Positions 1 through 64,000 of a stretch of DNA of 64,000 nucleotides are shown here, piece after piece. The position numbers were made by a program, and so were the translations under genes. The stretch comes from an uncultured Holophagales bacterium. GTDB lineage: Bacteria > Acidobacteriota > Thermoanaerobaculia > Multivoradales > UBA5704. Numbering within the stretch: the stretch's first letter is position 1; each line of letters starts with the position of its first letter. The notes under the pieces were generated by a model. The model saw only the letters and a program-made list of their open reading frames with translations, made no database searches and was not told the origin of the DNA. Where the stretch lies: the NCBI GenBank assembly GCA_963842525.1, contig CAWJGT010000003.1:1632001-1696000 (forward strand). Reading direction: 5' to 3'.

Positions 1-1
1 A

Positions 2-109
2 GTGGACTACCTGGTCGCCTTCGTCGAGAGTGCCAAGCGCGGCGTCCACAAGTCCATGCCGCGGGGAGGCAGGGCCAGCGGCAGCGAGGAGGGCGAAAGC
101 CCTGACTAG
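2..109 (+). CDS. lpxA: 3' end of a gene, probably UDP-N-acetylglucosamine O-acyltransferase (partial)
   Basis: Frame reads VDYLVAFVESAKRGVHK...stop at 107-109, resembling the LpxA C-terminal helix; followed by a Gfo/Idh/MocA gene. Confidence 0.5.
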   Translation: MDYLVAFVESAKRGVHKSMPRGGRASGSEEGESPD

Positions 110-1028
110 CACCCCTCTGCGCGTCGGAGTCGTCGGGGTCGGGGCGATGGGGAGGAACCACGTCCGCATCCTGGCCTCGCTGCCCGGTGCCGAGCTGGTC
201 GGCGTCTACGATGCCCGGCCCGAGATCGCCGAGGCGCTGGCCCAGGAGCACGGCACGCGCGCCTTCGCCCGGCTCGACGACCTGGCCGGAGAGGTCGAAG
301 CCGCGGTCGTGGCCGCCCCCACCGTGGCCCATCCCGAGATCGGCTGCGGCCTGCTCGGGAAAGGCCTCCACGTCCTGGTGGAGAAGCCGATCGCGGCGTC
401 GCTCGCCGAGGCCGACCGGCTGATCGAAGCCGCCGACGGCCGTGTTCTGGCCGTGGGGCATGTCGAGTTCTTCAACCCGGCCGTCCAGGCCCTTGTGGGG
501 CTCGGGGTGCCGCCCCGTTTCGTCGAGGTGCAGCGCCTGGCGGTCTTCACGCCGCGCAGCCTGGACGTGGACGTCGTGCTCGACCTGATGATCCACGACC
601 TCCAGATCCTGCACGCCCTCGATCCGAGCCCGGTCGCCGAGGTGCGCGCCACGGGCATCGCGGTCCTCTCGCCGCGCATCGACATCGCCAATGCCCGTGT
701 CGAGCTGGCCTCGGGCTGCGTGGCGAACCTGACCGCCTCGCGCGATCTCCTCCGAGCGCGTCCGCAAGCTCCGGGCCTTCCTGTCGAGCCGCTACTACTC
801 GCTCGATTACCATGCCCAGGAGATCCACGGCTACCGCCTGGAGGAGGGAGACACGGGCGCGGCGCATCCTGCCCGACAACCTCGCCGTGGACAAGGCCGA
901 GCCCCTGCGCCGCGAGCTCGAAGCCTTCCTCGCCGCCTGCCGGGGCGAGGACGTCCGTCTGGTAGACGGCAGCGGCGGGCCGGCAGGCCCTGGAGACGGC
1001 GCTGGCAGTAGTCCAGGCGATCGGCTGA
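102..1028 (+). CDS. Gfo/Idh/MocA family oxidoreductase (about 3 frameshifts near 745, 860 and 972)
   Basis: VGVVGVGAMG, VEKP and DLMIHD motifs; continuation ISSERVRKLR...EPLRRELEAF...ALETALAV in other frames; start uncertain. Confidence 0.85.
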
Positions 1029-1307
1029 CGGCCTGGAAGCCTTCCAGAACTGTCCGGAAGGCCTGGAGAACCGTCCGGAAGCCCTCAAAATCCGCCCCGA
1101 GCCTTTCGAGATTCCCTCAAACGCTTCGCTGTCACTCCGAAAGACCGGGAAAAGTTGCCGAGGCCCGTCAACCAGGCTCCCTCAAGGTCCTTGATCTCGA
1201 TCTGACTCTCGGCACAGTAGAACCACTGCTGTCGAGTCTCATGCCGGGCGACTCTACGACTCGGCATCCTCCGAGACGTGCTTTTTTCACGGCAGGGGGG
1301 AGGAGGG

Positions 1308-2918
1308 TCAGAACTGGTCCACCCCCGGCCAACTGGCTCCACTGTTGACGATGCGCCACATCATGGCGTCGAGATTGATATCATCGGCCCCGTTCGGATT
1401 TGTTCCGTTCACGATCGCAGCCCAGACGTAGCCGCCGTTTGTGCGGACGAAGTTCGATTTTGTGCCAGGCAGGTATCCCTCGTGCCACCAGTTGGGAACC
1501 GAGTTGACTGACCACCCAAGCGCATAGCTCGACAGTGCCGATTTCGTCGTCATGATCTGGATCGTCGCCGGCGCAAGGATGTCGGGCCGGGTAGCGAAAC
1601 CGTCGACGCGGGTGCCGAAGCGGACGAGCGCCGCGGGAGGCGCGATCCAGCCGCCGTGAGCAGCCATGCGCCGGACGTTCATCGAATAGGCGCTCGCGGG
1701 AGGGTAGTATTTCACCTCGCTGGTCTTCCGCTCCGCCAGGGTGTTGCCCGCGATCTCCATGTCGGTGACGCCGCTGGGAACGAGCACGTTGTCCTTGACG
1801 AACTGTTCGTAGCTCATGCCGGACACCTTCTCGACGATACGCCCGAGCAAGGCATACCCGAAGTTCGAATAGCGATAGGAGGTTCCCGGGTCAGCCAGGA
1901 GCGCATAGGTCGGGCTGGTGAGCGTCCAGTTGATGAGGCTGTCGAGGTCGCGGGCCGGCTCCTTGAACATGGGATCGTTGCCGTTGTTGGTCCATGCCTC
2001 CCCGCCGGCTGTGTGCTGAAGCAAGTGGCGGACCGTGACCGCCTTGAGGCGGTCGCTGTACGGCTGGGTTCCGAAGGTTGTGCCCAGGAGGGCCCCCTCG
2101 CCGAACACCTTGTCGTCGAGGCTCAGCTTCCCTTGTTCCATCAGGCGCAGGATCGCCACCGAAGTGATCGGTTTGGAGACGCTCGCGATGCGAAGCCGGT
2201 GTTTGGGCGTCAGCAGCTCCGGCTGATCACCGGCCGTCTGCGGGTCCTTGTCCTTGTCCGCGACGCCATAGGCTTTTGCGAACACCATCACCCCATCCTT
2301 CGCGATGGCGATCGAGATGCCTGGAGGTCCGATCGCCACATCGTTCCCATTTGCATCCTTTTTCGTTTTGTTGAGCTCCGCCTTGACGATGTCGTCGATC
2401 TTCGGCCGCTCCCAGCCGAGCCCCGGGCACGTCTCCCACGCGATCGCCTGGTTGGGGTCGGCCGTCTCCCAGGAGCAGGTCAGCGTATAGGTGCCGTTGT
2501 TGAACTTCTCCGGAAACCACAGCACGGCGTTCGTGTAGCCGAAGTCCGGACGGCGGACGTGGACGCCCTGGCCCCCATAGTTGGCGATCGCGGAGGTGTC
2601 CTTCCCGTTTACCACCTGCTGAGAGCACGTGACCGGAGCCGTGGACGCCGGCATCAGCCCGGGAGGCAGCTCGTGGCGGACATAACCATACGTGGGACTT
2701 GACACCGGAATCGTGCCGGTCAGGGTCACCGTCGCACTGCCGCCTGAGCCATGGACCTTCTTGATCTTGAGGCTGGCAGGCTTGCCGCCCACCTGCGACC
2801 GATGGCAGGTGCCATTCCACGACAGAATCGTCGCATCTTCCTGCGCCGAGGCTGCGGACGCGGCGAGGATTGCAAGAGACAGGACAACCAGGGCAGCGCC
2901 GCGCGCTCTTTTCTGCAT
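1308..2918 (-). CDS. Secreted serine hydrolase, beta-lactamase (class C-like) family, with extra N-terminal domain
   Basis: Signal peptide; ASVSKP (SxxK), HLLQHTAG, YSNFGY and HEG motifs. Confidence 0.85.
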   Translation of the reverse strand: MQKRARGAALVVLSLAILAASAASAQEDATILSWNGTCHRSQVGGKPASLKIKKVHGSGGSATVTLTGTIPVSSPTYGYVRHELPPGLMPASTAPVTCSQQVVNGKDTSAIANYGGQGVHVRRPDFGYTNAVLWFPEKFNNGTYTLTCSWETADPNQAIAWETCPGLGWERPKIDDIVKAELNKTKKDANGNDVAIGPPGISIAIAKDGVMVFAKAYGVADKDKDPQTAGDQPELLTPKHRLRIASVSKPITSVAILRLMEQGKLSLDDKVFGEGALLGTTFGTQPYSDRLKAVTVRHLLQHTAGGEAWTNNGNDPMFKEPARDLDSLINWTLTSPTYALLADPGTSYRYSNFGYALLGRIVEKVSGMSYEQFVKDNVLVPSGVTDMEIAGNTLAERKTSEVKYYPPASAYSMNVRRMAAHGGWIAPPAALVRFGTRVDGFATRPDILAPATIQIMTTKSALSSYALGWSVNSVPNWWHEGYLPGTKSNFVRTNGGYVWAAIVNGTNPNGADDINLDAMMWRIVNSGASWPGVDQF

Positions 2919-3096
2919 TGCCGAATCCTCCATGATCGATCCTCCTTGCAAAGGGGATCTGGAGAAGACGCGCAGCGCTGCGCCGGATCTGGTCATCGTC
3001 CTTGCCGGGCGAGCGCCGAGAATCCTCTGGCGCCTCTGCCGCGGGGGACAACGCCGCGGGAGGCTTCTCCTCCCCGTCTTGCGATAAGATGTCTCC

Positions 3097-3456
3097 ATGC
3101 GGCCGGTATTCGCGGATCCCAAGACCGACTTCGTCTTCAAACGCATCTTCGGCAGCGAAGTTCACAAACCGCTCCTCATCGAGCTCCTCAATGCCTTGCT
3201 GGATGAGCTCGACCTGTACGACCGTGCGAAGATCGCCGAGCAGGATGCCCGCGGCGCCCTCAGCCTGGCCGAACGGCAGGGGCGCGAAGAGGGGCGGCAG
3301 GAAGGCCGTGCCGAGGGGCTGCGCGAAGCGATCCGTGACCTATGCCAGGCGTTTGAGATAGAGATTGACGCGGAGCGGGAAGCCCGGCTGGCCGGCATGG
3401 GGGTCGGCGAGCTGAAGGAGCTGCAGGCCCGCTTGTTGCGCGAGCCGCTGTGGTAG
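3097..3456 (+). CDS. Internally deleted Rpn/PD-(D/E)XK nuclease-family protein (N-terminal 35 aa joined to C-terminal tail)
   Basis: Near-identical to both ends of 29940..30902 but lacks about 190 central codons. Confidence 0.85.
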   Translation: MRPVFADPKTDFVFKRIFGSEVHKPLLIELLNALLDELDLYDRAKIAEQDARGALSLAERQGREEGRQEGRAEGLREAIRDLCQAFEIEIDAEREARLAGMGVGELKELQARLLREPLW

Positions 3457-3468
3457 GAGCTGAAGCAG

Positions 3469-3897
3469 ATGAAAACCCTCGAAGAGATTGAAGAAGAGGA
3501 ACGTTACGTTCCTGTGCCCAGGATCGATCCCAAGGACTCGGAAGATTACGCCGTCTTTCGCGAGACGTTCCTTCAGTATTTGGGGGCGAACGCGGCCGTT
3601 TCTGCTTTCAGGAAGTTTGGAATGGCCCTGAACGACCTCGCCGTTGAGCGATCCCCGCCCGCCCAGGTCTCCGCAGACGACCCAACCGCCGAGGAACTGC
3701 GGGCGGTCGTGGCCGATCTTCGTTTTCTTCAGGGCCATCTTCGAAACATCATTGACATCAGGGATCACTCCAATCTCCCCCGCCGCGAGGCGCGTCTGTG
3801 CCGGTTCGCGACCCGGATGGCCGAAAAAGTCGGGAAGCTCGCCGACGAGATCGAAAAGATGCTCGCGGAAGAGCCTCCGGAGAGCGAAAAACCCTGA
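3469..3897 (+). CDS. Hypothetical helical protein
   Basis: AGGAG upstream, plausible composition, directly downstream of the mini-Rpn. Confidence 0.65.
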   Translation: MKTLEEIEEEERYVPVPRIDPKDSEDYAVFRETFLQYLGANAAVSAFRKFGMALNDLAVERSPPAQVSADDPTAEELRAVVADLRFLQGHLRNIIDIRDHSNLPRREARLCRFATRMAEKVGKLADEIEKMLAEEPPESEKP

Positions 3898-4284
3898 ACC
3901 TCTGAAGGTCGGGACGCAGGGCATCGCCACAGTCAGGCGTGCTCAACACAAACCAGCTCACCCGAATGACGCGGTCGCACGAACCGCAGGCCGGTGTGGC
4001 GCCTCGTAGCGGCCATGCAGAGTTACGGGATCGCCCGGCTGCTTACGTTCTACGTCGGTCACTTCCGCAGCCTGCCGGTCACGATCCTCGACCCCGCTTC
4101 GCCGTGATCGGAGAGGTCGGGCTCCAAAACTGCATAGCGAGCAGCCCCGAGGACGAGCAACCGCCCGCTCTCCGGTCCCTGCCTCGATCTGCCGAAGAGG
4201 CTGATGATCCTCTAGAAGGCTCCTCCCTTCTGACGAGCCGCGATAGGGCTCGTCGGGAGAACCAATCCCTGAAAGGAGGAGCGT

Positions 4285-5232
4285 ATGGGACTGTACTGTG
4301 GAATCGACTTGCATTCAACCAACAGCTATCTCGTCGTGATGAACGAGCAACTGCAATCGGTCCTCAGCAGACGGGTGCCCAACCGTCTGGAGGCCGTCGT
4401 GGAAGCCCTGGAGCCCTTCCGGGAGCAGACCCAGGCGATCGCCGTGGAGTCCACCTTCAACTGGTACTGGTTGGTGGATGGCCTCATGGAGGCCGGCTAC
4501 GAGGTTCGCCTGGTCAACACCTCCGCGGTTCGCCAGTACGAGGGCTTGAAGTACGTCGATGATCGCCATGACGCCCGGTGGCTGGCGCGCCTGCTCCACC
4601 TCAACATTCTGCCCACCGGCCACATCTATCCGAAAAAGGAACGTGCTGTGCGAGATCTGCTGCGCCGCCGAACTTTTCTGGTGCGACAGCGCACCGCCAG
4701 CTTGCTGAGCGTCAAAAACGTCTTCTCGCGCTACACCGGGGTTCAAGTTTCCCTCAACGAGCTCAAGCGCATGACGGCCGAGCAGGTCGAGGAGCAGTTC
4801 ACGGACCCACACATCGCCTTGACGATCACGAGCAGCCTGGCGATCGCCCGCACCCTGAAAGACCAAATCTCCGGCATCGAGAAAGCTGTTCTCAAACAGG
4901 CCAAGCTGAGGCCCGAATTCGAGCTGCTCGAGAGCATTCCCGGCATCGGTTTGACCCTTGCCCTGACCATCATGTACGAGACCGGCTCCATTGCTCGCTT
5001 TGCCGAGGCCGGCCACTTCTCCTCCTACTGCCGCTGTGTACCCAGCCAGCACCTCAGCAACGGCAAGGTCAAGGGCTCCGGCAACGTGCGCAATGGCAAC
5101 CCGTACCTGTCCTGGGCGTTCACGGAGGCCTCGCACTTCGCCATCCGGTTCGAGCCCCTCGCCAAGCGTCTCTACGAGCGCAAGCGGGCCAGGACCAACG
5201 AGCTGGTCGCCCTGCTGTCCGGCGTCAACTAG
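4285..5232 (+). mobile_element. IS110-family transposase, C-terminus truncated at 5215 by IS21
   Basis: CGIDLH, AVEST, DD-x-x-DA, SIPGIG, S-x-GK and GNPYL motifs; AGGAGG RBS; last codons come from the IS21 end. Confidence 0.9.
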
Positions 5233-5457
5233 ATTTGAGGGTCGGCGACAATTAGAACTGCGGGATCCTCCTCCAGTTCGTGTCAACACTCCTACGGGGG
5301 GCGGGGGGGCTTCTTTTAGGGGGCCAGGTGGGGGCTGGTCGGTTTTTGACCTCCTTCCGGGGGCAGGGACTTAGCAGGGAAGGATGCCCGCAGCTGCGGG
5401 CATCCTTCAGCGATTGCAATTATGCGCCGTAACATGGCCTATCCAAGCTCCGGAAGC

Positions 5458-6234
5458 TCATGCCCCGCGGGCCCCCTTGGCTCCTGCAGCTCTCTCCTTG
5501 GCCGCCTGCGCCCGGTAGCTCTCGATGCTCAGCTCCAGGATCACCGAATGATGGACGATCCGATCCACCGCGGCCGCCGTCGTCATCGGGTCCTTGAAGA
5601 TCTGCTCCCACTTGCTGAACACCAGGTTGCTGGTGATCAGCACCGAGCGCCTCTCGTACCGCTCGGCGATCAGGGTAAACAGAACCTCCATCTCCTCGCG
5701 GCTTTGCTCGACGTAGCCGAGGTCGTCCAGGATCAGGGCTTCGAATCGGTCCAGCCGCTTCAGCTCGGCCGCCAGACGCAGATCCCGCTTCGCGGCCAGA
5801 AGCCGCTGGACGATCTGATACGTCGGGGAAAACAGCACCGTCCGGCCCCCGCGCACCAGCTCCTGGCCCAGACCGCAGACCAGGTGCGACTTGCCCGTCC
5901 CAGGGTTGCCAAACACGATCAGATTGGTGGCTTGGTCCAGAAACGAGCCGTCCTGAAGAGCGGCCAGGGCCGCCCTGGCCTTGGGCGGAAGCCGGCCTAC
6001 CTCGAAGCCCGCCAGGCTCTTTTCCCGCGGCAGCCTGGACTCCTGAAGCAGTCTCTCGACCCGGCGCTCGCACCGTTCGCTGGCCTCTTGCTCGGCAAGG
6101 GCCAGAAGATACCCCTCGTGGGTGAGCCCCCCACGCACCGCCTGAGCGGCCACCGTCGCGTACTCCCGGGCGAAGGTCGGCAGGCACAACGACTTCAGCA
6201 GCAGCGGCAACCCCGCCTCGCTGGCCGGCTTCAC
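5458..6234 (-). CDS. istB: IS21 helper ATPase IstB
   Basis: GNPGTGKS Walker A, LILDDLGY, ITSN, DRIVHH; GTG start overlaps istA stop. Confidence 0.95.
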   Translation of the reverse strand: MKPASEAGLPLLLKSLCLPTFAREYATVAAQAVRGGLTHEGYLLALAEQEASERCERRVERLLQESRLPREKSLAGFEVGRLPPKARAALAALQDGSFLDQATNLIVFGNPGTGKSHLVCGLGQELVRGGRTVLFSPTYQIVQRLLAAKRDLRLAAELKRLDRFEALILDDLGYVEQSREEMEVLFTLIAERYERRSVLITSNLVFSKWEQIFKDPMTTAAAVDRIVHHSVILELSIESYRAQAAKERAAGAKGARGA

Positions 6235-7706
6235 AGGCCACCTCCTGCCGCGGCGATGCACTCGTCGTAGACCCGCAGGTCCGGAGGATCGATCCGGCAC
6301 ACCGGCGGCTCCAGGCGCACCGGCCGAAGGGCCGTCTGTACCTGCGCGAAGTCCCGCAGCTCGCCGCCCTCCAACAGGGCCGAAAGCGCACCCTCCACCG
6401 CGCTTTCTCCCGTGCTCGCCGCCAGGTGCAGAATCCGCACATACTCCACGTCCGCCCGCGCTCCGTGACGCCCCTCCAGCGCATCATAGGTCTGCCGGAA
6501 AACCAAGCTCGGAAACAGCGCCTCCCGGTACCGGTAGCGCGCGAACGCTCCCGGCTTGCGGATCAACGACCAGATCAGGTGGCGATAGTCGATGGCGGCG
6601 TGACCGCGGCCCCGCAGGCGCTCCATCTCGGCCACCCGCTCACCGGCAAAGTGCACCTCGATCCGCTCCGCATACAGCCGAATGTCCACCCACTCGCCGA
6701 TCAACCGCGAGGCCACCGAGTAGACGTTGTTGGCCACCCGCAGGGTCGAAAACACGCTGACCCGCACCCGCTCCCGCCGGAAGTCGTCCAGGCGCGACAG
6801 CGGCAGATCCCTCATCCGCTCCAGCTCCTCGCGCAGCTTGACGGCTCGGCCACGGTTGCGCCCCGAAAAGATCTCACCCAAAAACACCTCGTACGCGGCG
6901 CGGCTCGAAAACTCCCGGCCCCCCCGCAGCAGAAGCGCCTGCTGGACAGCCCGCTTGAAGCGGTGGTGCGCCTGCTCCACATCGCCGTTTTCGTGGCCAC
7001 GCCCAGGGGTGTTGCAGTCGGGCTGGACCTGGTAGTGCGCCAGCGCACCCAGGTAGCGCTCGTTGAACGTCCGGCCCCCCTCGCCCAGCTCGTGGGTGGC
7101 CGCCGAAAGGTTGTCCGTCCGGTGTAGCTTCGGCACCTTGCTCAACTCCCAGACGGCGGCCTGGAAACCCCCGATGAGAGCCTCGAAACTCTCCGAAAAG
7201 CAGATCCCGCCCGTCTCCCAGTTCGAATACGGCAACACGAAGTGGAACATCAGGTGGTCGAACGGCTCGCCCCCGAGGCAAATCCCCAGCTCCGTCATGC
7301 TCGTGAAGTCGCTCTGGGCGTACTCCCCCGGCCGGTGTTCCTGCGCGAACATGACCTCCCGCTCGGGACCCTGCGACGCCCGCCAACGGCGGATCCGCCG
7401 CTGCAATGTACGCAGCTGACCGTCCGAAAAGCTCAGCTCCGGCCGCCCCCTCAGCAGCTCGAAGATCGTCACCGCCTCCAGGCCGGGCGCCTGCTTGAGC
7501 ATCCCTTCGATCTCCGGCCACACCCCGGCAAACGGGTCCGGCCGGGTCCGATACTGCCGCATGACCTTGCGCTGGCCCGGAAGCGCACCCTCGCGATACC
7601 GCCGTGCCGTGTTCTCACTCATCCCAGAGCGCAGAGCTGCGCTCGACAGCGACTCTCCCTTGCCAAGTTCCATCCTCAACCTCCTTACCTACTTATCCGT
7701 CAACAT
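6231..7706 (-). CDS. istA: IS21 transposase IstA (amber codon at codon 6; alternative start near 7673)
   Basis: HTH, QSDFT, TDN, ENGDVEQ and YSV motifs. Confidence 0.9.
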
Positions 7707-7888
7707 CAGCCCCCCAATTCATGAGGGGCAAGAGCCTACGGGACAAGCGTTTACGAGGACTGGAACCCCGCAATTCTAATTGTCGTCACCCCGCAGTTCT
7801 AATTGTCGCCGAACAACCGGGAGGCGCGACGTCCAAAGACCGTGCTGGAGCAGGTGGAAATCGTGGAAAAGGTCCACAGCTCGATCCG

Positions 7889-8356
7889 CTATGTGCACAC
7901 TTTCCAGGGCGCCCTATAGTCAGAATAGGCAGGATCTCCGTAGAACTCCAAGATCATTTGTCGCAGTGATAAATTATTGGCGCCGCGGCCCGCTAATATT
8001 CTCATCGCATCGGTACCGTCAACACTCATGATGCCAAAAAGGAGGTGGGCAGGAGCTACTAAGTGGCCGAGCGTTTCGGCTTCATGTGCAGCATAGACAA
8101 GGACCTTCTTGACGTCCTCCGAGAGAGGAATCTCTCTCGTTAGGTGCTCGCGAACAGGTTCTGCCCCGAGCTCAGCGCGGATGCCATTGGCTTCTATGCC
8201 GTATCGTCGAAATATTTCTGAAACGACATCGTCTTCGATCTCGAAGAGCCCTAAGAGGATATGGTGAGTGTCAATCATCTCCCAGGCAAGTTGGTTCGCT
8301 GCGGACCGAGAAAAGAACAAAGCGAGCTTCGCCTTTTCGTTAAATTTTTCGAACAT
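7889..8356 (-). CDS. Stand-alone Clp N-terminal (Clp_N repeat) protein
   Basis: MFEKFNEKAK...HILLGL and second repeat LSEDVKKVL...HLLFGI; GGAGG RBS. Confidence 0.8.
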   Translation of the reverse strand: MFEKFNEKAKLALFFSRSAANQLAWEMIDTHHILLGLFEIEDDVVSEIFRRYGIEANGIRAELGAEPVREHLTREIPLSEDVKKVLVYAAHEAETLGHLVAPAHLLFGIMSVDGTDAMRILAGRGANNLSLRQMILEFYGDPAYSDYRAPWKVCT

Positions 8357-8560
8357 CTATTCCCTCCGCTTCATGATAGCTAGGTCGAGCATGCTTGCTC
8401 ATTCCGGCCGCTATGCTGTACTGGAGCGCTGAGACCACTAGCTATCGATACAAATATCAGTTTACGAGACTTTGGCATCCTCGTCAACGTGCGGCTGATT
8501 CCTCCTCGCGACCGCGGATAAGGCACTCGTTGCCGAGGCGCCGATAGCAAACGCATGGCA

Positions 8561-10591
8561 GTGCGACACGAAGGGAGGTCTGATGTGAGCTGATTTGCAG
8601 ATTACAGAGAGACCTCCTGGGTCTCGAAGGCCAGCGGGTGGAAGTCCCGCCCGGGGAATTGTCGGTTCGCCCGGTAGCCACTGGAGCAGCCGAGCTCGAG
8701 CAATCGTCCGGCTGAAGCCTCCGGGGAAGTCCTCGGTGCAACCGAGGTGCAAATGCGCAGGCCGAAAAGCACGTGAACCCTGAGCAGGCCTCGATAGTTT
8801 CTCGCTGGAGCCGACCCTCCTGCCATAAGGGGAAGGCCGTCGGGGGGTGGGGGAGCAACCGACCGAAGAACCCGTCCTCTCCAGCCGGGGTAGTGGGGTC
8901 AGCATGCGCAGACAAGGTCTTTGAGGCAACGTGTGAGATCCACATAGGTGGTGGGTCGCGGCCACCAACCGAGGTGATCTGAAATGGTCAGCCTCGGGCC
9001 GTGTGGAAGTCGGAGGGGCCCATGGTACCGAGGAAGCGCCGGTGGAGGGACGGAGCCCTGGTTCGGGCATGCTTCTCAACGAGAAGGAGACCGGGAATTG
9101 ACGATGAGTCTAGAACCCGATCAAGTCGAGCGACTCCGGAAGAAGCTGTATGAGAAGGCCAAGCGGGAGCCAGACTTTCGGTTCTACACGCTGTACGACA
9201 AGGTGTGCTGGGCGGAAACCCTGGAGAGGGCCTACCGACAGGCGAAAGCCAACGACGGAGCGCCCGGAGTCGACGGGGTCCGGTTTGAGGACATTGAGGC
9301 GTACGGTGTAGAGCGGTGGCTGGCCGAGCTTCGGCAGGAACTGGTGGAAGAGACCTACCGCCCCCAACCGGTGCGGCGGGTGATGATCCCGAAGCCCGGC
9401 GGAGGCGAGCGTCCCCTCGGAATCCCGACCATCAGGGATCGGGTGGTGCAGACCGCCGTCGTGCTGATCCTTGAGCCGATCTTCGAAGCTGATTTCGAGG
9501 ACAACGTCTATGCCTACCGGCCGGAGCGCAGTGCGCACGGCGCACTGGCCGAGGTGCAGGGGCGGTTGTATGGAGGCCAGCAGCACGTCGTAGATGCCGA
9601 CGTGACGAAGTACTTCGACACCATCCCCCACGCCGAGCTGTTGCAGAGCGTGGCCCGGCGGGTGGCCGACGGGAAGATCCTGCATCTGCTCAAGCTGTGG
9701 CTGAAATCCCCGGCGGAAGAGAGGGATGAGAGGGGAAACCGGCGGATAACAGGCGGCAAGAAGAGCAAGCGGGGGACTCCTCAAGGCGGAGTTGTTTCAC
9801 CTCTGATGGCTAACATCTACATCAACCGTCTTCTGCGCCACTGGAGGAAGACCGGGGCGACGCAACGGTTGGGACAGATCGTCTCCTATGCCGATGACTT
9901 CGTGATTGTCTGCGCAAGCCGCCGCCAGGCCGAAGAAAGTCTGGCGCTGGTATCGCGCTGGTTGGCGAAGCTCGGGCTGACGCTTCATCCCACCAAAACG
10001 CGCCTCTGTCACGCCCGAGAAGAGCCGTTTGACTTCCTGGGCTACACCTTCGGGCCGGTGCGGCACTGGCTGAGCGGGAAGAGATTCATCTCGGCTCGGC
10101 CATCCAAGAAGGCCCAGAAGAGGCTCAAGGAGAAGATCAACATCCGGCTACGCCGGGGAAACCCAACCCCTTGGCCCAAGCTGCGAGACCGGCTCAACCG
10201 ACTCCTGTCGGGGTGGGCCGAGTACTTCAGCTTCGGTTTTACGGGCCAAGCTGACACAGCCATCAGCTGGCACGTGCGGGCACGGGTTCGGCGATTCCTC
10301 TGCCGGCGGCATAAGCTGCGCGTCAGCGGAACCAGCCGATTCAGCTACTCTGAGATCCATGGCAAGGCGGGAGTGATCGACATCCGCCAGAGGCGCCTGC
10401 AAGGAAGTCCCGTGCATGCCCTCTCGTGAAGCCCGTCCGAGAGCCGGATGCGGGAGATCCGCAAGTCCGGTTCGATGAGCGGCGGTGGGAAACGGAGACA
10501 CGGCCGAGACTGAGGCACCGGCGAGTGGCGAAAGCCGCCGGAAACAGCTACTCCCTCGACCTACAGACACCGCGCCCGCCGCCGACTCTAC
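8561..10591 (+). mobile_element. Complete bacterial group II intron
   Basis: 5' GTGCG; EBS1 TGCCAT (8821-8826) complementary to IBS1 ATGGCA (8555-8560); domain V GAGCCGGATGCGGGAGATCCGCAAGTCCGGTTC at 10441; 3' end ACTCTAC. Confidence 0.92.
9104..10429 (+). CDS. ltrA: Group II intron reverse transcriptase/maturase, no endonuclease domain
   Basis: APGVDG, RPLGIPTIRDR, GTPQGG, YADD, FDFLGY motifs and domain X. Confidence 0.95.
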   Translation: MSLEPDQVERLRKKLYEKAKREPDFRFYTLYDKVCWAETLERAYRQAKANDGAPGVDGVRFEDIEAYGVERWLAELRQELVEETYRPQPVRRVMIPKPGGGERPLGIPTIRDRVVQTAVVLILEPIFEADFEDNVYAYRPERSAHGALAEVQGRLYGGQQHVVDADVTKYFDTIPHAELLQSVARRVADGKILHLLKLWLKSPAEERDERGNRRITGGKKSKRGTPQGGVVSPLMANIYINRLLRHWRKTGATQRLGQIVSYADDFVIVCASRRQAEESLALVSRWLAKLGLTLHPTKTRLCHAREEPFDFLGYTFGPVRHWLSGKRFISARPSKKAQKRLKEKINIRLRRGNPTPWPKLRDRLNRLLSGWAEYFSFGFTGQADTAISWHVRARVRRFLCRRHKLRVSGTSRFSYSEIHGKAGVIDIRQRRLQGSPVHALS

Positions 10592-10829
10592 CCTCTTGGG
10601 GCAGACCAGCTCAAGGCTGGCGATCGGAATGCACGGTTCCCGGCAGGGAGCTTTGCTCATCTGCCGTTTGTCAGCGATCAGTCACCCCACAGTCTCATTC
10701 CCGTACCCGGGTAGCCGGGCTCGCCAAATCTCAAAACTCCCGTCTATACCTCTACCCGGTCGGGCAGAGTTGCGCCCGCAATGCACCAGGTCTGCTCGAG
10801 ATCCTGACGTTCAGCAAGAAAATTCGCGG

Positions 10830-11597
10830 TCACCCCCATTTTCGGTGTGTCCACTCCTGGGCGAGGGCGAACCCACCACCCTCCTCGCCGATGCGGTGAG
10901 AGACCGGGACGCGCACCCCCTGGAGGCGGATCTCGGCATGGCTCATCCAGCCTGCGCCCGCCTCGCCCATCACCGGCAGGTTGCGCACCAGCTCGAAGCC
11001 GGGCGCGTCGCACGGGACCAGGACCATGCTGGCCCGCCCGTGCGGAGGCGCCGCGGGATCGGTCACCGCCATGACGATGCAGAACGCCGCTCCCTCGGCC
11101 GACGAGGTGAACCACTTGTGGCCGTCGACGACGTAGTCGTCGCCCTCGCGGCGGGCCGTCGTCCCCATCCAGAACGGGTTCGAGCCGGCGAACTCGGGCT
11201 CCGTCATCCCGAAGCAGCTCCGGATCTCGCCGCGGGCGAGAGGCCGCAGCCAGCGCTCCTTCTGCTCCTCCGATCCTTGCGCGAGCAGAAGCTCCATATT
11301 GCCGGCGTCGGGAGCCTGGCAATTGCACACGTAGTGGCCGAGCGGGCTGCGGCCCAGCACTTCGCTCAGGTGGGCGAACTCAAGCAGCGACAGCCCGGCC
11401 CCGCCCTGCTCCCGCGGCAGATGGGGGACCGAGAACCCCATCTCCCGTGCCCGCTCGCGCAGCCGGTCGAGCTCCCCCTGGATCGCGCCGAAGCCCTCCG
11501 CAAAGAGCCGCCGCTCCAGAGGCACGACCTCCTCTTCCAGGAAGTCGCGCAGCCTGGACGCCAGGCTCTGGATCCGCTCGGGGACGGTGAAGTCCAT
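10830..11597 (-). pseudogene. Acyl-CoA dehydrogenase, 3'-truncated at about 10854
   Basis: NCQAPDAGNME, FGMTEP and GHKWFTS motifs; homology stops after GFALAQE, so the C-terminal domain is missing. Confidence 0.85.
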
Positions 11598-11633
11598 GCG
11601 CGGGAGCATAGCGCGGATAGAATTGCCGCCGTA

Positions 11634-12455
11634 ATGCTCCCCCGTCCGGTCCTGCTCACCCTGGTTCTCCTCGTCACCCTGCTCCTGCTGACCGGCTGCC
11701 TCCGCCTGCTCTCCCGCTCCATGATGTATCCCGGCTCGCCGGTGCCCTTTCCGCCGGAGGCTGAGCTGGCCCGTCTCTTCCCCCAGGCGCGCCTCGTGGA
11801 CTACCAGGCAACGGACGGCGTCCGCCTGAAGGGAGCCCTCTTCCAGAGGCCGGGCTCGCAAGCGCCGCTGGTCGTCCATTTCCACGGCAACGCCGAGTCC
11901 GCCGCGCAGAACCTGGACTTCGCGGAAGAGCTTTTCAACCGGGGCCTCGACGTCTTCCTGGCCGAGTACCGAGGCTTTGGGGGCCTCCCGGGCCGGCCGA
12001 CCGAATCGAACCTCTACGCAGACGGAGAAGGAGCACTGAAGGCACTCCAGGCCGCCGGCATCCCGCCGGAGCGGATCGTCCTCCTCGGCCGCTCCCTCGG
12101 CTCAGGCATCGCCACCGAGCTGGCCGTCCGCCATCCCTGCCACCAACTCATCCTGGTTTCCCCCTATACCTCCATGGTCGACATGGGCAAGAGGATCGCC
12201 GGTCCCCTCGCCAACTTCGCCGTGGCGGACCGCTACGACAACTTGGCCAAGATCGGCCGCGTGCGCTGTCCGGTGGTCATCCTCCACGGCACCCGGGATG
12301 AGGTGGTCCCGATCCGCATGGGCCGGAAGCTCGCCGCGGCGGCTGGGGCGAAGCTCGTCGAAGTGCCGGAGGCGAGCCACAATGTGTTTCCGGGGTTGGA
12401 GGAGCGGGTGGCGGGGGTGGTGGCTCATGTCCTTGGAGGCGAGACGCCCCGCTAG
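11634..12455 (+). CDS. Alpha/beta hydrolase (probable lipoprotein)
   Basis: LTGC lipobox, FHGNA, GRSLG, HGTRDEVV and terminal His. Confidence 0.88.
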   Translation: MLPRPVLLTLVLLVTLLLLTGCLRLLSRSMMYPGSPVPFPPEAELARLFPQARLVDYQATDGVRLKGALFQRPGSQAPLVVHFHGNAESAAQNLDFAEELFNRGLDVFLAEYRGFGGLPGRPTESNLYADGEGALKALQAAGIPPERIVLLGRSLGSGIATELAVRHPCHQLILVSPYTSMVDMGKRIAGPLANFAVADRYDNLAKIGRVRCPVVILHGTRDEVVPIRMGRKLAAAAGAKLVEVPEASHNVFPGLEERVAGVVAHVLGGETPR

Positions 12456-12625
12456 CCCCCCATTTTTCTCGGAATGGTGTCCAACAAGAAGGACGACTGG
12501 CAGGAGAAGCGCGCCTATTCCGACCGCTGCGTGCGGCAGGGCGGTCCTGTGGCTCGGCCGAGCTGCTGAGCTAAAATCCTTCGGGCCGAAGGCTCAAAGG
12601 ATCGGAGACTGCACCCGGAGGCCGT

Positions 12626-15600
12626 GTGAATACGGACCGATACTACGCTTTTTTCAGCTACAACTCTCGCGATGGGGATCTCGTCGAGAAGATCGCTCGG
12701 GCCATCCGTGCTCACGGGCTGAGGATCTTTTTCGACCGCTGGGGTCTGAACCCGGGCAGGCTGTGGCGAGAGAAGCTTGAGGAGGTTCTGGATTCCTGCG
12801 GGGCCGCCGTGATCTTTGTAGGCCCTGGTGACATGGGAGAATGGCAGGTCAAGGAGATGGACTTCGCTCTTGACCGCCATGCACGGGATACAGCATCCTT
12901 CCTGGTCATTCCCGTTCTGTTGCCAGGCGCTAAGCCCCCTCGGGGCTTCCTAGCGCAATTCACGTGGCTAGATTTCCGTCGGGGAACCGACGATGCGGAG
13001 GCCATTCGGCGCCTTGCCGCCGCGATCCGGAGAGAGTTGCCTGGCTCCAATGTGCCAAACGATCTTGAGGAGATCTTGTGCCCTTATCGCGGCCTGCTCC
13101 CGTTTCGGGAGGAGGATGCTCCCTTTTTCTTCGGGCGTGAGGCATTTACAGAGCGCCTCATGGAGAAGGTCAGAGCACATACCTTCGTGGCGCTGGTTGG
13201 CCCTTCCGGTAGCGGGAAGTCGTCGGTCGTCCATGCAGGCCTGGTGCCGCAACTCCGCCAAGGCCTCGACGGGAAGGTCTGGGGTGCGGCGACGCTGCGG
13301 CCTGGCCGGCACCCGCTACACTCTCTAGCTGTAGCTCTAGTCCCCCTTCTGCACCCCGAGTCGCTAGATGATGAGCAGCTCCTCCAAAGGGGAGGCGCTG
13401 TAGCCAGAGCTATGCTGCGCGAGGAATTACTGCTTTCCAGTGTGATTAGGAGAATCCTTGCCAGGCAGCATGGGACCGACCGTTTGCTCCTGATCATTGA
13501 TCAGTGGGAAGAACTCTACACACTTAGCAACGAGGGCAGCGTTGAATGTCGCAGATTTGTTGAACAACTGCTCGAGGTGTCGCTTGAAGGCTCTCTCACA
13601 GTTCTTCTCACCCTTCGCGCCGATTTCTATCGCCCTGTTCTCGAGGATCGCAAACTTTCCGAGCGTCTCCAGGATCACGTTGTCCACGTGAGCTCGCTTG
13701 AGAGGGACGAAGCGCGGCGGGCGATGGAAGAGCCCGCGCGGAAAGTGGGCCTCGCGTTCGAAGGAGGCCTGGTCGAACAGATCCTCGACGACCTCGAGCA
13801 GCAGCCCGGCCAGCTCCCCTTGCTCGAGTTCGTTCTTGGCGAGCTGTGGAAACAGAGGCGCAACGGCTACTTGCTCGCAGAAAGCTATCGAGGTATGGGA
13901 GGGATCAAGGGAGCCATCGCCACGCGAGCCGACCAAGTACTTCGAGACTATCAGCTTCCCGAGCAGGATGTCCGGCGGCTCTTCATGCGGCTGGTCCGGC
14001 TGGAAGAGGATGCTCCTGACACTCGCCGGAAGGCCTCATTCGACGAGATCGGCGATGCCGAAAAGAGAGTTGCTGCTCCTCTGGTCGAGAACCGTTTGCT
14101 GATCACGAGCCAGGATCCCAGGACGGGCATGGAGACCGTCGAGGTGGCCCATGAGGCGCTGATCCGGAACTGGAAGCGGCTCCGCGGCTGGTTGAAGGAG
14201 GATAGGGCGTTCCTGCTTTGGCGTGAGAGGTTGGGCGCTGCCCTCGATGCTTGGGAAGCTAACAACAAAGCGGATAGGTACCTCCTCAATGAGGGTCCTC
14301 TTGCTGAGGCCGCTCGATGGATCCCGGGCCGCTTTGAAGATCTGTCCGAAGCGGAAAAGGAGCTCATAAATCATAGCCAGAGCCAGCAGGACAGGATAAG
14401 GCGGCAACGCGCCAGGATGAAAGTTTTGGTGAGCGTCGGAATCATTCTTTCGGTCCTATTAGTAGCCATCATTGTCCTCTACAACAGGCGGCGTAACGAG
14501 CTGAAGGCGAAGTTCCTCTTCTCCGAAGCTCGCCAGCTCCAGGGGAGGGCTCTCGACCGGGCCCTCCTCCTCGCTCTCGAGGCGCAGCGGCTCCATGATG
14601 CGCCGGAGGAGCGAGGACTGATCCCAACACTGCTCGAGCAGACTCCTTTCCTCGACTTCTTTCTCCCTTCGGACGGCCGAACCGTCTATCAGGTTGCCTT
14701 CAGCCCAGATGGCCGCTGGCTCGGAGGAGCGGGAGTGAGCCCTCCTGTTTTCTTCGATGCCCGATCCGGTCGTCGGCTCCCTCTCACGATCGGCGGCAGA
14801 GACGTCTTCGGCGTGGCGTTTGGCCCCGGCGGGAAAGCTGCCACGAGCAATCGGAAGACCATTCAGATGTGGGATCTTGCTACGGCGGAGCCCGGCCTCT
14901 CGATCCCTTTGACTTGGCGCGTCCGCAATCTCACTTTCAGTCCCAACGGCAGGTTGATTGCGGCGAGCCGGAACGAGGAGATACGACTGTGGGATACTGC
15001 CTCGGGGAAGCATTACGGTGCCCCCCTGGAGGTGGATGGACCCTGGGTTTCCGGTTTCGCTTTCAGCCCTGACGGCCGGACCCTCGCGGCCGCCGATGCC
15101 AGCGAGACCATCGAGCTTTGGGACGTAGCAACCGGCCGCACGATCCCTTCGGTTCAGAAGGCCGGCCAGTCATTCCTGAGCGTCGCTTTCAGTCCGGACG
15201 GCCGTCGCTTGGTGTCAGGAGAGGGCGGGGGCAAGCTACGGCTGTGGGACGCGTTCTCCGTCCGACCGCTAGGGGAGTCCTGTGCCGGTCACAGCGGCGA
15301 CGTGCTGGACGTGGCGTTCGAACTCGATTTCCAGAGACGGGGTCTGGACGCTCGCTTCCGCGGGCAGTGACGGAAGAATCTTCCTATGGGATGTTCCGGC
15401 AGGCGAAGGAAGTGAATGGAACGCTTCGAACTGTACGCCGCGCGCCGCCCTCACAGGGCACGGAGGGACTGTTTGGAGCCTCGCGTTCGGGAGGGATGGG
15501 CTGCTGCTTTCCGGCGGAGAAAACAAGGGCCTCATACTTTGGCGGCTCTCGCGAGTCCCGCGCCTGGCCCAGCCGCTGCCCGGCCCCGAGGGCCTGCGTA

Positions 15601-16586
15601 GCTTCGCCTATAGTCCGGATGGCCGGTGGATCGCGGCAGGAACGAGCAATGGCGAACTGGCCTTGTGGGATGCGCGCAACCTGATGCAGCCCACAGTCGT
15701 CCAGGCACATCGAAGTGAAACGACTTCCATCGCCTTCCGGCAGGATGGTGCGATGATCGCGTGCGGCGACAAATCCGGTCGGGTCCTTGTGTGGGATCTG
15801 GCCAGCGGTCTACGTCGCCAGCCGGAGCGTTCGTTTGTGCCTTCGGACCTGGATGCAGTCCAGGGAGTTTGGAGTGTGGCGTTCGATCCGGAAGGGGCTC
15901 GGCTTGCGGTCGGGTTCGGCAATGGGCTGATCCGCATCTGGGATGTCAACACCGGCGTGGTGCTCCATGACCTCTATGGCCATTCGCAGAGTCTTATCTC
16001 GAGCCTTGCATTCAGCCGAGATGGGCGACAATTGGTTGCAGGCGGTGATGATCGCCACGTCCACATCTGGGACCTCACGACCTTGAAGGAGGCCCAGTCA
16101 CACCTTGAAGGCCACAGCCAGGCCGTCGGAGCTCTTGCATTCAGCCGGGATGGGCACCTTCTTGCCTCCTCTGGTTCGGACAAGATCATCCAGATCTGGG
16201 ACGTGCGCGGCGGCTATTCGAAGCTGGGGCCCCCTCTCGTCGGACCCGAGGACATCGTGGCAGGAGTGGCCTTCAGCCCCGATGGGAAGACGCTTGCGGC
16301 CGTCAGCCTCGACGGCTCGATCTTTCTTTGGAACGTGGATTCAAGGTCACCCATCGTGTCGAGCCTGAGGGGCAGAGAGGGGGCCGTGGCCTTGAGCTTC
16401 GATCCGACCGGCGATCGGTTGGTGACCGCGGACAGCCAGGGATTGCTGCTTTGGGACCTCCGATTCGAGAGCTGGCGAAAGCTGGCATGTGCAACGGTAC
16501 GAAGGAACCTCACGAAGGACGAATGGAGAGAGTACATGGAGAATGCGCCGTACCGGAAGACCTGCCCAGATTTCCCGGAAGGTTGA
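12626..16586 (+). CDS. TIR - STAND NTPase - TM - WD40 NLR-like protein (frameshift near 15320)
   Basis: FFSYNS TIR, CPYRGL, GPSGSGKSS, IDQWEE, LPLLEF, HEALIRNW, TM helix, many WD40 repeats continuing in ORF 15282..16586. Confidence 0.9.
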
Positions 16587-16759
16587 ACGGACGGCTTGAC
16601 GACAGTCATGCACATGAGTAAGCTGTCTCCAGTTTCAATTCATTGCTTGCGATCACCTCACAGGCGCCCGTCTCAACTTGTCTCCACGCTCGGGAGGGGG
16701 CTCTTATTGCAGCCATCTCCGCGACGATGGACTTTTAACCTATGGAAAGGAGGGGTTTC

Positions 16760-16972
16760 ATGCGGAAGGCAGTGATGGGTCAGGAGGAGTCGGACGGCTT
16801 GCGCCAGCGGCGGGTGCTGGCGAGAATCCTGGCAGAGGACTTGCGGAAGGCTCGGGGGAGCCAGGAGCACTGGGGGAGTCCGAGGGTCTCCCTCCTGGCT
16901 TCGGGGACGCCCACGGATGTGGACTCCGAGCCGGACTACACCTGGCGGGGATCTGACGGGGACACCACGTAG
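16760..16972 (+). CDS. Putative graspetide precursor peptide A1 (70 aa)
   Basis: AAAGGAGG RBS; shares VLARxLAEDLR, LLAS and DxTxxGSDGD with 18458..18649; adjacent to ATP-grasp gene. Confidence 0.82.
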   Translation: MRKAVMGQEESDGLRQRRVLARILAEDLRKARGSQEHWGSPRVSLLASGTPTDVDSEPDYTWRGSDGDTT

Positions 16973-17050
16973 GCCAGAATGGTGCGATACCGGGGCGGGC
17001 ATGCCGCCAGATGCGGCTTGCCCGCCCTGATGCACCCCGGATCTTCTACT

Positions 17051-18199
17051 ATGAACCGAAACAGATCCGTCCTGATTCTCACTGAATGCGGAGATGTCCA
17101 TGCCTATGCCGTGGCTGCAGCGCTCGAGCGAAAGGGGGCGACCGTCGTGCTCTGGCACACCGCAGATTTTCCGACGCAGGCCGGCGAGACAATCCGTTTC
17201 GAGCACGGCAAGATGACGCTGTGCGCACGCAGCCGCGCCATCCACCTGTCGGATTTCACCTTCGACACCGTCTGGCACCGGCGCCCGACCTACGTCATCG
17301 ACGAGAGCCGCCTCCATCCTGCGGACCGAGAGTTCGCTGAGTCGGAGTGCAACGTCTTCCGCCGCTCTGTGTTTTCCCTCATCGCGCCAGAAGCCTTTTG
17401 GGTCAACCATCCCGATGCAGCGACCCGCGCAGGGCGAAAACCGGTCCAGCACGCGGTGGCCCTCGAAGTCGGCTTTTCCACACCTGCCACGGTATATACC
17501 AACGACCCGGAAGAGATCCGTGATTTCATCGCCCGCCACGGCGGCAGGATCGTCTACAAGCCCTTCCGGGGTTATTCGTGGAAGGATGAGGAGTCCTACT
17601 ATCTCCCCTACACGAGCCTGCTCACGGCAGACCAGCTCGTCGGCGATGACCTGCTGCGGGCGGTTCCCGGCATCTATCAGGAGCTGGTTGCGAAAGATCA
17701 TGAGCTGCGCGTGACGGTCATCGGCGAACGTGTTTTCGCGGCCAAGATCCTCTCCCAGGCGACGTCATCCGGGCGCCTGGATTGGCGGAAGTCCTATCAC
17801 GAGCTCCGCATGGAGGCCTGCAACATCTCGTCCGAGCTGGCCGACGGCTGCCGTGCGATGCTGCGCCGCCTGGGCCTTGTCTTCGGGTGCTTCGACTTCA
17901 TCATTACTCCTGACGGCCAGCCGATCTTCCTTGAGGTCAATGAGGCCGGCCAATTCCTGTTTGTCGAGCAGTACACGGCTCAGCCATTGCTCGACGCCTT
18001 CACCGAGTTCCTGATGCAGGCGCGGCCCGACTTCGATTGGGCACCTACCTGTAGCTCCATCACCTACTCCGAGGTACAGGACTCGGTCCGTCGGCTGGAG
18101 GCAAGGTTCGCAGAGCGTCACATTGCCTCCCCCGACCGGGCTGTCTGGGAGGGTTCGGGACCTCGAGAGCCCTTGCAGAGGCGGGTGGCTCGTGCATAG
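17051..18199 (+). CDS. ATP-grasp peptide maturase, MvdC/MvdD (graspetide synthetase) type
   Basis: D-x-H-A N-terminus, VWHRRP, FWVN, YKP, YQELVAKDHELRVTVIG, DWR, DFII, FLEVNEAGQFLFVE. Confidence 0.9.
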   Translation: MNRNRSVLILTECGDVHAYAVAAALERKGATVVLWHTADFPTQAGETIRFEHGKMTLCARSRAIHLSDFTFDTVWHRRPTYVIDESRLHPADREFAESECNVFRRSVFSLIAPEAFWVNHPDAATRAGRKPVQHAVALEVGFSTPATVYTNDPEEIRDFIARHGGRIVYKPFRGYSWKDEESYYLPYTSLLTADQLVGDDLLRAVPGIYQELVAKDHELRVTVIGERVFAAKILSQATSSGRLDWRKSYHELRMEACNISSELADGCRAMLRRLGLVFGCFDFIITPDGQPIFLEVNEAGQFLFVEQYTAQPLLDAFTEFLMQARPDFDWAPTCSSITYSEVQDSVRRLEARFAERHIASPDRAVWEGSGPREPLQRRVARA

Positions 18200-18457
18200 A
18201 CGGGGCGCTTTTCTTTATGCGCTCATGCCCATAGGATTGATGCCTAAACAAACTGTGGTATGATGGTTTCTCTAAAGGTAGCCGTCACGGAGCAAAGAGG
18301 CCGGATCAACCGGAAACCTGGAAGCGTCGGCGGGTCGGACAGTGTTGCTCTCAATTCTCTCCTCCCTTTCTCTTGCCTGTTCCTCCTTCCCTTTGGCTGC
18401 CGGACTGTGTCGCCCCGTCCGCGCCGCGGACCTTCCTCGACCTACAGGAGGTGAGAG

Positions 18458-18649
18458 ATGCGTAAGTCGGATCTGGACGAAGTGGCCGAATCGAGTCGGG
18501 AGAGAGTCCTTGCACGGGTGTTGGCCGAAGACCTGAGGAGGGTGCGCGGACGCGCAAACCACGTCTTACTTGCCTCAACCTATAGTGAGACCGCCCCGCC
18601 ACCAGGTCGTGACATCACGAATGTCGGCAGCGATGGAGACCTCTACTGA
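18458..18649 (+). CDS. Putative graspetide precursor peptide A2 (63 aa)
   Basis: AGGAGGT RBS; homologous to A1. Confidence 0.82.
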   Translation: MRKSDLDEVAESSRERVLARVLAEDLRRVRGRANHVLLASTYSETAPPPGRDITNVGSDGDLY

Positions 18650-18668
18650 TCGGACGGGAGGCAAACCC

Positions 18669-19598
18669 ATGATACCAGGTATCATACTGCGCCTCACCGT
18701 CCTGACGCTCTGCTTCGCGTGCAGCGGCTCCATGCATGAAGGTATGGGGATTGGCCCGGGCCTGCGTGGGGCATGGCAGGAGCAAGGAGAAGAGCGTTTC
18801 CTGCATATCCAGAAAGACCAAATCATCGAATTCACCAACCAGGAGGGCCTCAAGGTACGAGGTTTCATCAGATGGGAGCAGGACCATCTTGTGCTGCGCC
18901 GGTCGGGCCGCGAAGAGAAATGGACGCCTTCCCTACAGCGCGGCAGGCTCCGCCTGGACGGCCCGGAGGGGACTCACATCTTTGTCCGTTTGGATGAGGT
19001 TCCCCCGGAGGTGGAGCTCAAACCGCTGGTGCTCGGCGATTCGAGCCGTCCCCTCTCACCCGAACGAGCACAGGCTATTCAGGCGGAGATCGAAGGTCGC
19101 TTCCGAGCCGAGCAGGAGCTGTTCCGCGCCATCCGGAGGAATCGCGAACTCCGCCCAGAGGCCGACCGGCTCAAACGCGAGAACCTAGCCTATCTGCGCA
19201 TCCTCCTCGGCGACGTAGGCTGGATCGATGCCGCTCGCTTCGGTGCCAAATCCTCCGTCTACACGGTCATCCTCGCCAAGCACACGGGAGATCTCCGTCT
19301 GATGATGACCATTCTTCCGCTGGCGGAGAAAGACCTCAAGAATTCCGAGGAGGGCCAGACGTACGCCGTCCTCTATGATGCCCTCCAACTCGACCTCGGC
19401 CACAAACAGCTCTATGGCACGCAAATCGCCGAGGATGAGCATGGACAACCCTACGTGCTGCCCTTCGAGGGTTCGGAAGCGAGTGTCGAACAGCGTCTGC
19501 GCGAGATAGGGCTTCCTTCATTTGCCGAGTACCGCAACCAGGTGGGCGAGGCCCTTTACCCTGGTAAGCGAGTCCGGCTCGCCCGCAGCGACGGCTGA
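18669..19598 (+). CDS. Exported/lipoprotein with DUF6624-like C-terminal domain
   Basis: Signal with Cys; GW...G, H, YAVLYD...QLYGTQ motifs. Confidence 0.6.
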   Translation: MIPGIILRLTVLTLCFACSGSMHEGMGIGPGLRGAWQEQGEERFLHIQKDQIIEFTNQEGLKVRGFIRWEQDHLVLRRSGREEKWTPSLQRGRLRLDGPEGTHIFVRLDEVPPEVELKPLVLGDSSRPLSPERAQAIQAEIEGRFRAEQELFRAIRRNRELRPEADRLKRENLAYLRILLGDVGWIDAARFGAKSSVYTVILAKHTGDLRLMMTILPLAEKDLKNSEEGQTYAVLYDALQLDLGHKQLYGTQIAEDEHGQPYVLPFEGSEASVEQRLREIGLPSFAEYRNQVGEALYPGKRVRLARSDG

Positions 19599-19704
19599 CT
19601 CCTTTCGTTCCATGCCCGGGCCCGTCACCGAGGCCCGGGCACCATATATGGCCTCCAAGTCCTGGGAGGCAGGGCGGCCGGCAATTCGGCCGCTGGCGCC
19701 CCCT

Positions 19705-20631
19705 CTACGCGCTCACCGCCCGTACGAAATCCGGGCTCAGGTCCCGCCGGCCAAGCTCACGGCTCTGGAGCTGCTTGCCCTGGCCGGTGCGTAACGTGCC
19801 GAGGAGATAGCCGGCGCGGCACTTCGGGCAGCCTACGACGCTTACGGCGATGCGGACCGGCAGCTTGTCGATCTCCTTCTTCTGCGGCGCGTGCTCGGCG
19901 AAGAGGGCTCGGAAACCGTCGAGGTCTCCGCCGTACGCTTTGTCTCCGGCCGTCGCGAGGAGGGTGGTCCCACGCTGGAAGGCTGCCTCCTGGGTGGCCT
20001 GGTAGGTGGCCTGGGCCGCAACGTCCTTCTTGCGGATCTTCTCGGCCTTGACGCTTGCCGGCAGGAGGCCGGCGTCCCGCGACTTCATGTACGTGCGGCA
20101 GGAATCGCAGTAGGGGAGGGCCTTCATCGCCAGGGGCGCGATGAGGCTGCCGGCGCAGAAGCCGGCGATCTCCAGGAGGCGGAACCCGTAGCCCCAGACC
20201 CCCAGCGGCTCGCCGGACGAGCCGTCGTCCTTCTGCCAGGCGAACGAGCGGGCGGCGAAGTCGAAGTAGGTGAGGAAGCCCACCGGCGTGCCGTCTTCAT
20301 ACTGCAGGCCGAGGCCGCGGAACTCGATGTACTGACCGACGAAGTAGGCGCCGATCTGGAGCAGGACGACCGTCCAGAGGAGCGACTTCGTGATCTTCTC
20401 CCCGGTGACCCGGGACGCGACCCCGTAGCCGCTCGACGCCACCAGGCCCACCAGCAAGGCTCCGATGGGCAGGACATAGTTCGCGTACCAGCCCATGACG
20501 TGGAAGTCTTCCGTGAAGCGGTCCAGCGCCCAGACGGCCAGCAGGGCGAGGGCCGTCGTCGCCAGGCCGCTCAGGATGACTGCCATCCGGCGATCCTGCG
20601 CCGGCTCGATCGGGCGAGCCATCGGATCCAT
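19705..20631 (-). CDS. Hypothetical membrane protein with two CxxC motifs
   Basis: Several hydrophobic helices; CDSC and CPKC. Confidence 0.7.
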   Translation of the reverse strand: MDPMARPIEPAQDRRMAVILSGLATTALALLAVWALDRFTEDFHVMGWYANYVLPIGALLVGLVASSGYGVASRVTGEKITKSLLWTVVLLQIGAYFVGQYIEFRGLGLQYEDGTPVGFLTYFDFAARSFAWQKDDGSSGEPLGVWGYGFRLLEIAGFCAGSLIAPLAMKALPYCDSCRTYMKSRDAGLLPASVKAEKIRKKDVAAQATYQATQEAAFQRGTTLLATAGDKAYGGDLDGFRALFAEHAPQKKEIDKLPVRIAVSVVGCPKCRAGYLLGTLRTGQGKQLQSRELGRRDLSPDFVRAVSA

Positions 20632-20735
20632 AAACGCCTCCTTCGCCAACGGGATTGTTTGAAGCGGATGGTAGCATGGACGGCGTTCCATAGGGGCTGT
20701 CATGATGCCGGCATTTACGATCGCCTGACCTGCCA

Positions 20736-21700
20736 ATGCCTGACCGCGGCTCCCTCCGTCCCCATCTCATCCTTCCCGTCGGCACGCAGGTCGTGAGCCG
20801 GGTCGAGGTGCGCGATGCCCGCGGCACGGTGCTCTGCCCGGCTGGGGCGGTAGGGGAGGTCGTCAAGGCGCCGGCTGATGGCACGCATTCCTACCGGGTG
20901 CGCCTGCCGGACGGCCGCGAGGTGTCGCTTCAGCGACAAAGCCTCTCGATCCACAAGCACACGCAGAGGCATGATCTGGAGGCCGAGGGGGCGGCGCTCG
21001 CCGAGCACGAGCTGTGGAATTACGTGATCTACCGCTGCGTCGTGGGGTCCGCAGGCGTACGGCCTTGCCGGCGAGGGCTCGGACATCGATCGCCGCGGTT
21101 TCTTCCTGCCGCCGGCCGAGCTGCACTGGTCGCTCTACGGCGTGCCGGAGCAGCTCGACAACGAGGAGGCGCAGGAGAGCTGCTGGGAGATTCAAAAATT
21201 CGTGACGATGGCCCTCAAGGCGAACCCCAATGTGATCGAATGCCTGTACACGCCCCTGGTCGAGCTGTGCACGCCGCTGGCCGGCGAGCTGATCGAGAAC
21301 CGCTCGCGCTTCCTCTCGAAGATGATCTATCAGACCTACAACGGTTATGTGCTGTCGCAATTCAAGAAGCTGGAGCAGGACATCCGGACGACGGGTTCCC
21401 TCAAGTGGAAGCACGCCATGCACCTGATCCGCTTGTTGCTGGCCGGAATTGCCGGTCTTGCCGAAGGGCACATCCCGGTGCGGGTGGAAGGCGGGCTTCG
21501 TGATCGGCTCCTTGCGATCAAGCGGGGTGAGGTCCCGTGGGCAGAGGTGAACACCTGGCGGCTCGATCTCCACCGGCGCTTCGAGGAGGCTTTCGCGGCC
21601 ACGAAGCTGCCGGACCGGCCGGACTACCGGTGGGCCAACGACTACTTGATCCGGGCGCGGCGGAGCGCGGTGGGAACGCGGGATCGTCGTGCGCCTGACC
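20736..21700 (+). CDS. Nucleotidyltransferase (YcgL/RlaP-like), frameshifted near 21050; 3' end approximate
   Basis: CVVGS-(AYGLA)-SDIDRRG, KANPN and KHAMHLIRLL motifs across two frames. Confidence 0.8.
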
Positions 21701-23041
21701 CTTCCCGAGCTGTCCCTGGTCGTCCTCGTCGGCCCCTCCGGATGCGGAAAATCGACATTCGCGGCGCAGCATTTCAAGCCGACGGAAGTCCTGTCCTCCG
21801 ACCGCTGCCGCGCCTGGGTGTCGGACGACGAGTTGGATCAGACGGCGACAGTGGATGCTTTCGAGGTTCTGCACTTCATCGCAGGCAAACGCCTCATCCG
21901 CGGACGGCTGACGGTGGTGGATGCCACCAATGTGCAGCCGCGGGCCCGCAAGCCGCTGATCGATCTCGCCCGCCAGCATCACGTGCCGGCCGTGGCCATC
22001 GTCTTCGAGATCCCGGAGAGCGTCTGCCAGGAGCGTAACCGGGTACGCACGGACCGCAACATCGAGCCGTACGTCATCCACAACCAGCGCAATGATCTGC
22101 GCCGCTCGCTCCCGCGGCTCCAGGAGGAGGGCTTTCGTCACATCTATGTCCTCCGGTCACCGGAGGAGGTGGCGGCCGTCTCCATCGAACGCCAGCCGCT
22201 GCGGCCCAACCGGAAGCACGATCGCGGGCCTTTCGACCTGATCGGCGACATCCACGGCTGTGCCGACGAGTTGGAGGATTTGCTCGCGTCTCTCGGCTAC
22301 CTCCCGGACGGCCCCGGCGGCGTTTGGCGGCACCCGGAAGGACGCAAGGCGGTTTTCCTGGGCGATCTGGTGGACCGCGGTCCTCGTGTCCCCGCTGTGC
22401 TGCGCATCGTCATGGACATGGTCGCGGCGGGAACGGCCCTGTCCGTCCCCGGCAATCACGATTTCAAGCTCAAGCGCTACCTCCAGGGAAAGAGGGTGAC
22501 GGTCAAGCATGGGCTGGAGCAGTCGCTGGAGCAGCTCGAGGAGGAGACGCCGGATTTTCGCAACCGGGTCCGTGATTTCCTGGATGGTCTGGTGAGCCAC
22601 TATGTGCTCGACGGCGGACGGCTCGTAGCGGCGCACGCCGGGATGAAGGAGGAGATGCAGGGGCGGTCTTCCGGCCGGGTCTTCGACTTCGCCCTCTTCG
22701 GCGAGACGACCGGCGAGATGGACGAATTCGGCCTGCCGGTCCGCGCCAACTGGGCGGCCGAGTACCGCGGGTCCGCGGCAGTGGTCTATGGCCACACGCC
22801 GGTGCGCGAGCCGGAATGGCTCAACCGGACGATCAACATCGATACCGGCTGCGTCTTTGGCGGCCGGCTGACAGTGCTGCGCTGGCCCGAGCGCGAGCTG
22901 ATCTCGGTACCGGCCCGGCAGGCCTATGCCGCGCCCCGGCGGCCTTTCCTGGAAGTCCCTGAGGAGGCCCTGACGGCACAGCGCGTGGATGAGGTGCTCG
23001 ATCGGGCGCTGGAGAGCGAGCCGGTCGATCCACGGCTGTAG
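21689..23041 (+). CDS. Polynucleotide kinase-phosphatase lacking the ligase domain
   Basis: GPSGCGKST, VDATN, GDIHG, GDLVDRG, GNHD, YGHTP and DTGCVFGG motifs; ends ALESEPVDPRL. Confidence 0.88.
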   Translation: MRLTLPELSLVVLVGPSGCGKSTFAAQHFKPTEVLSSDRCRAWVSDDELDQTATVDAFEVLHFIAGKRLIRGRLTVVDATNVQPRARKPLIDLARQHHVPAVAIVFEIPESVCQERNRVRTDRNIEPYVIHNQRNDLRRSLPRLQEEGFRHIYVLRSPEEVAAVSIERQPLRPNRKHDRGPFDLIGDIHGCADELEDLLASLGYLPDGPGGVWRHPEGRKAVFLGDLVDRGPRVPAVLRIVMDMVAAGTALSVPGNHDFKLKRYLQGKRVTVKHGLEQSLEQLEEETPDFRNRVRDFLDGLVSHYVLDGGRLVAAHAGMKEEMQGRSSGRVFDFALFGETTGEMDEFGLPVRANWAAEYRGSAAVVYGHTPVREPEWLNRTINIDTGCVFGGRLTVLRWPERELISVPARQAYAAPRRPFLEVPEEALTAQRVDEVLDRALESEPVDPRL

Positions 23042-23156
23042 GGCGCCCGAGTGAACCCGGCTTCAAGCCCCATTTATGGGGCGCTGTTGCTAGCCCGGCG
23101 ATTCATCGCCGGGCCTCGGTTTCCCTCCGACCCCTTCGCGTGTCTAGACTGATGCT

Positions 23157-26100
23157 ATGAATCTCTGGAAGCATCGGTACCGCGCTGCGGCGTTCGTCGG
23201 TCTCGCTCTGGTCTCCCTCCTCGTATTCTTCGGCGGAGGGCTCGGGCCTCTGCTGCGGCCGGCCTTCGCCACTCTGGCCGGAAAGGAAACCCCTCCTGTG
23301 GATGTCGACTTGACTGCTGCCTGGAAGGAGATCGAACGCCTCATCGAGGAGGAGAAGCTGGAGGAGGCTTCGGCGGCGACGGCCAAAGTGCTGGCCGCGG
23401 CCCGCGATGCGGGCGACGCGGAGGACTGGACCCGGGCGCTCATCCAGCAGGTGCAGCTCCGCATGGCCCTCCATGGCTATGCGACCGCGGTCCGCTTCCT
23501 GCGCGAGGAGCCGTGGCCGTCCGATCCCCTCCATCGCGCGGCACTTGGCCTCTTCTACGCGCATTCGCTGGCGGGCTACTACGACGCGTATCGGTGGGAG
23601 GTCGACCAGCGCGAGCGCGTCGAGCACCCTCCGGGCGCGGTGCCCGCTCTCGAGACGTGGACGCGGGACGAGATCTTTGCCGCGGCGGTCGGCGCCTACC
23701 TGGAGGTCTGGAACGATCGCGAGCGGCTGTCGGAGATCCCGGTCTCGCGTCTGGCCCGCTACCTGGAGCCGAACGATTATCCCGAGGGCATCCGCGGCAC
23801 CCTGCGCGACGCCGTCTCCTACCTCTTCGTCGAGCTGTTGGCGAATACCGCGGCCTGGAGCCCGCAGGAGCTGTCCGAGGGGGCGGGTCTCGACCTGCGC
23901 CGCCTGCTGGCCGACGAGGTGACGGCCGATCTGGCGGATCCGGAGGTCCATCCGCAGGAGAAGCTCGCCGCGGTGCTGGCGGACCTGGAGGCATGGCACC
24001 TGGACGAGGGGAACCGGGCCGCAGCTCTGGAAGCCCGGCTGGAGCGCGTGCGCCGCCTGCGCTCCGCAGCCGCGACGGATGAGGACAGCCTTCTGCTGCG
24101 CCGCGACCTCGAAGGACGGCTTCCCGCCTTCCGCGACACCTCCTGGTGGTCCATGGGGATGGCCGAGCTGGCGGAGCTCGTCCAGGGCGAATCGAGCCCC
24201 GACCACCTGGTGCGCGCCCGCGAGATCGCTCTGGAGGGAGCCCAGGCTGCTCCGGATACTCCAGGTGCGGTCCGTTGCCGCGACCTCGTGGAATCGATCG
24301 AGGCGCCGCACTATCAGGTGCAGGGCATGCTGAGCGACGGCCTCGACCGGCGCTCGCTGCGGGTCAGCCACAAGAACCTGCCGGCCCTCCACTTCCGCGC
24401 CTTCCGGATCGATCCGGTGCGCCGTTTCGAGAAGGAGCGCGTCCAGCAGCTCTTCCAAATGCAAGACCTCGGGAGCTTCCTGCGGGGCCACCGGCCCGAC
24501 GCGGCGTGGACGACCGAGCTGCCGCCGACGCCTGATTACGAGGTCCACACCACCTACGTGGTGCCACCCATCCGAAAGCCCGGGGCCTATGTGATTGTGG
24601 CCTCGGCGCGCGAGGACTTTGCCGCCGAGAACAACCTGTGGATCGCCTCGGGCCTGTTTCTGGGCGACCTCGTCCTGGTGACGCATCACCCGGGCGGACG
24701 GGATCTGGAAGTGACCGCGCTCTCCGGCGAGACCGGCCGGCCGATTCCCGGCGCCGAGGTGCGGCTCTATGAGCGCAACTGGCAGACCGGTCCGATCCTG
24801 CGCGAGACCCGGACCACCGGCGCGGACGGCCGCGCCGTGCTGTCGCACCGGTCCCGCCAGAGCCATTTCGTGCTCGGCCTCCGCGGCGAGGACGTCGCCT
24901 TGTTCGAACGCTACCCCGCGTACGACCGTCCGGAGGACCGCGGCGAAGGGGCCTCGCTGATCTACACCGACCGCGCCATCTACAGGCCGCAGCAGAAGCT
25001 CTTCTGGAAGGTGCTCGCCTACCGCGGCCGGCGCTCGGAAGGAAAGCTTTCTGCCGCGACCGGCAGGGCGCTGACCCTGTCTCTGATCGACCCCAACGGC
25101 CAGGAGGTCGCCTCCCGGACAGTGACGACCAACGAATTCGGCACGGCGGCAGGAGATTTCGTCATCCCGCCGGGCCGACCCCTGGGTGCCTGGTCGCTGC
25201 GCAGCTCCCTTGACGGCTGGGCCCAGGTCCGTGTCGAGGAGTACAAGCGGCCGACGTTCGAGGTCGTCCTCGACGACCCGCCGGCGCCGCCCCGCCTGGG
25301 CAGCCCCTCCGCCTTCACCGGCCACGCCCGCTACTACTTCGGCCTGCCGGTGGTGAGCGGCAAGGTGCGCTGGAAGGCTACGCGCGAGCCGGTCTACCCC
25401 TGGTGGTGGTCCTGGTGGTCTTCCCCCGGCCGCGGCCAGGAAGGCCGTATCGTGGCCGGCGGCACGGCGGAGCTGGCCGAGGACGGCTCCTTCCGCATCG
25501 AATTCACGCCGCAGCCGGAGACGAAGGGCGATGCCAAGGAAATCACCTACCGCTATCGGATCGCGGCCGAGGTGACCGACGAAGGAGGAGAGACCCGCGA
25601 CGCCTCCCGCGTCTTCCGGCTCGGCCGGATCAACGTCGAGGCGGCCATCGACCGGCCGTCCGACTTCTTCCGCGCAGGCCGCCCGGCGGCGGTCACCATC
25701 GTGCGGCGGGATCTGGACGGCGTGGCGCGCCCCGGCGAAGGAGCCTGGACGCTCGTCGAGGTGCGCCAGCCGGAGCGTGCTCCATTGCCGGCCGACCTGC
25801 CGCGGACCGAGCCTGTGCCCCAGGACGCCTATCGCACGCCGGGCGACGCCCTTCGCCCACGCGAAGAGTCCTCGAGCTATGCGCCCCGCGAGGTCCTGCG
25901 GCTCTGGCCGGACGGCCGCCGGGTTTCCAGCGGCACGCTGCGGCATGGCGCGGACGGCAAGGCGGAGGTGTCCCTGCCGAAACTGGCACCCGGTGTCTAC
26001 CGGCTGCGCTACGAGACGCGCGACGACCAGGGCGCCCGGTACGAGACGTCCCAGGAGCTGATCGTGGCCGGCGAGAAAACACCTCTCGCCCTGCCGGCTG

Positions 26101-29100
26101 TTCTGGAGGTCGACCGCTCCGAAGCCCGGGTCGGCGGCACGATCCGCCTGCTGGCGGGCTCGGCCCTGCCGGAGCAGATCTCCTTCCTGGAGATCTACCG
26201 GGACGGCGACCTGATCGACCGGAGGGAGCTCGCCGGCGAAAGAGCCCTTGCGCTCATCGAGATCCCGGTCCGCGAAGCCGACCGCGGCGGTCTCGGCTTC
26301 CGTCTGGTGACCCTGCGCGACCACCAGCTCCTCACGCCTGTCGCTCAGGTCTTCGTGCCCTGGGACGACCGGGAGCTGGAGGTCCAGCTCTCAACCTTCC
26401 GCGACAAGGTCCGTCCGGGGGCGCGCGAGACCTGGACGGTGATGGTGCGCTCTCGCCAGGGAGCTGGCGCGCCGTCCGAAGCCGCCGCGGCCGAGGTCCT
26501 GGCGGCCATGGTCGACCGCAGCCTCGACCTGTTTGGGCCCTACGCTCCCCCGGACCCTCTCTCCCTCTTCCCCAACCGGACAGCCCTCGACACCGTCCAG
26601 TCCAACCTCGGCCGCCTCACGACCGTGGGCGGCGACCAGAACGATTGGGGACCGCGCCAGCAGTGGCGCGGGTTGCGTGGGGACCGGCTGCGGGGCATCG
26701 AGGGCTATGGAATCGGAGGCCCGGGCTCCCGGAGATTGAAGAAGGCCGGGGTCCAGACTCTTGGGTATGCTACGGAGCCGCAGCCGGCTCCTGCCCCCCA
26801 AGCTGCTACGCGTGAGGGATTCGCCGACGCCGTGATGGTCTCCGCCCCGGCACCGGTCCTGGACGAGCGCCGCATTTCCACCGCGTCCACCGTCAGCGGA
26901 ACCGAGGCGCCTGCGCCCCGGCTGCGGTCCGACTTCGCCGAGACCGCGTTCTGGCAGCCGCAGCTCCGCACCGGCCGGGACGGCTCGGCAGCGATCGAAT
27001 TCACCGTTCCCGACTCGGTGACCTCCTGGTGGGTCTGGGTACACGCCCTGACGCAGGACTTCCGCTCCGGCTCCGTGCGCCGGCAGGCCGAAAGCGTCCA
27101 GGAGCTGATGGTCCGTCCCTACGTGCCGCGCTTCCTGCGCGAAGGCGACCGCGCCGAGCTGGCTGTCGTCGTCAACAACGCCTCGGACGCGCCGATGCGC
27201 GGCCAGGTGGAGCTGGACATCGTCGATCCGCGCACAAACGAGAGCCTGCTCGCCGAATTCGGCCTGGGTCCTGGGGACATCCGCCGGCCCTTCTCCGCGA
27301 AGGCCACCGGCTCGGACCGCGTGACCTTTGCCATCACCGCACCGAGCCGGGTGGGGGAGGTGGCCTTCAAGGTCACGGCCTCGGCCGGCGACCTGAGCGA
27401 CGGCGAGCTGCGCCCGGTACCTGTGCTGCCGTCGCGCCTCCACCTCGCCCAGTCGCGGTTCGCGACGCTCCACGGCAAGGAGAGGCGGGAGCTGACCTTC
27501 GCCGATCTCGCCCGTAACGACGACCCGACGCGGATCGACGAGCAGCTCGTGGTCACCCTGGACGCCCAGCTCTTCTACAGCGTCCTCCAGGCCCTGCCCT
27601 ATCTGGTCGACTACCCCTACGAGTGCACCGAGCAGACCCTCAACCGGTTCCTTTCGACCGGCATCGTCGCCGGCCTCTTCGACCGCTATCCGGCGGTGGC
27701 GAAGATGGCGGCCGGGATGGCGAAGCGCGACACGCTCTTCGAGACCTGGGACTCGGCCGATCCCAACCGTAAGATGGCGCTGGAGGAGACCCCTTGGCTT
27801 CAGATGGCGCGCGGCGGCATGCAGGACGGCGAGGACCCCGGCCTGATCCGGATCCTGGACCCCCGGATCGCCCGCGCCGAGCGCGACGCCGCCCTTGCCA
27901 AGCTCGTCAAGGCGCAGCTCCCCGACGGCTCCTTCCCCTGGTGGCCGGGCGGCCCGCCATCCGACTACATGACCCTCTACATCCTCTATGGCTTCGCCAA
28001 GGCCGCCGAGATGGGCGTCGAGCTGCCGCGCGAGCCGGTGCAGAAAGGCTGGAGCTACCTCGCGCAGCGCTACCGCTCCGAGTACGCGCCGGCCATCGGC
28101 AAGCAGGACGGCTGCTGCGTCGAGACCCTGACCTTCCTCAACTACGTGGCCTCGGCCTATCCCGACCCCTCCTGGATGGGAGAGGCGCTCACGGCCGACG
28201 AGCGGAAGCGCATCCTCGACGTACAGCTTCCGCCACTGGAAGGAGCACTCCCCCTATCTGAAGGGGATGCTCGCCCTGACTCTGCGCCGCATGGGCCGGC
28301 CGGACGACGCCCGGCTGGTCTTCGACAGCGTCATGGACTCGGCGAAGACCACGCCGGACGAGGGGACCTTCTGGCTGCCCGAGGAGCGCTCCTGGCTCTG
28401 GTACAACGACACCATCGAGACCCACGCCTTCGCCCTGCGCACCCTCGCCGAGCTGCGGCCGGACGACCCGCGCCGGCACGGCCTGGTGCAGTGGCTCTTC
28501 CTCAACAAGAAGCTCAACCATTGGAAGTCGACCCGCGCCACGGCCGAGGTGCTCTACGCCCTGGTCCACTACCTGGAGAAGGAAGGCCAGCTCGGCGTCC
28601 GCGAGGCCGCCACCGTCCGGGTGGCCGGCCAGGCCACGACCTTCACCTTCGAGCCGGACCGCTACACCGGCAAGAAGAACCAGATCGTCGTGCCCGGGGA
28701 GAAGATCGATCCGCGCGACCGCCTCGACCGTCGTGGTCGAGAAGGAGACACCCGGCCTGATGTTCGCCTCGGCCACCTGGCACTTCTCGACCGAAGAGCT
28801 GCCGAAGGAAGAGAGCGGCGACCTCTTCCACGTCTCGCGGCGCTATTTCCGCCGGGTCCAGAAACAGAAAGAGATCGTCCTGGAGCCCCTGGCGGCGGGC
28901 GACGTCCTCCATCCGGGAGACGAGGTGGAGGTCCAGCTCTCGATCCGCAGCAAGGCGTCGGCGGAGTACGTCCACCTGCGCGATCCGCGGCCGGCCGGCC
29001 TGGAGCCGGGTGCCGTCGTCTCCGGCTACCGCTGGGACCTGGGGATCGCCCGGTACGAGGAGACCCGCGACAGCGGCACCAACTTCTTCTTCGAGGACCT

Positions 29101-29255
29101 GCCCGGCCGGCGAATACACCTTCAAGTACCGCCTGCGCGCCAACATGGCCGGCACCTTCCGCACCGGCCCGGCGACCCTGCAGTCGATGTACGCCCCCGA
29201 GTTCACCGCCTATTCGACGGGGACGGTGATCCGGGTGGGGGCGGGGGAGCCGTGA
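23157..29255 (+). CDS. Bacterial alpha-2-macroglobulin (frameshifts near 28220, 28720 and 29105)
   Basis: YTDRAIYRP MG2, VEEYKRPTFEV, RSDFAETAFW, YPYECTEQ thioester-type motif, QSMYAPE. Confidence 0.9.
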
Positions 29256-29416
29256 CATTGCGTGCCTCCGGAGGGCAACCGCGTGGGCCAACCTGGCCTT
29301 CCCTTCCTGAAGGCACCGAGCGTTCGCAGAAAAGCTCGGCGACGCTGGATCGCCTCTACGCGCGCCCATTGTCCATCGCTTGACCGGCAGGTCGGTGCTC
29401 CGTAGGATCGACGGGC

Positions 29417-29644
29417 ATGGATTACCACGACCGGATCGTCATCGACCCCCAGATCCGCTTTGGGAAGCCCACTGTTCGTGGGACGCGCATCACGGTCGGC
29501 GATGTCCTCTCCTACCTGGCCTCGGGGATGAGCGAAGACGAGATTCTCGCGGATTTCCCGTCGCTCGCGCGCGAGGATATCCGCGCCTGTCTCGCGTACG
29601 CCGCCGAGCGGGAGCGCATCCTCTGGAGCGTTCCCGCTGCCTGA
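29417..29644 (+). CDS. DUF433 family antitoxin
   Basis: DPQIRFGKPTVRGTRITV...EDIRACLAYA. Confidence 0.9.
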   Translation: MDYHDRIVIDPQIRFGKPTVRGTRITVGDVLSYLASGMSEDEILADFPSLAREDIRACLAYAAERERILWSVPAA

Positions 29645-29654
29645 GCTCGGCCCC

Positions 29655-29780
29655 AAGCTCCTCCTCGATGAGAACCTGGCACCGCGCCTGGCCTCCACCC
29701 TGGCCGATCTCTATCCCGGCTCGGCCCATGTGCGCTACGCGGGGCTTGAGGGCGCGCGCTCTGGGCTGATCTACGGCAAC
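29655..29780 (+). pseudogene. DUF5615 PIN-like toxin, 5' fragment
   Basis: KLLLDENLAPRL...SAHVRYAGLEG directly after DUF433, then homology is lost. Confidence 0.7.
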
Positions 29781-29893
29781 ACCTTGAAAATTCGGAGCAC
29801 CTCTCCGAGATGTCACGCCGGAACCGAGTCGTACCCGACGCTGGCTCCGCGGCTCCGCGCCGTGGCCCTGCTTTGGCGGCTATCCTGGTGCCG

Positions 29894-29934
29894 CGTCGCG
29901 GTCGAGATCGAGGCGGTGTTCGAGGTTCGCTGAG
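29894..29934 (+). repeat. Duplicate of the ridA 3' end (32961..33001)
   Basis: 39/41 nt identical, including the stop codon. Confidence 0.9.
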
Positions 29935-29939
29935 AGGTT

Positions 29940-30902
29940 TCAGCTCCAGCATCGCTCGCGTAACAAGCGGTCCTGCAGCTCTTTTAACTCGCCGGCCCCC
30001 ATGGCGGCCAGGCCCGCCTCCCGCTCCGCGTCGATCCCGATCTCAAACGCTTGGCACAGGGCTCGGATCGCTTCGCGCAGCCCCGCGGCGCGACCTTCGC
30101 GCAGCCCCGCATCATGGCCTTCGCGCAACCCCTCTTCACGCCCTTCTTCACGCCCTTCTTCGCGCCCTTGCCGTTCGGCCAGACTGAGGGCGCCGCGCGC
30201 ATCCTGCTCGGCGATCTTCGCGCGGTCGTACAGGTCGAGCTCATCTGCGCTGAAACCTGCCATGCGGGCCACCTCCAGCGCCTCGCGGTACGGCGGCACG
30301 GACAAGGCCGGTGGCACCACTGTGAGGTTTTCGGCCTCACGAAAAAGGTAGGCCCAGCAGTCGATCGTCCCCTCCGGGTCGTCGCCAGATGCGTACTTCG
30401 GCAGCTCCAGGAACACGTACTGCACCTGCGAAAGGCCCAAGGCCCCGCCATGCTGCTCCTGCATCCGCCAACGGCTCAGCAACGGCACCGGCGCGCCACC
30501 CGGCACCGGCGGCCCGGGCCAGAGCAGGAAATCGCAGATCGTCACCCCTACCACGTCGTCGAGGCCGGGGTAGCCCTCCCCGGTGCGCAGTTGCATGACG
30601 TAGGCCTTGGAGGTGTTGTAGACCACCCGCTTTTCGAATCCCTCGACGTTGAGCACCTGCATCTCGACCACGTAGTGGCGTCCGCGCTCGTCGAAGCACT
30701 TGACGTCCACCAGCGACAGCTTCAGCTCTTCGACCGGCACATGCTGCTCGGGGGAGAGGTACTTGAGGTCGACGATCCGGTGGTCTCCTTCGAGCTCCAG
30801 GAGGGCGTTGAGCAGCTCGATGAGGAGAGGTTTGTGCACCTCGCTGCCGAAGATGCGTTTGAAGACGAAGTCGGTCTTGGGATCCGCGAATACCGGCCGC
30901 AT
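29940..30902 (-). CDS. Rpn family recombination-promoting nuclease / PD-(D/E)XK protein
   Basis: DPKTDFVFKRIFG, VDVKC, VVEMQ, FLELPK and EGREEG repeats. Confidence 0.92.
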   Translation of the reverse strand: MRPVFADPKTDFVFKRIFGSEVHKPLLIELLNALLELEGDHRIVDLKYLSPEQHVPVEELKLSLVDVKCFDERGRHYVVEMQVLNVEGFEKRVVYNTSKAYVMQLRTGEGYPGLDDVVGVTICDFLLWPGPPVPGGAPVPLLSRWRMQEQHGGALGLSQVQYVFLELPKYASGDDPEGTIDCWAYLFREAENLTVVPPALSVPPYREALEVARMAGFSADELDLYDRAKIAEQDARGALSLAERQGREEGREEGREEGLREGHDAGLREGRAAGLREAIRALCQAFEIGIDAEREAGLAAMGAGELKELQDRLLRERCWS

Positions 30903-30980
30903 GGAGATATCTTACTCCAAGACAGCATCTGGCCTGCCCTATCCGCATCCCGCCCCACGAGCGGAGCCCCCCAGGCACCC

Positions 30981-31274
30981 GCCGAATACGTCCACCTGCG
31001 CGACCCGCGGCCGGCCGGCCTGGAGCCGGGCATCGTCGTCTCCGTCTACCGCTGGGAGGCGGGCGTCTTCTGGTATCAGGAAACGCGCGACAGCGCCACC
31101 AACTTCTTCGTCGAAGACCTCCCTGCCGGCGAGTACACCCTGAAGCACCGTCTGCACGCCAACATCGCCGGCGCCTTCCGCACCGGCCCGGCCACCCTGC
31201 AGTCCATGTACGCTCCCGAGCTCACCGCCTATTCGACGGGCGCGGTGATCCGGGTGGGGGAGAGGGGGCCTTGA
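30981..31274 (+). repeat. Diverged duplicate of the alpha-2-macroglobulin 3' end (28961..29255)
   Basis: AEYVHLRDPRPAGLEPG...QSMYAPE...VIRVG in both copies. Confidence 0.92.
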
Positions 31275-31275
31275 T

Positions 31276-31319
31276 TTTACTCAGTGCCCTGAGTAAATTT
31301 ACTCAGTGTCTTGAGTAAA
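31276..31319. promoter_or_regulatory. Tandem palindromic operator-like sites
   Basis: TTTACTCA-N6-TGAGTAAA twice, back to back, 6 nt before the ATG. Confidence 0.65.
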
Positions 31320-31325
31320 TCGTCG

Positions 31326-32522
31326 ATGGAGTTCACTCGTCCCCAAGCCGCCGTTCTCGCCCGTCGACTCGCGGAGCCGCGGCGGCTCATCCAGGCCGTC
31401 ACGGGGCCGCGCCAGGTGGGAAAGACCACTCTGGTCGTGCAGGTCGCCGAGGCTTCCGGCCTCCCGATGCGCTTTGCCAGCGCCGATGAGCCTACCCTTC
31501 GCGAGCGTTCGTGGATCGAGCAGCAGTGGGAGGCCGCTCGCCTTCTGGCGCTGGATGCCGGTGAAGAGGGCGCGGTGCTCATCCTCGATGAGATCCAGAA
31601 GATGCCCGGCTGGTCGGAGTCGGTGAAGCGCTTGTGGGACGAAGACACGCGGGCCCGCTGCTCGCTCAGGGTGGTCGTGCTCGGCTCCGCGCCCCTTCTA
31701 GTCCAGGTGGGGCTGACCGAGACCCTTGCCGGCCGCTTCGAGACCCTGCGACTGCCTCACTGGTCGTTCCCTGAGATGCGCGAGGCGTTCGGTTGGTCAT
31801 TAGATCAGTATCTCTTTTTTGGCGGCTATCCGGGCGCCGCTCCGCTGATCGGCGAGCCCGAGCGCTGGGCTCGTTACGTGCTCGATTCACTCATCGAGAC
31901 GACGATTTCCCGCGATGTCCTGCTGCTGTCGCGCGTCGACAAACCGGCCCTCCTGCGCAGGCTTTTCGAGCTCGGATGCCGCTACTCCGGGCAGATCCTG
32001 TCGTATACCAAAATGTTGGGTCAGCTCCAGGATGCCGGAAACACCGTCACCCTGGCTCATTATCTGGAGCTATTGGCTGGCGCGGGGATGCTCACAGGTC
32101 TTCAGAAATACGCGGCGAAGGCGGTGCGCCAGCGTGGGTCCAGCCCCAAGCTGCAGGTGTTGAACACCGCCCTGATGACCTCTCAGATGGGGCTCACGCC
32201 GCAAGAGGCCCGCGCCGACCGCGAGCTCTGGGGGCGGCTTGTGGAGTCCGCCGTTGGAGCACATCTGGCCAACGCTGCCGCGGTCGGCGAGTGCGAGCTG
32301 TTCTACTGGCGCGATCACAACCGGGAGGTCGATTTCGTCGTCCGATCCGGCCGTCACCTGACCGCCATCGAGGTCAAGAGCGGGTGGTCCCGGGATACGC
32401 TGCCCGGAATGGCGGCTTTCGCAGAAGCTTTCAGACCGCAACGCAAGCTCCTCGTAGGCGGCGACGGCATCCCCGTCGGCGAATTTCTTGGCCGGCCGGT
32501 CGCGTATTGGGTGAAGGGGTAA
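31326..32522 (+). CDS. AAA+ ATPase with DUF4143 / C-terminal nuclease-like domain
   Basis: GPRQVGKTT, LDEIQK, GGYPG and EVDFV...IEVKSG motifs. Confidence 0.88.
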   Translation: MEFTRPQAAVLARRLAEPRRLIQAVTGPRQVGKTTLVVQVAEASGLPMRFASADEPTLRERSWIEQQWEAARLLALDAGEEGAVLILDEIQKMPGWSESVKRLWDEDTRARCSLRVVVLGSAPLLVQVGLTETLAGRFETLRLPHWSFPEMREAFGWSLDQYLFFGGYPGAAPLIGEPERWARYVLDSLIETTISRDVLLLSRVDKPALLRRLFELGCRYSGQILSYTKMLGQLQDAGNTVTLAHYLELLAGAGMLTGLQKYAAKAVRQRGSSPKLQVLNTALMTSQMGLTPQEARADRELWGRLVESAVGAHLANAAAVGECELFYWRDHNREVDFVVRSGRHLTAIEVKSGWSRDTLPGMAAFAEAFRPQRKLLVGGDGIPVGEFLGRPVAYWVKG

Positions 32523-32532
32523 GGACACGCAG

Positions 32533-33000
32533 ATGCCCAACCGAATCGACGTTCACCTGAAATCGCTCGGCATCGAGCTGCCGACGCCGAGCGCGCCCGG
32601 TGCCAACTATGTGCCCTTCGTTCGGACCGGGGATCTCATCTTCCTCACAGGGCAGCTCTCGCAGTGGAACGGCGAGCGGCGCTTCATTGGAAAGCTCGGC
32701 CGGGAGTTCGGGATCGAGGAGGGCCAGCAGGCCGCGCGGCTCTGTGCGCTCAACCTGCTCGCGCACCTGCGCGCGGCGCTCGACGGCGACCTGGACCGCG
32801 TTGTCCGCTGCGTCCGGATCGCCGGCTTCGTCAACTCCATGCCCGACTTCGTGGCGCAGTCACAGGTGATCAATGGAGCGTCCGACCTCTTCGTGGAGAT
32901 CCTGGGCGAGGCCGGGCGGCATGCCCGCATGGCGGTCGGTGTGAGCGCGCTGCCCTACGACGTGGCGGTCGAGGTCGAGGCGGTGTTCGAGGTTCGCTGA
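32533..33000 (+). CDS. RidA/YjgF family protein
   Basis: ANYVP, GQL, NGASDL, HAR-x-AVGV-x-x-LP, VEVE. Confidence 0.92.
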   Translation: MPNRIDVHLKSLGIELPTPSAPGANYVPFVRTGDLIFLTGQLSQWNGERRFIGKLGREFGIEEGQQAARLCALNLLAHLRAALDGDLDRVVRCVRIAGFVNSMPDFVAQSQVINGASDLFVEILGEAGRHARMAVGVSALPYDVAVEVEAVFEVR

Positions 33001-33004
33001 GCCG

Positions 33005-34105
33005 ATGACAGCCACCGCTCCGACCCTCACCACCCGCCAGCTCAACCGCGCCCTGCTCGCACGGCAGATGCTGCTCGCACGGGAAAAGACTACGGCGCTC
33101 GCGGCCGTCGAGCAGCTCGTCGGCTTGCAGGCGCAGTTGGCGAGGCCCCCGTTCGCAGGTCTGTGGACGCGTCTCGAAGGGTTTCGCCGCGACGATCTCC
33201 TCGACCCGCTCCGCGAACGCCGGATCGTCCGCGTGACGGCGATGCGCGGCACCCTCCACCTGATGAGCGCCGCCGATTACGTCGGGCTGCGGGGCGCCTT
33301 GCAGCCGGCGCTCGCACGTGGCCTGGAATCGATCCTTCGCGACCGCGCGAAGGGCCTCGACCTTGCCGCCCTGGAGACGGACGCGCGCGCGTTTTTCCCT
33401 GGAACTTTCGATGGCTTTCGGGTCCATCTGAAGACGAAGGATCCGCAGGCTGACGAGCGCGCGATGGCCTATGCGATCCGCATGCACCTCCCGCTCGTCC
33501 AGGTCCCGGCCGAGGAACGGTGGGGGTTTCCCGCGGCGGCCGATTTCGCCATGGCGGATGCATGGCTTGGTACAAAGATTCCGGCCGAGCCTGCGCCGGC
33601 GCACACGCTGGTCCGGCGCTACCTCGCCGCGTTCGGGCCTGCGACGCCCGGCGATGCGCAGGCGTGGTCCGCTCTGCAGGGTCTGCGCGAGGTGTTCGAG
33701 GAGCTCCGGCCCTCTCTCGTCACCTTCCGCGATGCGCGGAAACGTGAGCTGTTCGATCTCCCGGAGGCACCGCGACCGCCGGAGGATACGCCGGCGCCGG
33801 TCCGCTTCCTGCCGGATTTCGACAACCTGGTGCTGTCGCACGACGATCGCACCCGAGTGATCGCCGACGAGCACCGCCCGCGGGTCACGCTCAAGAATCT
33901 CCAGGTACGCGCAACGTTCCTGGTCGACGGCTTCGTCGCCGGGACCTGGAAGATCGAGCGCAAGAAGAAAGCCGCGGTCCTGATCCTCGAACCCTTTGGA
34001 AAGCTCGACAAGCGGACGCTGGCGGAGCTCGAGCGGGAAGGCGATGCATTGCTGCGCTTCGCCGAGGAGGACGCGGAGGCGCGGGACGTGCGATGCTTGC
34101 CGTGA
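33005..34105 (+). CDS. AlkZ/HTH_42 family DNA glycosylase
   Basis: LNRALLARQ, GLQAQ, MRGTLH, RRYLAAFGPAT, FLPDFD. Confidence 0.88.
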   Translation: MTATAPTLTTRQLNRALLARQMLLAREKTTALAAVEQLVGLQAQLARPPFAGLWTRLEGFRRDDLLDPLRERRIVRVTAMRGTLHLMSAADYVGLRGALQPALARGLESILRDRAKGLDLAALETDARAFFPGTFDGFRVHLKTKDPQADERAMAYAIRMHLPLVQVPAEERWGFPAAADFAMADAWLGTKIPAEPAPAHTLVRRYLAAFGPATPGDAQAWSALQGLREVFEELRPSLVTFRDARKRELFDLPEAPRPPEDTPAPVRFLPDFDNLVLSHDDRTRVIADEHRPRVTLKNLQVRATFLVDGFVAGTWKIERKKKAAVLILEPFGKLDKRTLAELEREGDALLRFAEEDAEARDVRCLP

Positions 34106-34134
34106 GGAAATCAACCAGAGCAAGAGGACGAAAG

Positions 34135-35694
34135 ATGAAGAAGACCCTGGCCCTGACCCTCTGCGCCACACTCGCCCTGGGCAGCCTGACGCCGCTCCGC
34201 GCCCAGTCGCCGCCGGACACCAAGGAGTCATTCTTCGCCCGCGGACGAGCTGTGGTCGAGCGCAACGCGCGCATCAAGCCGAACCGCCGCAAGGCGCGCA
34301 ACGTCATCCTCTTCGTGGGCGACGGCATGGGGGTGACCACCATCACGGCGGCCCGCATCTTCGACGGCCAGCAGAAGGGGATGAAGGGGGAGGAGAACGA
34401 GCTGAGCTTCGAGAAGTTCCCCTACCTCGCCCACTCGAAGACCTGGCAGGTCAACCAGCAGGTGCCCGACTCGGCGCCGACCATGACCGCGATCGTCACC
34501 GGCAGCAAGACCAATGACGGCATGCTGTCGATCGCGCCCAACGTGATCGGCAACGACTTCACCGCCTCGGCCAAACCTGAAAACCGTTTACGGACGATCC
34601 TGGAGCAGGCCGAGGAGCGCGGGATGTGGACCGGCGTGGTGTCAACCGCCCGGATCACCCATGCCACCCCTGGCGCCTGCTACTCGCACACGCCGGCCCG
34701 CGACACCGAATCGGATGTCGATCTGGCGAAGATCAGCCCCGAGGCCGCGGCGGCCGGCTATCCGGACATCGCCCGCCAGCTCCTCGAATTCAAGGTCAGG
34801 CCGGCGACCATGAACGGCAAGGCCAGCCAGGGCCTGGAAGTGGCGATGGGCGGCGGCCGGTCGAAGTTCCTTCTCGCCACGGCCGACGATCCCGAGTACC
34901 GGGAACGCAAAGGCGACCGGAAGGACCGCGACCTGGCGGCGGAGTGGGCTGCGCGCGGCGGCGCCTACGTCTTCGACAAGGCGGGCTTCGACACCGTCGA
35001 TCCAACGAAGACCGGCCCGGTGCTGGGACTCTTCGAGCCGTCCCACATGATGTTCGAAATGGAGCGGCGGCAGCGCGAGGCGGCCGAGCCCGGCAAGCTC
35101 CGAGAGCCCTCCCTGACCGAAATGACCGAGAAGGCGATCCGCATCCTCCAGCGGAGCCCCAAAGGCTATTTCCTCATGGTCGAGGCCGGGCGGATCGACC
35201 ACGGCCACCACGCGGGCATCGCCTACCTGGCCCTCAGCGATGCCGCCGAGCTCTCCCGAGCCGTCGAGCGGGCGGCGAAGCTGGCCGGGGACGACACCCT
35301 GATCGTCGTCACGGCCGACCACAGCCACGTCTTCACCATGAGCGGCTATCCCGCGCGCGGCAACCCGATCCTGGGCCTGGTGGTGACCAACAACGAGAAG
35401 ACCGGGCTGCCGGAGACTGAGCCCGCCAAGGCGGCGGACGGCAAGCCCTATACGACTCTGGGGTATGCGAACGGTCCCGGTGCCGTCCCGGGAGAGCGGC
35501 CCGACCTGACCGATGTGGACACCCAGGCGCCGACCTTCAAGCAGCAGGCGCTCGTTCCGATGGGCTCCGAGACCCACGGAGGCGAGGACGTCGTGATCTT
35601 CGCCCGCGGCCCGCACGCTCACCTCTTCCAGGGGACGATGGAGGAGAACGCGATCTACTTCGTCATGGCCCGTGCCTTGAACCTCACCCCCTGA
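34135..35694 (+). CDS. phoA: Alkaline phosphatase
   Basis: ILFVGDGMG, PDSA, THATP, EAGRIDHGHH, TADHSH, HGGEDV. Confidence 0.93.
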   Translation: MKKTLALTLCATLALGSLTPLRAQSPPDTKESFFARGRAVVERNARIKPNRRKARNVILFVGDGMGVTTITAARIFDGQQKGMKGEENELSFEKFPYLAHSKTWQVNQQVPDSAPTMTAIVTGSKTNDGMLSIAPNVIGNDFTASAKPENRLRTILEQAEERGMWTGVVSTARITHATPGACYSHTPARDTESDVDLAKISPEAAAAGYPDIARQLLEFKVRPATMNGKASQGLEVAMGGGRSKFLLATADDPEYRERKGDRKDRDLAAEWAARGGAYVFDKAGFDTVDPTKTGPVLGLFEPSHMMFEMERRQREAAEPGKLREPSLTEMTEKAIRILQRSPKGYFLMVEAGRIDHGHHAGIAYLALSDAAELSRAVERAAKLAGDDTLIVVTADHSHVFTMSGYPARGNPILGLVVTNNEKTGLPETEPAKAADGKPYTTLGYANGPGAVPGERPDLTDVDTQAPTFKQQALVPMGSETHGGEDVVIFARGPHAHLFQGTMEENAIYFVMARALNLTP

Positions 35695-35735
35695 CCCCCT
35701 CTCCCATCGCCCTCCCACCGACCGGGAGAGGGGGA
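35683..35735. repeat. REP-like palindromic repeat
   Basis: CCTCACCCC...CCCTCTCCC...GGGAGAGGGG; related copies at 46847-46994 and 54053-54115. Confidence 0.65.
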
Positions 35736-35765
35736 ACGCGGCTCGCAACATCGTAGAATTGCACC

Positions 35766-36518
35766 ATGATCACCACGATCGATCACGGTCCCGTCCGCGA
35801 GCTGCGCCTGTCGCGTCCGCCGGTCAATGCCCTGGAATCCGGGCTGATGGATGCGCTCGCCGCGGCCGTGGCCCAGGCCCCGGAGGAAGGGGCGCGGGCG
35901 CTCGTCCTCTCCGGCGCTCCGGGCCGGTTCTCGGGAGGGCTCGACATCCCTCTCCTGCTCCAACTCGACCGGCCGGCGATCCGCCGCCTCTGGGAGTCCC
36001 TCTACGGGGTTCTGCGGAACCTCGCCGCCTCGCGGATCCCCATTGCCGCGGCCATCACCGGCCACAGCCCGGCCGGCGGCGCCGTCCTCGCCATCTATTG
36101 CGACTACCGGATCATGGCCGGCGGTGACTTCAGGATCGGCTTCAACGAGGTGCCGGTGGGCCTCCCCATGCCCGCCGCGATCCACCAATGCATCGCGCTG
36201 GTTCTGGGGCCGCGCACGGCGGAGCGCCTCTGCGTGACGGGGCAGCTCATGCCGCCCGCGGAAGCGGCGCGGATCGGCCTCGTCGACGAGGTCGTCCCGC
36301 CCGAGCGCGTGATCGAGCGGGCCGTCGAGTGGTGCCAGGGCCTCCTGAAGCTGCCGCCGCGCGCCATGGCCCTTACCCGCCAGACCGCCCGCGCCGGCCT
36401 CGTCCGCCGCATGGACGAAGGGCTCGCCGGAGAGCTGGACCTCCTCATGGACCACTGGTTCCACGACGAGGCCCAGGCCGCCCTGCGCGCCGTGGCCGAC
36501 CGGCTCAAGAAGAAGTGA
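35766..36518 (+). CDS. Enoyl-CoA hydratase/isomerase
   Basis: FSGGLD, AITGHSPAGG, IGFNEV, GLVDEV. Confidence 0.9.
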   Translation: MITTIDHGPVRELRLSRPPVNALESGLMDALAAAVAQAPEEGARALVLSGAPGRFSGGLDIPLLLQLDRPAIRRLWESLYGVLRNLAASRIPIAAAITGHSPAGGAVLAIYCDYRIMAGGDFRIGFNEVPVGLPMPAAIHQCIALVLGPRTAERLCVTGQLMPPAEAARIGLVDEVVPPERVIERAVEWCQGLLKLPPRAMALTRQTARAGLVRRMDEGLAGELDLLMDHWFHDEAQAALRAVADRLKKK

Positions 36519-36531
36519 GGAAGTGAGGGCT

Positions 36532-36786
36532 TCAGGCCCTCTTGATCAAGCGCAGCAGGAGCACCAGGATGACGGCGCCGACGAACGCCACGATGATCGA
36601 GCCGAGGAGGCCGCCGCCGGCCCCGATCCCGAGCTTGCCGAACAGCCAGCCGCCGAGGAACGCGCCGATCACGCCCACGACCATATCGCCCACCAGGCCG
36701 AAGCCACCGCCCCGCACGAGCTTTCCTGCCAGCCATCCGGCGATCAGCCCGACGATCAGCAATATGATCAAGCTTTCCAGGCTCAT
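36532..36786 (-). CDS. GlsB/YeaQ/YmgE family membrane protein
   Basis: GLIAGWLA...GVIGAFLGG...GAVIL. Confidence 0.9.
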   Translation of the reverse strand: MSLESLIILLIVGLIAGWLAGKLVRGGGFGLVGDMVVGVIGAFLGGWLFGKLGIGAGGGLLGSIIVAFVGAVILVLLLRLIKRA

Positions 36787-36916
36787 AGCGCGCTCTCCTA
36801 TGGAAGTGAGGGTTCGGCGCCACTATACAGGATCTTCGCAGCGCGGCAGCGCCTTGCCGGAAAGCCGTGCTTCGCGGTAGCTTTTCTCTATTCACTCCAC
36901 GAGTGAGGAGAAGAAC

Positions 36917-39361
36917 CTGATCCGGCCCAAGGTCTTCGTCAGCTACTGCCACGAGGATGGCGCAATCCTCGAACAGGTCCGGATCCACCTCCGGCTGCTC
37001 GAACGGGACGGGCTCGTCCAGTCGTGGACGGATCAGAGCCTCCAGATTGGAGACCGCTGGCAGGAAAAGCTCGACGAGGCGCTCGAAGGCGCAACTGCCG
37101 CGGTGCTGATCGTGTCGGCGGGTTTCCTGGCCTCGGACTTCATCATGACGCAGGAGCTGCCCCGCATCCTGGCCCGGGAGGCGGCCGGCGAGCTCAAGGT
37201 CATTCCCATCTTCTGGAGCGACTGCCTGGCGGATCGCGAAATCGCCTTCGCCGAGGAGCGGACCGGCCGGCGGCGGACAAGGAAGCTGACGGCCTTCCAG
37301 GGGATCGGCTCGCCGCAGGAGCCGCTGGCGGGCCTCTCGTGGCCGGATCGGGAAAGGGAGCTGACCGGCCTTGCCCGCAGGCTTCTGGCCCTCGCAGGCT
37401 CAGGGACGACGCCCGTCCCTCCGCCGGTCCCAAGGCCGCCTACCACCGGTCCGGCCCGGGAGTACACGCTGACGGTCCGTCTGGAGCGCCGGGACGACGT
37501 CCTGGAGGTGCACTACCACCTCCCGGGGACCGACGCGATCGGCTCTGCCAGCCGGCCCTGGAAGGAGATCCAGGCCGAGGTGGCGCCCATCGCCGCGGCT
37601 CTCGACCATAGCGGTGACTTCGCCGTCCCGTCATCCTGGGGCGAGTCCCTCGCCAGGGTCCTCTTCGGGCCGGCTCCCCAGTGGCAGCCGGTGCTGCGCG
37701 TCCTCTTCGGCGCGCCCGAGCCCGCGCCGCAGCCGACGCCGCTGCGGGGGCCGGCCCGCCTGCGGGTCTGTACCGAGGACGCCCTCCTCGCCGGCCTGCC
37801 CTGGCGATTGACCTCCTGGAACGGCCGCGTCCTGGCGGAGATGGCTCCCGCCGGCTGGATCTTCGAGGTGATCCGGACCCTCGATCCCACCGGCGATTTC
37901 ACCACGACGGCCCCGTGCAACGTGCTCGTCGTGGCGCCGGCTGCCGCCGCCGAGGCCGGCAAGCTCCACGACCCCATGCATCCGAGGGCGGTCGCGGAGG
38001 TGCTCGGCGACGTCTGGCCGACCGGCCGCGATCCGGGCTACCTGCGCGTCGTGCGGACGCGGTTGGAGCTGGAGAAGGCTCTCGCCGGCATGCGTCCTCA
38101 TGTCGTCTACGTCTATGCGACCGGGGAGGTGGTGGGCGGCCGTCCGGCCCTTGTCCTGGACGGGGACCGGGAGGGCACCGTCGACCGGCTCCCCCTCGGC
38201 CGCCTGGCGGGCCTTTTCCAGGAGGCCGGCCACCGGCCTTCCGTGCTCTACCTCAACACCGCGGGCCTCGGCGCCGCCGCGCAGGCCCTGGACGGCAATG
38301 TTCCTCTTGTCCTCTGGCGCCGGCTGCCGGCCTGGACGCCCGAGTCCACCTCGGTCGCCCTCGCCTGGCTGCGCCGCTGGCTCGGCCGCGGCGAGGACCC
38401 GGTCGCGGCCCTGCACGAGGTCGCCCGCGACGATGCCGGACAGGAAGCCGCCACGCTGGCGGTTGCCGCCTCGTACCGTGCCTGGAGCACGCCGGCGTAT
38501 CAGGCCGTCGCCGTCCAGGACCGGTATGCGCGCCTCCGGCTCGACCGCCGGGAGCAGAAGGCGCTCGTCGCCCGTGACCTGCGCGAGCTCGTCCGCGGCG
38601 ACGGCTTCCGCACCCTGGCCCTCGTCGCCTATGCCGCGCCGGGCAATGCGATTCACTCCCTGGCCGCGCAGCTCGAGCACGACTTGGAGCTGGAAGTCGA
38701 GCCCTTTGCTGCGATCAAGTGGCGGCGGCTGGAATTCCCTCAGCGCCGGACGCAGCTTCGCGAGGACCTCCGGCATGAGCTGCACCTGCAGCTCGAAGCG
38801 GAAGCCAACGAGGTCACGCAGCACCTGCTGCGCCGGCATGCCCCGAAGGCGCTGCGGCCGGGCCGGCGGGCTGTCCTCTGGCTCGACTGGGGCTGTTTCG
38901 GCGAAGGCCACCAGCCGCCGCTGAGCCCGCCGCAGCTCGGCGAGTGGCTTCGCTTCTCCAGCGAATTCCTCACCGTCCACTGCCCGGCGGACCTGCGCCT
39001 CGTCTCCTTCCTGGCTGCCGAGGCCGAGCCGGCCCGGCACCAGCGCCTGAGGAAGGTCCTGGCGGACCAGGAGAGCGAGCCCTGGTGCCAGAGCCCCGCC
39101 TTCCTCTTCACCGCGCTGCCGCCGCTCGGCGACGTCGCGGAGGCCGACCTGCGCAAGTTCCTGCGCGATCCCGGCAACACGAGCTGCGATGCGGGCATCC
39201 AGACCGACGTCGCCCGGCGGATCTTCCAGCGGACCGGCGGCAATTTCGAGCAGACTGTCGCCCTTCTCGAAGAGGGGCAGAAGGGCTCGTGGTACGATCT
39301 GCTGAAACGCCTGCAACGCGAGCAGGGAGGCGCCCTGCCCGTCGACGACGAACCATTTTGA
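36917..39361 (+). CDS. TIR-domain protein with CHAT-like middle and degenerate STAND-like C-terminus (ternary-system component)
   Basis: VFVSYCHED...FLASDFI..ELP TIR in frame upstream of ORF 37103; start uncertain (CTG after GAGGAG); non-TIR domains inferred. Confidence 0.75.
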
Positions 39362-40278
39362 GCGAGCCCCTCCCCTTCGAGCTGCTGTCGCCGGACGACC
39401 ACGGCCCGGGCCGCCGGGAAGCCCTGGCCCGGCGCGAGCTTCCCGCATCGCTCGGCAGCCACGGGGTGGCCGCGCCCCTCTACCGGCCGGACCCCGGGCT
39501 GGTGGACGCCGTCAACGTCGCGCTGGCCGTGGGCGCGCCGCTCCTCCTCACCGGCGAGCCCGGAACCGGCAAGACCCAGGTCGGCCACTACCTCGCCTGG
39601 TATTTCGGCGTCGAGCTCTTCCCTCTCTACGTGCGCAGCACCACCACCGCCGAGGACCTCCTCTACCACTTCGACGCAGTCGCCTACCTCCACGCCGCCC
39701 AGGTGGGCCGTGTCGAGGCCATCGCCAAGGCGGATTTCGTCGAGAAAAGGCCGCTGTGGCAGGCCTACGAGGTGGACGGTCCCTCGGTCGTGCTCATCGA
39801 CGAGATCGACAAGGCGCCCCGGGACTTTCCGAACGACCTCTTGAACGTCCTCGATCAGCACACCTTCTACGTACCGGAAAGCAACCGCCAGGTGAGCCGC
39901 CGGAAAGGGGCACCGCCGCCGGTCGTGGTGATCACCAGCAACAGCGAGCGGCGGCTGCCCGAGCCGTTCCTGCGCCGCTGCGTCTTCCACCACATCGAGC
40001 TCACCGAGGAGCTGCTGCGCCGCGCCGTCGAGGCCCGGATCGGCGACTTCCCGGGCCTTTCCGCCACGGTGCGCGAGGCAGCGGTCCAGCGTTTCCTCGA
40101 GCTGCGCGGGCGCGAGGTCCGCAAGAAGCCGGCCACGGCCGAGCTGCTCATCTGGCTCACCGTGCTCTCCGCCCGCGGCGGCGTCACCGCGGAGCGGCTT
40201 ACCCTTTGCCGTCTGGCCGAGCTGCCGGCCGTTTCGGCCCTGATCAAAGACCGCGACGACTTGGCCCTCCTCGGCTGA
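39358..40278 (+). CDS. MoxR family AAA+ ATPase
   Basis: [49 protein letters not shown]; TTG overlaps upstream stop. Confidence 0.92.
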
Positions 40279-40286
40279 CCCCTTCG

Positions 40287-40589
40287 TTCTACTTTGTCAG
40301 ATTGCCTCGGTGGTACATTGCCAGCCCCGCAGGGGCGGCCGGAATTAGCCCGGGATTTCAATCCCGGGAACCGGGCATCCCAACCCTCAGGAGCCCCGCC
40401 AGGGGCGACAGGAATTTGGCCGCCGATCTCCTGCCGCCCCTACCGGGGCTGAATGGAGAGGGGGGGGCCTTCCCTTCCCGGGCTGAAGGCCCGGGCTAAT
40501 TCCGACCGCCCCTGCGGGGCTGGCGTACGGCAGTTCAGGGAGCTGGTGGACGCTCGCGCAGCAGAGCTAGGGACGCTGACAAAGTAGAA
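40287..40589. repeat. MITE/REPIN-like palindromic element
   Basis: 14-bp terminal inverted repeat TTCTACTTTGTCAG / CTGACAAAGTAGAA enclosing a long nested palindrome (40320-40524). Confidence 0.75.
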
Positions 40590-40595
40590 TGAGTC

Positions 40596-43244
40596 ATGAG
40601 CAACCTCGGCCTCGAGCCCCTGCTCGCCGCCCTGCGCGAGGCCGGGCTGCGGGCCGGCGTCGCCGAGCTGCTGCGCCTGCGCGAGGTGTTCGCTCGCACG
40701 CCGGACCTCGCTGATCCGGCAGGACGAGACCAGGAGAGGCTCCGCTCGGTGCTGCGTGCCGTGCTCGTGAAGTCCCTGGACGAGCGCACTGCATTCGACC
40801 GCGTCTTCGATGCCTGGAGCGAGCGGGCGGAGCAGGAATTGTTGGCGCGCAGCTCCTTGCCACGGTTCGCTGAGGTAGGCCGCAGGCCCGCCGGGAGCCG
40901 TAGCCGCTGGCGGCGCCTGGGCTGGCCGGCGGCCGTCCTTGCGCTCCTGGGCCTCTGCGCCGCTCTGGGGCCGGACACCGTCTGGTCTCCGCCTCCTAAG
41001 CCACCTCCTGCGGTTGCCGGCAAGCTGCGCCCTCCCGAGCCGGTCGCAGGCGAGAAACCTGCGCCGGCTGTGACGGAGACCGTCAACCCGCCCGAGCCCG
41101 CGTGGCAGGGTTGGCCGGCCCTCGGGCTAGGGCTCCTCGCGCTCGCCACGGCCGGCGGGCTCTGGCTCGCGCTGCGCCGCCGGAGCTGGCTGCCGGCGCC
41201 CGAGCCTCTGCCGAGCCGCGAGGGGCCGCCGCGGGTCTTCCTCACCCCGGCTCCGCTCCCGGGTCTCCAACTCCTCGACGCCCGCCAGGAGGACGCCCTC
41301 GTCTGGGGGATCGGCCATTTCGTGGCGGAGGAGCCCACCCGCCGCCTGGATGCCGCGGCCACCGTGCGTGCCACGGCGCGCGAGGCCGGCATCCCCCGGC
41401 TGATCTTTCACCGGGCGCGCTACCACCGTGAAGTCTGGCTTTGGGTCGATGAGGCGGTCGATGACCCCACCCTGCTGCTTCTTGCCGAAGAGATCCAGGC
41501 CAGCCTTGCCGCCCATGGCCTGCCGGTCGAGCGAGCCACGTTCCACGGCCTTCCCGACCGGCTCGTCACTGCCGAGGGCGCTGTCTTCGCCCCATCCGAG
41601 ATCGACGAGCGGCGGGACGAAACCCTGGTGGCCGTCCTCACCGACGGCCGCCTCCTCGCCCGGCAGCACGCGGCCGACGACCGCCGCGTGGTCATCGAAG
41701 CCCTGCTGCGCAACCTCTCCCACTGGCCGCACCTCGCCTTTGTGGGCTTCGGCGACGGCGCGGAGGGCCTGAGGCCGATCCTCGCCCGGCACGGCCTTCC
41801 ACTGGTGCCTCCCGCCGGCCTCGTGGCGTTCCTGGGCGGCCGGACCGCGTCTTCGCCGCGAGCACGGTCCGCCCCCTCGCTCGACGACGCTGCCTGGGCC
41901 GCGGCCTGCGCCCTGGCTCCGTCCTCCATTGCCGAGGCCACCGCCCTGCAGATCCGCCGGCGGCTCAAGCTCGCCACCTCGCCCTGGGCCCTGCACGCCT
42001 TGCGGGCCGAAGCCCAGGCGGGGCCCTCGGGGCGTCTCGCCTGGAAGCCCGCCGACCGCGCCCGCCGGCTGAACGAGCTGCGGGAGGCAGAGGTGCAACC
42101 TGCTGGTGGTGGGATCGCTCCCGCCACCCTGTTCGGCCAGGCTTTGCAGATCTGGGAGGATCTCTATGAAAAGGAGCTCAGCCGGCGGACCGGCGAGGCG
42201 GCGTCGGGGGAAGGCACTCCGGCCTATCAGCTCCTGCGGATGGAGAGGGCCCTGCTGCGCCTGTGGGGCAAACAGGCCGGCGAGGCCGTGCGCGAGCTCT
42301 ACGCCCTGTTTCAGGGGGCGTTGCGCGAATTGATCCCGCTCCATCTCGCGGCCGTGGCGCCTGCGGGAATGGGCGGGGACGAGCACATCCGATTGCCCTG
42401 GGCCTGGGAGACTCGTCCGCCGGCTGAGAAGGCGATGCTCCGGGAGATGGGGCTGGGCGGCGGCTTGCCGCCGGTCCGCCTGCGCCGGCCGGGCCGCCTG
42501 TGGCTGGGGATCGGGACATGTCTGGGCCTTGCCCTGGGCGGTCTGGCCGTGGCGGCCTTCCCCTGCCGGCCCGGGCAGGAGATCACAGTCCAGGGAGTGG
42601 TCTTTGTTCGCATCTGCCCCGGAACCTTCATTATGGGCTCCGCAGTGGACGATCGTCTTGCGGATCCCAGTGAGAGGCCGGCTCACCGCGTCACCCTGGG
42701 CGAATTCTGGATCGGCAGGACGGAGGTGACCAACGCCCAATATCGGCGTCTGCCTCCAGGCCGCGGGAGCAACGCCGAGCTGCCGGTGACGGACGTGACC
42801 TGGTCCGAAGCGCAAACGTTTTGCCGCTCCCTCGGCGGTCGCCTGCCCACGGAAGCGGAATGGGAATATGCGGCGCGTGCAGGCACCCGGACACCGTGGT
42901 CGTTCGGCAGCGACGAGAACCAGACCGGCCGCTACGCCTGGTTTGACGGCAATTCCGGCGGCAAGCCACATCCGGTAGGCCGGAAAGAGCCCAACCCATG
43001 GGGCCTCCATGACATGCACGGCAACGTCTGGGAGTGGGTGGCGGACTGGCTCGGGGATTACACACCGCAAGCTCAGACGGACCCGACAGGTCCGACGTCG
43101 GGTCAGTACCGCGTGCTGCGGGGGGGCTCCTTCAGCAACGCGCCCTGGGTCCTGCGCTCCGCGGACCGGGACGGGTTCGAGCCCGAGTTCCGGTACGGGT
43201 TCGTCGGCTTCCGCTGTGTGCGCGCCCCCCGCCGCCAGCCTTGA
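40596..43244 (+). CDS. vWA-like + FGE-sulfatase (C-type lectin fold) protein; DGR target 1
   Basis: LDAAATVRATAREAG, WLWVD and VLTDG vWA-like motifs; FIMGS, RLPTEAEWEYAAR, DMHGNVWEW, RGGSF, GFRC. Confidence 0.88.
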   Translation: MSNLGLEPLLAALREAGLRAGVAELLRLREVFARTPDLADPAGRDQERLRSVLRAVLVKSLDERTAFDRVFDAWSERAEQELLARSSLPRFAEVGRRPAGSRSRWRRLGWPAAVLALLGLCAALGPDTVWSPPPKPPPAVAGKLRPPEPVAGEKPAPAVTETVNPPEPAWQGWPALGLGLLALATAGGLWLALRRRSWLPAPEPLPSREGPPRVFLTPAPLPGLQLLDARQEDALVWGIGHFVAEEPTRRLDAAATVRATAREAGIPRLIFHRARYHREVWLWVDEAVDDPTLLLLAEEIQASLAAHGLPVERATFHGLPDRLVTAEGAVFAPSEIDERRDETLVAVLTDGRLLARQHAADDRRVVIEALLRNLSHWPHLAFVGFGDGAEGLRPILARHGLPLVPPAGLVAFLGGRTASSPRARSAPSLDDAAWAAACALAPSSIAEATALQIRRRLKLATSPWALHALRAEAQAGPSGRLAWKPADRARRLNELREAEVQPAGGGIAPATLFGQALQIWEDLYEKELSRRTGEAASGEGTPAYQLLRMERALLRLWGKQAGEAVRELYALFQGALRELIPLHLAAVAPAGMGGDEHIRLPWAWETRPPAEKAMLREMGLGGGLPPVRLRRPGRLWLGIGTCLGLALGGLAVAAFPCRPGQEITVQGVVFVRICPGTFIMGSAVDDRLADPSERPAHRVTLGEFWIGRTEVTNAQYRRLPPGRGSNAELPVTDVTWSEAQTFCRSLGGRLPTEAEWEYAARAGTRTPWSFGSDENQTGRYAWFDGNSGGKPHPVGRKEPNPWGLHDMHGNVWEWVADWLGDYTPQAQTDPTGPTSGQYRVLRGGSFSNAPWVLRSADRDGFEPEFRYGFVGFRCVRAPRRQP
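43110..43244 (+). repeat. DGR variable repeat VR1
   Basis: 119/135 nt identical to VR2; all mismatches at codon positions 1-2. Confidence 0.85.
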
Positions 43245-43267
43245 GCCCTTGACCCTTTGCTCTTTTT

Positions 43268-43290
43268 CCGCCCCTGCGGAGCGGGGGCGG
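43268..43290 (+). promoter_or_regulatory. DGR-type target hairpin (GGA loop)
   Basis: CCGCCCCTGC-GGA-GCGGGGGCGG, 23 nt after the VR1 stop. Confidence 0.7.
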
Positions 43291-43342
43291 GCGATTTTTT
43301 CCCGGTTGACATGAGTTGTCTGGCCCCTGACAATCCGCTGTC

Positions 43343-43483
43343 ATGCAACTGACCTTGGAGGAAGCGGCGGCTCGCCTCGGCAGGACGCCTCGGCAAGGTC
43401 CGTGCCGGCATGGGCTGGATCTCACCCCCTCTGTCCCCATGCGCATCAAACCTACCGAGCTGCGCCCGATCGCCCCGGGTTGA
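43343..43483 (+). pseudogene. Helix-turn-helix (excisionase-like) gene fragment
   Basis: MQLTLEEAAARLGRTPRQ, then breaks off. Confidence 0.55.
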
Positions 43484-43596
43484 CACCCGGGGCTACCCAG
43501 TCCCGCCCTCCGGGCTCTCGAATTCTGGGCACTTCGACTGCCGTTCTTGCGAGCCCGGAGGGCGCCATTCGGTAGCCCAGGGTGTGAACCCTGGGC
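43472..43596. repeat. REP doublet (REPIN-like)
   Basis: CCCCGGG..CCCGGGGCTAC, CGCCCTCCGGGCTC / GAGCCCGGAGGGCG, GTAGCCCAGGG..CCCTGGG. Confidence 0.75.
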
Positions 43597-43603
43597 GAAG
43601 GCT

Positions 43604-43663
43604 CTGCTCGCCGACATCGGGCCGACGTACGAGCAGGGCTTCATCGACCAGAGCTACGCCTGC
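43604..43663 (+). pseudogene. Reverse transcriptase fragment (DGR-type)
   Basis: LLADIGPTYEQGFIDQSYAC resembles the P-x-(F/Y)-E-x-x-F-I-x-x-S-Y-A-C segment of DGR RTs. Confidence 0.65.
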
Positions 43664-43757
43664 TGGGCGCTGACCGCCTGGTGCGCAGCCTTCGCTCGTA
43701 CCGGGGATTGTTGTTGTCAGTTTGACGACGATTGTCAGATATCTCACAAAAAATTCG

Positions 43758-43774
43758 CCCCTGCTTCGCAGGGG
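43758..43774 (-). promoter_or_regulatory. DGR-type target hairpin (GAA loop)
   Basis: CCCCTGC-GAA-GCAGGGG, 23 nt after the VR2 stop. Confidence 0.7.
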
Positions 43775-43797
43775 GAAAAAGGTCAAAAGGCAAGAGA

Positions 43798-43932
43798 TCA
43801 AGGCTGGTGGCGGGGGGCGCGCACACAGCGGAAGCCGACGTTCCTGTCCCGGTACCCGGGCTCGAACCTGCCCCGGTCCGCGGAGCGCAGGTACCTGGGC
43901 GAGTCGTCGAAGGAGCCCCCCCGCAGCACGCG
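43798..43932 (-). repeat. DGR variable repeat VR2
   Basis: Inverted homologue of VR1. Confidence 0.85.
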
Positions 43933-44769
43933 GCCCGGTCCCTTCTCGGGCCCCGATGGGTCGGCCTGCCGCTCGGCTCTGTAGGGCCCGAACCAGTCCC
44001 AGCACCATTCGAAGACATTCCCATGCATGTCGTGGAGGCCCCACGGATTGGGCTTGCGCGCGCCCACAGGCTGGGGCTCGTTCTGGGAGTTGCCGGCGAA
44101 CCAGGCGAACTGTTCGAGCTCGGTCACGTTGTCTCCGAACGACCAGCGGGTCTGCGTTCCGGCGCGACAGGCGTACTCCCACTCCGCTTCGGTGGGGAGG
44201 CGGTAGCCGTTCGCCGCCCGGTTCCAGGACACGGCATCGCCTTCGATCGCATAGCAGGGGGTGAGGCCTTCTTTTGCGGACAACGCGTTGCAGAATCGGG
44301 CGGCGTCAAGCCACGAGACGTTGTTGACCGGACGATCACCGGCAGCGCCTTCCGGCCAGCCGGGGTCGTCGCCCAGGATCTCGGCATACAGGCGCCGCGT
44401 TACCTGGAAGCGCATGCACCGGAAGGCGGAGACAGTCACTTCGTGGAGTGGCCCCTCGCTGCCGAATCTTCCTTCTTCCTCTTCCGGGCTGCCCATCCGG
44501 AAGGTGCCTGCGGGAATCGCGATCAGGTCGACCAGAGGCTCGGGCTCGGTGGGAAGGATCATCTCCTCGACCGGCTCACCGCTCCAGGCGAGCCGTGCGG
44601 CAGCGCCTAGGAGGATTACGAATCCTGCCAGAGCCGTGGGCCAGGGCAGGGCCGATGTCAGGGTAAACCCGGCAAGCCCGCCGATCAGAAGCCCGCAGGC
44701 CGTGGCTTGCCAGCTCGGGACACGGTCCAGCCGGCGCAGGACGGCGGCGAACGGCGGGTTTCGCGGCAT
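43798..44769 (-). CDS. Membrane-anchored FGE-sulfatase domain protein; DGR target 2
   Basis: Two N-terminal TM helices; FRMGS, YRLPTEAEWEYACR, DMHGNVFEW, RGGSF, GFRC. Confidence 0.9.
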   Translation of the reverse strand: MPRNPPFAAVLRRLDRVPSWQATACGLLIGGLAGFTLTSALPWPTALAGFVILLGAAARLAWSGEPVEEMILPTEPEPLVDLIAIPAGTFRMGSPEEEEGRFGSEGPLHEVTVSAFRCMRFQVTRRLYAEILGDDPGWPEGAAGDRPVNNVSWLDAARFCNALSAKEGLTPCYAIEGDAVSWNRAANGYRLPTEAEWEYACRAGTQTRWSFGDNVTELEQFAWFAGNSQNEPQPVGARKPNPWGLHDMHGNVFEWCWDWFGPYRAERQADPSGPEKGPGRVLRGGSFDDSPRYLRSADRGRFEPGYRDRNVGFRCVRAPRHQP

Positions 44770-45415
44770 TCGCGCCAGTGTACCGCTTCCTATGGATTCA
44801 GTCTCTGCCGCACCGTAAGCCGCTCTACCATAGCGTCCTGGCAGCCCGGCGTCCGGACCGGCCGCTCCAGCAATGGGGGCCGCCAGCCGGGTCGGATCGA
44901 GCAAGGTCGAGGCTTCTGAGCTCGCGAGACCCCGGCGCGGGCCACAGCGACCAGCGACGCGGACCGTGGTCCCAGTCATCGGTCTGGAGAGACACGGCAC
45001 CGGTCGGCCGGTCCGCAGGCCGGACCCGTGCTCCCTGCTGTGCGGACCGTGCGTCCGGTCAGAGGGAGCGCGGTCCCTGTCACTGGGACCGCGGTCCGCA
45101 TGGCCGGGCGCCAGGTCCCTTTGCAGGATCCGCGGTCCGGGTGACGCGTCGCGCGGTCCCAGTGACCGGGACCGCGCTCCAGAGAGCCGTCGCTCCTGTC
45201 CGCGAAGGTCGCCCGGCCCTCTTGACTTCCGCCTCATTCCTCGTCTAGTCTTGGACATCCGCAGCAGGAACTTCTCGCGGGAGGAGGTGAGACCGAGCCA
45301 GCAGATCCGATCCAGACCGATCCGCCGTCGTGACCTTCGATGTCGTACCCAGGAAAGCGGGCCCGAGTGAGTTGCAGACCTCACCCGGACCCCAGCCACG
45401 CAAAGGAGTGACCCA

Positions 45416-45958
45416 ATGCGCGACCATGAAGATGGTACCACCCGCCGTCCGTCCACCCAGGCGGACATCCCTGAAGCATCCGGCAACCCTCTCGTCCCCC
45501 AGCACGTCTTCGATCCCGGCTACCTTCAGCTCATGGCCCACCGCGACGAGCCCTGGACCGGCTCCGAGGCGGATGTGGCCGGGCCTTGGCACCTGGAGCG
45601 GTTCCCTGGCGGTCATGCCGTCTTGCGGGAAGGGGAGTCGCTGCGCCGCGGCGACGTCCCGATGGCCCGCTTCGCGGCCGAGGATGCCGCCCAGCTCTGT
45701 GCCGCCGTGCTCCCTGGCACGGGCCGGAGCCGGCGCTATCAGCTCGGACCCGACCCGGACGCCGAGGGCTATCCCATCCACCGGGACGGTCGGCTCGTCG
45801 GCCACCTGGCTCTTTTCGATCCCGACCTGATGGCGGCGCTCAACGTGGCCGACGCCCTTGTCTCGTCACCCCGCGACTTCGCCTGGCTGCTCGACGCCGC
45901 GGGAGGGCTCCTCCTCGATCACGCCGGCAAGATTGCCCTGGCCCGCGCCCTGGTCTGA
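45416..45958 (+). CDS. Hypothetical protein, paralog of 52300..52809
   Basis: AAGGAG RBS; shared DEP..EA..AG.W, GDVP, AVLPGTGR, GHL.LFD and LL.AAGG motifs. Confidence 0.8.
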   Translation: MRDHEDGTTRRPSTQADIPEASGNPLVPQHVFDPGYLQLMAHRDEPWTGSEADVAGPWHLERFPGGHAVLREGESLRRGDVPMARFAAEDAAQLCAAVLPGTGRSRRYQLGPDPDAEGYPIHRDGRLVGHLALFDPDLMAALNVADALVSSPRDFAWLLDAAGGLLLDHAGKIALARALV

Positions 45959-45963
45959 GGCGG

Positions 45964-46809
45964 TCACCCCTGGCTCGCGCGGGTTTGGCGGGTCCGCACC
46001 ACCCGCCAGCCCGCGAAGAGCAGCAGGAAGAGCCCCAGCGAGCAGACGATTGCGGGCCCGCTGGGGAAGTCCACCTGGTAGGAGGCGATCAGGCCCACGG
46101 CGCTGGCGAGGAAGCCGACCGCCCAGGCGATGGCGATGCGTGCTCCCCAGCGGTCGCTGGTGCCCAGCGCGATGATTGCCGGAGCCACCAGGTAGGAAAA
46201 GACCATCAGGACGCCGGCGATCTCGACCGACAGGGTGATGATCACGCCGAAGGAGACGTAGAAGAGGAAGTCCCAGAGCCGGACATTGATCCCTTCGGCA
46301 TAGGCGCGGTCCGGGTCCTCCGAGATCATGATGAAGCGGCGCCTGAAAAGATAGTGAAAGAGGCCGACCGCCGCGTAGATCACCAGGTCCTTGATCACCG
46401 TCCCCCAGGTGACCCAGAGGATCGAGCCGGCGAGCAGCTCCTTGATGTGCTCCGCCCCCTCGGGCGCCCGGTCCGCCACCAGGATGGCCGTGGCGGAAGC
46501 GATCACATAGGTGATGCCGATGACCGCCTCCTGCGGGACCTTGCTTTCGTGGGTGCGCGTGCGGGTGAAGCTGAAGATCAGGGCGCCGAGCACGGCCGCG
46601 CCCAGCGAGTACGCGAACGAGGCCGCGCTCCCGACCGGATGCCCGAGGACGAACGCCACGACCGCGCCGAGCGCGGCGATCTGCGCCAGCGCCAGGTCCA
46701 CGAAGATGACCTGGCGCAGCAGGACGTGCAGGCCCAGGTAGCCATGGATCCCCACCAGGATCAGGCAGGCCGCGAACGGGGCGGCCATGAACGCGAGCAT
46801 TTCGAGCAT
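45964..46809 (-). CDS. Metal (Zn/Mn) ABC transporter permease
   Basis: IFVDLALAQIAALG, multiple TM helices, PSGPAIV. Confidence 0.88.
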   Translation of the reverse strand: MLEMLAFMAAPFAACLILVGIHGYLGLHVLLRQVIFVDLALAQIAALGAVVAFVLGHPVGSAASFAYSLGAAVLGALIFSFTRTRTHESKVPQEAVIGITYVIASATAILVADRAPEGAEHIKELLAGSILWVTWGTVIKDLVIYAAVGLFHYLFRRRFIMISEDPDRAYAEGINVRLWDFLFYVSFGVIITLSVEIAGVLMVFSYLVAPAIIALGTSDRWGARIAIAWAVGFLASAVGLIASYQVDFPSGPAIVCSLGLFLLLFAGWRVVRTRQTRASQG

Positions 46810-46846
46810 CCTGCGACTCCTTCTTGGTAGAGCTGGCCGCGGTGGA

Positions 46847-46994
46847 CCCTCACCCCCGTCCCCTCTCCCAACCGCACTCCCAAGCCACCGGGAGAGGGGC
46901 GCCCCCACCCAAGAACTTCCATGGGAGTGCCTTTTCCCCCCTCTCCCGGGGGAGTGGGAGTGCGGTTGGGAGAGGGGGGTAGGGGGGTGAGGGC
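46847..46994. repeat. Inverted REP-like doublet
   Basis: CCCTCACCCC...CTCTCCCAACCGCACTCCCA and its inverse TGGGAGTGCGGTTGGGAGAG...GGGGTGAGGG. Confidence 0.75.
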
Positions 46995-48029
46995 TCACCC
47001 CTGGTACGCCTTGGCCAGCTCGTTCACCCAGCGGTCGATCAGGCCGAAGTAGGCGTTCGGGCCGGTGCCGTCCGGGCCTAGGGGGACGATGACCGCATCT
47101 GCGCCGGTCCGCTCGGCGATGGCCTTCGCCTGGTTCGGCGGGTAGTAGGATGGGGCCATCACGACCTTGATGTCGTCCGCTTTCATCTTTTCGATCAGCT
47201 CGTGCACGTGCCTGGCCGACGGCGGGATGCCCGGCTTGGGCTCCACGTCGCCGGCCACCTGGAGGCCGAAGAGGCGCGTGAAGTAGGCCCAGCTCTGGTG
47301 GTAGGTCACCAGCTCCTTGCCGCGGAAGCTCATCCCCTTGCCCAGCCAGCCGCCCAGGTAATCGATCAGTTTTTTTCCCTTGTAGTCTTTGGCTTGGAGG
47401 AAGGGGATGAGCTTGCCCTGGCGCGCCAGGTTGTCCAGGGTGCCGGCGCCCAGGATCTGCGGGAGCTGGTCGCCGTAGAGGTCGCGGTCGATCAGCTTCC
47501 GGAACTCGGCGAGCCGCTGATCATAGGTGGCCGCCCCCTGCGGGTCCACCCGCTTGAGGCCGTTGGCGATGTTGCGGGCGATGATCTTGGCGTTGAGCGG
47601 GCTCGTGTGGATGTGCGGGTTGCCATAAATGTGAAGATCGCCCGCCGACCGGCTCGGATTGACCGGCACGTCCATCAGCGGGATGCCCTGGCTGGCGTTG
47701 ACATAGCCCGGCTGGCCTTCGCGGATCTTCTTGTTTCCCGACTTGTCGATGAGCACCGGCGCCCAGAGCTCGAGATCGAGGCCCGTGGTGACGAAGAGGC
47801 CGGCGTCCTTGAGCATCAGGGCGTAGGAGGGCTTGGGCTTGACGAAGTGGGCGTCCTCGTCGCCGCGGGCGATGGACTGGACCTGCACACGGTCGCCGCC
47901 GACGAACTGGGCGATCGAGGCATAGGCCGGCAGGGTGGTGACCACCTTGACGGGAGCCGCCCAGGCGGTAGCGCCGCCGAAGGCCAGGGCGAGCAGCAGG
48001 ATCGTCAGTATGTTCAATGCTTTGCGCAT
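46995..48029 (-). CDS. Metal ABC transporter substrate-binding protein (ZnuA-like)
   Basis: DAH, GLDLELW, H-x-x-GNPH, YH, EPKPGIPP. Confidence 0.92.
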   Translation of the reverse strand: MRKALNILTILLLALAFGGATAWAAPVKVVTTLPAYASIAQFVGGDRVQVQSIARGDEDAHFVKPKPSYALMLKDAGLFVTTGLDLELWAPVLIDKSGNKKIREGQPGYVNASQGIPLMDVPVNPSRSAGDLHIYGNPHIHTSPLNAKIIARNIANGLKRVDPQGAATYDQRLAEFRKLIDRDLYGDQLPQILGAGTLDNLARQGKLIPFLQAKDYKGKKLIDYLGGWLGKGMSFRGKELVTYHQSWAYFTRLFGLQVAGDVEPKPGIPPSARHVHELIEKMKADDIKVVMAPSYYPPNQAKAIAERTGADAVIVPLGPDGTGPNAYFGLIDRWVNELAKAYQG

Positions 48030-48052
48030 GGCTCTTCTTCCTTCCTATGGGC

Positions 48053-49351
48053 CTAGTAGGTCTCGTGCTTGTGGGGGCCGGCGGACCAGACGATCTGCAG
48101 GCTGAACCGCTTCTCGGAGTCGCCGCTCAGGTCATCTTTCAGGAAGCCGTACTCGCCGCGCAGGCGGACGAACTCGCTCTGCCACCAGGTCAGGCTCGGG
48201 AAGAGTCCCCAGACCACGTGGTCCGCGTCGAACGGGTCTTCCACCCGGTCGTAGCGCAGGCCGGCGTAGAGGTTCTGCCGCAGGAGCCCTTCGAGATAGG
48301 TGTAGCCGCCCCAGGCCTTGTTGCGGATCCCCTCTGCGTCGTCCCGTTCGGAGCGCAGCAGCTCGGTCCGCCAGGTGATTTCGCGGTAAAGGGCCTTGTC
48401 CGGTGGCTGCCAGTGGACGGTGAAGTCCGTGCCCCAGACCCGGCTGTCGCCGCCGGAACCGTTGCCGCCGGCAGCGCCGGACAGGCCCAGCTCGACATAG
48501 GTCGCCGGGTTGACGTCCCAGTAGTTCTTGAGGTGGGCAAGCCCGACGAGGCGCTGGAACGACTCGCCGCCGAAGGCCTCGTTCTCGCCATCGGTCAGCT
48601 CCAGGGTCAGCTCGTTGGCCGTCGCCCACGGCCGCGGGAGCAGCCAGGTGGCGGAGAGGCCGGTCTGCGCCAGCCCCTCGGCCCCGAAGTAGGTCTGGAG
48701 CGCGAGCGGATAGTCGAGCTGGGGGAGAGCGTGCAGGTGCCAGCGGTTGAGGAGGCCGAAATTCTGGCGGAGCTTGCCCGCCGTGAGCGAGAGGCCGCCG
48801 CGCAGCCCGGCATAGGTGACGTATGCCTCTTCGATGTCCACCCCCTCCTCGGGATTGAACGAGAGGGTCCATTTGGTCAGCGAGAAGGGATCGAGAGCCG
48901 ACTGGAAATTCAGCTCGAGCTCGCGGGCATTGAAATCCTCGGGTCCCTGGTCGGTCGTGAAGCCGACGACGTCGCCGGTGATCGAGATCTCCGGGTTCAG
49001 CCGGTTGAGGTTCCGCTCGCCGCCCGCGGCCACCACCGGCTGGGCCCAGCCTGAGGAAGGCTCCGCGGGCCCTGCCTCCGGGCCTGCCGCTTCGGCCGCG
49101 GCGGCGCGCAGGGCTGCCAGCTCATCGTCATCGGACGGCGTGCCGGTCTGGCCGGCGGCCTCCAGCTCGGCGAGCCGCCGTTCGAGGGTGGTGAGCCGAT
49201 CTCCGTATTCCTGTTTCAGCGCATCGATCTCCCGGCGGAGCGCGGTGATCGGGTCCTCGGTCGAGGCCTCCTGGGCCCGCGCTTCCGCGGGAGCCAGGAG
49301 GTACAGCGCACAGATCCCCGCCATCCAAAGGCGGGAGCGTGAAATGAACAT
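48053..49351 (-). CDS. Outer-membrane beta-barrel protein (metal uptake-associated)
   Basis: Signal peptide, coiled coil, NPEIS, EEAY, N-x-x-H-x-H, C-terminal GPHKH. Confidence 0.75.
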   Translation of the reverse strand: MFISRSRLWMAGICALYLLAPAEARAQEASTEDPITALRREIDALKQEYGDRLTTLERRLAELEAAGQTGTPSDDDELAALRAAAAEAAGPEAGPAEPSSGWAQPVVAAGGERNLNRLNPEISITGDVVGFTTDQGPEDFNARELELNFQSALDPFSLTKWTLSFNPEEGVDIEEAYVTYAGLRGGLSLTAGKLRQNFGLLNRWHLHALPQLDYPLALQTYFGAEGLAQTGLSATWLLPRPWATANELTLELTDGENEAFGGESFQRLVGLAHLKNYWDVNPATYVELGLSGAAGGNGSGGDSRVWGTDFTVHWQPPDKALYREITWRTELLRSERDDAEGIRNKAWGGYTYLEGLLRQNLYAGLRYDRVEDPFDADHVVWGLFPSLTWWQSEFVRLRGEYGFLKDDLSGDSEKRFSLQIVWSAGPHKHETY

Positions 49352-49446
49352 GCTCGTTCTCTCCTCCAGTGAACGTCCCGCCTGCGGGCACCGTGGTGCC
49401 GCAGACGTCGTCGTGGTCGTCACCCGCGGGCGGGTGGACGGCCGCT

Positions 49447-49839
49447 CTAGGACGCGAGGAGGGAGGCCGGCGGGGCCCGGGCGGGGCCGAGCTCGACAGG
49501 GATCTTCGGGGCGATCTGCTCCGTTGCGACGGAGGCCGTCCCCAGCGGGATCGGCAGGGGAAGAGGCTCCGGCGCCGTGAGGTATGAGCCGCCCTGTACC
49601 TGCAGCAGGCAGGCTGTGCACCCGGGATGGTGCTCGATCCGGGAGCCCTCGAAGTGGATCGGGTCGCCTGGGTGTTGGGCGCCGTGGTCGATCTCGACGC
49701 CGGAGGGGGGGCCGGAATGCTCCGCGACGGAAGCGTGGGGGACGGCTACGCCGACGGCCAGGGCCACGCCCAGGGCCAGGGCGAGCAGGGCCCGGTTCCA
49801 TGAGAAGGGGGCCGGGGTCAATGCGCGGCGGCTCGGCAC
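49447..49839 (-). CDS. DUF2946/CutF/CruR-like leader protein with CxxC and RAPP motif
   Basis: Hydrophobic signal, His-rich, HHPGCTAC, Pro-rich linker, C-terminal ARAPP. Confidence 0.78.
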   Translation of the reverse strand: MPSRRALTPAPFSWNRALLALALGVALAVGVAVPHASVAEHSGPPSGVEIDHGAQHPGDPIHFEGSRIEHHPGCTACLLQVQGGSYLTAPEPLPLPIPLGTASVATEQIAPKIPVELGPARAPPASLLAS

Positions 49840-49908
49840 GGTCAGATCATAACAGACGAGGGGCCTGTCTCCGGGATCTGCAACAAGCCGGCGCGGCGGC
49901 GGATTCCG

Positions 49909-51039
49909 TCACGCCGCCGCTTGCGCGTGCCGCTTCTCTTCGGCCAGGCGCAGGAAGGCCGCGATCCGCAACGCCTCGTTGATGTCGTCCCGGTTGACCA
50001 GGCCGAGGAAGCGCTCGCCGTCGAACACGGCGGCGACCGAGGCGTTGCGCTCCGAGAGGACCTCCTGCGCCTGGTCCAGGGTCTGGCCGGCGTCGAGGCG
50101 GACGACGTCGCGGCTCATCACGCCGGTGACATAGCCGTCCGCGTCGCCGGTGAGCAGCGCCTGGAGGGCGGCATCCCGCGTCACGACGCCCAACAGCCGC
50201 CCGCCGTGGACGACGGCGAAATCGGGCTGGTAGCTGGTCAGCAGGTAGTCGATCACCCGGTGGACCGGATCGACCGGCTGCAGGAGCAGCGCATGCTTGT
50301 TGTAGGCGTCCCCGAGCCGCAGGGTCGAGAGCAGGGCTCGCGCCTCCTCGGCCGCCCGCTCCTGGCCCGCCCCCACGAAGACGAAGAAGGCCACCATCGC
50401 CAACAGGATTTGCCCCTGGAAGATGGCAAAGAGGCCGAGCCCGAGCGCCAGGAGCTGGCCGATGACGGTCGCCACCCGGGTGGCGCGCATGTAGCCGAGG
50501 AACATGGCGAGGATCGCCCGCAGCATGCGCCCGCCGTCCATCGGGAACGCCGGGATCAGGTTGAAGAGGACCAGCGTGACGTTGGCGGCGAGGAGCCAGT
50601 GGAGGAAGGTGGCCGCCGAAGGGCCCGCCTGGCTCAGGCTGACGAGCTCGCGACCGTCGAATGACAGCCGGCCGCTCGCTCCCAGAGCGAAAGCCAGGAC
50701 GATGGCGATCACCACGTTGACCAGCGGACCCGCGACCGCGATGAGCAGCTCGTGCATTGGGCGGCGCGGGATGCGGCCGAGCAGCGCCACGCCGCCGATG
50801 GGCAGCAGGATGATCTCGCGCACCTCCACCCCCAGCCGCTGGGCCACCAGGCTATGGCCGAGCTCGTGGAGCACCACGCAGGCGAAGAGCGTCGCCATCA
50901 GGAGGGCGCCGAACGCCGCTCCGCGCGCTCCCCAGGGGTTGGCCCACTGGAACGCTCCCAGAATCAGGATGAGCGGGAACGTGAAATGGATCTTGATGTC
51001 GATCCCGGCAATGCGCAGGAGGCGGTACGAGCTCTTCAT
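49909..51039 (-). CDS. Site-2 protease (M50) with CBS domains
   Basis: HELGH, AGP, FNLIPAFPMDGG. Confidence 0.92.
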   Translation of the reverse strand: MKSSYRLLRIAGIDIKIHFTFPLILILGAFQWANPWGARGAAFGALLMATLFACVVLHELGHSLVAQRLGVEVREIILLPIGGVALLGRIPRRPMHELLIAVAGPLVNVVIAIVLAFALGASGRLSFDGRELVSLSQAGPSAATFLHWLLAANVTLVLFNLIPAFPMDGGRMLRAILAMFLGYMRATRVATVIGQLLALGLGLFAIFQGQILLAMVAFFVFVGAGQERAAEEARALLSTLRLGDAYNKHALLLQPVDPVHRVIDYLLTSYQPDFAVVHGGRLLGVVTRDAALQALLTGDADGYVTGVMSRDVVRLDAGQTLDQAQEVLSERNASVAAVFDGERFLGLVNRDDINEALRIAAFLRLAEEKRHAQAAA

Positions 51040-52001
51040 CCTTCCATCTCCTCAGCCTTCGGCAGGCGCTCGATGCGGGCGGCCTCCTCGCGCCGGCTCT
51101 TCCACAGGGAGGCCGCGACGGCGGCGGCGAGCAGGAACGCGATCACCAGCAGCGACACGGACGAAGGGATCTTGTAGAGGTCGGCCAGGGTCATCTTGGT
51201 CCCTACGAACACCAGGACCCCGGAGAGCCCGAGCTTCAGGTAGACGAACTTCTGGATCACGCCGGCCAGCACGAAATAGAGCGAGCGCAGGCCGAGGATG
51301 GCGAACACGTTCGAGGTGTAGACGAGGAACGGATCGAGCGTCACGGCGAAGATCGCCGGGATCGAATCGACGGCGAACACCAGGTCGGTGGTCTCGACGA
51401 GCACGAGCACGAGGAAAAGCGGCGTGGCCATCCTCCGGCCGCCTTCGCGGACGAAGAAATGGCCCTCCCGGTAGCCCGAGGTCACCGGCACCAGCCGGCG
51501 CACCAGCTTGAGCACCGGGTTGTGCTCGGGATGGATCTCGGAGTCGCGCGTAACCGCCATTTTGACCCCGGTGAGGATGAGGAAGGCGCCGAAGACGTAG
51601 ATGATCCAGTGGAAGGACTCGATCAGCGCCGTGCCGGCCAGGATGAAGGCGGCCCGCATCACCAGCGCTCCCAGGATACCCCAGAAGAGCACCCGGTGCT
51701 GGTAGACCGGCCGGACCGCGAAGTAGCCGAAGATCAGCGCCATGACGAAGATGTTGTCGACGCTCAGCGACTTCTCGATCAGGTAGCCGGTGAGGAACTG
51801 CAGGGCCGGCTCGGAGCCGCGGAACCACCAGATCCCGGCGTTGAAGAGCAGCGCCATTGTCACCCAGACGCAGCTCCAGACCGTGGCCTCCCGGATCGAG
51901 ACCTCGTGGGACTTGCGGTGGAAGACCCCCAGGTCGAGGGCCAGCATGGCGAGGATGAAGAGGTTGAACCCTACCCAGAGCCACAGGGAGGTGTCGGACA
52001 T
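51036..52001 (-). CDS. TerC/Alx family membrane protein
   Basis: EKSLSVDNIFV, ETTDLVFAVDSIPA, SNVFAILGLR. Confidence 0.93.
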   Translation of the reverse strand: MSDTSLWLWVGFNLFILAMLALDLGVFHRKSHEVSIREATVWSCVWVTMALLFNAGIWWFRGSEPALQFLTGYLIEKSLSVDNIFVMALIFGYFAVRPVYQHRVLFWGILGALVMRAAFILAGTALIESFHWIIYVFGAFLILTGVKMAVTRDSEIHPEHNPVLKLVRRLVPVTSGYREGHFFVREGGRRMATPLFLVLVLVETTDLVFAVDSIPAIFAVTLDPFLVYTSNVFAILGLRSLYFVLAGVIQKFVYLKLGLSGVLVFVGTKMTLADLYKIPSSVSLLVIAFLLAAAVAASLWKSRREEAARIERLPKAEEMEG

Positions 52002-52071
52002 GAGCCCATCTCCTTTCCGAGACGGGCCGTGGGGGAGAAAGGCGAAACCCCACGGCACGGTTGACGTGTCG

Positions 52072-52183
52072 TGGTGGTCTCGCCGAGAGAGCTGTCAAAG
52101 CCTCTCCCGGACGACCGGGGGCGTGAGCCCCGTCTTGACGGCCGCCCGTCCCGGGGACGTCCCCGGGCGGCTACTCCCCACCG
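52072..52183 (-). ncRNA. yybP-ykoY (Mn2+) riboswitch
   Basis: GGGGAGTAGC...CGTCAAGAC...GGCGAGACC with closing stem, upstream of a TerC gene. Confidence 0.85.
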
Positions 52184-52299
52184 TTAGGTGCAAGAGTATA
52201 CAGGCAGGGAAAATTCCGGCCGGGGATGAGTCATGGGCGGGAGGACGACCCGGTTCTGCACGATCGTCGACCCGCCCGACATGCCGCCCTGCTGCGCCC

Positions 52300-52809
52300 C
52301 TACCGGGACTCCGTGCCCTCCGCGGTCCACAGGAGCCTGCCGGCCTCGCGGAGCGCGATGCCTCCGGCGGCTTCGAGGAGATGGGCGAGGGCCTCGGGGG
52401 AGCGCAGGAGGCACTCCGCCACGTGCATCGCATCCCGCAGGTTCTCGTCGAACAGGCGCAGGTGCCCTTCGACCTCGCCCCCCAGGCTCTCCAGGGCGAA
52501 GCCGTCGGGGTCCGGCTCCAGGTGCAGCCGCAGCAGCGGGTCGCGCCCCGTGCCCGGCAGGACCGCGGTGGCCAGCAAGGCCCGCTCGCGACGGCGGAAG
52601 GTGGCGACCGGGACATCGCCCCGTTCCGGGCTCTGACCCCGGCGAAACACCCCCCAGCCGCTGCCGGGCATCGGCTGCGCCACCCAAGTTCCGGCCGCCT
52701 CGGCTTCGGCCGCCGTCACCGGCTCGTCGAGGCGGTCCACCGCGGCCAGGAACGTCTCGTCGAAGGCGTTGGCGGGAAGTGGGGTGGCCCCGTTTCGTTC
52801 GCTGCTCAT
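52300..52809 (-). CDS. Hypothetical protein, paralog of 45416..45958
   Basis: GAGGAGG RBS; shared motifs. Confidence 0.8.
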   Translation of the reverse strand: MSSERNGATPLPANAFDETFLAAVDRLDEPVTAAEAEAAGTWVAQPMPGSGWGVFRRGQSPERGDVPVATFRRRERALLATAVLPGTGRDPLLRLHLEPDPDGFALESLGGEVEGHLRLFDENLRDAMHVAECLLRSPEALAHLLEAAGGIALREAGRLLWTAEGTESR

Positions 52810-53041
52810 GGATTGATCCCTCCTCTGCGTCGGGCCCGGTCGAGGCCGTTCCTCCCTGGGCCGGTTGTGTGTTCGGCCGGCGATACTCCACCCTGCGTCG
52901 CCAGGGCCGGCGGAAACGTTACGGACTGCGTTAGACTTCGCCACGCGAGACAACTTCTGCGTCACGGAAATCATACGCCCTGTTTACGCCATGTGCAAGG
53001 GGTGCAATGGCGCGGATTCCGGACACGCCGAGGACCGGCCC

Positions 53042-54049
53042 ATGAGCGACATCCATCCCGATCCGGAGACCCTGGCGCGCTACGTGCGCGGCGAGCTTGG
53101 CCGTGACCCGCGCCGGGAGCTGGAGCGGCACCTGATGGGATGTTCCGCCTGCCAGAAGGCGGCCGACGAGATCCAGGCCGAGCCCGGCCAGGCCGGCGTC
53201 GTCCGTTGGCTGGGGCACCGGTTCGAGGAACGCCGGGCGCGTTGGGAGGACCGGAAGGAGCGGAAAGAGAACCTGGGCGGGGTGATGCGCGGGCTCGGCA
53301 ACCTCGTCGGAGCCTTCGCCGAAAAGCGGGTCCTGGAGCTGCTCCGCGCCTCCGAGCACGAGCGGCGGGCACTGATCCGGGACGAGGCGGAGGTCCGGAC
53401 GCTCCCCGTCTGCGAGCTGCTGGAGGCACGCTGCCGCGAGGCCTGGCTCGATGATCCGGAGGAGGCGGTGGAGCTCGCCAAGCTCGCCTTGCGCATCGCC
53501 GAGCGGCTGGACCCCGGCACCTACGGGGCCGAGCGGGTCGAGCACGCCAAGGCCCTGGCCTGGGTGCACCTCGGCAACTCCTATCGCATCGCTTCGGCGG
53601 GCCGGCGCCCGTCCCGTCCGGCCCTGGGGATCGCCGAGGACCGGAGGGGCCGGTCCGGAGAGGACGACGCCTACCCGGAGATCGTGCCGCGGCGCTTCTC
53701 GGTGAGGGAACGGCCGGCCGCCAGCACGGAGGCCGAGACCGCTCTCTGGGAGCTGCGCGATGCCTTCCTCGAGCGCGGGCTGGGCTTCGACGCGGCCCTG
53801 GTGACCCTCGAGCTCGCCATGGCCCTCCTGCGGCAGGGGAGGGAGGGGGAGGTCCGGGACCTGGCCGTGGAGACGGTGGCTCTCTTCGAGGAGCGCGAGG
53901 CCCAGCCCTACGCGACCGATGCGATGCGGTTCCTGCGCGATGCCGCGCTGCGGGAGGGGACGCCCTTGAGGCCGGACCTCCTGGTCCGGATGGTGGAGCT
54001 CCTCCAGCACCAGCGGAACGACCCGCGGCACCGGAAAGACGAGAGATAG
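53042..54049 (+). CDS. zf-HC2 (anti-sigma-like zinc finger) + TPR-like helical protein
   Basis: HP...ERHLMGCSAC; HLGNSYR TPR-like helix. Confidence 0.7.
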   Translation: MSDIHPDPETLARYVRGELGRDPRRELERHLMGCSACQKAADEIQAEPGQAGVVRWLGHRFEERRARWEDRKERKENLGGVMRGLGNLVGAFAEKRVLELLRASEHERRALIRDEAEVRTLPVCELLEARCREAWLDDPEEAVELAKLALRIAERLDPGTYGAERVEHAKALAWVHLGNSYRIASAGRRPSRPALGIAEDRRGRSGEDDAYPEIVPRRFSVRERPAASTEAETALWELRDAFLERGLGFDAALVTLELAMALLRQGREGEVRDLAVETVALFEEREAQPYATDAMRFLRDAALREGTPLRPDLLVRMVELLQHQRNDPRHRKDER

Positions 54050-54210
54050 CGAGGCCCCCTCCCCCGACCCCTCCCCCGCGCGACCACCGCACCCCACCCC
54101 GAGCGGGAGAGGGCGCCTTCACCCACCCTCGAAACACCCTCTGTGATAGAGTCTTTCAAATAGTTGTTCATGCGAGTTGTTCATGCGGTCGTTGGCGGGA
54201 AGGTCCCAAG

Positions 54211-56493
54211 ATGCGCAAATCGTCCGGGGTACTGCTGCTGCTCTGCCTTGCCGGCGCCTTCGCTGCCGGCGCGCAGGGGCAGGAGGGGCGCTGGCCCTCT
54301 CTCGAACAGCAGCTCGCCGCCGGCCGCGTGGTCGTCGACAGCCCTCTCCAGCGCCTGATCGAGGACAACCAGGACGTCTCGCTCCTCCGGCCGCAGGAGG
54401 CGGACGACCTCATCCCGGTGCCGCTCTGGCTGCGGGTGCTCTGGCGCAGGTCGCACCCTGAGGGCGCTTTCGCGGCGGATGATCCCACCGGGGGCTATCC
54501 CCTGGCCCTCAAAGAGGTCCACGAGTGGATGCTCTCTCACCAGGACCTGCTGCCGGGCTTCTCCGAGCCGGCCCGGGCGCCGCGGGGCAAGGCCTCGGCG
54601 CGGGCCGACCTGCGGATCTCGGGCTCCTCGCCGAGCCCGCGCAGCGAGTCCGACATCCGGGTCAACTACCAGGACCCGAACAAGATCGTCGCGGCGTCCA
54701 ACAACATCGAAGAGAGCGGGCAGCAGGCGCAGTACTGGTCGACCGACGGCGGACGCACCTGGGGGCAGACGTTCCTGCCTTTCGCCCCTGACGACTCCTT
54801 CCACACCGATCCCACCGTGGACTGGACCTCCGACGGCACCGCGTGGGCGACCACGATCGGCGTCGCCATTTTCGGCAGCGAGCTGCGCCTGCGTCTTTAC
54901 AAGTCGACCGACTCCGGGGCCACCTGGTCCTTCGACAGCACCATCTCGGGCGCGCAGACCGCGACCGACAAGCAGATGGCCTGGATCGACCACAGCCCCG
55001 CCTCGCCGTACCGGGACACGATCTACGCGACCTGGCACAACGACGAGCCGGTCTATGTGAGCTCCAAACGGCCCGGAGCCGGCTGGGGCGCGCCGATCCG
55101 GGTGAGCGGCGCCGAGACCACCGGGACCGGGATCGGAGGCGACGTCAAGACCAACGGCGCGGGCCACGTCTTCGTCCTCTGGCCGGACACCGGCAGCCGC
55201 AGGATCTACCTGGTGAAGTCGACCGACGGCGGCGTTTCCTTTTCAAAGCCGGCCGCGGTCGCCGGCACCTTTGACGGCTACGACATCGGGGTGCCGGCGC
55301 AGAACAACCGGCGGGCGCTGGTCTACGTCTCGGCTGGCGCCTGGCGGACGGCGGCCAAGGACCTGGTCTATGCCGCGTGGACCGACCTCGCCGGCTCCGC
55401 GGGCTGCACCGTCGCGACCCACGAGCCGGTCGGCAACGCCGGATCGGCCTGCAAGACGCGGATCTGGTTCGCACGCTCCACCGACGGCGGCGCCACCTGG
55501 AGCACCCGGAAGATGATCAACAACCAGGCCGGGAAGAACGACCAGCTCAACCAGGCCCTGGTGGTGGACGAGGCGACCGGGGCCGTGGCCGTCGCCTACT
55601 ACGACACGGTGGGAGACCCGGCGCGGAAGAAGACGAACATCTGGTACCAGTCCTCCCATGACGACGGTCTGACCTGGAGCGCCCCGTTCAAGGTGACCAC
55701 GGCGCCGAGCGACGAGACGGGCGCCGGCGCCGACCATGGGAACCAGTACGGCGACTACATGGGCCTGAGCGGCTACGCCGGGCTCTTCTTCCCGGCGTGG
55801 ACCGACCGCCGTACCAGCGGGCCGGAGGAGATCTGGACCGCGGCCCTCGTGGATGCGCCCGCCGCCTGTACGGCGAAGACCCTCTTCCACGACGGCTTCG
55901 AGAGCGCGAGCGGCCTCGCCGGCTGGGTCCGCAGGTCCTTCGTCCCGAAGGGTGGGATCGGCGACTGGCGCGGGGTCCGGGCCTGCCTGGCGAAAGAGGG
56001 AGGGAGGGTCTTCCGCTTCGGCGGCAACGGCTGCCAGAGCAACTACGGCAACAACCGCTTCGCCTATGCGCAGCCCGGCGGAGCGTCCGGCATCGCGATC
56101 CCGGCGGGAGCGAGCAAGGTGCGGCTCTCCTTCTGGCACCGGCACCGGTTCGAGAGCGGCGCCGACGGCGGCACCCTGGCGGTGTCGCTGGACGGCGCGA
56201 AGTACCAGCTCCTTCCGGACCGGGTCATCCTCTCCGGCGCCACCTTCAACGGCACGGCCCAGGGCACCTGCGCGCCCGCGGGCGCCAAGGGGGCGAGGAT
56301 CTTCACCGGGGTGCGGAGCTCGTTCGTGAGCACGGTGGTCGATCTCGACGCGGCCTGCGACCTGATCACCGGCAGCTCCGGGGGCTGTGCCGGCCGCTCG
56401 GTGCGCATCGCCTTCGCGGCGATCGCCGACTGCCGGTCGAGCGACGACGGGTGGTCGCTCGACGACGTGGCCGTGACAGCGTGCGTACCTTAG
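54211..56493 (+). CDS. Secreted BNR/Asp-box (sialidase-like) protein
   Basis: Signal peptide; repeated STDGG.TW, DK.W, YGDY. Confidence 0.85.
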   Translation: MRKSSGVLLLLCLAGAFAAGAQGQEGRWPSLEQQLAAGRVVVDSPLQRLIEDNQDVSLLRPQEADDLIPVPLWLRVLWRRSHPEGAFAADDPTGGYPLALKEVHEWMLSHQDLLPGFSEPARAPRGKASARADLRISGSSPSPRSESDIRVNYQDPNKIVAASNNIEESGQQAQYWSTDGGRTWGQTFLPFAPDDSFHTDPTVDWTSDGTAWATTIGVAIFGSELRLRLYKSTDSGATWSFDSTISGAQTATDKQMAWIDHSPASPYRDTIYATWHNDEPVYVSSKRPGAGWGAPIRVSGAETTGTGIGGDVKTNGAGHVFVLWPDTGSRRIYLVKSTDGGVSFSKPAAVAGTFDGYDIGVPAQNNRRALVYVSAGAWRTAAKDLVYAAWTDLAGSAGCTVATHEPVGNAGSACKTRIWFARSTDGGATWSTRKMINNQAGKNDQLNQALVVDEATGAVAVAYYDTVGDPARKKTNIWYQSSHDDGLTWSAPFKVTTAPSDETGAGADHGNQYGDYMGLSGYAGLFFPAWTDRRTSGPEEIWTAALVDAPAACTAKTLFHDGFESASGLAGWVRRSFVPKGGIGDWRGVRACLAKEGGRVFRFGGNGCQSNYGNNRFAYAQPGGASGIAIPAGASKVRLSFWHRHRFESGADGGTLAVSLDGAKYQLLPDRVILSGATFNGTAQGTCAPAGAKGARIFTGVRSSFVSTVVDLDAACDLITGSSGGCAGRSVRIAFAAIADCRSSDDGWSLDDVAVTACVP

Positions 56494-57491
56494 ATCCTCA
56501 GTCAGATCCTCATTCGGGGCCTCGCGGACGCTATGCCCCCTCGCCCACCGGGCTGATCCACGTGGGCAATGCGCGGACGGCCCTCGCGGCGTGGCTCTCG
56601 GTGCGCGCGCAGGGCGGCACCTTCGTCTGGCGGCTGGAGGACCTCGATCCACCCCGGGTGGTGCCCGGTATGGCCGCCCTCCAGATGGAGGACCTCGCCT
56701 GGCTGGGCCTGGACTGGGACGAGGGGCCCGACCTGGGCGGCCCTTTCGCCCCCTATATCCAGTCGGATCGGCTGGCCTCCTACGAGGAGGCGCTCGCGCA
56801 GCTCGCCGCGGCCGGCCGGCTCTTCCCCTGCCGGCGGTCGCGCAAGGACCTGCAGTCCCTCGCCTCGGCCCCGCACGGCCCGGAGGGAGGAACGCCGTAT
56901 CCAGCCTCCTTCCGCCCGCAGCGCCTGGAGCCGGACTGGTTCGAGAGGCTCGGCCGCGCAGCGCAGCCGGACGCCGCGGACGCCGCGATCCGCTTCCTCG
57001 TCCACGACCGGGCGGTCGTCTGGCTCGACCTCGTTCAGGGTGAGAGGTCCGAACAGGTCGACCAGACCGTGGGCGACTTCGTCCTCAAGCGCCGCGACGG
57101 CCTCTACGCCTACCAGCTCGCCGTGGTGGTCGACGATCTCGCCATGGGCATCACCGAGGTCGTCCGCGGGGCCGATCTGCTCGACTCGACCGCGCGGCAG
57201 ATCCAGCTTGTCGAAGCCCTCGGAGGGGAGCCCCCTGCCTATGCCCATGTACCGCTCGTGGTCAATGCCCGAGGGGAGAAGCTCTCGAAACGAGACCACG
57301 GGCTGACCCTCCGCTCGCTGCGCGATACGGGCCTTCCGCCGGACGCGGTCTCCGGTTACCTCGCCTTTTCGCTGGGCCTGCTCGACCGGCCCGAGCCGGT
57401 GCCGCCGGGGGAGCTGATCCCATTGTTCTCGTGGCAGCGTGTCCGCAGGGAGGCCTGGGTGCTGCCGGAGGATGTGGATTTCGGGTCCTGA
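56481..57491 (+). CDS. gluQ: tRNA glutamyl-Q(34) synthetase
   Basis: RYAPSPTG..HVGN, YQLAVVVDD, VVRGADL, KLSKR; no anticodon domain; start approximate. Confidence 0.9.
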   Translation: MRTLDPQSDPHSGPRGRYAPSPTGLIHVGNARTALAAWLSVRAQGGTFVWRLEDLDPPRVVPGMAALQMEDLAWLGLDWDEGPDLGGPFAPYIQSDRLASYEEALAQLAAAGRLFPCRRSRKDLQSLASAPHGPEGGTPYPASFRPQRLEPDWFERLGRAAQPDAADAAIRFLVHDRAVVWLDLVQGERSEQVDQTVGDFVLKRRDGLYAYQLAVVVDDLAMGITEVVRGADLLDSTARQIQLVEALGGEPPAYAHVPLVVNARGEKLSKRDHGLTLRSLRDTGLPPDAVSGYLAFSLGLLDRPEPVPPGELIPLFSWQRVRREAWVLPEDVDFGS

Positions 57492-57596
57492 CCGCGGATC
57501 CGCGGCATCGTTTCGCGGGTGCAGGGACCATGGTCCCCAGGTTAGAGGCCCCCGAAAGATTCCAGCCCCGCACCTTCTGAAGCGGCCGGCCTGCTG

Positions 57597-58499
57597 CTAC
57601 TTCAGGTGTTCCTTCAGGAACGCCACCGTCCGCGGCCAGGCCTGTTGGGTCGCCTTGAGGTTGGCGCCTTCACGTCCGTCCTGTCCGCGCAGGAACCCGT
57701 GTCCGGCGCCCTCGTAGGTGTTCGGCTCGTAGCTCTTCCCGAGCCTCTTCATCTCGGCGTCGGCCGGTCCGACGGTCGCGTTGACGCGCGCGTCGTCGCT
57801 GCCATAGAGGCCGAGGACCGGGGCCTTTATCCTGGCGAGGTCCGCGGCTTCCGGCGAGGTGCCGTAGTACACGACCGCGGCGTTCAGGGCCGGCTGCGTG
57901 GCCGCGTACCCGAAGCTCCGCGCGCCGCCCCAGCAGAAGCCCATCGTGGCGGTCTTGCCGTTCGCCGCGGGGATCTTCAGAGCGTAGTCGCGGACGGCGT
58001 TCAGCCGTGCCGTCGCGTCTTCGGGAGTGAGCCCGCGGACGAGCTTGACCACGTCGTCGCGAGTCGCCGCGGACGCGGTGCCTCCGCCGTTGGGGCCGAG
58101 TCCGGAGATCAGATCGGGAGCCACGGCGATGAACCCTTCCCGCGCGAGCTGATCGGCGACGCCGCGGATCCAGTCGCTGAGGCCGTAGATCTCGTGGAGC
58201 ACGATCACGACGCCGGCCTTGTCCTTGCGCTCGGGGTAGACGACCCAGGCGCGGATCGGGGTGCCGCCGGAGGGGAGCTTGACGTCCACGTACTCCCCGT
58301 GCCGGGGGGATTTTTCGAGGGCTGCCTTCGCCTGGTCCTCCCCGGGAGGCAGGCTCTCGTCGCGTACCGCGGGCGCCGCGGCGGCCTGCGGAGGCGCCTG
58401 CGGAGGGTTACCCGCCGGAGGGGCCTCGGGCTTCGCCTGGGCGGCGAGGGTCTGTGATGAAAGGGCCAGGAGCGCCAGAGTCAGGAGAACGGTCCGCAT
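57597..58499 (-). CDS. Dienelactone hydrolase family protein
   Basis: HEIYGL, GFCWGG, GAGHGF. Confidence 0.92.
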   Translation of the reverse strand: MRTVLLTLALLALSSQTLAAQAKPEAPPAGNPPQAPPQAAAAPAVRDESLPPGEDQAKAALEKSPRHGEYVDVKLPSGGTPIRAWVVYPERKDKAGVVIVLHEIYGLSDWIRGVADQLAREGFIAVAPDLISGLGPNGGGTASAATRDDVVKLVRGLTPEDATARLNAVRDYALKIPAANGKTATMGFCWGGARSFGYAATQPALNAAVVYYGTSPEAADLARIKAPVLGLYGSDDARVNATVGPADAEMKRLGKSYEPNTYEGAGHGFLRGQDGREGANLKATQQAWPRTVAFLKEHLK

Positions 58500-58502
58500 C
58501 TT

Positions 58503-59936
58503 TCACCTCCTTGAAAGGTCAGGCTTGCTGTACAGGTCGATCACCCGCTCGATGGCGCGCTGGCAGACCCGGCAGAACGGTACCTCGTTGCGGGTGAACA
58601 TGATGCAGTCGGCCTGCGGGCGGAAATAGCCGCGCGCCGCGTAGTTGGCCCCTTCGAACGCCCCCACCTTGCCGGCATGGCGTTCGGCGCCCAGGAGCCT
58701 GGTCTCCGCCTCCCGCTGCTCCAGGAAAAGGGCGTCCATCTCCTCCTCCGGCCGGTTCCGGGCACGGATCTCCCGCCGCCGCTTCTGGATTTCGGCCGCG
58801 TGCTTCTCGTACATCTCCTTCGACCAGGGCGTGGGGACCGGCGTGCCCGGCTCGACCAGGTCCTTCCACTTCAGGCCCTCGGGGTCGGCGTGCGCCGTCA
58901 CGTTCGGCTCCCAGGGCTCCACCAGCTCGGCCGCCGGCTCGTAGGCCACGTCGGAGGTGTAGTACTCGTCGGCCAGGGCCGCGAAGTGATGGCCGAATTC
59001 GTGGACGAAGATGTAGGGCGCCCACAGGCTGTCCGCCGCCACGGTCGAATAGAGTCCGAAGATGCCGCCGCCGCCATAGGTGCGGCTGTTGGTCAGGATC
59101 TCGACGAAGTCGTAGGGCGCAAAGGCGGCGACGTCGCGCAGCGCGCGGTTGTCGAAGGTCAGGACGTAGCGCTCGGAGCCGAAGGCGTCATAGGTGGCGC
59201 CGACCGGCGAGCGGCGATGGGCCCCGGTCGACGGGCGCGAAATGCCGGATTCCGCGGCCGGCGGGCAGAGCCCCCAGACGTTGAAGTCGCGCCGTCTCTC
59301 TTTGAACGGCGAGGTGGCGAAGAGGATCTCCGCCAGCCGCCGTGCGTCCTGTTCGAATTTCCCGCGCTCCGCCGCCGTGTAGCCGTCGCCGAGGATGAGG
59401 AAGTCGACCTTCTCGGCGGGCGCTCCGTTGCGCTCGATCTCGACGAGCGGCCCCGGCGCGGGCGGCGTGGACGTGTCGACGAACATGCCGGCCGGATCGA
59501 CCAGCAGCGACCAGACCTCGCGGAAGGCGTTGCGTGCATCGCGCTTCTTGAGGACCACCTGGACGGGCGCCGCCGGGGCCGGGAAGCGGAGCGATTCGTG
59601 GAAGGTCTGCCAGACCTCCCTTGCTTCGCCCGTCGTCTCCCATTCGCCGTAGACCGAGGCGAAGCCGCGCGAGTAGAGCAGGCGGTTGGTCTTGCGGTCG
59701 AGGACCTCGAACAGGTATTTGCCGAGGTTCGTGTCGTCGACCGGCCGGGCTGGATTGCCCGGCCAGGCGCCGGGCTCGAGGATCACCCGGTCCAGGCTGA
59801 AGTGCTCCTGAGAGGCGTTCCCGGAATGAAAGTAGTCGACCCGCAGGGTGCGCGGCGCGGTCACTGGAACCGGCGGAACCGGCGCCGGGGGCGCGGCGGC
59901 GAGGAGCATGGACGCGGAGAGCAGGGCGGCGATCAT
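58503..59936 (-). CDS. Peptidase M64 (IgA peptidase family)
   Basis: GDGYT, YGGGG, HEFGHH...LADEY, CIM, FCRVC. Confidence 0.88.
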   Translation of the reverse strand: MIAALLSASMLLAAAPPAPVPPVPVTAPRTLRVDYFHSGNASQEHFSLDRVILEPGAWPGNPARPVDDTNLGKYLFEVLDRKTNRLLYSRGFASVYGEWETTGEAREVWQTFHESLRFPAPAAPVQVVLKKRDARNAFREVWSLLVDPAGMFVDTSTPPAPGPLVEIERNGAPAEKVDFLILGDGYTAAERGKFEQDARRLAEILFATSPFKERRRDFNVWGLCPPAAESGISRPSTGAHRRSPVGATYDAFGSERYVLTFDNRALRDVAAFAPYDFVEILTNSRTYGGGGIFGLYSTVAADSLWAPYIFVHEFGHHFAALADEYYTSDVAYEPAAELVEPWEPNVTAHADPEGLKWKDLVEPGTPVPTPWSKEMYEKHAAEIQKRRREIRARNRPEEEMDALFLEQREAETRLLGAERHAGKVGAFEGANYAARGYFRPQADCIMFTRNEVPFCRVCQRAIERVIDLYSKPDLSRR

Positions 59937-59957
59937 GCCGCGGATGCTAGCAGAACG

Positions 59958-59988
59958 CAAAAGGCCGCCGGGATTCGCCGGCGGCCTG
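59958..59988 (-). terminator. Rho-independent terminator
   Basis: AGGCCGCCGG stem-loop followed by a T run on the minus strand, after the matrixin gene. Confidence 0.65.
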
Positions 59989-60013
59989 TGCAATCAGGGT
60001 CTTGGCGGGGTGC

Positions 60014-60667
60014 TCAGTAGCGGCTCTCGGCGCACTGCAGGGCCGACCGGTCGTCGGCCTCGAGCGTCCGGCCCGTGGTGCCGAAGTACGAGGCGTACAT
60101 CGTCGGCCGCGGCGTGGAGGTCAGTTGGGTGTGATGGATGCCCAGCGCGTGCCCGACCTCGTGCGCGGCGACCGCCTGCGTGTCGATGTCGGCTCCGCTG
60201 GTGCTCCAGCTCCAGCTCGAGTTGAAGGAGACGTCCGTCTCGACGATCACCTGGCCCGCCTGGAGGACCAGGGCGGTGATGGCGAGGCAGTTGCCCGTGC
60301 AGCCGTTGCCGTTCGCCCACAGGAACGTGTTCCGCCCGTCGGTGACGAACCCGGCGGTCGTGGTCCCGGCATAATTCAGCACATGGTCGGCGCTGGTCAC
60401 GGCCGTCCAGACGCTCATGGCGCCCTGGAGGGCCGTCTGCTTGCCCGAGCCCTGGCCCGCCGTGTTGTGGTACCAGTTGATGTTACGGATGTTCCAGTGG
60501 GTGAACCCGCCGGAGGCGGTGCACGAGACCGCGGCGCCGGCGCTGAAGCGGCCGACGCCCGTGTTCTGGATCATGCGGTAGGCCTGAGCCGGCGTCGCCA
60601 GGGCCACCATCCCAGCCGCTGCGAGGGCGCAGGCGGCGATGCGGGAGAAAGTCTTTGAGCGGTTCAT
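60014..60667 (-). CDS. Matrixin (M10) family metalloprotease
   Basis: Signal peptide, HEVGHALGIHH, Met-turn TMY. Confidence 0.88.
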   Translation of the reverse strand: MNRSKTFSRIAACALAAAGMVALATPAQAYRMIQNTGVGRFSAGAAVSCTASGGFTHWNIRNINWYHNTAGQGSGKQTALQGAMSVWTAVTSADHVLNYAGTTTAGFVTDGRNTFLWANGNGCTGNCLAITALVLQAGQVIVETDVSFNSSWSWSTSGADIDTQAVAAHEVGHALGIHHTQLTSTPRPTMYASYFGTTGRTLEADDRSALQCAESRY

Positions 60668-61266
60668 TATTGCACCTCCGGGCGACGGCCGTCACGGCCT
60701 GCGGATTCACGGACCGACTGCATCATGGCGCCGAGCGGATATCCTTCCGGACCGCCCGCTGCATCGAAATACCCGCTCTTGTCCGGGACCAGCGGATGCC
60801 GGTTCGCCTGGCTGACCGCACGCAGGCCGCGGCCGGCCATCACGACGTCGAACGCGCCTTGCGCGTGGTCGCGCACGGTGCGGACACCCTTGGCGCCCGG
60901 AAGGTCTTCGTCATTGAGGAACAGGACGTACGAATTCCCCGGGACCAGCTCGGCGGTGCCGATGATCAGCGTGGTCGTCTCGCCGACCGTCCCGCCCATC
61001 ATCGTGATCGTGAGGTCCCTGTCCAACGGATTTCCCTTGAGGACCTCGGTCGCCTTGAAGCGGACGTCCGTGAGGATGAACGTCCTTTCCGCATTCCAGT
61101 ACGAATAGGTGTCAAGGACCTCGCCCAGGACGACTGCGCCGTTGCCGGCGACCAGCTCGTCGAGGCTCGCACGAACCAGCGACGTTGCGCTCGCCGGCGC
61201 AACGACGCTCGCGGCGAGAGCCAGAACCAGGGCGCCGCGTAGCAACCTCTTCATGACTACATCCAT
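60667..61266 (-). CDS. Secreted hypothetical protein coupled to the matrixin gene
   Basis: Signal peptide, GGT motif, stop overlaps the next start. Confidence 0.75.
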   Translation of the reverse strand: MDVVMKRLLRGALVLALAASVVAPASATSLVRASLDELVAGNGAVVLGEVLDTYSYWNAERTFILTDVRFKATEVLKGNPLDRDLTITMMGGTVGETTTLIIGTAELVPGNSYVLFLNDEDLPGAKGVRTVRDHAQGAFDVVMAGRGLRAVSQANRHPLVPDKSGYFDAAGGPEGYPLGAMMQSVRESAGRDGRRPEVQ

Positions 61267-61477
61267 AGGAACCTCCCTTGGGGAAGGCCTTTCCTTCCCC
61301 TGGAAACCCGAGAGCCGGCTCGGCCCTCGGCGAAAAGCGGCACGGCAGGTAAACCAAGCTGACGACTGCTGTTTGGTCCTTCAATAGGTCTGGTGCTCCA
61401 CGTGGTCAAAACGTGACGCCGTTTTCGCGGGCCGGCGTTTGCGCCCTGCCTCCGGGCCGAGCTATCCTCGGGGACAG

Positions 61478-62029
61478 ATGAAAACAAGAAACGTGTGCGC
61501 CTTGATTGCCTTCCTGGCCGGTGCCAGCCCCTGTCTCGCCCAGAGCGACGCCGCCCAACCCGAGGCGGCTCGGGCCGCCCGCAACGCGGTGTACTGGGAG
61601 CTGTTCGGAAATGGAGGCGTCTATTCCTTCAACTACGAGCGCATGCTCAAAGACGACCTTGGGCTTCGCATCGGGTATGCCACCTGGAGGAGCCCGCTGT
61701 TCTGGCAAGGCGGCTCGCCCCCGGATCGCTACACGACCGTGCCGGTGACGGTGAGCTATCTTCTGGGCCATGGAGAAAGGAAGCTGGAGCTGGGCGGCGG
61801 CGTCACCTTCGGCCGCGGGACGCTCGACGGGTCCTCGAGCTTGAGGAGAAGCTTTTCTTTTCAGACGGTGACAGCCATTTTCGGATACCGGTCCCACCCT
61901 CCGGGGCGCGGTTATCTCTTTCGGGCCGGCGTGACCCCCTTCTACTCTTTCGATGAAGGAGAAGAAGACGCCTACCCGGACCCCGGGTTCACGTTTTCGG
62001 TCGGAGTCAGCTTCGGCTACCGGTTCTGA
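61478..62029 (+). CDS. Small outer-membrane beta-barrel protein
   Basis: Signal peptide, amphipathic strands, terminal GYRF. Confidence 0.75.
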   Translation: MKTRNVCALIAFLAGASPCLAQSDAAQPEAARAARNAVYWELFGNGGVYSFNYERMLKDDLGLRIGYATWRSPLFWQGGSPPDRYTTVPVTVSYLLGHGERKLELGGGVTFGRGTLDGSSSLRRSFSFQTVTAIFGYRSHPPGRGYLFRAGVTPFYSFDEGEEDAYPDPGFTFSVGVSFGYRF

Positions 62030-62032
62030 AGC

Positions 62033-62120
62033 CTACCCGCAGGCCTCGCGGAATACCCGCGCGAAGTTGCCGCCGAGGACCTTGTCGACGGCTTCGCCTT
62101 TGTAGCCCCGGCGTGCCAGG
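62033..62120 (-). pseudogene. 3' remnant of a membrane dipeptidase (M19) gene
   Basis: LARRGYKGEAVDKVLGGNFARVFREACG*. Confidence 0.6.
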
Positions 62121-62177
62121 GCGCCGGCCACTTGAAGCCGGGTTCACCCGCTCGCGACCGGAATTGGCGCTGCTTTC

Positions 62178-63989
62178 CTACCCCTGCTTCGCCTCCAGCT
62201 CCGCCCACCGCGCATACAGGCGCTCGACGTTCTGCCGTGCCTCCTCCAGCTCCGTACAGCGGGCCTGGAGCGCGGCCGAGTCGGTGGCCACGGCGGGGTC
62301 TTCCACCGCTTCCTGCGCCGCGGCGAGGGCCTCCTCGGCCTCCATGATCTTCGCCTCCATCTGTTCCCATTCGAGCTTCTCTTTATAAGAAAGCTTTTTG
62401 GCAGGCTTCGCTTCCTTGCGAGACGGCGGCGGCTTGAGCGCGGCGGGCTTGGGCGCCTGGGCGGCTGCGCGATGGGCTTCCCACTGCGCGTAGTCGGCGA
62501 AATACTCGGCGTTTCCCTTGCCGTCCAGCGCCAGGACGTAGGTCGAGACGCTCTCCAGCAGATACCGGTCGTGGGTGACCAGGACGAGAGCTCCGGGGAA
62601 CTCCAGGAGGCTCTCTTCCAGGACCTCCAGGGTCGGGATGTCGAGGTCGTTCGTCGGCTCGTCCAGGATCAGGAGGTCCGTCGCCCGCAGCATGAGGCGG
62701 GCGATCAGGATGCGGGCCTGCTCGCCGCCGGAGAGGCGCGACACCGGCGTGTCGAGCTGCTCGGCGAGGAAAAGAAAACGTTTCGCCCAGGAGGCGACGT
62801 GGATGGGGCGGTCCTGGTAGAGGACCGTGTCCCCCTCCGGCGCCAGGGCCCGGCGCAGCGAGACCGAGCGGTCCAGGGTCTCCCGGCTCTGCTCGAAGCG
62901 GACGGTCTTCAGCCACTCCGCCCGCTCGATGGCGCCGGCGTCGGGTTGCAGGGTGCCGTCGAGCAGCGAGAGAAGAGTCGTCTTGCCGCTGCCGTTCGGT
63001 CCGATCAGGCCGAGCTTCGTGCCCGGCGTGAGCTTGAGGTCGAGGCCGGAGACGATCCGCCTGCCGTCGAACGACTTGGCGAGGCCGTGGGCCACGAGGA
63101 GCTTCTTGGTCTTGCGGTCCGAGGCGTTGAAGTCGATGCCTGCGCGGGCGCTGGTGGCCGGGCCCGTGCGCTCCTTCATCTCCTGGAGCTCGGCGATCAG
63201 CCGCTCAGCCTCATGGATACGGCCTTTCGCCTTGGTGGTCCGCGCCTTCGCGCCGCGCTTCAGCCACTCCACCTCGCGGCGGACCCGGTTGGCCAGCGAC
63301 GCCTGGTATTCCGCCTGGTTGCGCAGCACCTCGTCGCGCTTCTCCAGGAAATCGCTGTAGCTGCCCGGCGCCTGGAAGAGCCCCTCCGGATAGCGGCGGT
63401 CGAGCTCCAGCATGCGCGTGGCGACGTTCTCCAGGAACCAGCGGTCGTGGCTGACCACCAGGAAAGCCAGGGGCTCGCTGCGCAGCAGCTCCTCCAGCCA
63501 GAGGATGCCCTCCACGTCCAGGTGGTTCGTGGGCTCGTCCATCAGGAGGACGTCGGGCTGCTTGATCAGCTCGCGGGCGATGGCCAGGCGCTTCGTCCAG
63601 CCGCCTGAGAGGATGTCCACCGGCTGGTCCGGCCCCTCGAAGCCGGCCTTGCCGAGGGTGACGGCGATCCGGGCGGCCTTCTCGAAATCCTCGGCGGGAT
63701 CGTCCGCCAGCGCCGCGGTCAGGACCTCCTCGACCGTCTGCCCGGGCGGGAAGGCCGGGTCCTGCGGCACATAGCCGAGGCGGGTCCCGCGGCGCAGGGC
63801 GCGGATGCCATTGTCAGGCTCTTCGATTCCTGCCAGAATGCGCAGCAGGGTCGACTTCCCCGAGCCGTTCGGTCCGATGAGCCCCACGCGGTCTCCCTCG
63901 GACAGGCCCAGGGACAGGTTGTCGAAGAGCGGCCGGGCGCCATACCCCTTGCCGATGGCTTCGCAGCTCAGAAGGACGGCAGGTGGCAT
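62178..63989 (-). CDS. uup: ABC-F family ATPase, Uup-like
   Basis: Two NBDs (GPNGSGKS/T, LSGG, DEPTN) and C-terminal KKLSYKE coiled coil. Confidence 0.9.
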   Translation of the reverse strand: MPPAVLLSCEAIGKGYGARPLFDNLSLGLSEGDRVGLIGPNGSGKSTLLRILAGIEEPDNGIRALRRGTRLGYVPQDPAFPPGQTVEEVLTAALADDPAEDFEKAARIAVTLGKAGFEGPDQPVDILSGGWTKRLAIARELIKQPDVLLMDEPTNHLDVEGILWLEELLRSEPLAFLVVSHDRWFLENVATRMLELDRRYPEGLFQAPGSYSDFLEKRDEVLRNQAEYQASLANRVRREVEWLKRGAKARTTKAKGRIHEAERLIAELQEMKERTGPATSARAGIDFNASDRKTKKLLVAHGLAKSFDGRRIVSGLDLKLTPGTKLGLIGPNGSGKTTLLSLLDGTLQPDAGAIERAEWLKTVRFEQSRETLDRSVSLRRALAPEGDTVLYQDRPIHVASWAKRFLFLAEQLDTPVSRLSGGEQARILIARLMLRATDLLILDEPTNDLDIPTLEVLEESLLEFPGALVLVTHDRYLLESVSTYVLALDGKGNAEYFADYAQWEAHRAAAQAPKPAALKPPPSRKEAKPAKKLSYKEKLEWEQMEAKIMEAEEALAAAQEAVEDPAVATDSAALQARCTELEEARQNVERLYARWAELEAKQG

Positions 63990-64000
63990 GGCTCAGGGTC

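Follow-up and report, generated by a model that had tools for sequence, protein, structure and literature searches.

A predicted four-gene graspetide cluster with two precursors, one ATP-grasp ligase and a DUF6624 protein in an uncultured Holophagales bacterium

Graspetides are a large class of RiPPs that includes protease inhibitors such as the microviridins. The mechanism of their ligases is established, i.e., an acid side chain is phosphorylated and then attacked by a donor hydroxyl. To our knowledge, most of the 43 predicted graspetide groups have no characterized member. Acidobacteriota are a little-studied soil phylum, and a literature search combining "graspetide" with "Acidobacteri" returned only unrelated items.

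In the microviridin system (group 1), the precursor MdnA is acted on by two ligases, MdnB and MdnC. The motifs given for it are PFFARFL in the leader and TxKYPSD in the core (PMC8939145), and both also appear in group 1 rows of the survey cited next but one. The nearest characterized system in the set of loci compared here was thatisin from Lysobacter antibioticus (group 16). In a RODEO/SSN survey (PMC13097080; ACS Chem Biol 2026), groups were defined at an SSN alignment score of 70; its text names the domain DUF6624 for groups 18, 20, 23 and 42 and not for group 8, for which it may be tabulated. Makarova 2022 (PMC8939145) describes, as "cluster 23", secreted lipoproteins having signal peptides, lipoprotein sites, and conserved His and Arg. 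This cluster is possibly DUF6624; the conserved DUF6624, leader and core strings from the present work gave no match in four supplements of that paper.

The window analyzed here, i.e., the whole stretch of 64,000 nucleotides, carries four genes in order on the + strand, encoding a first precursor (preA), a ligase, a second precursor (preB) and a DUF6624 protein. Given their anatomy, homology, synteny and structure models, we consider it highly probable that together they are a compact graspetide (omega-ester RiPP) cluster, comprising a cross-linking ligase and an extracytoplasmic DUF6624 protein. The features are as follows.

12626..16586, + strand: gene with TIR, nSTAND1 NTPase and WD40 domains (Pfam), in two overlapping ORFs, 12626..15370 and 15282..16586
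16760..16972, + strand: preA, putative graspetide precursor, 70 aa (ORF, Shine-Dalgarno sequence, homology to preB, profile A3)
17051..18199, + strand: MvdC/MvdD-type ATP-grasp ligase, a predicted graspetide synthetase, 382 aa (Pfam, NCBIfam and PDB matches)
18189..18204, + strand: terminator-like hairpin at the ligase stop (consensus scan only)
18237..18264, + strand: sigma-70-like site, TTGATG-16-TATGAT, ahead of preB (consensus scan only)
18458..18649, + strand: preB, putative second graspetide precursor, 63 aa (ORF, AGGAGG, profile A3)
18669..19598, + strand: predicted secreted or lipid-anchored protein, 309 aa (Pfam PF20329, AlphaFold2, synteny)

The original prediction described two small ORFs with strong ribosome binding sites on either side of an ATP-grasp gene, and all of these elements are in the sequence. 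The ORF lister placed the start of preA at an ATG at 16742 (76 aa); the gene is likely to be 16760..16972, the start first proposed, because the Shine-Dalgarno sequence AAGGAGG (16747-16753) lies 6 nt 5' of the ATG at 16760, and because the family consensus opens with M-[RK]-K. In preB, AGGAGG (18446-18451) is likewise 6 nt 5' of the ATG. The two products are homologous (24/53 identities by BLASTP, E 2e-10), with leader helices RVLARILAEDLRKARG in preA and RVLARVLAEDLRRVRG in preB; these blocks, the LLAS string and the conserved tails DYTWRGSDGDTT and DITNVGSDGDLY are all present as reported earlier. The C-terminal cores are ...TPTDVDSEPDYTWRGSDGDTT in preA and ...STYSETAPPPGRDITNVGSDGDLY in preB. 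A search of the organism's own genome (about 10 Mb) with profile A3 found only preA (E 1.1e-15) and preB (E 2.0e-20).

The ligase ORF is open from 16979 to 18199; its likely start, 17051, agrees with a recorded 382-aa protein of 100% identity (P0001). The product matched the Pfam MvdD pre-ATP-grasp domain (PF21068; E 3.4e-6, 27.6 bits against a cut-off of 27), and NCBIfam TIGR04187, "ATP-grasp ribosomal peptide maturase", at 252.6 bits, under the cut-off of 350; other scores were 166 bits for MvdD, 157 for MvdC and 38 for RimK. The matches to TIGR04187, TIGR04184 and TIGR04185 were strong but each fell under its curated cut-off, so that the ligase is a divergent member of the family. Among PDB sequences it matched graspetide ligases with E values from 2.3e-35 to 1.9e-14, including 5ig8 (E 2.3e-35) and 5ig9 (2.1e-30), both of which we take to be microviridin ligases, as well as CdnC (7mgv), AMdnB (7m4s), 9bou and 7drm. 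In an alignment of 27 homologues (A1), the DWR sequence at 244-246 and R220, on the ELRVTV strand, were invariant, and this DWR aligned to the DWR of 5ig8. A D(F/W)R loop is essential in PsnB (10.1101/2021.03.09.434688). R220 may be the equivalent of Arg213 of PsnB, the Arg that recognizes the ring-forming acid.

A profile search begun from preA and iterated over 9396 small reading frames, taken from 83 loci, yielded 78 matches in 70 loci. Most of these (62) were less than 400 bp upstream of a ligase on the same strand, with eight just downstream and eight elsewhere in the locus, an association that exceeds chance. The neighborhoods of ligase homologues were scanned for precursors, as had been suggested: of the 46 related loci, i.e., those in Acidobacteriota and Myxococcota whose ligase shares 43% identity or more with that of the window, 44 contained one or more members of the family. 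Because the precursor family adjoins the ligase in these 44, the locus is, on sequence grounds, a genuine graspetide cluster, and the cluster type assigned at the outset was borne out. The features of the class found here were a ligase beside precursors, a D(F/W)R loop, a leader with RVLAR..LAEDL, and a core with D-x-T...D-G-D. The proposed arrangement of one ligase between two homologous precursors also held, and recurs in the closest relatives (L005, L006 and L015), whose downstream precursor copies share the PPPG-x-D signature of preB; a two-precursor layout was found in L008 and L012 as well.

The core, described at the outset as unfamiliar, is not uncatalogued. When the published groups were checked, precursors identical to those of six related loci (L010, L019/L023, L021, L034, L036 and L047) were found in the supplementary table of PMC13097080, labeled group 8. 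The ligases of these loci were 43-56% identical to that of the window, and a quick tree placed them and the window ligase in a single 45-row clade (SH-aLRT 98). One Thermoanaerobaculia entry in the table ends ...RDITNVGSDGDAV, in which the decapeptide DITNVGSDGD is the same as that of preB; neither of the two peptides of the window, nor its accession, appears among the rows listed. Group 8 is a predicted group only, the core sequences of its published members differ greatly, and a full-text literature search, which returned only Makarova 2022, found no characterized member.

The similarities to thatisin are a related leader (RPLAR-x-AAREL...GG) and a Thr/Asp-rich core (...T-H-A-T-G-P-N-G-D-D-P...) with T-x4-D spacing. 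However, the window cores lack T-H-A-T-G-P-N-G-D-D-P and thatisin lacks D-x-T-N-x-G-x-D-G-D, the thatisin ligase lies in a separate, Lysobacteraceae clade (SH-aLRT 96, quick tree), and none of the 33 distant loci had DUF6624 within 3 kb of the ligase. Assignment to group 16 was rejected on the core motif, the ligase clade and the ligase identity of 33-39%. With microviridins the window shares the enzyme superfamily, the reaction logic and the DWR loop, but it has a single ligase; PFFARFL and TxKYPSD are both absent and the cores are free of the Lys needed for a lactam, so it was not assigned to that group either. Of the ORFs examined from 5458 to 32519, which were the larger ones and part of the small ones, none encoded a methyltransferase domain; group 13 (graspimiditide) was rejected on the absence of a PIMT-type O-methyltransferase from this set.

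The core pattern conserved in the family was T(-7)...D(0)-x-T(+2)-x4-D(+7)-G-D(+9). In alignment A3 (36 sequences), R16, R20 and the core D52 were invariant and T54 nearly so. An anchored count over 45 cores, which takes the first D-x-T/S within the last 22 residues and misplaces at least three rows (the L005 downstream copy, L018 and L025), gave D(+7) in 26/45, D(+9) in 21/45 and T(-7) in 16/45. The exact string GSDGD was dropped as a family signature, since a strict search for a G[ST]DG[DE] tail found only preA, preB and L005; D-x-T...D-x-D was used instead.

The chemistry that we infer follows that of the family. Binding of the ligase to each precursor would be through the conserved leader helix (G-RVLAR-[IV]-LAEDL-R). 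The ligase would phosphorylate the side chains of Asp residues in the C-terminal core, and these activated residues would be attacked by Thr hydroxyls to form side-chain macrolactones. As had been noted, there is no Lys after the leader in either precursor; with the usual donors, therefore, only ester links would be possible and no amide is expected. The core pattern supplies two Thr donors along with three Asp acceptors, from which two ester rings are expected in each peptide. This prediction may fail across the family or even here, since the proportion of cores having D(+7), D(+9) or T(-7) is in each case about one third to three fifths. A product with a single ring or otherwise different, for example with one Thr-Asp lactone or a non-ester ligation, would fit with D(0) and T(+2) being the only near-universal core positions, and with the wide variation of group 8 cores among the rows listed in PMC13097080. 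Both window cores, however, retain every one of the five candidates (T(-7), D(0), T(+2), D(+7) and D(+9)), and we consider such a product unlikely.

The leader would probably end at a degenerate double-glycine site, R-G-S in preA and R-G-R in preB, where most relatives have G-G; RGS and RGR are poor sites of this type. Leader removal and export would be carried out by machinery encoded elsewhere in the genome, where a C39-peptidase ABC transporter (PCAT; C39 + ABC_membrane + ABC_tran) is present on another contig (C9).

The original prediction pictured the locus as a ligase plus precursors, with no adjacent protease, transporter or PIMT. These genes are real, and the latter statement holds for the larger ORFs scanned, but a conserved gene for a secreted protein, 3' of preB, was missed. 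Its ATG is 19 nt past the preB stop, preceded by GGGAGG (18656-18661). The product matched Pfam PF20329 (E 3.7e-8, 33.5 bits against a cut-off of 27), as did all 23 aligned homologues (best E 5.1e-16), and its predicted architecture is a signal peptide, an eight-stranded lipocalin-like barrel (residues ~33-107) and a helical DUF6624 domain (~131-296). The AlphaFold2 model had a pLDDT of 91.7, with residues 1-24 unstructured. Structural matches to the barrel had Z scores of 8-10, while the helical domain alone gave a best Z of 7.2 and none of 8 or more (VIA-align). Foldseek found no PDB match at E ≤0.001 with the whole model or the helical domain, which does not make the fold new; a DUF6624 profile found no match among PDB sequences, and PADLOC no match for the protein. 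Residues H205, D187, D237, R190 and Y288 were invariant among homologues, which also open with hydrophobic signal or lipoprotein-type N-termini. A profile of barrel plus DUF6624 matched 8408 cluster representatives at E ≤0.001 and 371 at E ≤1e-30. The protein resembles the cassettes of groups 18, 20, 23 and 42 (PMC13097080) in being a secreted protein accompanying a ligase, and "cluster 23" in its invariant H205 and R190; it differs from all of these in its added N-terminal barrel. Farther along, a membrane protein encoded at 19705..20736 matched nothing in Pfam or PADLOC and lacked homologues in the related loci.

Of the 46 close loci, 25 had a DUF6624 homologue no more than 3 kb from the ligase, and one is present in 24 of the 29 rows of the window's own ligase subclade. 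Both of the copies in this genome (~10 Mb) adjoin graspetide-type ligases, at about 1 kb or less, as do 6/7 copies across three same-family genomes. The domain is not exclusive to graspetides: in a second family of the same class none of seven copies was near a ligase, and the control genome, Caulobacter, also has one. In the 21 close loci lacking it, some of which are truncated at a contig end or at the limit of the 3 kb flank, there was no common substitute, the varied neighbors including PCAT (L045), MacB/FtsX (L025 and L037) and an MFS transporter (L036). On sequence and modeling, the DUF6624 protein thus appears to be a conserved additional component of the cluster, located outside the cytoplasm. 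The tight synteny could instead reflect an obligatory intracellular partner of the ligase, which alone would be inactive; partner-dependent graspetide synthetases are known, such as that requiring the PpiC-like MirC for rosaritide (PMC13097080). Against this, the signal or lipoprotein-type N-termini and the unstructured residues 1-24 would place the protein outside the cytoplasm, away from the ATP-dependent ligase, and 21 of the 46 close loci have a ligase and precursor without it. We regard this alternative as very unlikely.

Immediately upstream of the cluster, and on its strand, the window has the TIR-STAND-WD40 gene and the four closest loci (L005, L006, L007 and L015) have a WD40/STAND gene, raising the question of whether this gene and the graspetide genes are one signaling or defense module. 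The TIR and nSTAND1 domains of the window protein (Pfam) would suit such a role, and its PADLOC matches were weak. However, the arrangement is restricted to a close clade of five members (100/99 support), so that shared ancestry explains it, and none of the remaining 42 close loci showed it; moreover, the WD40 repeats give generic matches of 30-35%, and the window copy looks frame-shifted. Membership of this gene in the system is doubtful, and a joint module is the least probable of the alternatives considered. Within the four-gene cluster, the terminator-like hairpin and sigma-70-like site hint, weakly, that preB and the DUF6624 gene may form a separate second transcription unit; the consensus scan gave one promoter-like site where 0.7 were expected, and four terminator-like sites where 2.3 were expected. 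The spacer between the ligase and preB (18180-18460) folded as RNA no better than shuffled sequences (z +0.68), and an Rfam search of 16000-20000 gave no match. Among listed sequencing runs, none of RNA contained this stretch, and only two, both of soil-metagenome DNA, contained small shares of it.

Taking the DUF6624 protein as an extracytoplasmic component, its most likely role would be to meet the exported peptide, whether in binding or self-protection or, as an enzyme having no relative of solved fold, in processing. In a fuller, tentative proposal, it would be a true third component whose work on the exported peptides takes place outside the cytoplasm. It would then be either a leader-removing or ring-editing hydrolase that lacks a solved relative and carries the invariant H205, D187, D237, R190 and Y288, or a lipocalin-type binding or immunity protein holding the two distinct mature peptides, with preA and preB yielding a two-peptide system. 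If this is correct, the last step of graspetide maturation or self-protection in this lineage would be periplasmic.

The peptide family was thus already present in a published computer survey, and the greater interest lies in the DUF6624 partner. Published surveys have flagged DUF6624 as a possible new biosynthetic enzyme, and we know of no test of this by anyone. Because both copies in the 10 Mb genome adjoin graspetide ligases, this organism offers a clean system for addressing its role. With two precursors, one ligase and one partner, the locus is a compact, expressible example, and its ring pattern, once solved, would add a topology to the graspetide class.

The original prediction placed two graspetide precursor genes, preA and preB, on either side of one MvdC/MvdD-type ATP-grasp ligase gene. 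All three are present on the + strand as claimed, and every sequence string it quoted was found. Its picture of a bare ligase with precursors was incomplete, having missed a DUF6624 gene directly 3' of preB. The genes are as follows:

16760..16972, + strand: preA, with AAGGAGG 6 nt 5' of the ATG
open from 16979, likely start 17051, + strand: ATP-grasp ligase; the start at 17051 gives a 382-aa protein on record (100% identity)
18458..18649, + strand: preB, with AGGAGG 6 nt 5' of the ATG
18669..19598: DUF6624 gene, 309 aa; its ATG, 19 nt past the preB stop, is preceded by GGGAGG

A second in-frame ATG for preA lies at 16742; because this precedes the ribosome-binding site, and the consensus of the family opens with M-[RK]-K, the start was taken as 16760. 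Pairwise alignment of the preA and preB peptides gave 24/53 identities (E 2e-10), and Lys is missing from both cores, as had been stated.

With Pfam, the ligase matched the MvdD pre-ATP-grasp domain only (27.6 bits against a cut-off of 27). Its NCBIfam ranking was led by TIGR04187, "ATP-grasp ribosomal peptide maturase" (252.6 bits), followed by MvdD (166), MvdC (157) and RimK (38); all these scores fall below the curated cut-offs, so the ligase is a divergent representative of the peptide-maturase branch. The sequence also matches six solved graspetide-type ligases, i.e., 5ig8 (E 2.3e-35), CdnC 7mgv, AMdnB 7m4s, 5ig9, 9bou and 7drm. A D(F/W)R loop is described as essential in PsnB in a preprint (bioRxiv 10.1101/2021.03.09.434688). 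In the window ligase this loop is DWR 244-246, which pairs with the DWR of 5ig8 and, like R220, is invariant across 27 aligned homologues.

A protein search with the ligase gave 554 matches among 8000 scored candidates; the 120 matches listed were 51-100% identical, their named sources being Thermoanaerobaculia, Acidobacteriota, Hyalangium and Archangium. The ligase tree held 80 rows; for L048, L057 and L069 the best match fell short of 280 residues, and these three were left out for that reason. The careful tree joins the window to loci L005 and L006 (98/90), a group nested together with L007 and L015 in a clade of five rows (100/99) that itself lies within a 29-row acidobacterial clade (94/80). 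The quick tree recovered a 45-row Acidobacteriota/Myxococcota clade (SH-aLRT 98), and placed Lysobacteraceae ligases with thatisin-like cores in a separate clade (SH-aLRT 96).

One genome per species was scanned for ligase loci, giving 150 confirmed stretches; 79 loci from these were retained. Using preA as seed, 9396 stop-to-stop frames of 25-200 codons from the retained loci and from four loci in the genome that holds the window were searched with jackhmmer, yielding 78 matches in 70 of the 83 loci. Sixty-two of these matches share the ligase's strand and precede it by less than 400 bp, eight are just downstream and eight elsewhere. The precursor was expected to accompany ligase homologues, and it did so in 44 of the 46 close loci (ligase at least 43% identical); none was found in the other two, L035 and L048. 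Weaker matches (E > 1e-5), all from distant loci of proteobacteria, deserve less confidence given the iterative search.

When 36 precursors were aligned, the Arg residues of the leader RVLAR and one core Asp were invariant, and L18, A23 and the core Thr nearly so. Forty-five of 50 distinct close-clade precursors could be anchored on a C-terminal D-x-T/S, with its Asp as position 0; five lacked the motif. In the anchored cores, at least three of which were misplaced (the L005 downstream copy, L018 and L025), we counted N(+3) in 17, G(+5) in 15, D(+7) in 26, D(+9) in 21 and T(-7) in 16. Both preA and preB keep all of T(-7), D(0), T(+2), D(+7) and D(+9). An exact GSDGD tail is uncommon; searching for it with a strict pattern retrieved only preA, preB and L005. 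Precursors are paired, as in the window, in L005, L006, L008, L012 and L015. The downstream precursors share PPPG-x-D in the window, L005, L006 and L015, and the upstream ones share RGSD-[GA]-D in the window, L005 and L006; the two-precursor layout is therefore older than the split of these genomes.

The original prediction called the DxTxxGSDGD core of the two precursors unfamiliar, while allowing that genome mining might already have defined its group. The core is indeed catalogued: the preB decapeptide DITNVGSDGD also occurs in a Thermoanaerobaculia entry, ending ...RDITNVGSDGDAV, labelled group 8 in the "Graspetide Group" column of a supplementary table (PMC13097080). Precursors of L010, L019/L023, L047, L021, L034 and L036 are identical to entries with the same label; the preA and preB peptides themselves were not found in the part of the table searched. 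Other groups there include 16 (Lysobacter antibioticus, thatisin), 7 (Marinomonas fungiae), 11 (Streptomyces prunicolor) and 21 (Micromonospora rosaria). A literature search, including section 7 of PMC13097080, found no characterised member of group 8. The cluster is probably a further member of this catalogued but uncharacterised graspetide group.

Upstream of the cluster is a TIR-nSTAND1-WD40 gene, read as two overlapping ORFs; a similar WD40/STAND gene occupies the same place in L005, L006, L007 and L015 only. The TIR + nSTAND1 + WD40 ORF (914 aa) and the next WD40 ORF (434 aa) share 89 nt, read in different frames, and a WD repeat starting at the end of the first carries on in the frame of the second. 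They look like a single gene (~1340 aa) frameshifted near 15300-15330, whether through a sequencing error, as a pseudogene or by a real split. Further upstream, 5458..12455 is rich in mobile elements. The features on this side are:

5458..7679, - strand: IS21 IstB and transposase genes
8984..10429: group II intron reverse transcriptase/maturase
10485..12455: alpha/beta hydrolase
12626..16586, + strand: TIR-nSTAND1-WD40 gene

On the other side, convergent with the DUF6624 gene, 19705..20736 (- strand) encodes a 343-aa predicted membrane protein that neither Pfam nor PADLOC recognises and that lacks a homologue in the related loci. The stretch 21142..31274 carries an RNA-repair-like pair (an RlaP-family nucleotidyltransferase and a PNKP-like kinase/phosphatase, AAA_33 + Metallophos), then a gene for a 1867-aa bacterial alpha-2-macroglobulin and two more ORFs with bMG10 domains.

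Among the larger ORFs scanned, the neighbourhood has no transporter or peptidase, in line with the original prediction. Elsewhere in the genome are two Peptidase_C39 genes, on contigs C9 (L084:1363-3387) and C30 (L085); the former encodes a full transporter (C39 + ABC_membrane + ABC_tran), a candidate to cut off the leader and export the peptide in trans. The genome also encodes three more ATP-grasp ligases of graspetide type, paralogues with 30-37% identity to the one in the window: L002 (contig C33) has its own upstream precursor and DUF6624 gene, L003 (contig C1) has a precursor-like ORF downstream, and the precursor profile found none at L004 (contig C25).

The window protein matches DUF6624 above the cut-off (E 3.7e-8), as do 23/23 aligned homologues from the loci. 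Using tblastn with 3 kb flanks, a homologue was found in 25/46 close loci and 0/33 distant ones, and beside the paralogous ligase L002. Its gene can lie downstream of the ligase in the same orientation, or upstream in either the same or a divergent orientation, and is present in 24 of the 29 rows of the window's ligase subclade (careful tree). Both DUF6624 matches in the window's whole genome adjoin a graspetide-type ligase. Among 101 genomes of the class sampled, nine carry DUF6624; in the window's family, 6/7 copies are no more than about 1 kb from a ligase of the type aligned here, and in a second family 0/7 are, so DUF6624 is not confined to graspetide clusters. A profile of 23 DUF6624 proteins matched 8408 cluster representatives at E <=0.001 and 371 at E <=1e-30; the best 150 were mostly about 300 aa and covered nearly the full profile.

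An AlphaFold2 model of the DUF6624 protein (pLDDT 91.7, pTM 0.87) has disordered residues 1-24, a barrel of strands (34-107) and helices from 131 to 296. Homologues have hydrophobic signal-like N-terminal segments, some followed by Cys, from which the protein is predicted to be extracytoplasmic. Structure comparison matches the barrel with small lipocalin-like lipoproteins: Tp0751 (5jk2; Z 10.0, rmsd 2.1, 81 residues aligned), a lipocalin family protein (4gzv; Z 8.7), YedD (9fz5_C; Z 8.5), potempin E (8ehc; Z 8.3) and a type VI immunity protein (9jdd_B; Z 8.1). The helical domain modelled alone (pLDDT 95.1) had no structural match at Z >=8 (best 7.2), a best Foldseek E of 0.28, and no match in a profile search of PDB sequences. 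The homologues' invariant polar residues are Q149, D187, R190, H205, D237, Q247, Q252 and Y288. Among the papers searched, the term DUF6624 occurs only in PMC13097080, whose text names it for graspetide groups 18, 20, 23 and 42 and not for group 8. In Makarova 2022 (PMC8939145), "cluster 23" of graspetide clusters comprises secreted lipoproteins with conserved His and Arg, which may be the same family as the DUF6624 protein.

Very probably, the ligase cross-links both cores, the leader is cut and the peptide exported in trans, and the DUF6624 protein meets the product; this is the most likely reading. The single ligase would bind the leader helix common to both precursors and close Thr-to-Asp lactones, probably two in each core. 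The leader would then be removed near a degenerate GG site and the peptide exported in trans, after which the secreted DUF6624 protein would encounter it. We infer the cross-linking, the ring number, the cleavage site and the role of DUF6624 in the cluster. The main value of the cluster is as a clean system for testing DUF6624 function.

Follow-up and report, generated by a model that had tools for sequence, protein, structure and literature searches.

Results

Two convergent genes with FGE-type 3' ends

The window is the whole 64,000 nt stretch of DNA analysed here. Within it lie two convergent genes, A and B, separated by a 553 nt spacer. Gene A (positions 40596 to 43244, forward strand) encodes a protein of 882 amino acids. 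An FGE/C-type-lectin-fold domain forms its C-terminus, preceded by a long N-terminal extension that includes hydrophobic segments. Residues 12-94 weakly resemble the MadC-family N-terminus (E = 2.2e-7, below the cut-off), and residues 1-685 match no Pfam family. Gene B (43798 to 44769, reverse strand) probably encodes 323 amino acids; its product has a pair of hydrophobic segments besides an FGE/C-type-lectin-fold domain. The longest open reading frame for B extends to 45486; the orthologous proteins have 324 residues in G002, a genome of the window's own genus, and 339 residues in L066, a locus described below. The ends of both A and B match the FGE-sulfatase domain PF03781 (E = 4e-53 and 6e-51 respectively), and the closest solved structure for B is TvpA (2Y3C, E = 8.6e-43).

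Directly upstream of A is a gene for a MoxR-like AAA ATPase (38944 to 40278, forward strand; PF07728 AAA_5, E = 3.8e-14). The real start of this gene is probably later than 38944. The product also resembles the NCBIfam MadB-family ATPase, with an E value (7.6e-19) below the cut-off for that family. A TIR-domain gene occupies the frame running stop to stop from 36881 to 39361 on the forward strand (PF13676 TIR_2, E = 5.8e-13, residues 18-115 of the frame). No ATG, GTG or TTG precedes the TIR part, and the open reading frame listing begins only at 37103. This gene likely supplies the effector of the conflict-type operon around it.

The repeats at the ends of A and B differ at template adenines

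We compared the 3' ends of the two genes codon by codon, working backwards from the stop. The last 135 nt of A (43110 to 43244, forward strand) and of B (43798 to 43932, reverse strand) align without gaps and have 16 mismatches in 13 codons. These are the exact values given by the first-pass annotation, which had been made from the sequence alone. Nine mismatches are at first codon positions, seven at second positions and none at third positions. Conversely, the 165 nt directly upstream of the repeats have 18, 15 and 26 mismatches at positions 1, 2 and 3. The share of third-position changes thus differs between the two regions (Fisher test, p = 6.5e-4).

The TRs of two intact homologous DGRs, L066 (3481-3607) and L072 (1169-1293), served as references for the template. 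Both loci come from wider sequence collections; a search of 92 family genomes gave no intact close RT. L066 has the same gene pair, a short B-like gene and an A-like gene of 1150 amino acids, on either side of a TR and a full RT of 332 amino acids. According to a codon table read by eye, all differences between variable repeat and TR inside the L066 repeat fall in codons with a template adenine. Template adenines account for 31 of the 135 aligned positions, and 15 of the 16 mismatches between A and B coincide with them (hypergeometric P = 1.4e-10). Both genes end in a C-type-lectin-fold domain with a 3' repeat that varies at template adenines, and these comparisons support the assignment of the 3' ends of A and B as DGR variable repeats. 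Adenine-specific mutagenesis by a DGR had been proposed in the first-pass annotation, together with a common template deduced from the two repeats. By eye, 73 of 75 bases in that predicted template are identical to the L072 TR; the two exceptions are lineage-specific non-adenine positions.

At the remaining 104, non-adenine, positions there is a single difference between A and B, and there are 8-10 differences between A/B and the G002 pair. We infer that the A/B pair was homogenised after the lineages split and has hardly drifted since. Three codons, at -81, -69 and -42, are AAC in both reference TRs, yet have the same non-A bases in the A and B repeats. To account for them one needs selection, a local TR of another sequence, or a degree of conversion between the repeats.

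A GC hairpin follows each repeat. The hairpin 3' of the A repeat (43267 to 43291, forward strand) has 11 pairs and a GGA loop, and starts 22 nt after the stop codon. The hairpin 3' of the B repeat (43758 to 43774, reverse strand) has 7 pairs and a GAA loop, and starts 23 nt after the stop. Earlier, such hairpins with GNA loops had been placed 23 nt beyond each stop, which agrees with what we find at 22-23 nt. In the intact L066 locus a similar hairpin with a GAA loop follows the A repeat. Each window hairpin precedes a T run, so that both also look like intrinsic terminators; the A hairpin would fit a DGR target hairpin and a terminator alike. In the DGR of Bordetella phage BPP-1, as reported in PMC3240598, hairpins with stems of 7-10 bp lie 4-34 bp from the variable repeat and have a 4-nt GRNA loop consensus. 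The window hairpins share the GC-rich stem and the position shortly 3' of the repeat. They differ from the description in that source in having loops of 3 nt, and in the T runs that make them possible terminators.

The spacer between A and B holds remains of a DGR cassette

The spacer contains the first 18 codons of an HTH gene, a multicopy MITE and two fragments of an RT gene. A promoter-like site (43306 to 43334, forward strand; TTGACA, 17 nt, GACAAT) precedes the HTH remnant, and alignment revealed the same arrangement ahead of the G002 HTH gene. The remnant itself (43343 to 43396, forward strand) was recognised by protein comparison as part of an accessory, excisionase-family HTH gene. It is identical to the G002 HTH protein at 13 of 18 residues and to the HTH protein of this genome's other DGR at 9 of 17; the G002 protein matches TIGR01764 'excise' (E = 1.2e-5). 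These 18 codons are all that is left of an accessory gene, Avd or other, at the locus, and the spacer gave no Avd-like match.

The segment that separates the HTH remnant from the MITE (43397 to 43477, forward strand) is unassigned filler. A by-eye likeness of this segment to RT motif 1 was rejected; local alignments to the 5' regions of the L066, L072, G002 and G024 RT genes scored no better than shuffled sequences. Next is the MITE-like repeat, with terminal inverted repeats (43478 to 43598, borders approximate). BLAST returned 90 matches to it in the assembly, 63 of them of at least 110 nt; both strands are counted, hence these are not copy numbers.

RT fragment 1 (43601 to 43663, forward strand) corresponds to residues 88-109 of the intact L066 RT. 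It is identical to the G002 RT at 16 of 21 residues and to the L066 RT at 17 of 22 (E = 5.9e-9), and its DNA is 81-84% identical to L066 and L072. RT fragment 2 (43663 to 43725, forward strand), found by protein comparison, consists of the last 20 codons and the stop, and 17 of its 20 residues are identical to G002 RT residues 246-265. About 200 codons have been deleted between the two fragments. Thus, in place of an intact DGR-type RT there are two pieces in separate frames, one of about 21 codons and the other of about 20. The remnants of the HTH gene, the middle of the RT and the end of the RT keep the order of a cassette, with a frame change and the MITE in between.

Searches of the assembly gave no cognate template or RT

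The genome assembly comprises 9.95 Mb in 34 contigs and is 96.4% complete. The first-pass annotation had noted that the window lacks a template and had named a whole-genome BLASTN for a TR beside an RT as the check. BLASTN and a position-by-position scan detected no adenine-rich third copy of the repeat, either in the window or elsewhere in the assembly; such TRs are present in L066 and L072. DNA spanning the TR, spacer and RT start of L066 and L072 matched the assembly only at the two window repeats and at older paralogue ends on contig C24. The C24 matches (129267, 130703 and 133384) are coding 3' ends of tandem FGE paralogues, and were rejected as templates because their mismatches to the L072 template also include many at non-adenine positions.

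A cognate RT was not found elsewhere in the assembly either. Using tblastn, the only other DGR-type RT in the genome was 670 kb away with its own unrelated TR. None of the 92 family genomes, G000 included, contains an intact close RT homologue. The best matches are fragments in G002 and G024, and all remaining matches are 35-45% identical.

Public reads were also searched. One run, the soil metagenome X1, contains 0.21 of the sampled words, all of them in assembled contigs. Runs X1-X3 yielded short, low-depth pieces of the window that span neither repeat. One 151-nt X1 contig matches 43336-43486 exactly; this run may share a sample with the window's assembly.

Related genomes have eroded cassettes in both orientations

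The relatives have the same gene pair, and their cassettes eroded independently and lie in both orientations. In the window and in G024, genes A, HTH and RT are read in one direction towards the oncoming gene B. In G002 and L066, B is instead the gene read in the same direction as the RT, and A is the one that opposes it. The orientation of the cassette relative to its targets therefore differs among relatives and does not agree with kinship. G002 and G024 have lost the same segment, with RT-side breakpoints four codons apart, and these near-coincident breakpoints hint at a preferred deletion path. A candidate template for the G024 pair, at position 2868455 of contig C3 in that genome, was another coding FGE 3' end.

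Discussion

A two-target DGR that probably died in place

We consider it very probable that the locus is the wreck of a two-target DGR, whose cassette was destroyed where it stood and whose repeats are frozen and not hypervariable. In the working form, intact in L066, the cassette sits between two convergent sensor genes. RNA from the TR would be copied into cDNA, with errors at adenines, and this would replace the last ~125 nt of both genes. Such rewriting should keep the non-adenine positions of the two repeats identical while AAC and AGG codons are randomised. In the window genome the TR, any Avd gene and the greater part of both the HTH and the RT genes would then have been lost through deletions, and the MITE would have inserted. 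On this account there is no template in the window because the cassette decayed in place. Both variable repeats would retain their last-written sequences and now evolve as ordinary DNA. The first-pass annotation had left two options, diversification in trans or freezing. Given the dead cassette between A and B, and the lack of a cognate TR or RT in the assembly, the repeats are most likely frozen. We infer that there was past homing at the locus, that loss and freezing were recent, and that no TR is supplied from outside the assembly.

Diversification in trans would require a cognate TR and RT outside the assembled contigs, on a plasmid, a prophage or in an unassembled repeat region. The completeness of the assembly and its 34 contigs leave room for this, and remote targets are known in other DGRs, according to PMC4891356 and PMC8144416. 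The two hairpins and the GC-rich ends of the repeats have stayed intact, and near-identity at non-adenine positions would suit a still-active system as well. However, the cognate RT is recognisable, and dead, at the locus itself, and its intact close homologues are absent from the 92 family genomes. Furthermore, G024, which is 99% complete in 4 contigs, also lacks a TR for its pair. We regard supply from outside the assembly as improbable. There is scarcely any chance that the rewriting is done by the genome's other DGR (contig C3, about 958-962 kb, locus L011). That cassette is complete, with target, HTH, Avd, TR and RT, and 15 of its 16 mismatches between variable repeat and TR are at TR adenines. 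However, its RT frame is broken by a one-base frameshift before the YVDD motif. Its TR was not recovered when the genome was searched with the window repeats, and the 3' ends differ in alignment. A TR without homology to the window repeats offers nothing for homing to use.

A reading without any retroelement, in which gene conversion of the inverted 3' ends combines with diversifying selection on binding residues, is strongly disfavoured and very unlikely. The repeats are inverted copies able to recombine, and the inversion of the cassette relative to G002 and L066 indicates that such recombination happened; the three codons with shared non-A bases also suit conversion. Yet conversion would remove differences as well, and selection alone leaves the coincidence of 15 of 16 mismatches with TR adenines unexplained (P = 1.4e-10). 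The RT and HTH remnants in the spacer are equally unaccounted for.

A further suggestion, which we make tentatively and think somewhat less probable than its opposite, is that the cassette of this DGR family can invert, with its own pair of inverted variable repeats as the borders. Recombination between these borders would then swap which target lies beside the promoter, the accessory gene and the template side. It would put the cassette at risk of loss as well, and this may explain targets outliving the retroelement among the genomes examined.

Published parallels and implications

The literature already contains both leftover DGR targets and degenerate DGR loci invaded by MITEs. PMC4891356 describes FGE-type C-type-lectin targets whose repeats differ mostly at adenines from the TR of related genomes, and whose own genomes lack both RT and TR, and treats them as likely leftovers. 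Genes A and B are likewise FGE-type, have the adenine-position signature against relatives' TRs and have an RT and TR that are gone or pseudogenised; B also matches TvpA (E = 8.6e-43). In contrast to the leftovers as that report presents them, the dead cassette, with its HTH and RT fragments and MITE, is still visible between the targets. Those leftovers are lipoproteins, whereas the window targets are predicted membrane proteins in a MoxR/TIR operon, and the host is a Holophagales-type acidobacterium. In PMC10907252, 'degenerate' DGR loci are described as having key machinery missing or pseudogenised, with MITE-like repeats in place of DGR components. The window resembles these in its missing or pseudogenised RT and TR, in the MITE within the cassette and in the adenine signature it has kept. 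The same report describes clade 5A, MoxR-associated two-target loci in Thiohalocapsa PB-PSB1 and relatives. By gene arrangement, the window is alike in having a long target that has no known domain in its N-terminal part and is directly preceded by a MoxR-like ATPase gene, and a short CLec-only target (B, ~323 amino acids). The window's host is not among the multicellular bacteria discussed there.

The locus provides a clean, datable case of a hypermutation system dying. Template and RT erode, and the diversified sensor genes remain intact with their last-written binding sites. Annotation pipelines that require an RT beside the repeat pair overlook such loci. The two cassette orientations, and the erosion observed in several lineages, add modestly to knowledge of DGR turnover and leave the understanding of the mechanism unchanged. 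The TIR/MoxR operon is of the kind proposed as antigen-sensing conflict systems, and sensors of this sort can persist with fixed specificity.

Two convergent genes end in a shared repeat

Gene A (40596..43244, + strand; 882 aa) and gene B (43798..44769, − strand; 323 aa) converge, and each ends in an FGE-sulfatase, C-type-lectin-fold domain. The start of gene B is probable; its longest ORF extends to 45486 and the start at 44769 gives an orthologue-like length. A spacer of 553 nt (43245-43797) separates the genes. Aligned backwards from the stop codons, the last 135 nt match without gaps. Thirteen codons hold the 16 mismatches, which spare every third position; this re-count agrees with the first-pass annotation. 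The 165 nt before the repeat contain 59 mismatches, and third positions account for 26 of these (Fisher p 6.5e-4 for the third-position share, repeat versus upstream). Each stop is followed by a GC hairpin and a T run. The distance, earlier put at 23 nt, is 22-23 nt, and the 3-nt loops are GGA and GAA. In phage BPP-1, a hairpin 3′ of the variable repeat (VR) is required; its stem is 7-10 bp, its loop has the 4-nt GRNA form and it lies 4-34 bp from the repeat (PMC3240598). The window hairpins fit this description apart from their 3-nt loops.

TvpA of Treponema denticola is a classic FGE-type target of diversity-generating retroelements (DGRs). It is the nearest solved structure to gene B (2Y3C, E 8.6e-43), and the name of that entry calls it a variable protein.

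The repeats differ at template adenines

Homologous elements were sought in public collections using an RT fragment from a relative. Two, L066 and L072, were recovered with the relevant part intact. L066 comprises a short B-like gene (1341..2360), a template repeat (TR) of 127 nt (3481-3607), a full RT of 332 aa (3803..4801) and a convergent A-like gene (4925..8377; 1150 aa). The TR shares 85% identity with the B-like gene's repeat, and its complementarity to the A-like gene's repeat is 86%. Inside the repeat, all VR/TR differences in our codon table are in codons with a template adenine. Translations of the A-like gene and window gene A have similar N-terminal beginnings. In L072, a closely similar TR (1169-1293) precedes an RT of the same kind. 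In L066, the interval from the short target to the TR (2360-3480) gave no recognisable HTH or Avd gene by tblastn. This stretch contains an opposite-strand ORF of 113 aa, plus repeat-like sequences.

Measured against these two TRs, 15 of the 16 A/B mismatches coincide with template adenines, which occupy 31 of the 135 positions (hypergeometric P 1.4e-10). The exception, a G/A difference, lies within the GC-rich repeat end, 11 nt before the stop. Hence, the DGR origin proposed in the first-pass annotation is supported. Compared by eye, the AAC-rich template deduced there has 73 of 75 bases as in the L072 TR; the other two are sites of a lineage-specific, non-adenine base in both window repeats. 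At three codons that are AAC in both TRs, the window repeats have identical non-A bases. To account for this, the lost template must have differed slightly from those two, or selection must have acted, or one repeat must have converted a patch of the other, possibly in connection with inversion of the cassette.

The spacer contains a dead cassette

In + strand order, the spacer begins with the hairpin of gene A. A promoter-like TTGACA-17-GACAAT (43306-43334) follows, and then an excisionase-type HTH gene of which the first 18 codons remain (43343-43396; 13/18 residues identical to the HTH protein of G002, a relative of the same genus). After an 81-nt stretch with no feature assigned comes a MITE-like repeat with terminal inverted repeats (about 43478-43598). 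A 21-codon RT fragment (43601-43663) matches residues 88-109 of the L066 RT (17/22 identical, E 5.9e-9). Directly joined, in a different frame, are the last 20 RT codons and stop (43663-43725; 17/20 identical to G002). The hairpin of gene B is the last element. Roughly 120-145 nt long, the MITE-like repeat has copies at dozens of places in the genome (90 BLAST matches, 63 of at least 110 nt, counting both strands). The cassette has thus lost its TR, any Avd gene, the HTH gene beyond codon 18, and both the beginning and about 200 central codons of the RT. This explains why the window has no TR.

The template is absent from the assembly

The assembly (9.95 Mb, 34 contigs, 96.4% complete) was searched in three ways: by BLASTN of the window repeats at word size 7, by a scan of both strands scored on 119 invariant repeat positions, and by BLASTN with TR, spacer and RT-start DNA of L066 and L072. 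All three returned only the window repeats and the coding 3′ ends of FGE paralogues on contig C24. Thus, the absence of a TR noted earlier for the window extends to the rest of the assembly, and the whole-genome BLASTN of the VR that the first-pass annotation proposed recovered no TR beside an RT. The C24 locus has four tandem FGE-domain paralogues (127000-133600; L012: 3060-9519). The best match, the final 135 nt of the first paralogue, agrees at 103/119 invariant positions and is without a hairpin. Its differences from the L072 TR include 15 non-adenine positions, of which 6 are third codon positions, and rule it out as the template; the sequence has the look of a former target that is older and has drifted.

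The genome has 18 RVT_1 matches, most of which are multicopy RTs of 450-530 aa. Their identical scores at several loci suggest the group II intron type. One match, at window 9386-10051 (contig C3, 1641386-1642051), is within a 483-aa open frame, has the same scores on contigs C9 and C23, and probably represents the RT of a mobile group II intron. With the L066 RT as tblastn query, only two places are DGR-like: the 22-residue spacer remnant and a second DGR, L011, outside the window and 670 kb away (C3, about 958000-962000; L011: 5084-8945). L011 is a complete cassette of target, HTH gene, Avd, VR/TR pair and RT. Its target is a 412-aa ORF with an FGE/CLec-like C-terminal region, and its Avd gene matches NF033474 below the cut-off (E 2.7e-11). 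The VR and TR (145 nt) are 89% identical, with 15/16 mismatches at template adenines. Just ahead of the YVDD motif, a single-base frameshift interrupts the RT, either as a real pseudogene or through an assembly error.

Neighbouring genes resemble known systems

Directly upstream of gene A is a MoxR-like ATPase gene (38944..40278; AAA_5), preceded by a TIR-domain gene (36881..39361). The ATPase resembles MadB (E 7.6e-19, below cut-off). Residues 12-94 of gene A (40596-40880) show a weak likeness to the MadC-family VWA N-terminus (E 2.2e-7, below cut-off). A system akin to the MadC/MadB ATPase/VWA type is suggested by the gene A N-terminus and neighbouring ATPase. The TIR_2 domain stretch has no ATG, GTG or TTG from the preceding stop (36878-36880) to 37103; the gene may use a non-standard start codon, for instance a CTG following the GGAG motif near 36907.

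Clade 5A loci are described as combining a MoxR-like ATPase with two targets, one long and lacking known N-terminal domains and one short and CLec-only; they also have an HTH gene, and TIR or peptidase effectors lie close by (PMC10907252). In a comparison of gene layout, the window is exactly as described there. The authors propose a role for the diversified proteins in sensing antigens within conflict systems, and they report "degenerate" loci without key machinery, as well as MITE-like repeats in place of DGR parts. Leftover targets without RT or TR are described for T. denticola isolates (PMC4891356). The window thus holds a decayed-DGR locus of a kind already known.

Origin of the window repeats

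We consider it very probable that a two-target DGR once wrote both repeats and that its engine then decayed in place; the variable repeats would have been left frozen. The first-pass annotation had allowed for targets either frozen or diversified in trans. The former is favoured, since the cognate RT is demonstrably dead in the spacer. Diversification in trans from unassembled DNA would draw on the incompleteness of the assembly, but faces that same dead RT and is unlikely.

Other sources fare worse. Were L011 rewriting the window repeats, its template should resemble them; however, searches with the window repeats did not recover it, and the repeat ends differ in alignment. We give this almost no weight. 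Gene conversion combined with selection, without any retroelement, is scarcely more probable, as it leaves both the match to template adenines and the RT remnants unexplained.

Loss of the template in related lineages

The repeat family is present in 11 of 41 genomes (the window's own and 40 relatives). Convergent pairs like that of the window occur in G002 and in G024 and G020, which belong to other genera of the family. In G002, 115 HTH codons are fused to an open 265-codon RT without its first ~66 codons. In G024 the HTH piece is shorter and the RT, which has several frameshifts, begins at residue 63; the G024 pair has no template in a 4-contig, 99%-complete genome. Nothing was recognisable in the G020 spacer. 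Among 92 family genomes, the window's own included, there was no intact close homologue of the window RT. The RT truncation points of G002 (L043, about 1971-1990) and G024 (L058, about 1848-1860) are nearly equal, at L066 RT residues 67 and 63; the HTH-side breakpoints differ. Such near-equal truncations in two genera could reflect a hot spot for deletion, or a first deletion that both share.

The HTH side of the cassette follows long gene A in the window and G024, and short gene B in G002 and L066. Orthology was assigned from the non-repeat part of the domain, in which B-types are 59-66% identical to one another and about 50% to A-types. Both orientations would be explained most simply if recombination between the inverted repeats had flipped the cassette.

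Within each genome, both repeats have lineage-specific bases in common. Over the 104 non-adenine positions, there is 1 difference between A and B and there are 5 within the G002 pair, compared with 8-10 between these two genomes; both repeats of the G024 pair carry the same 3-nt insertion. This sharing points to a template that worked in every lineage after the lineages split and was then lost independently in each. In our reading of the alignment, the G024 pair has gained third-position differences. The window pair has none, which argues for a recent loss of the template in the window lineage.
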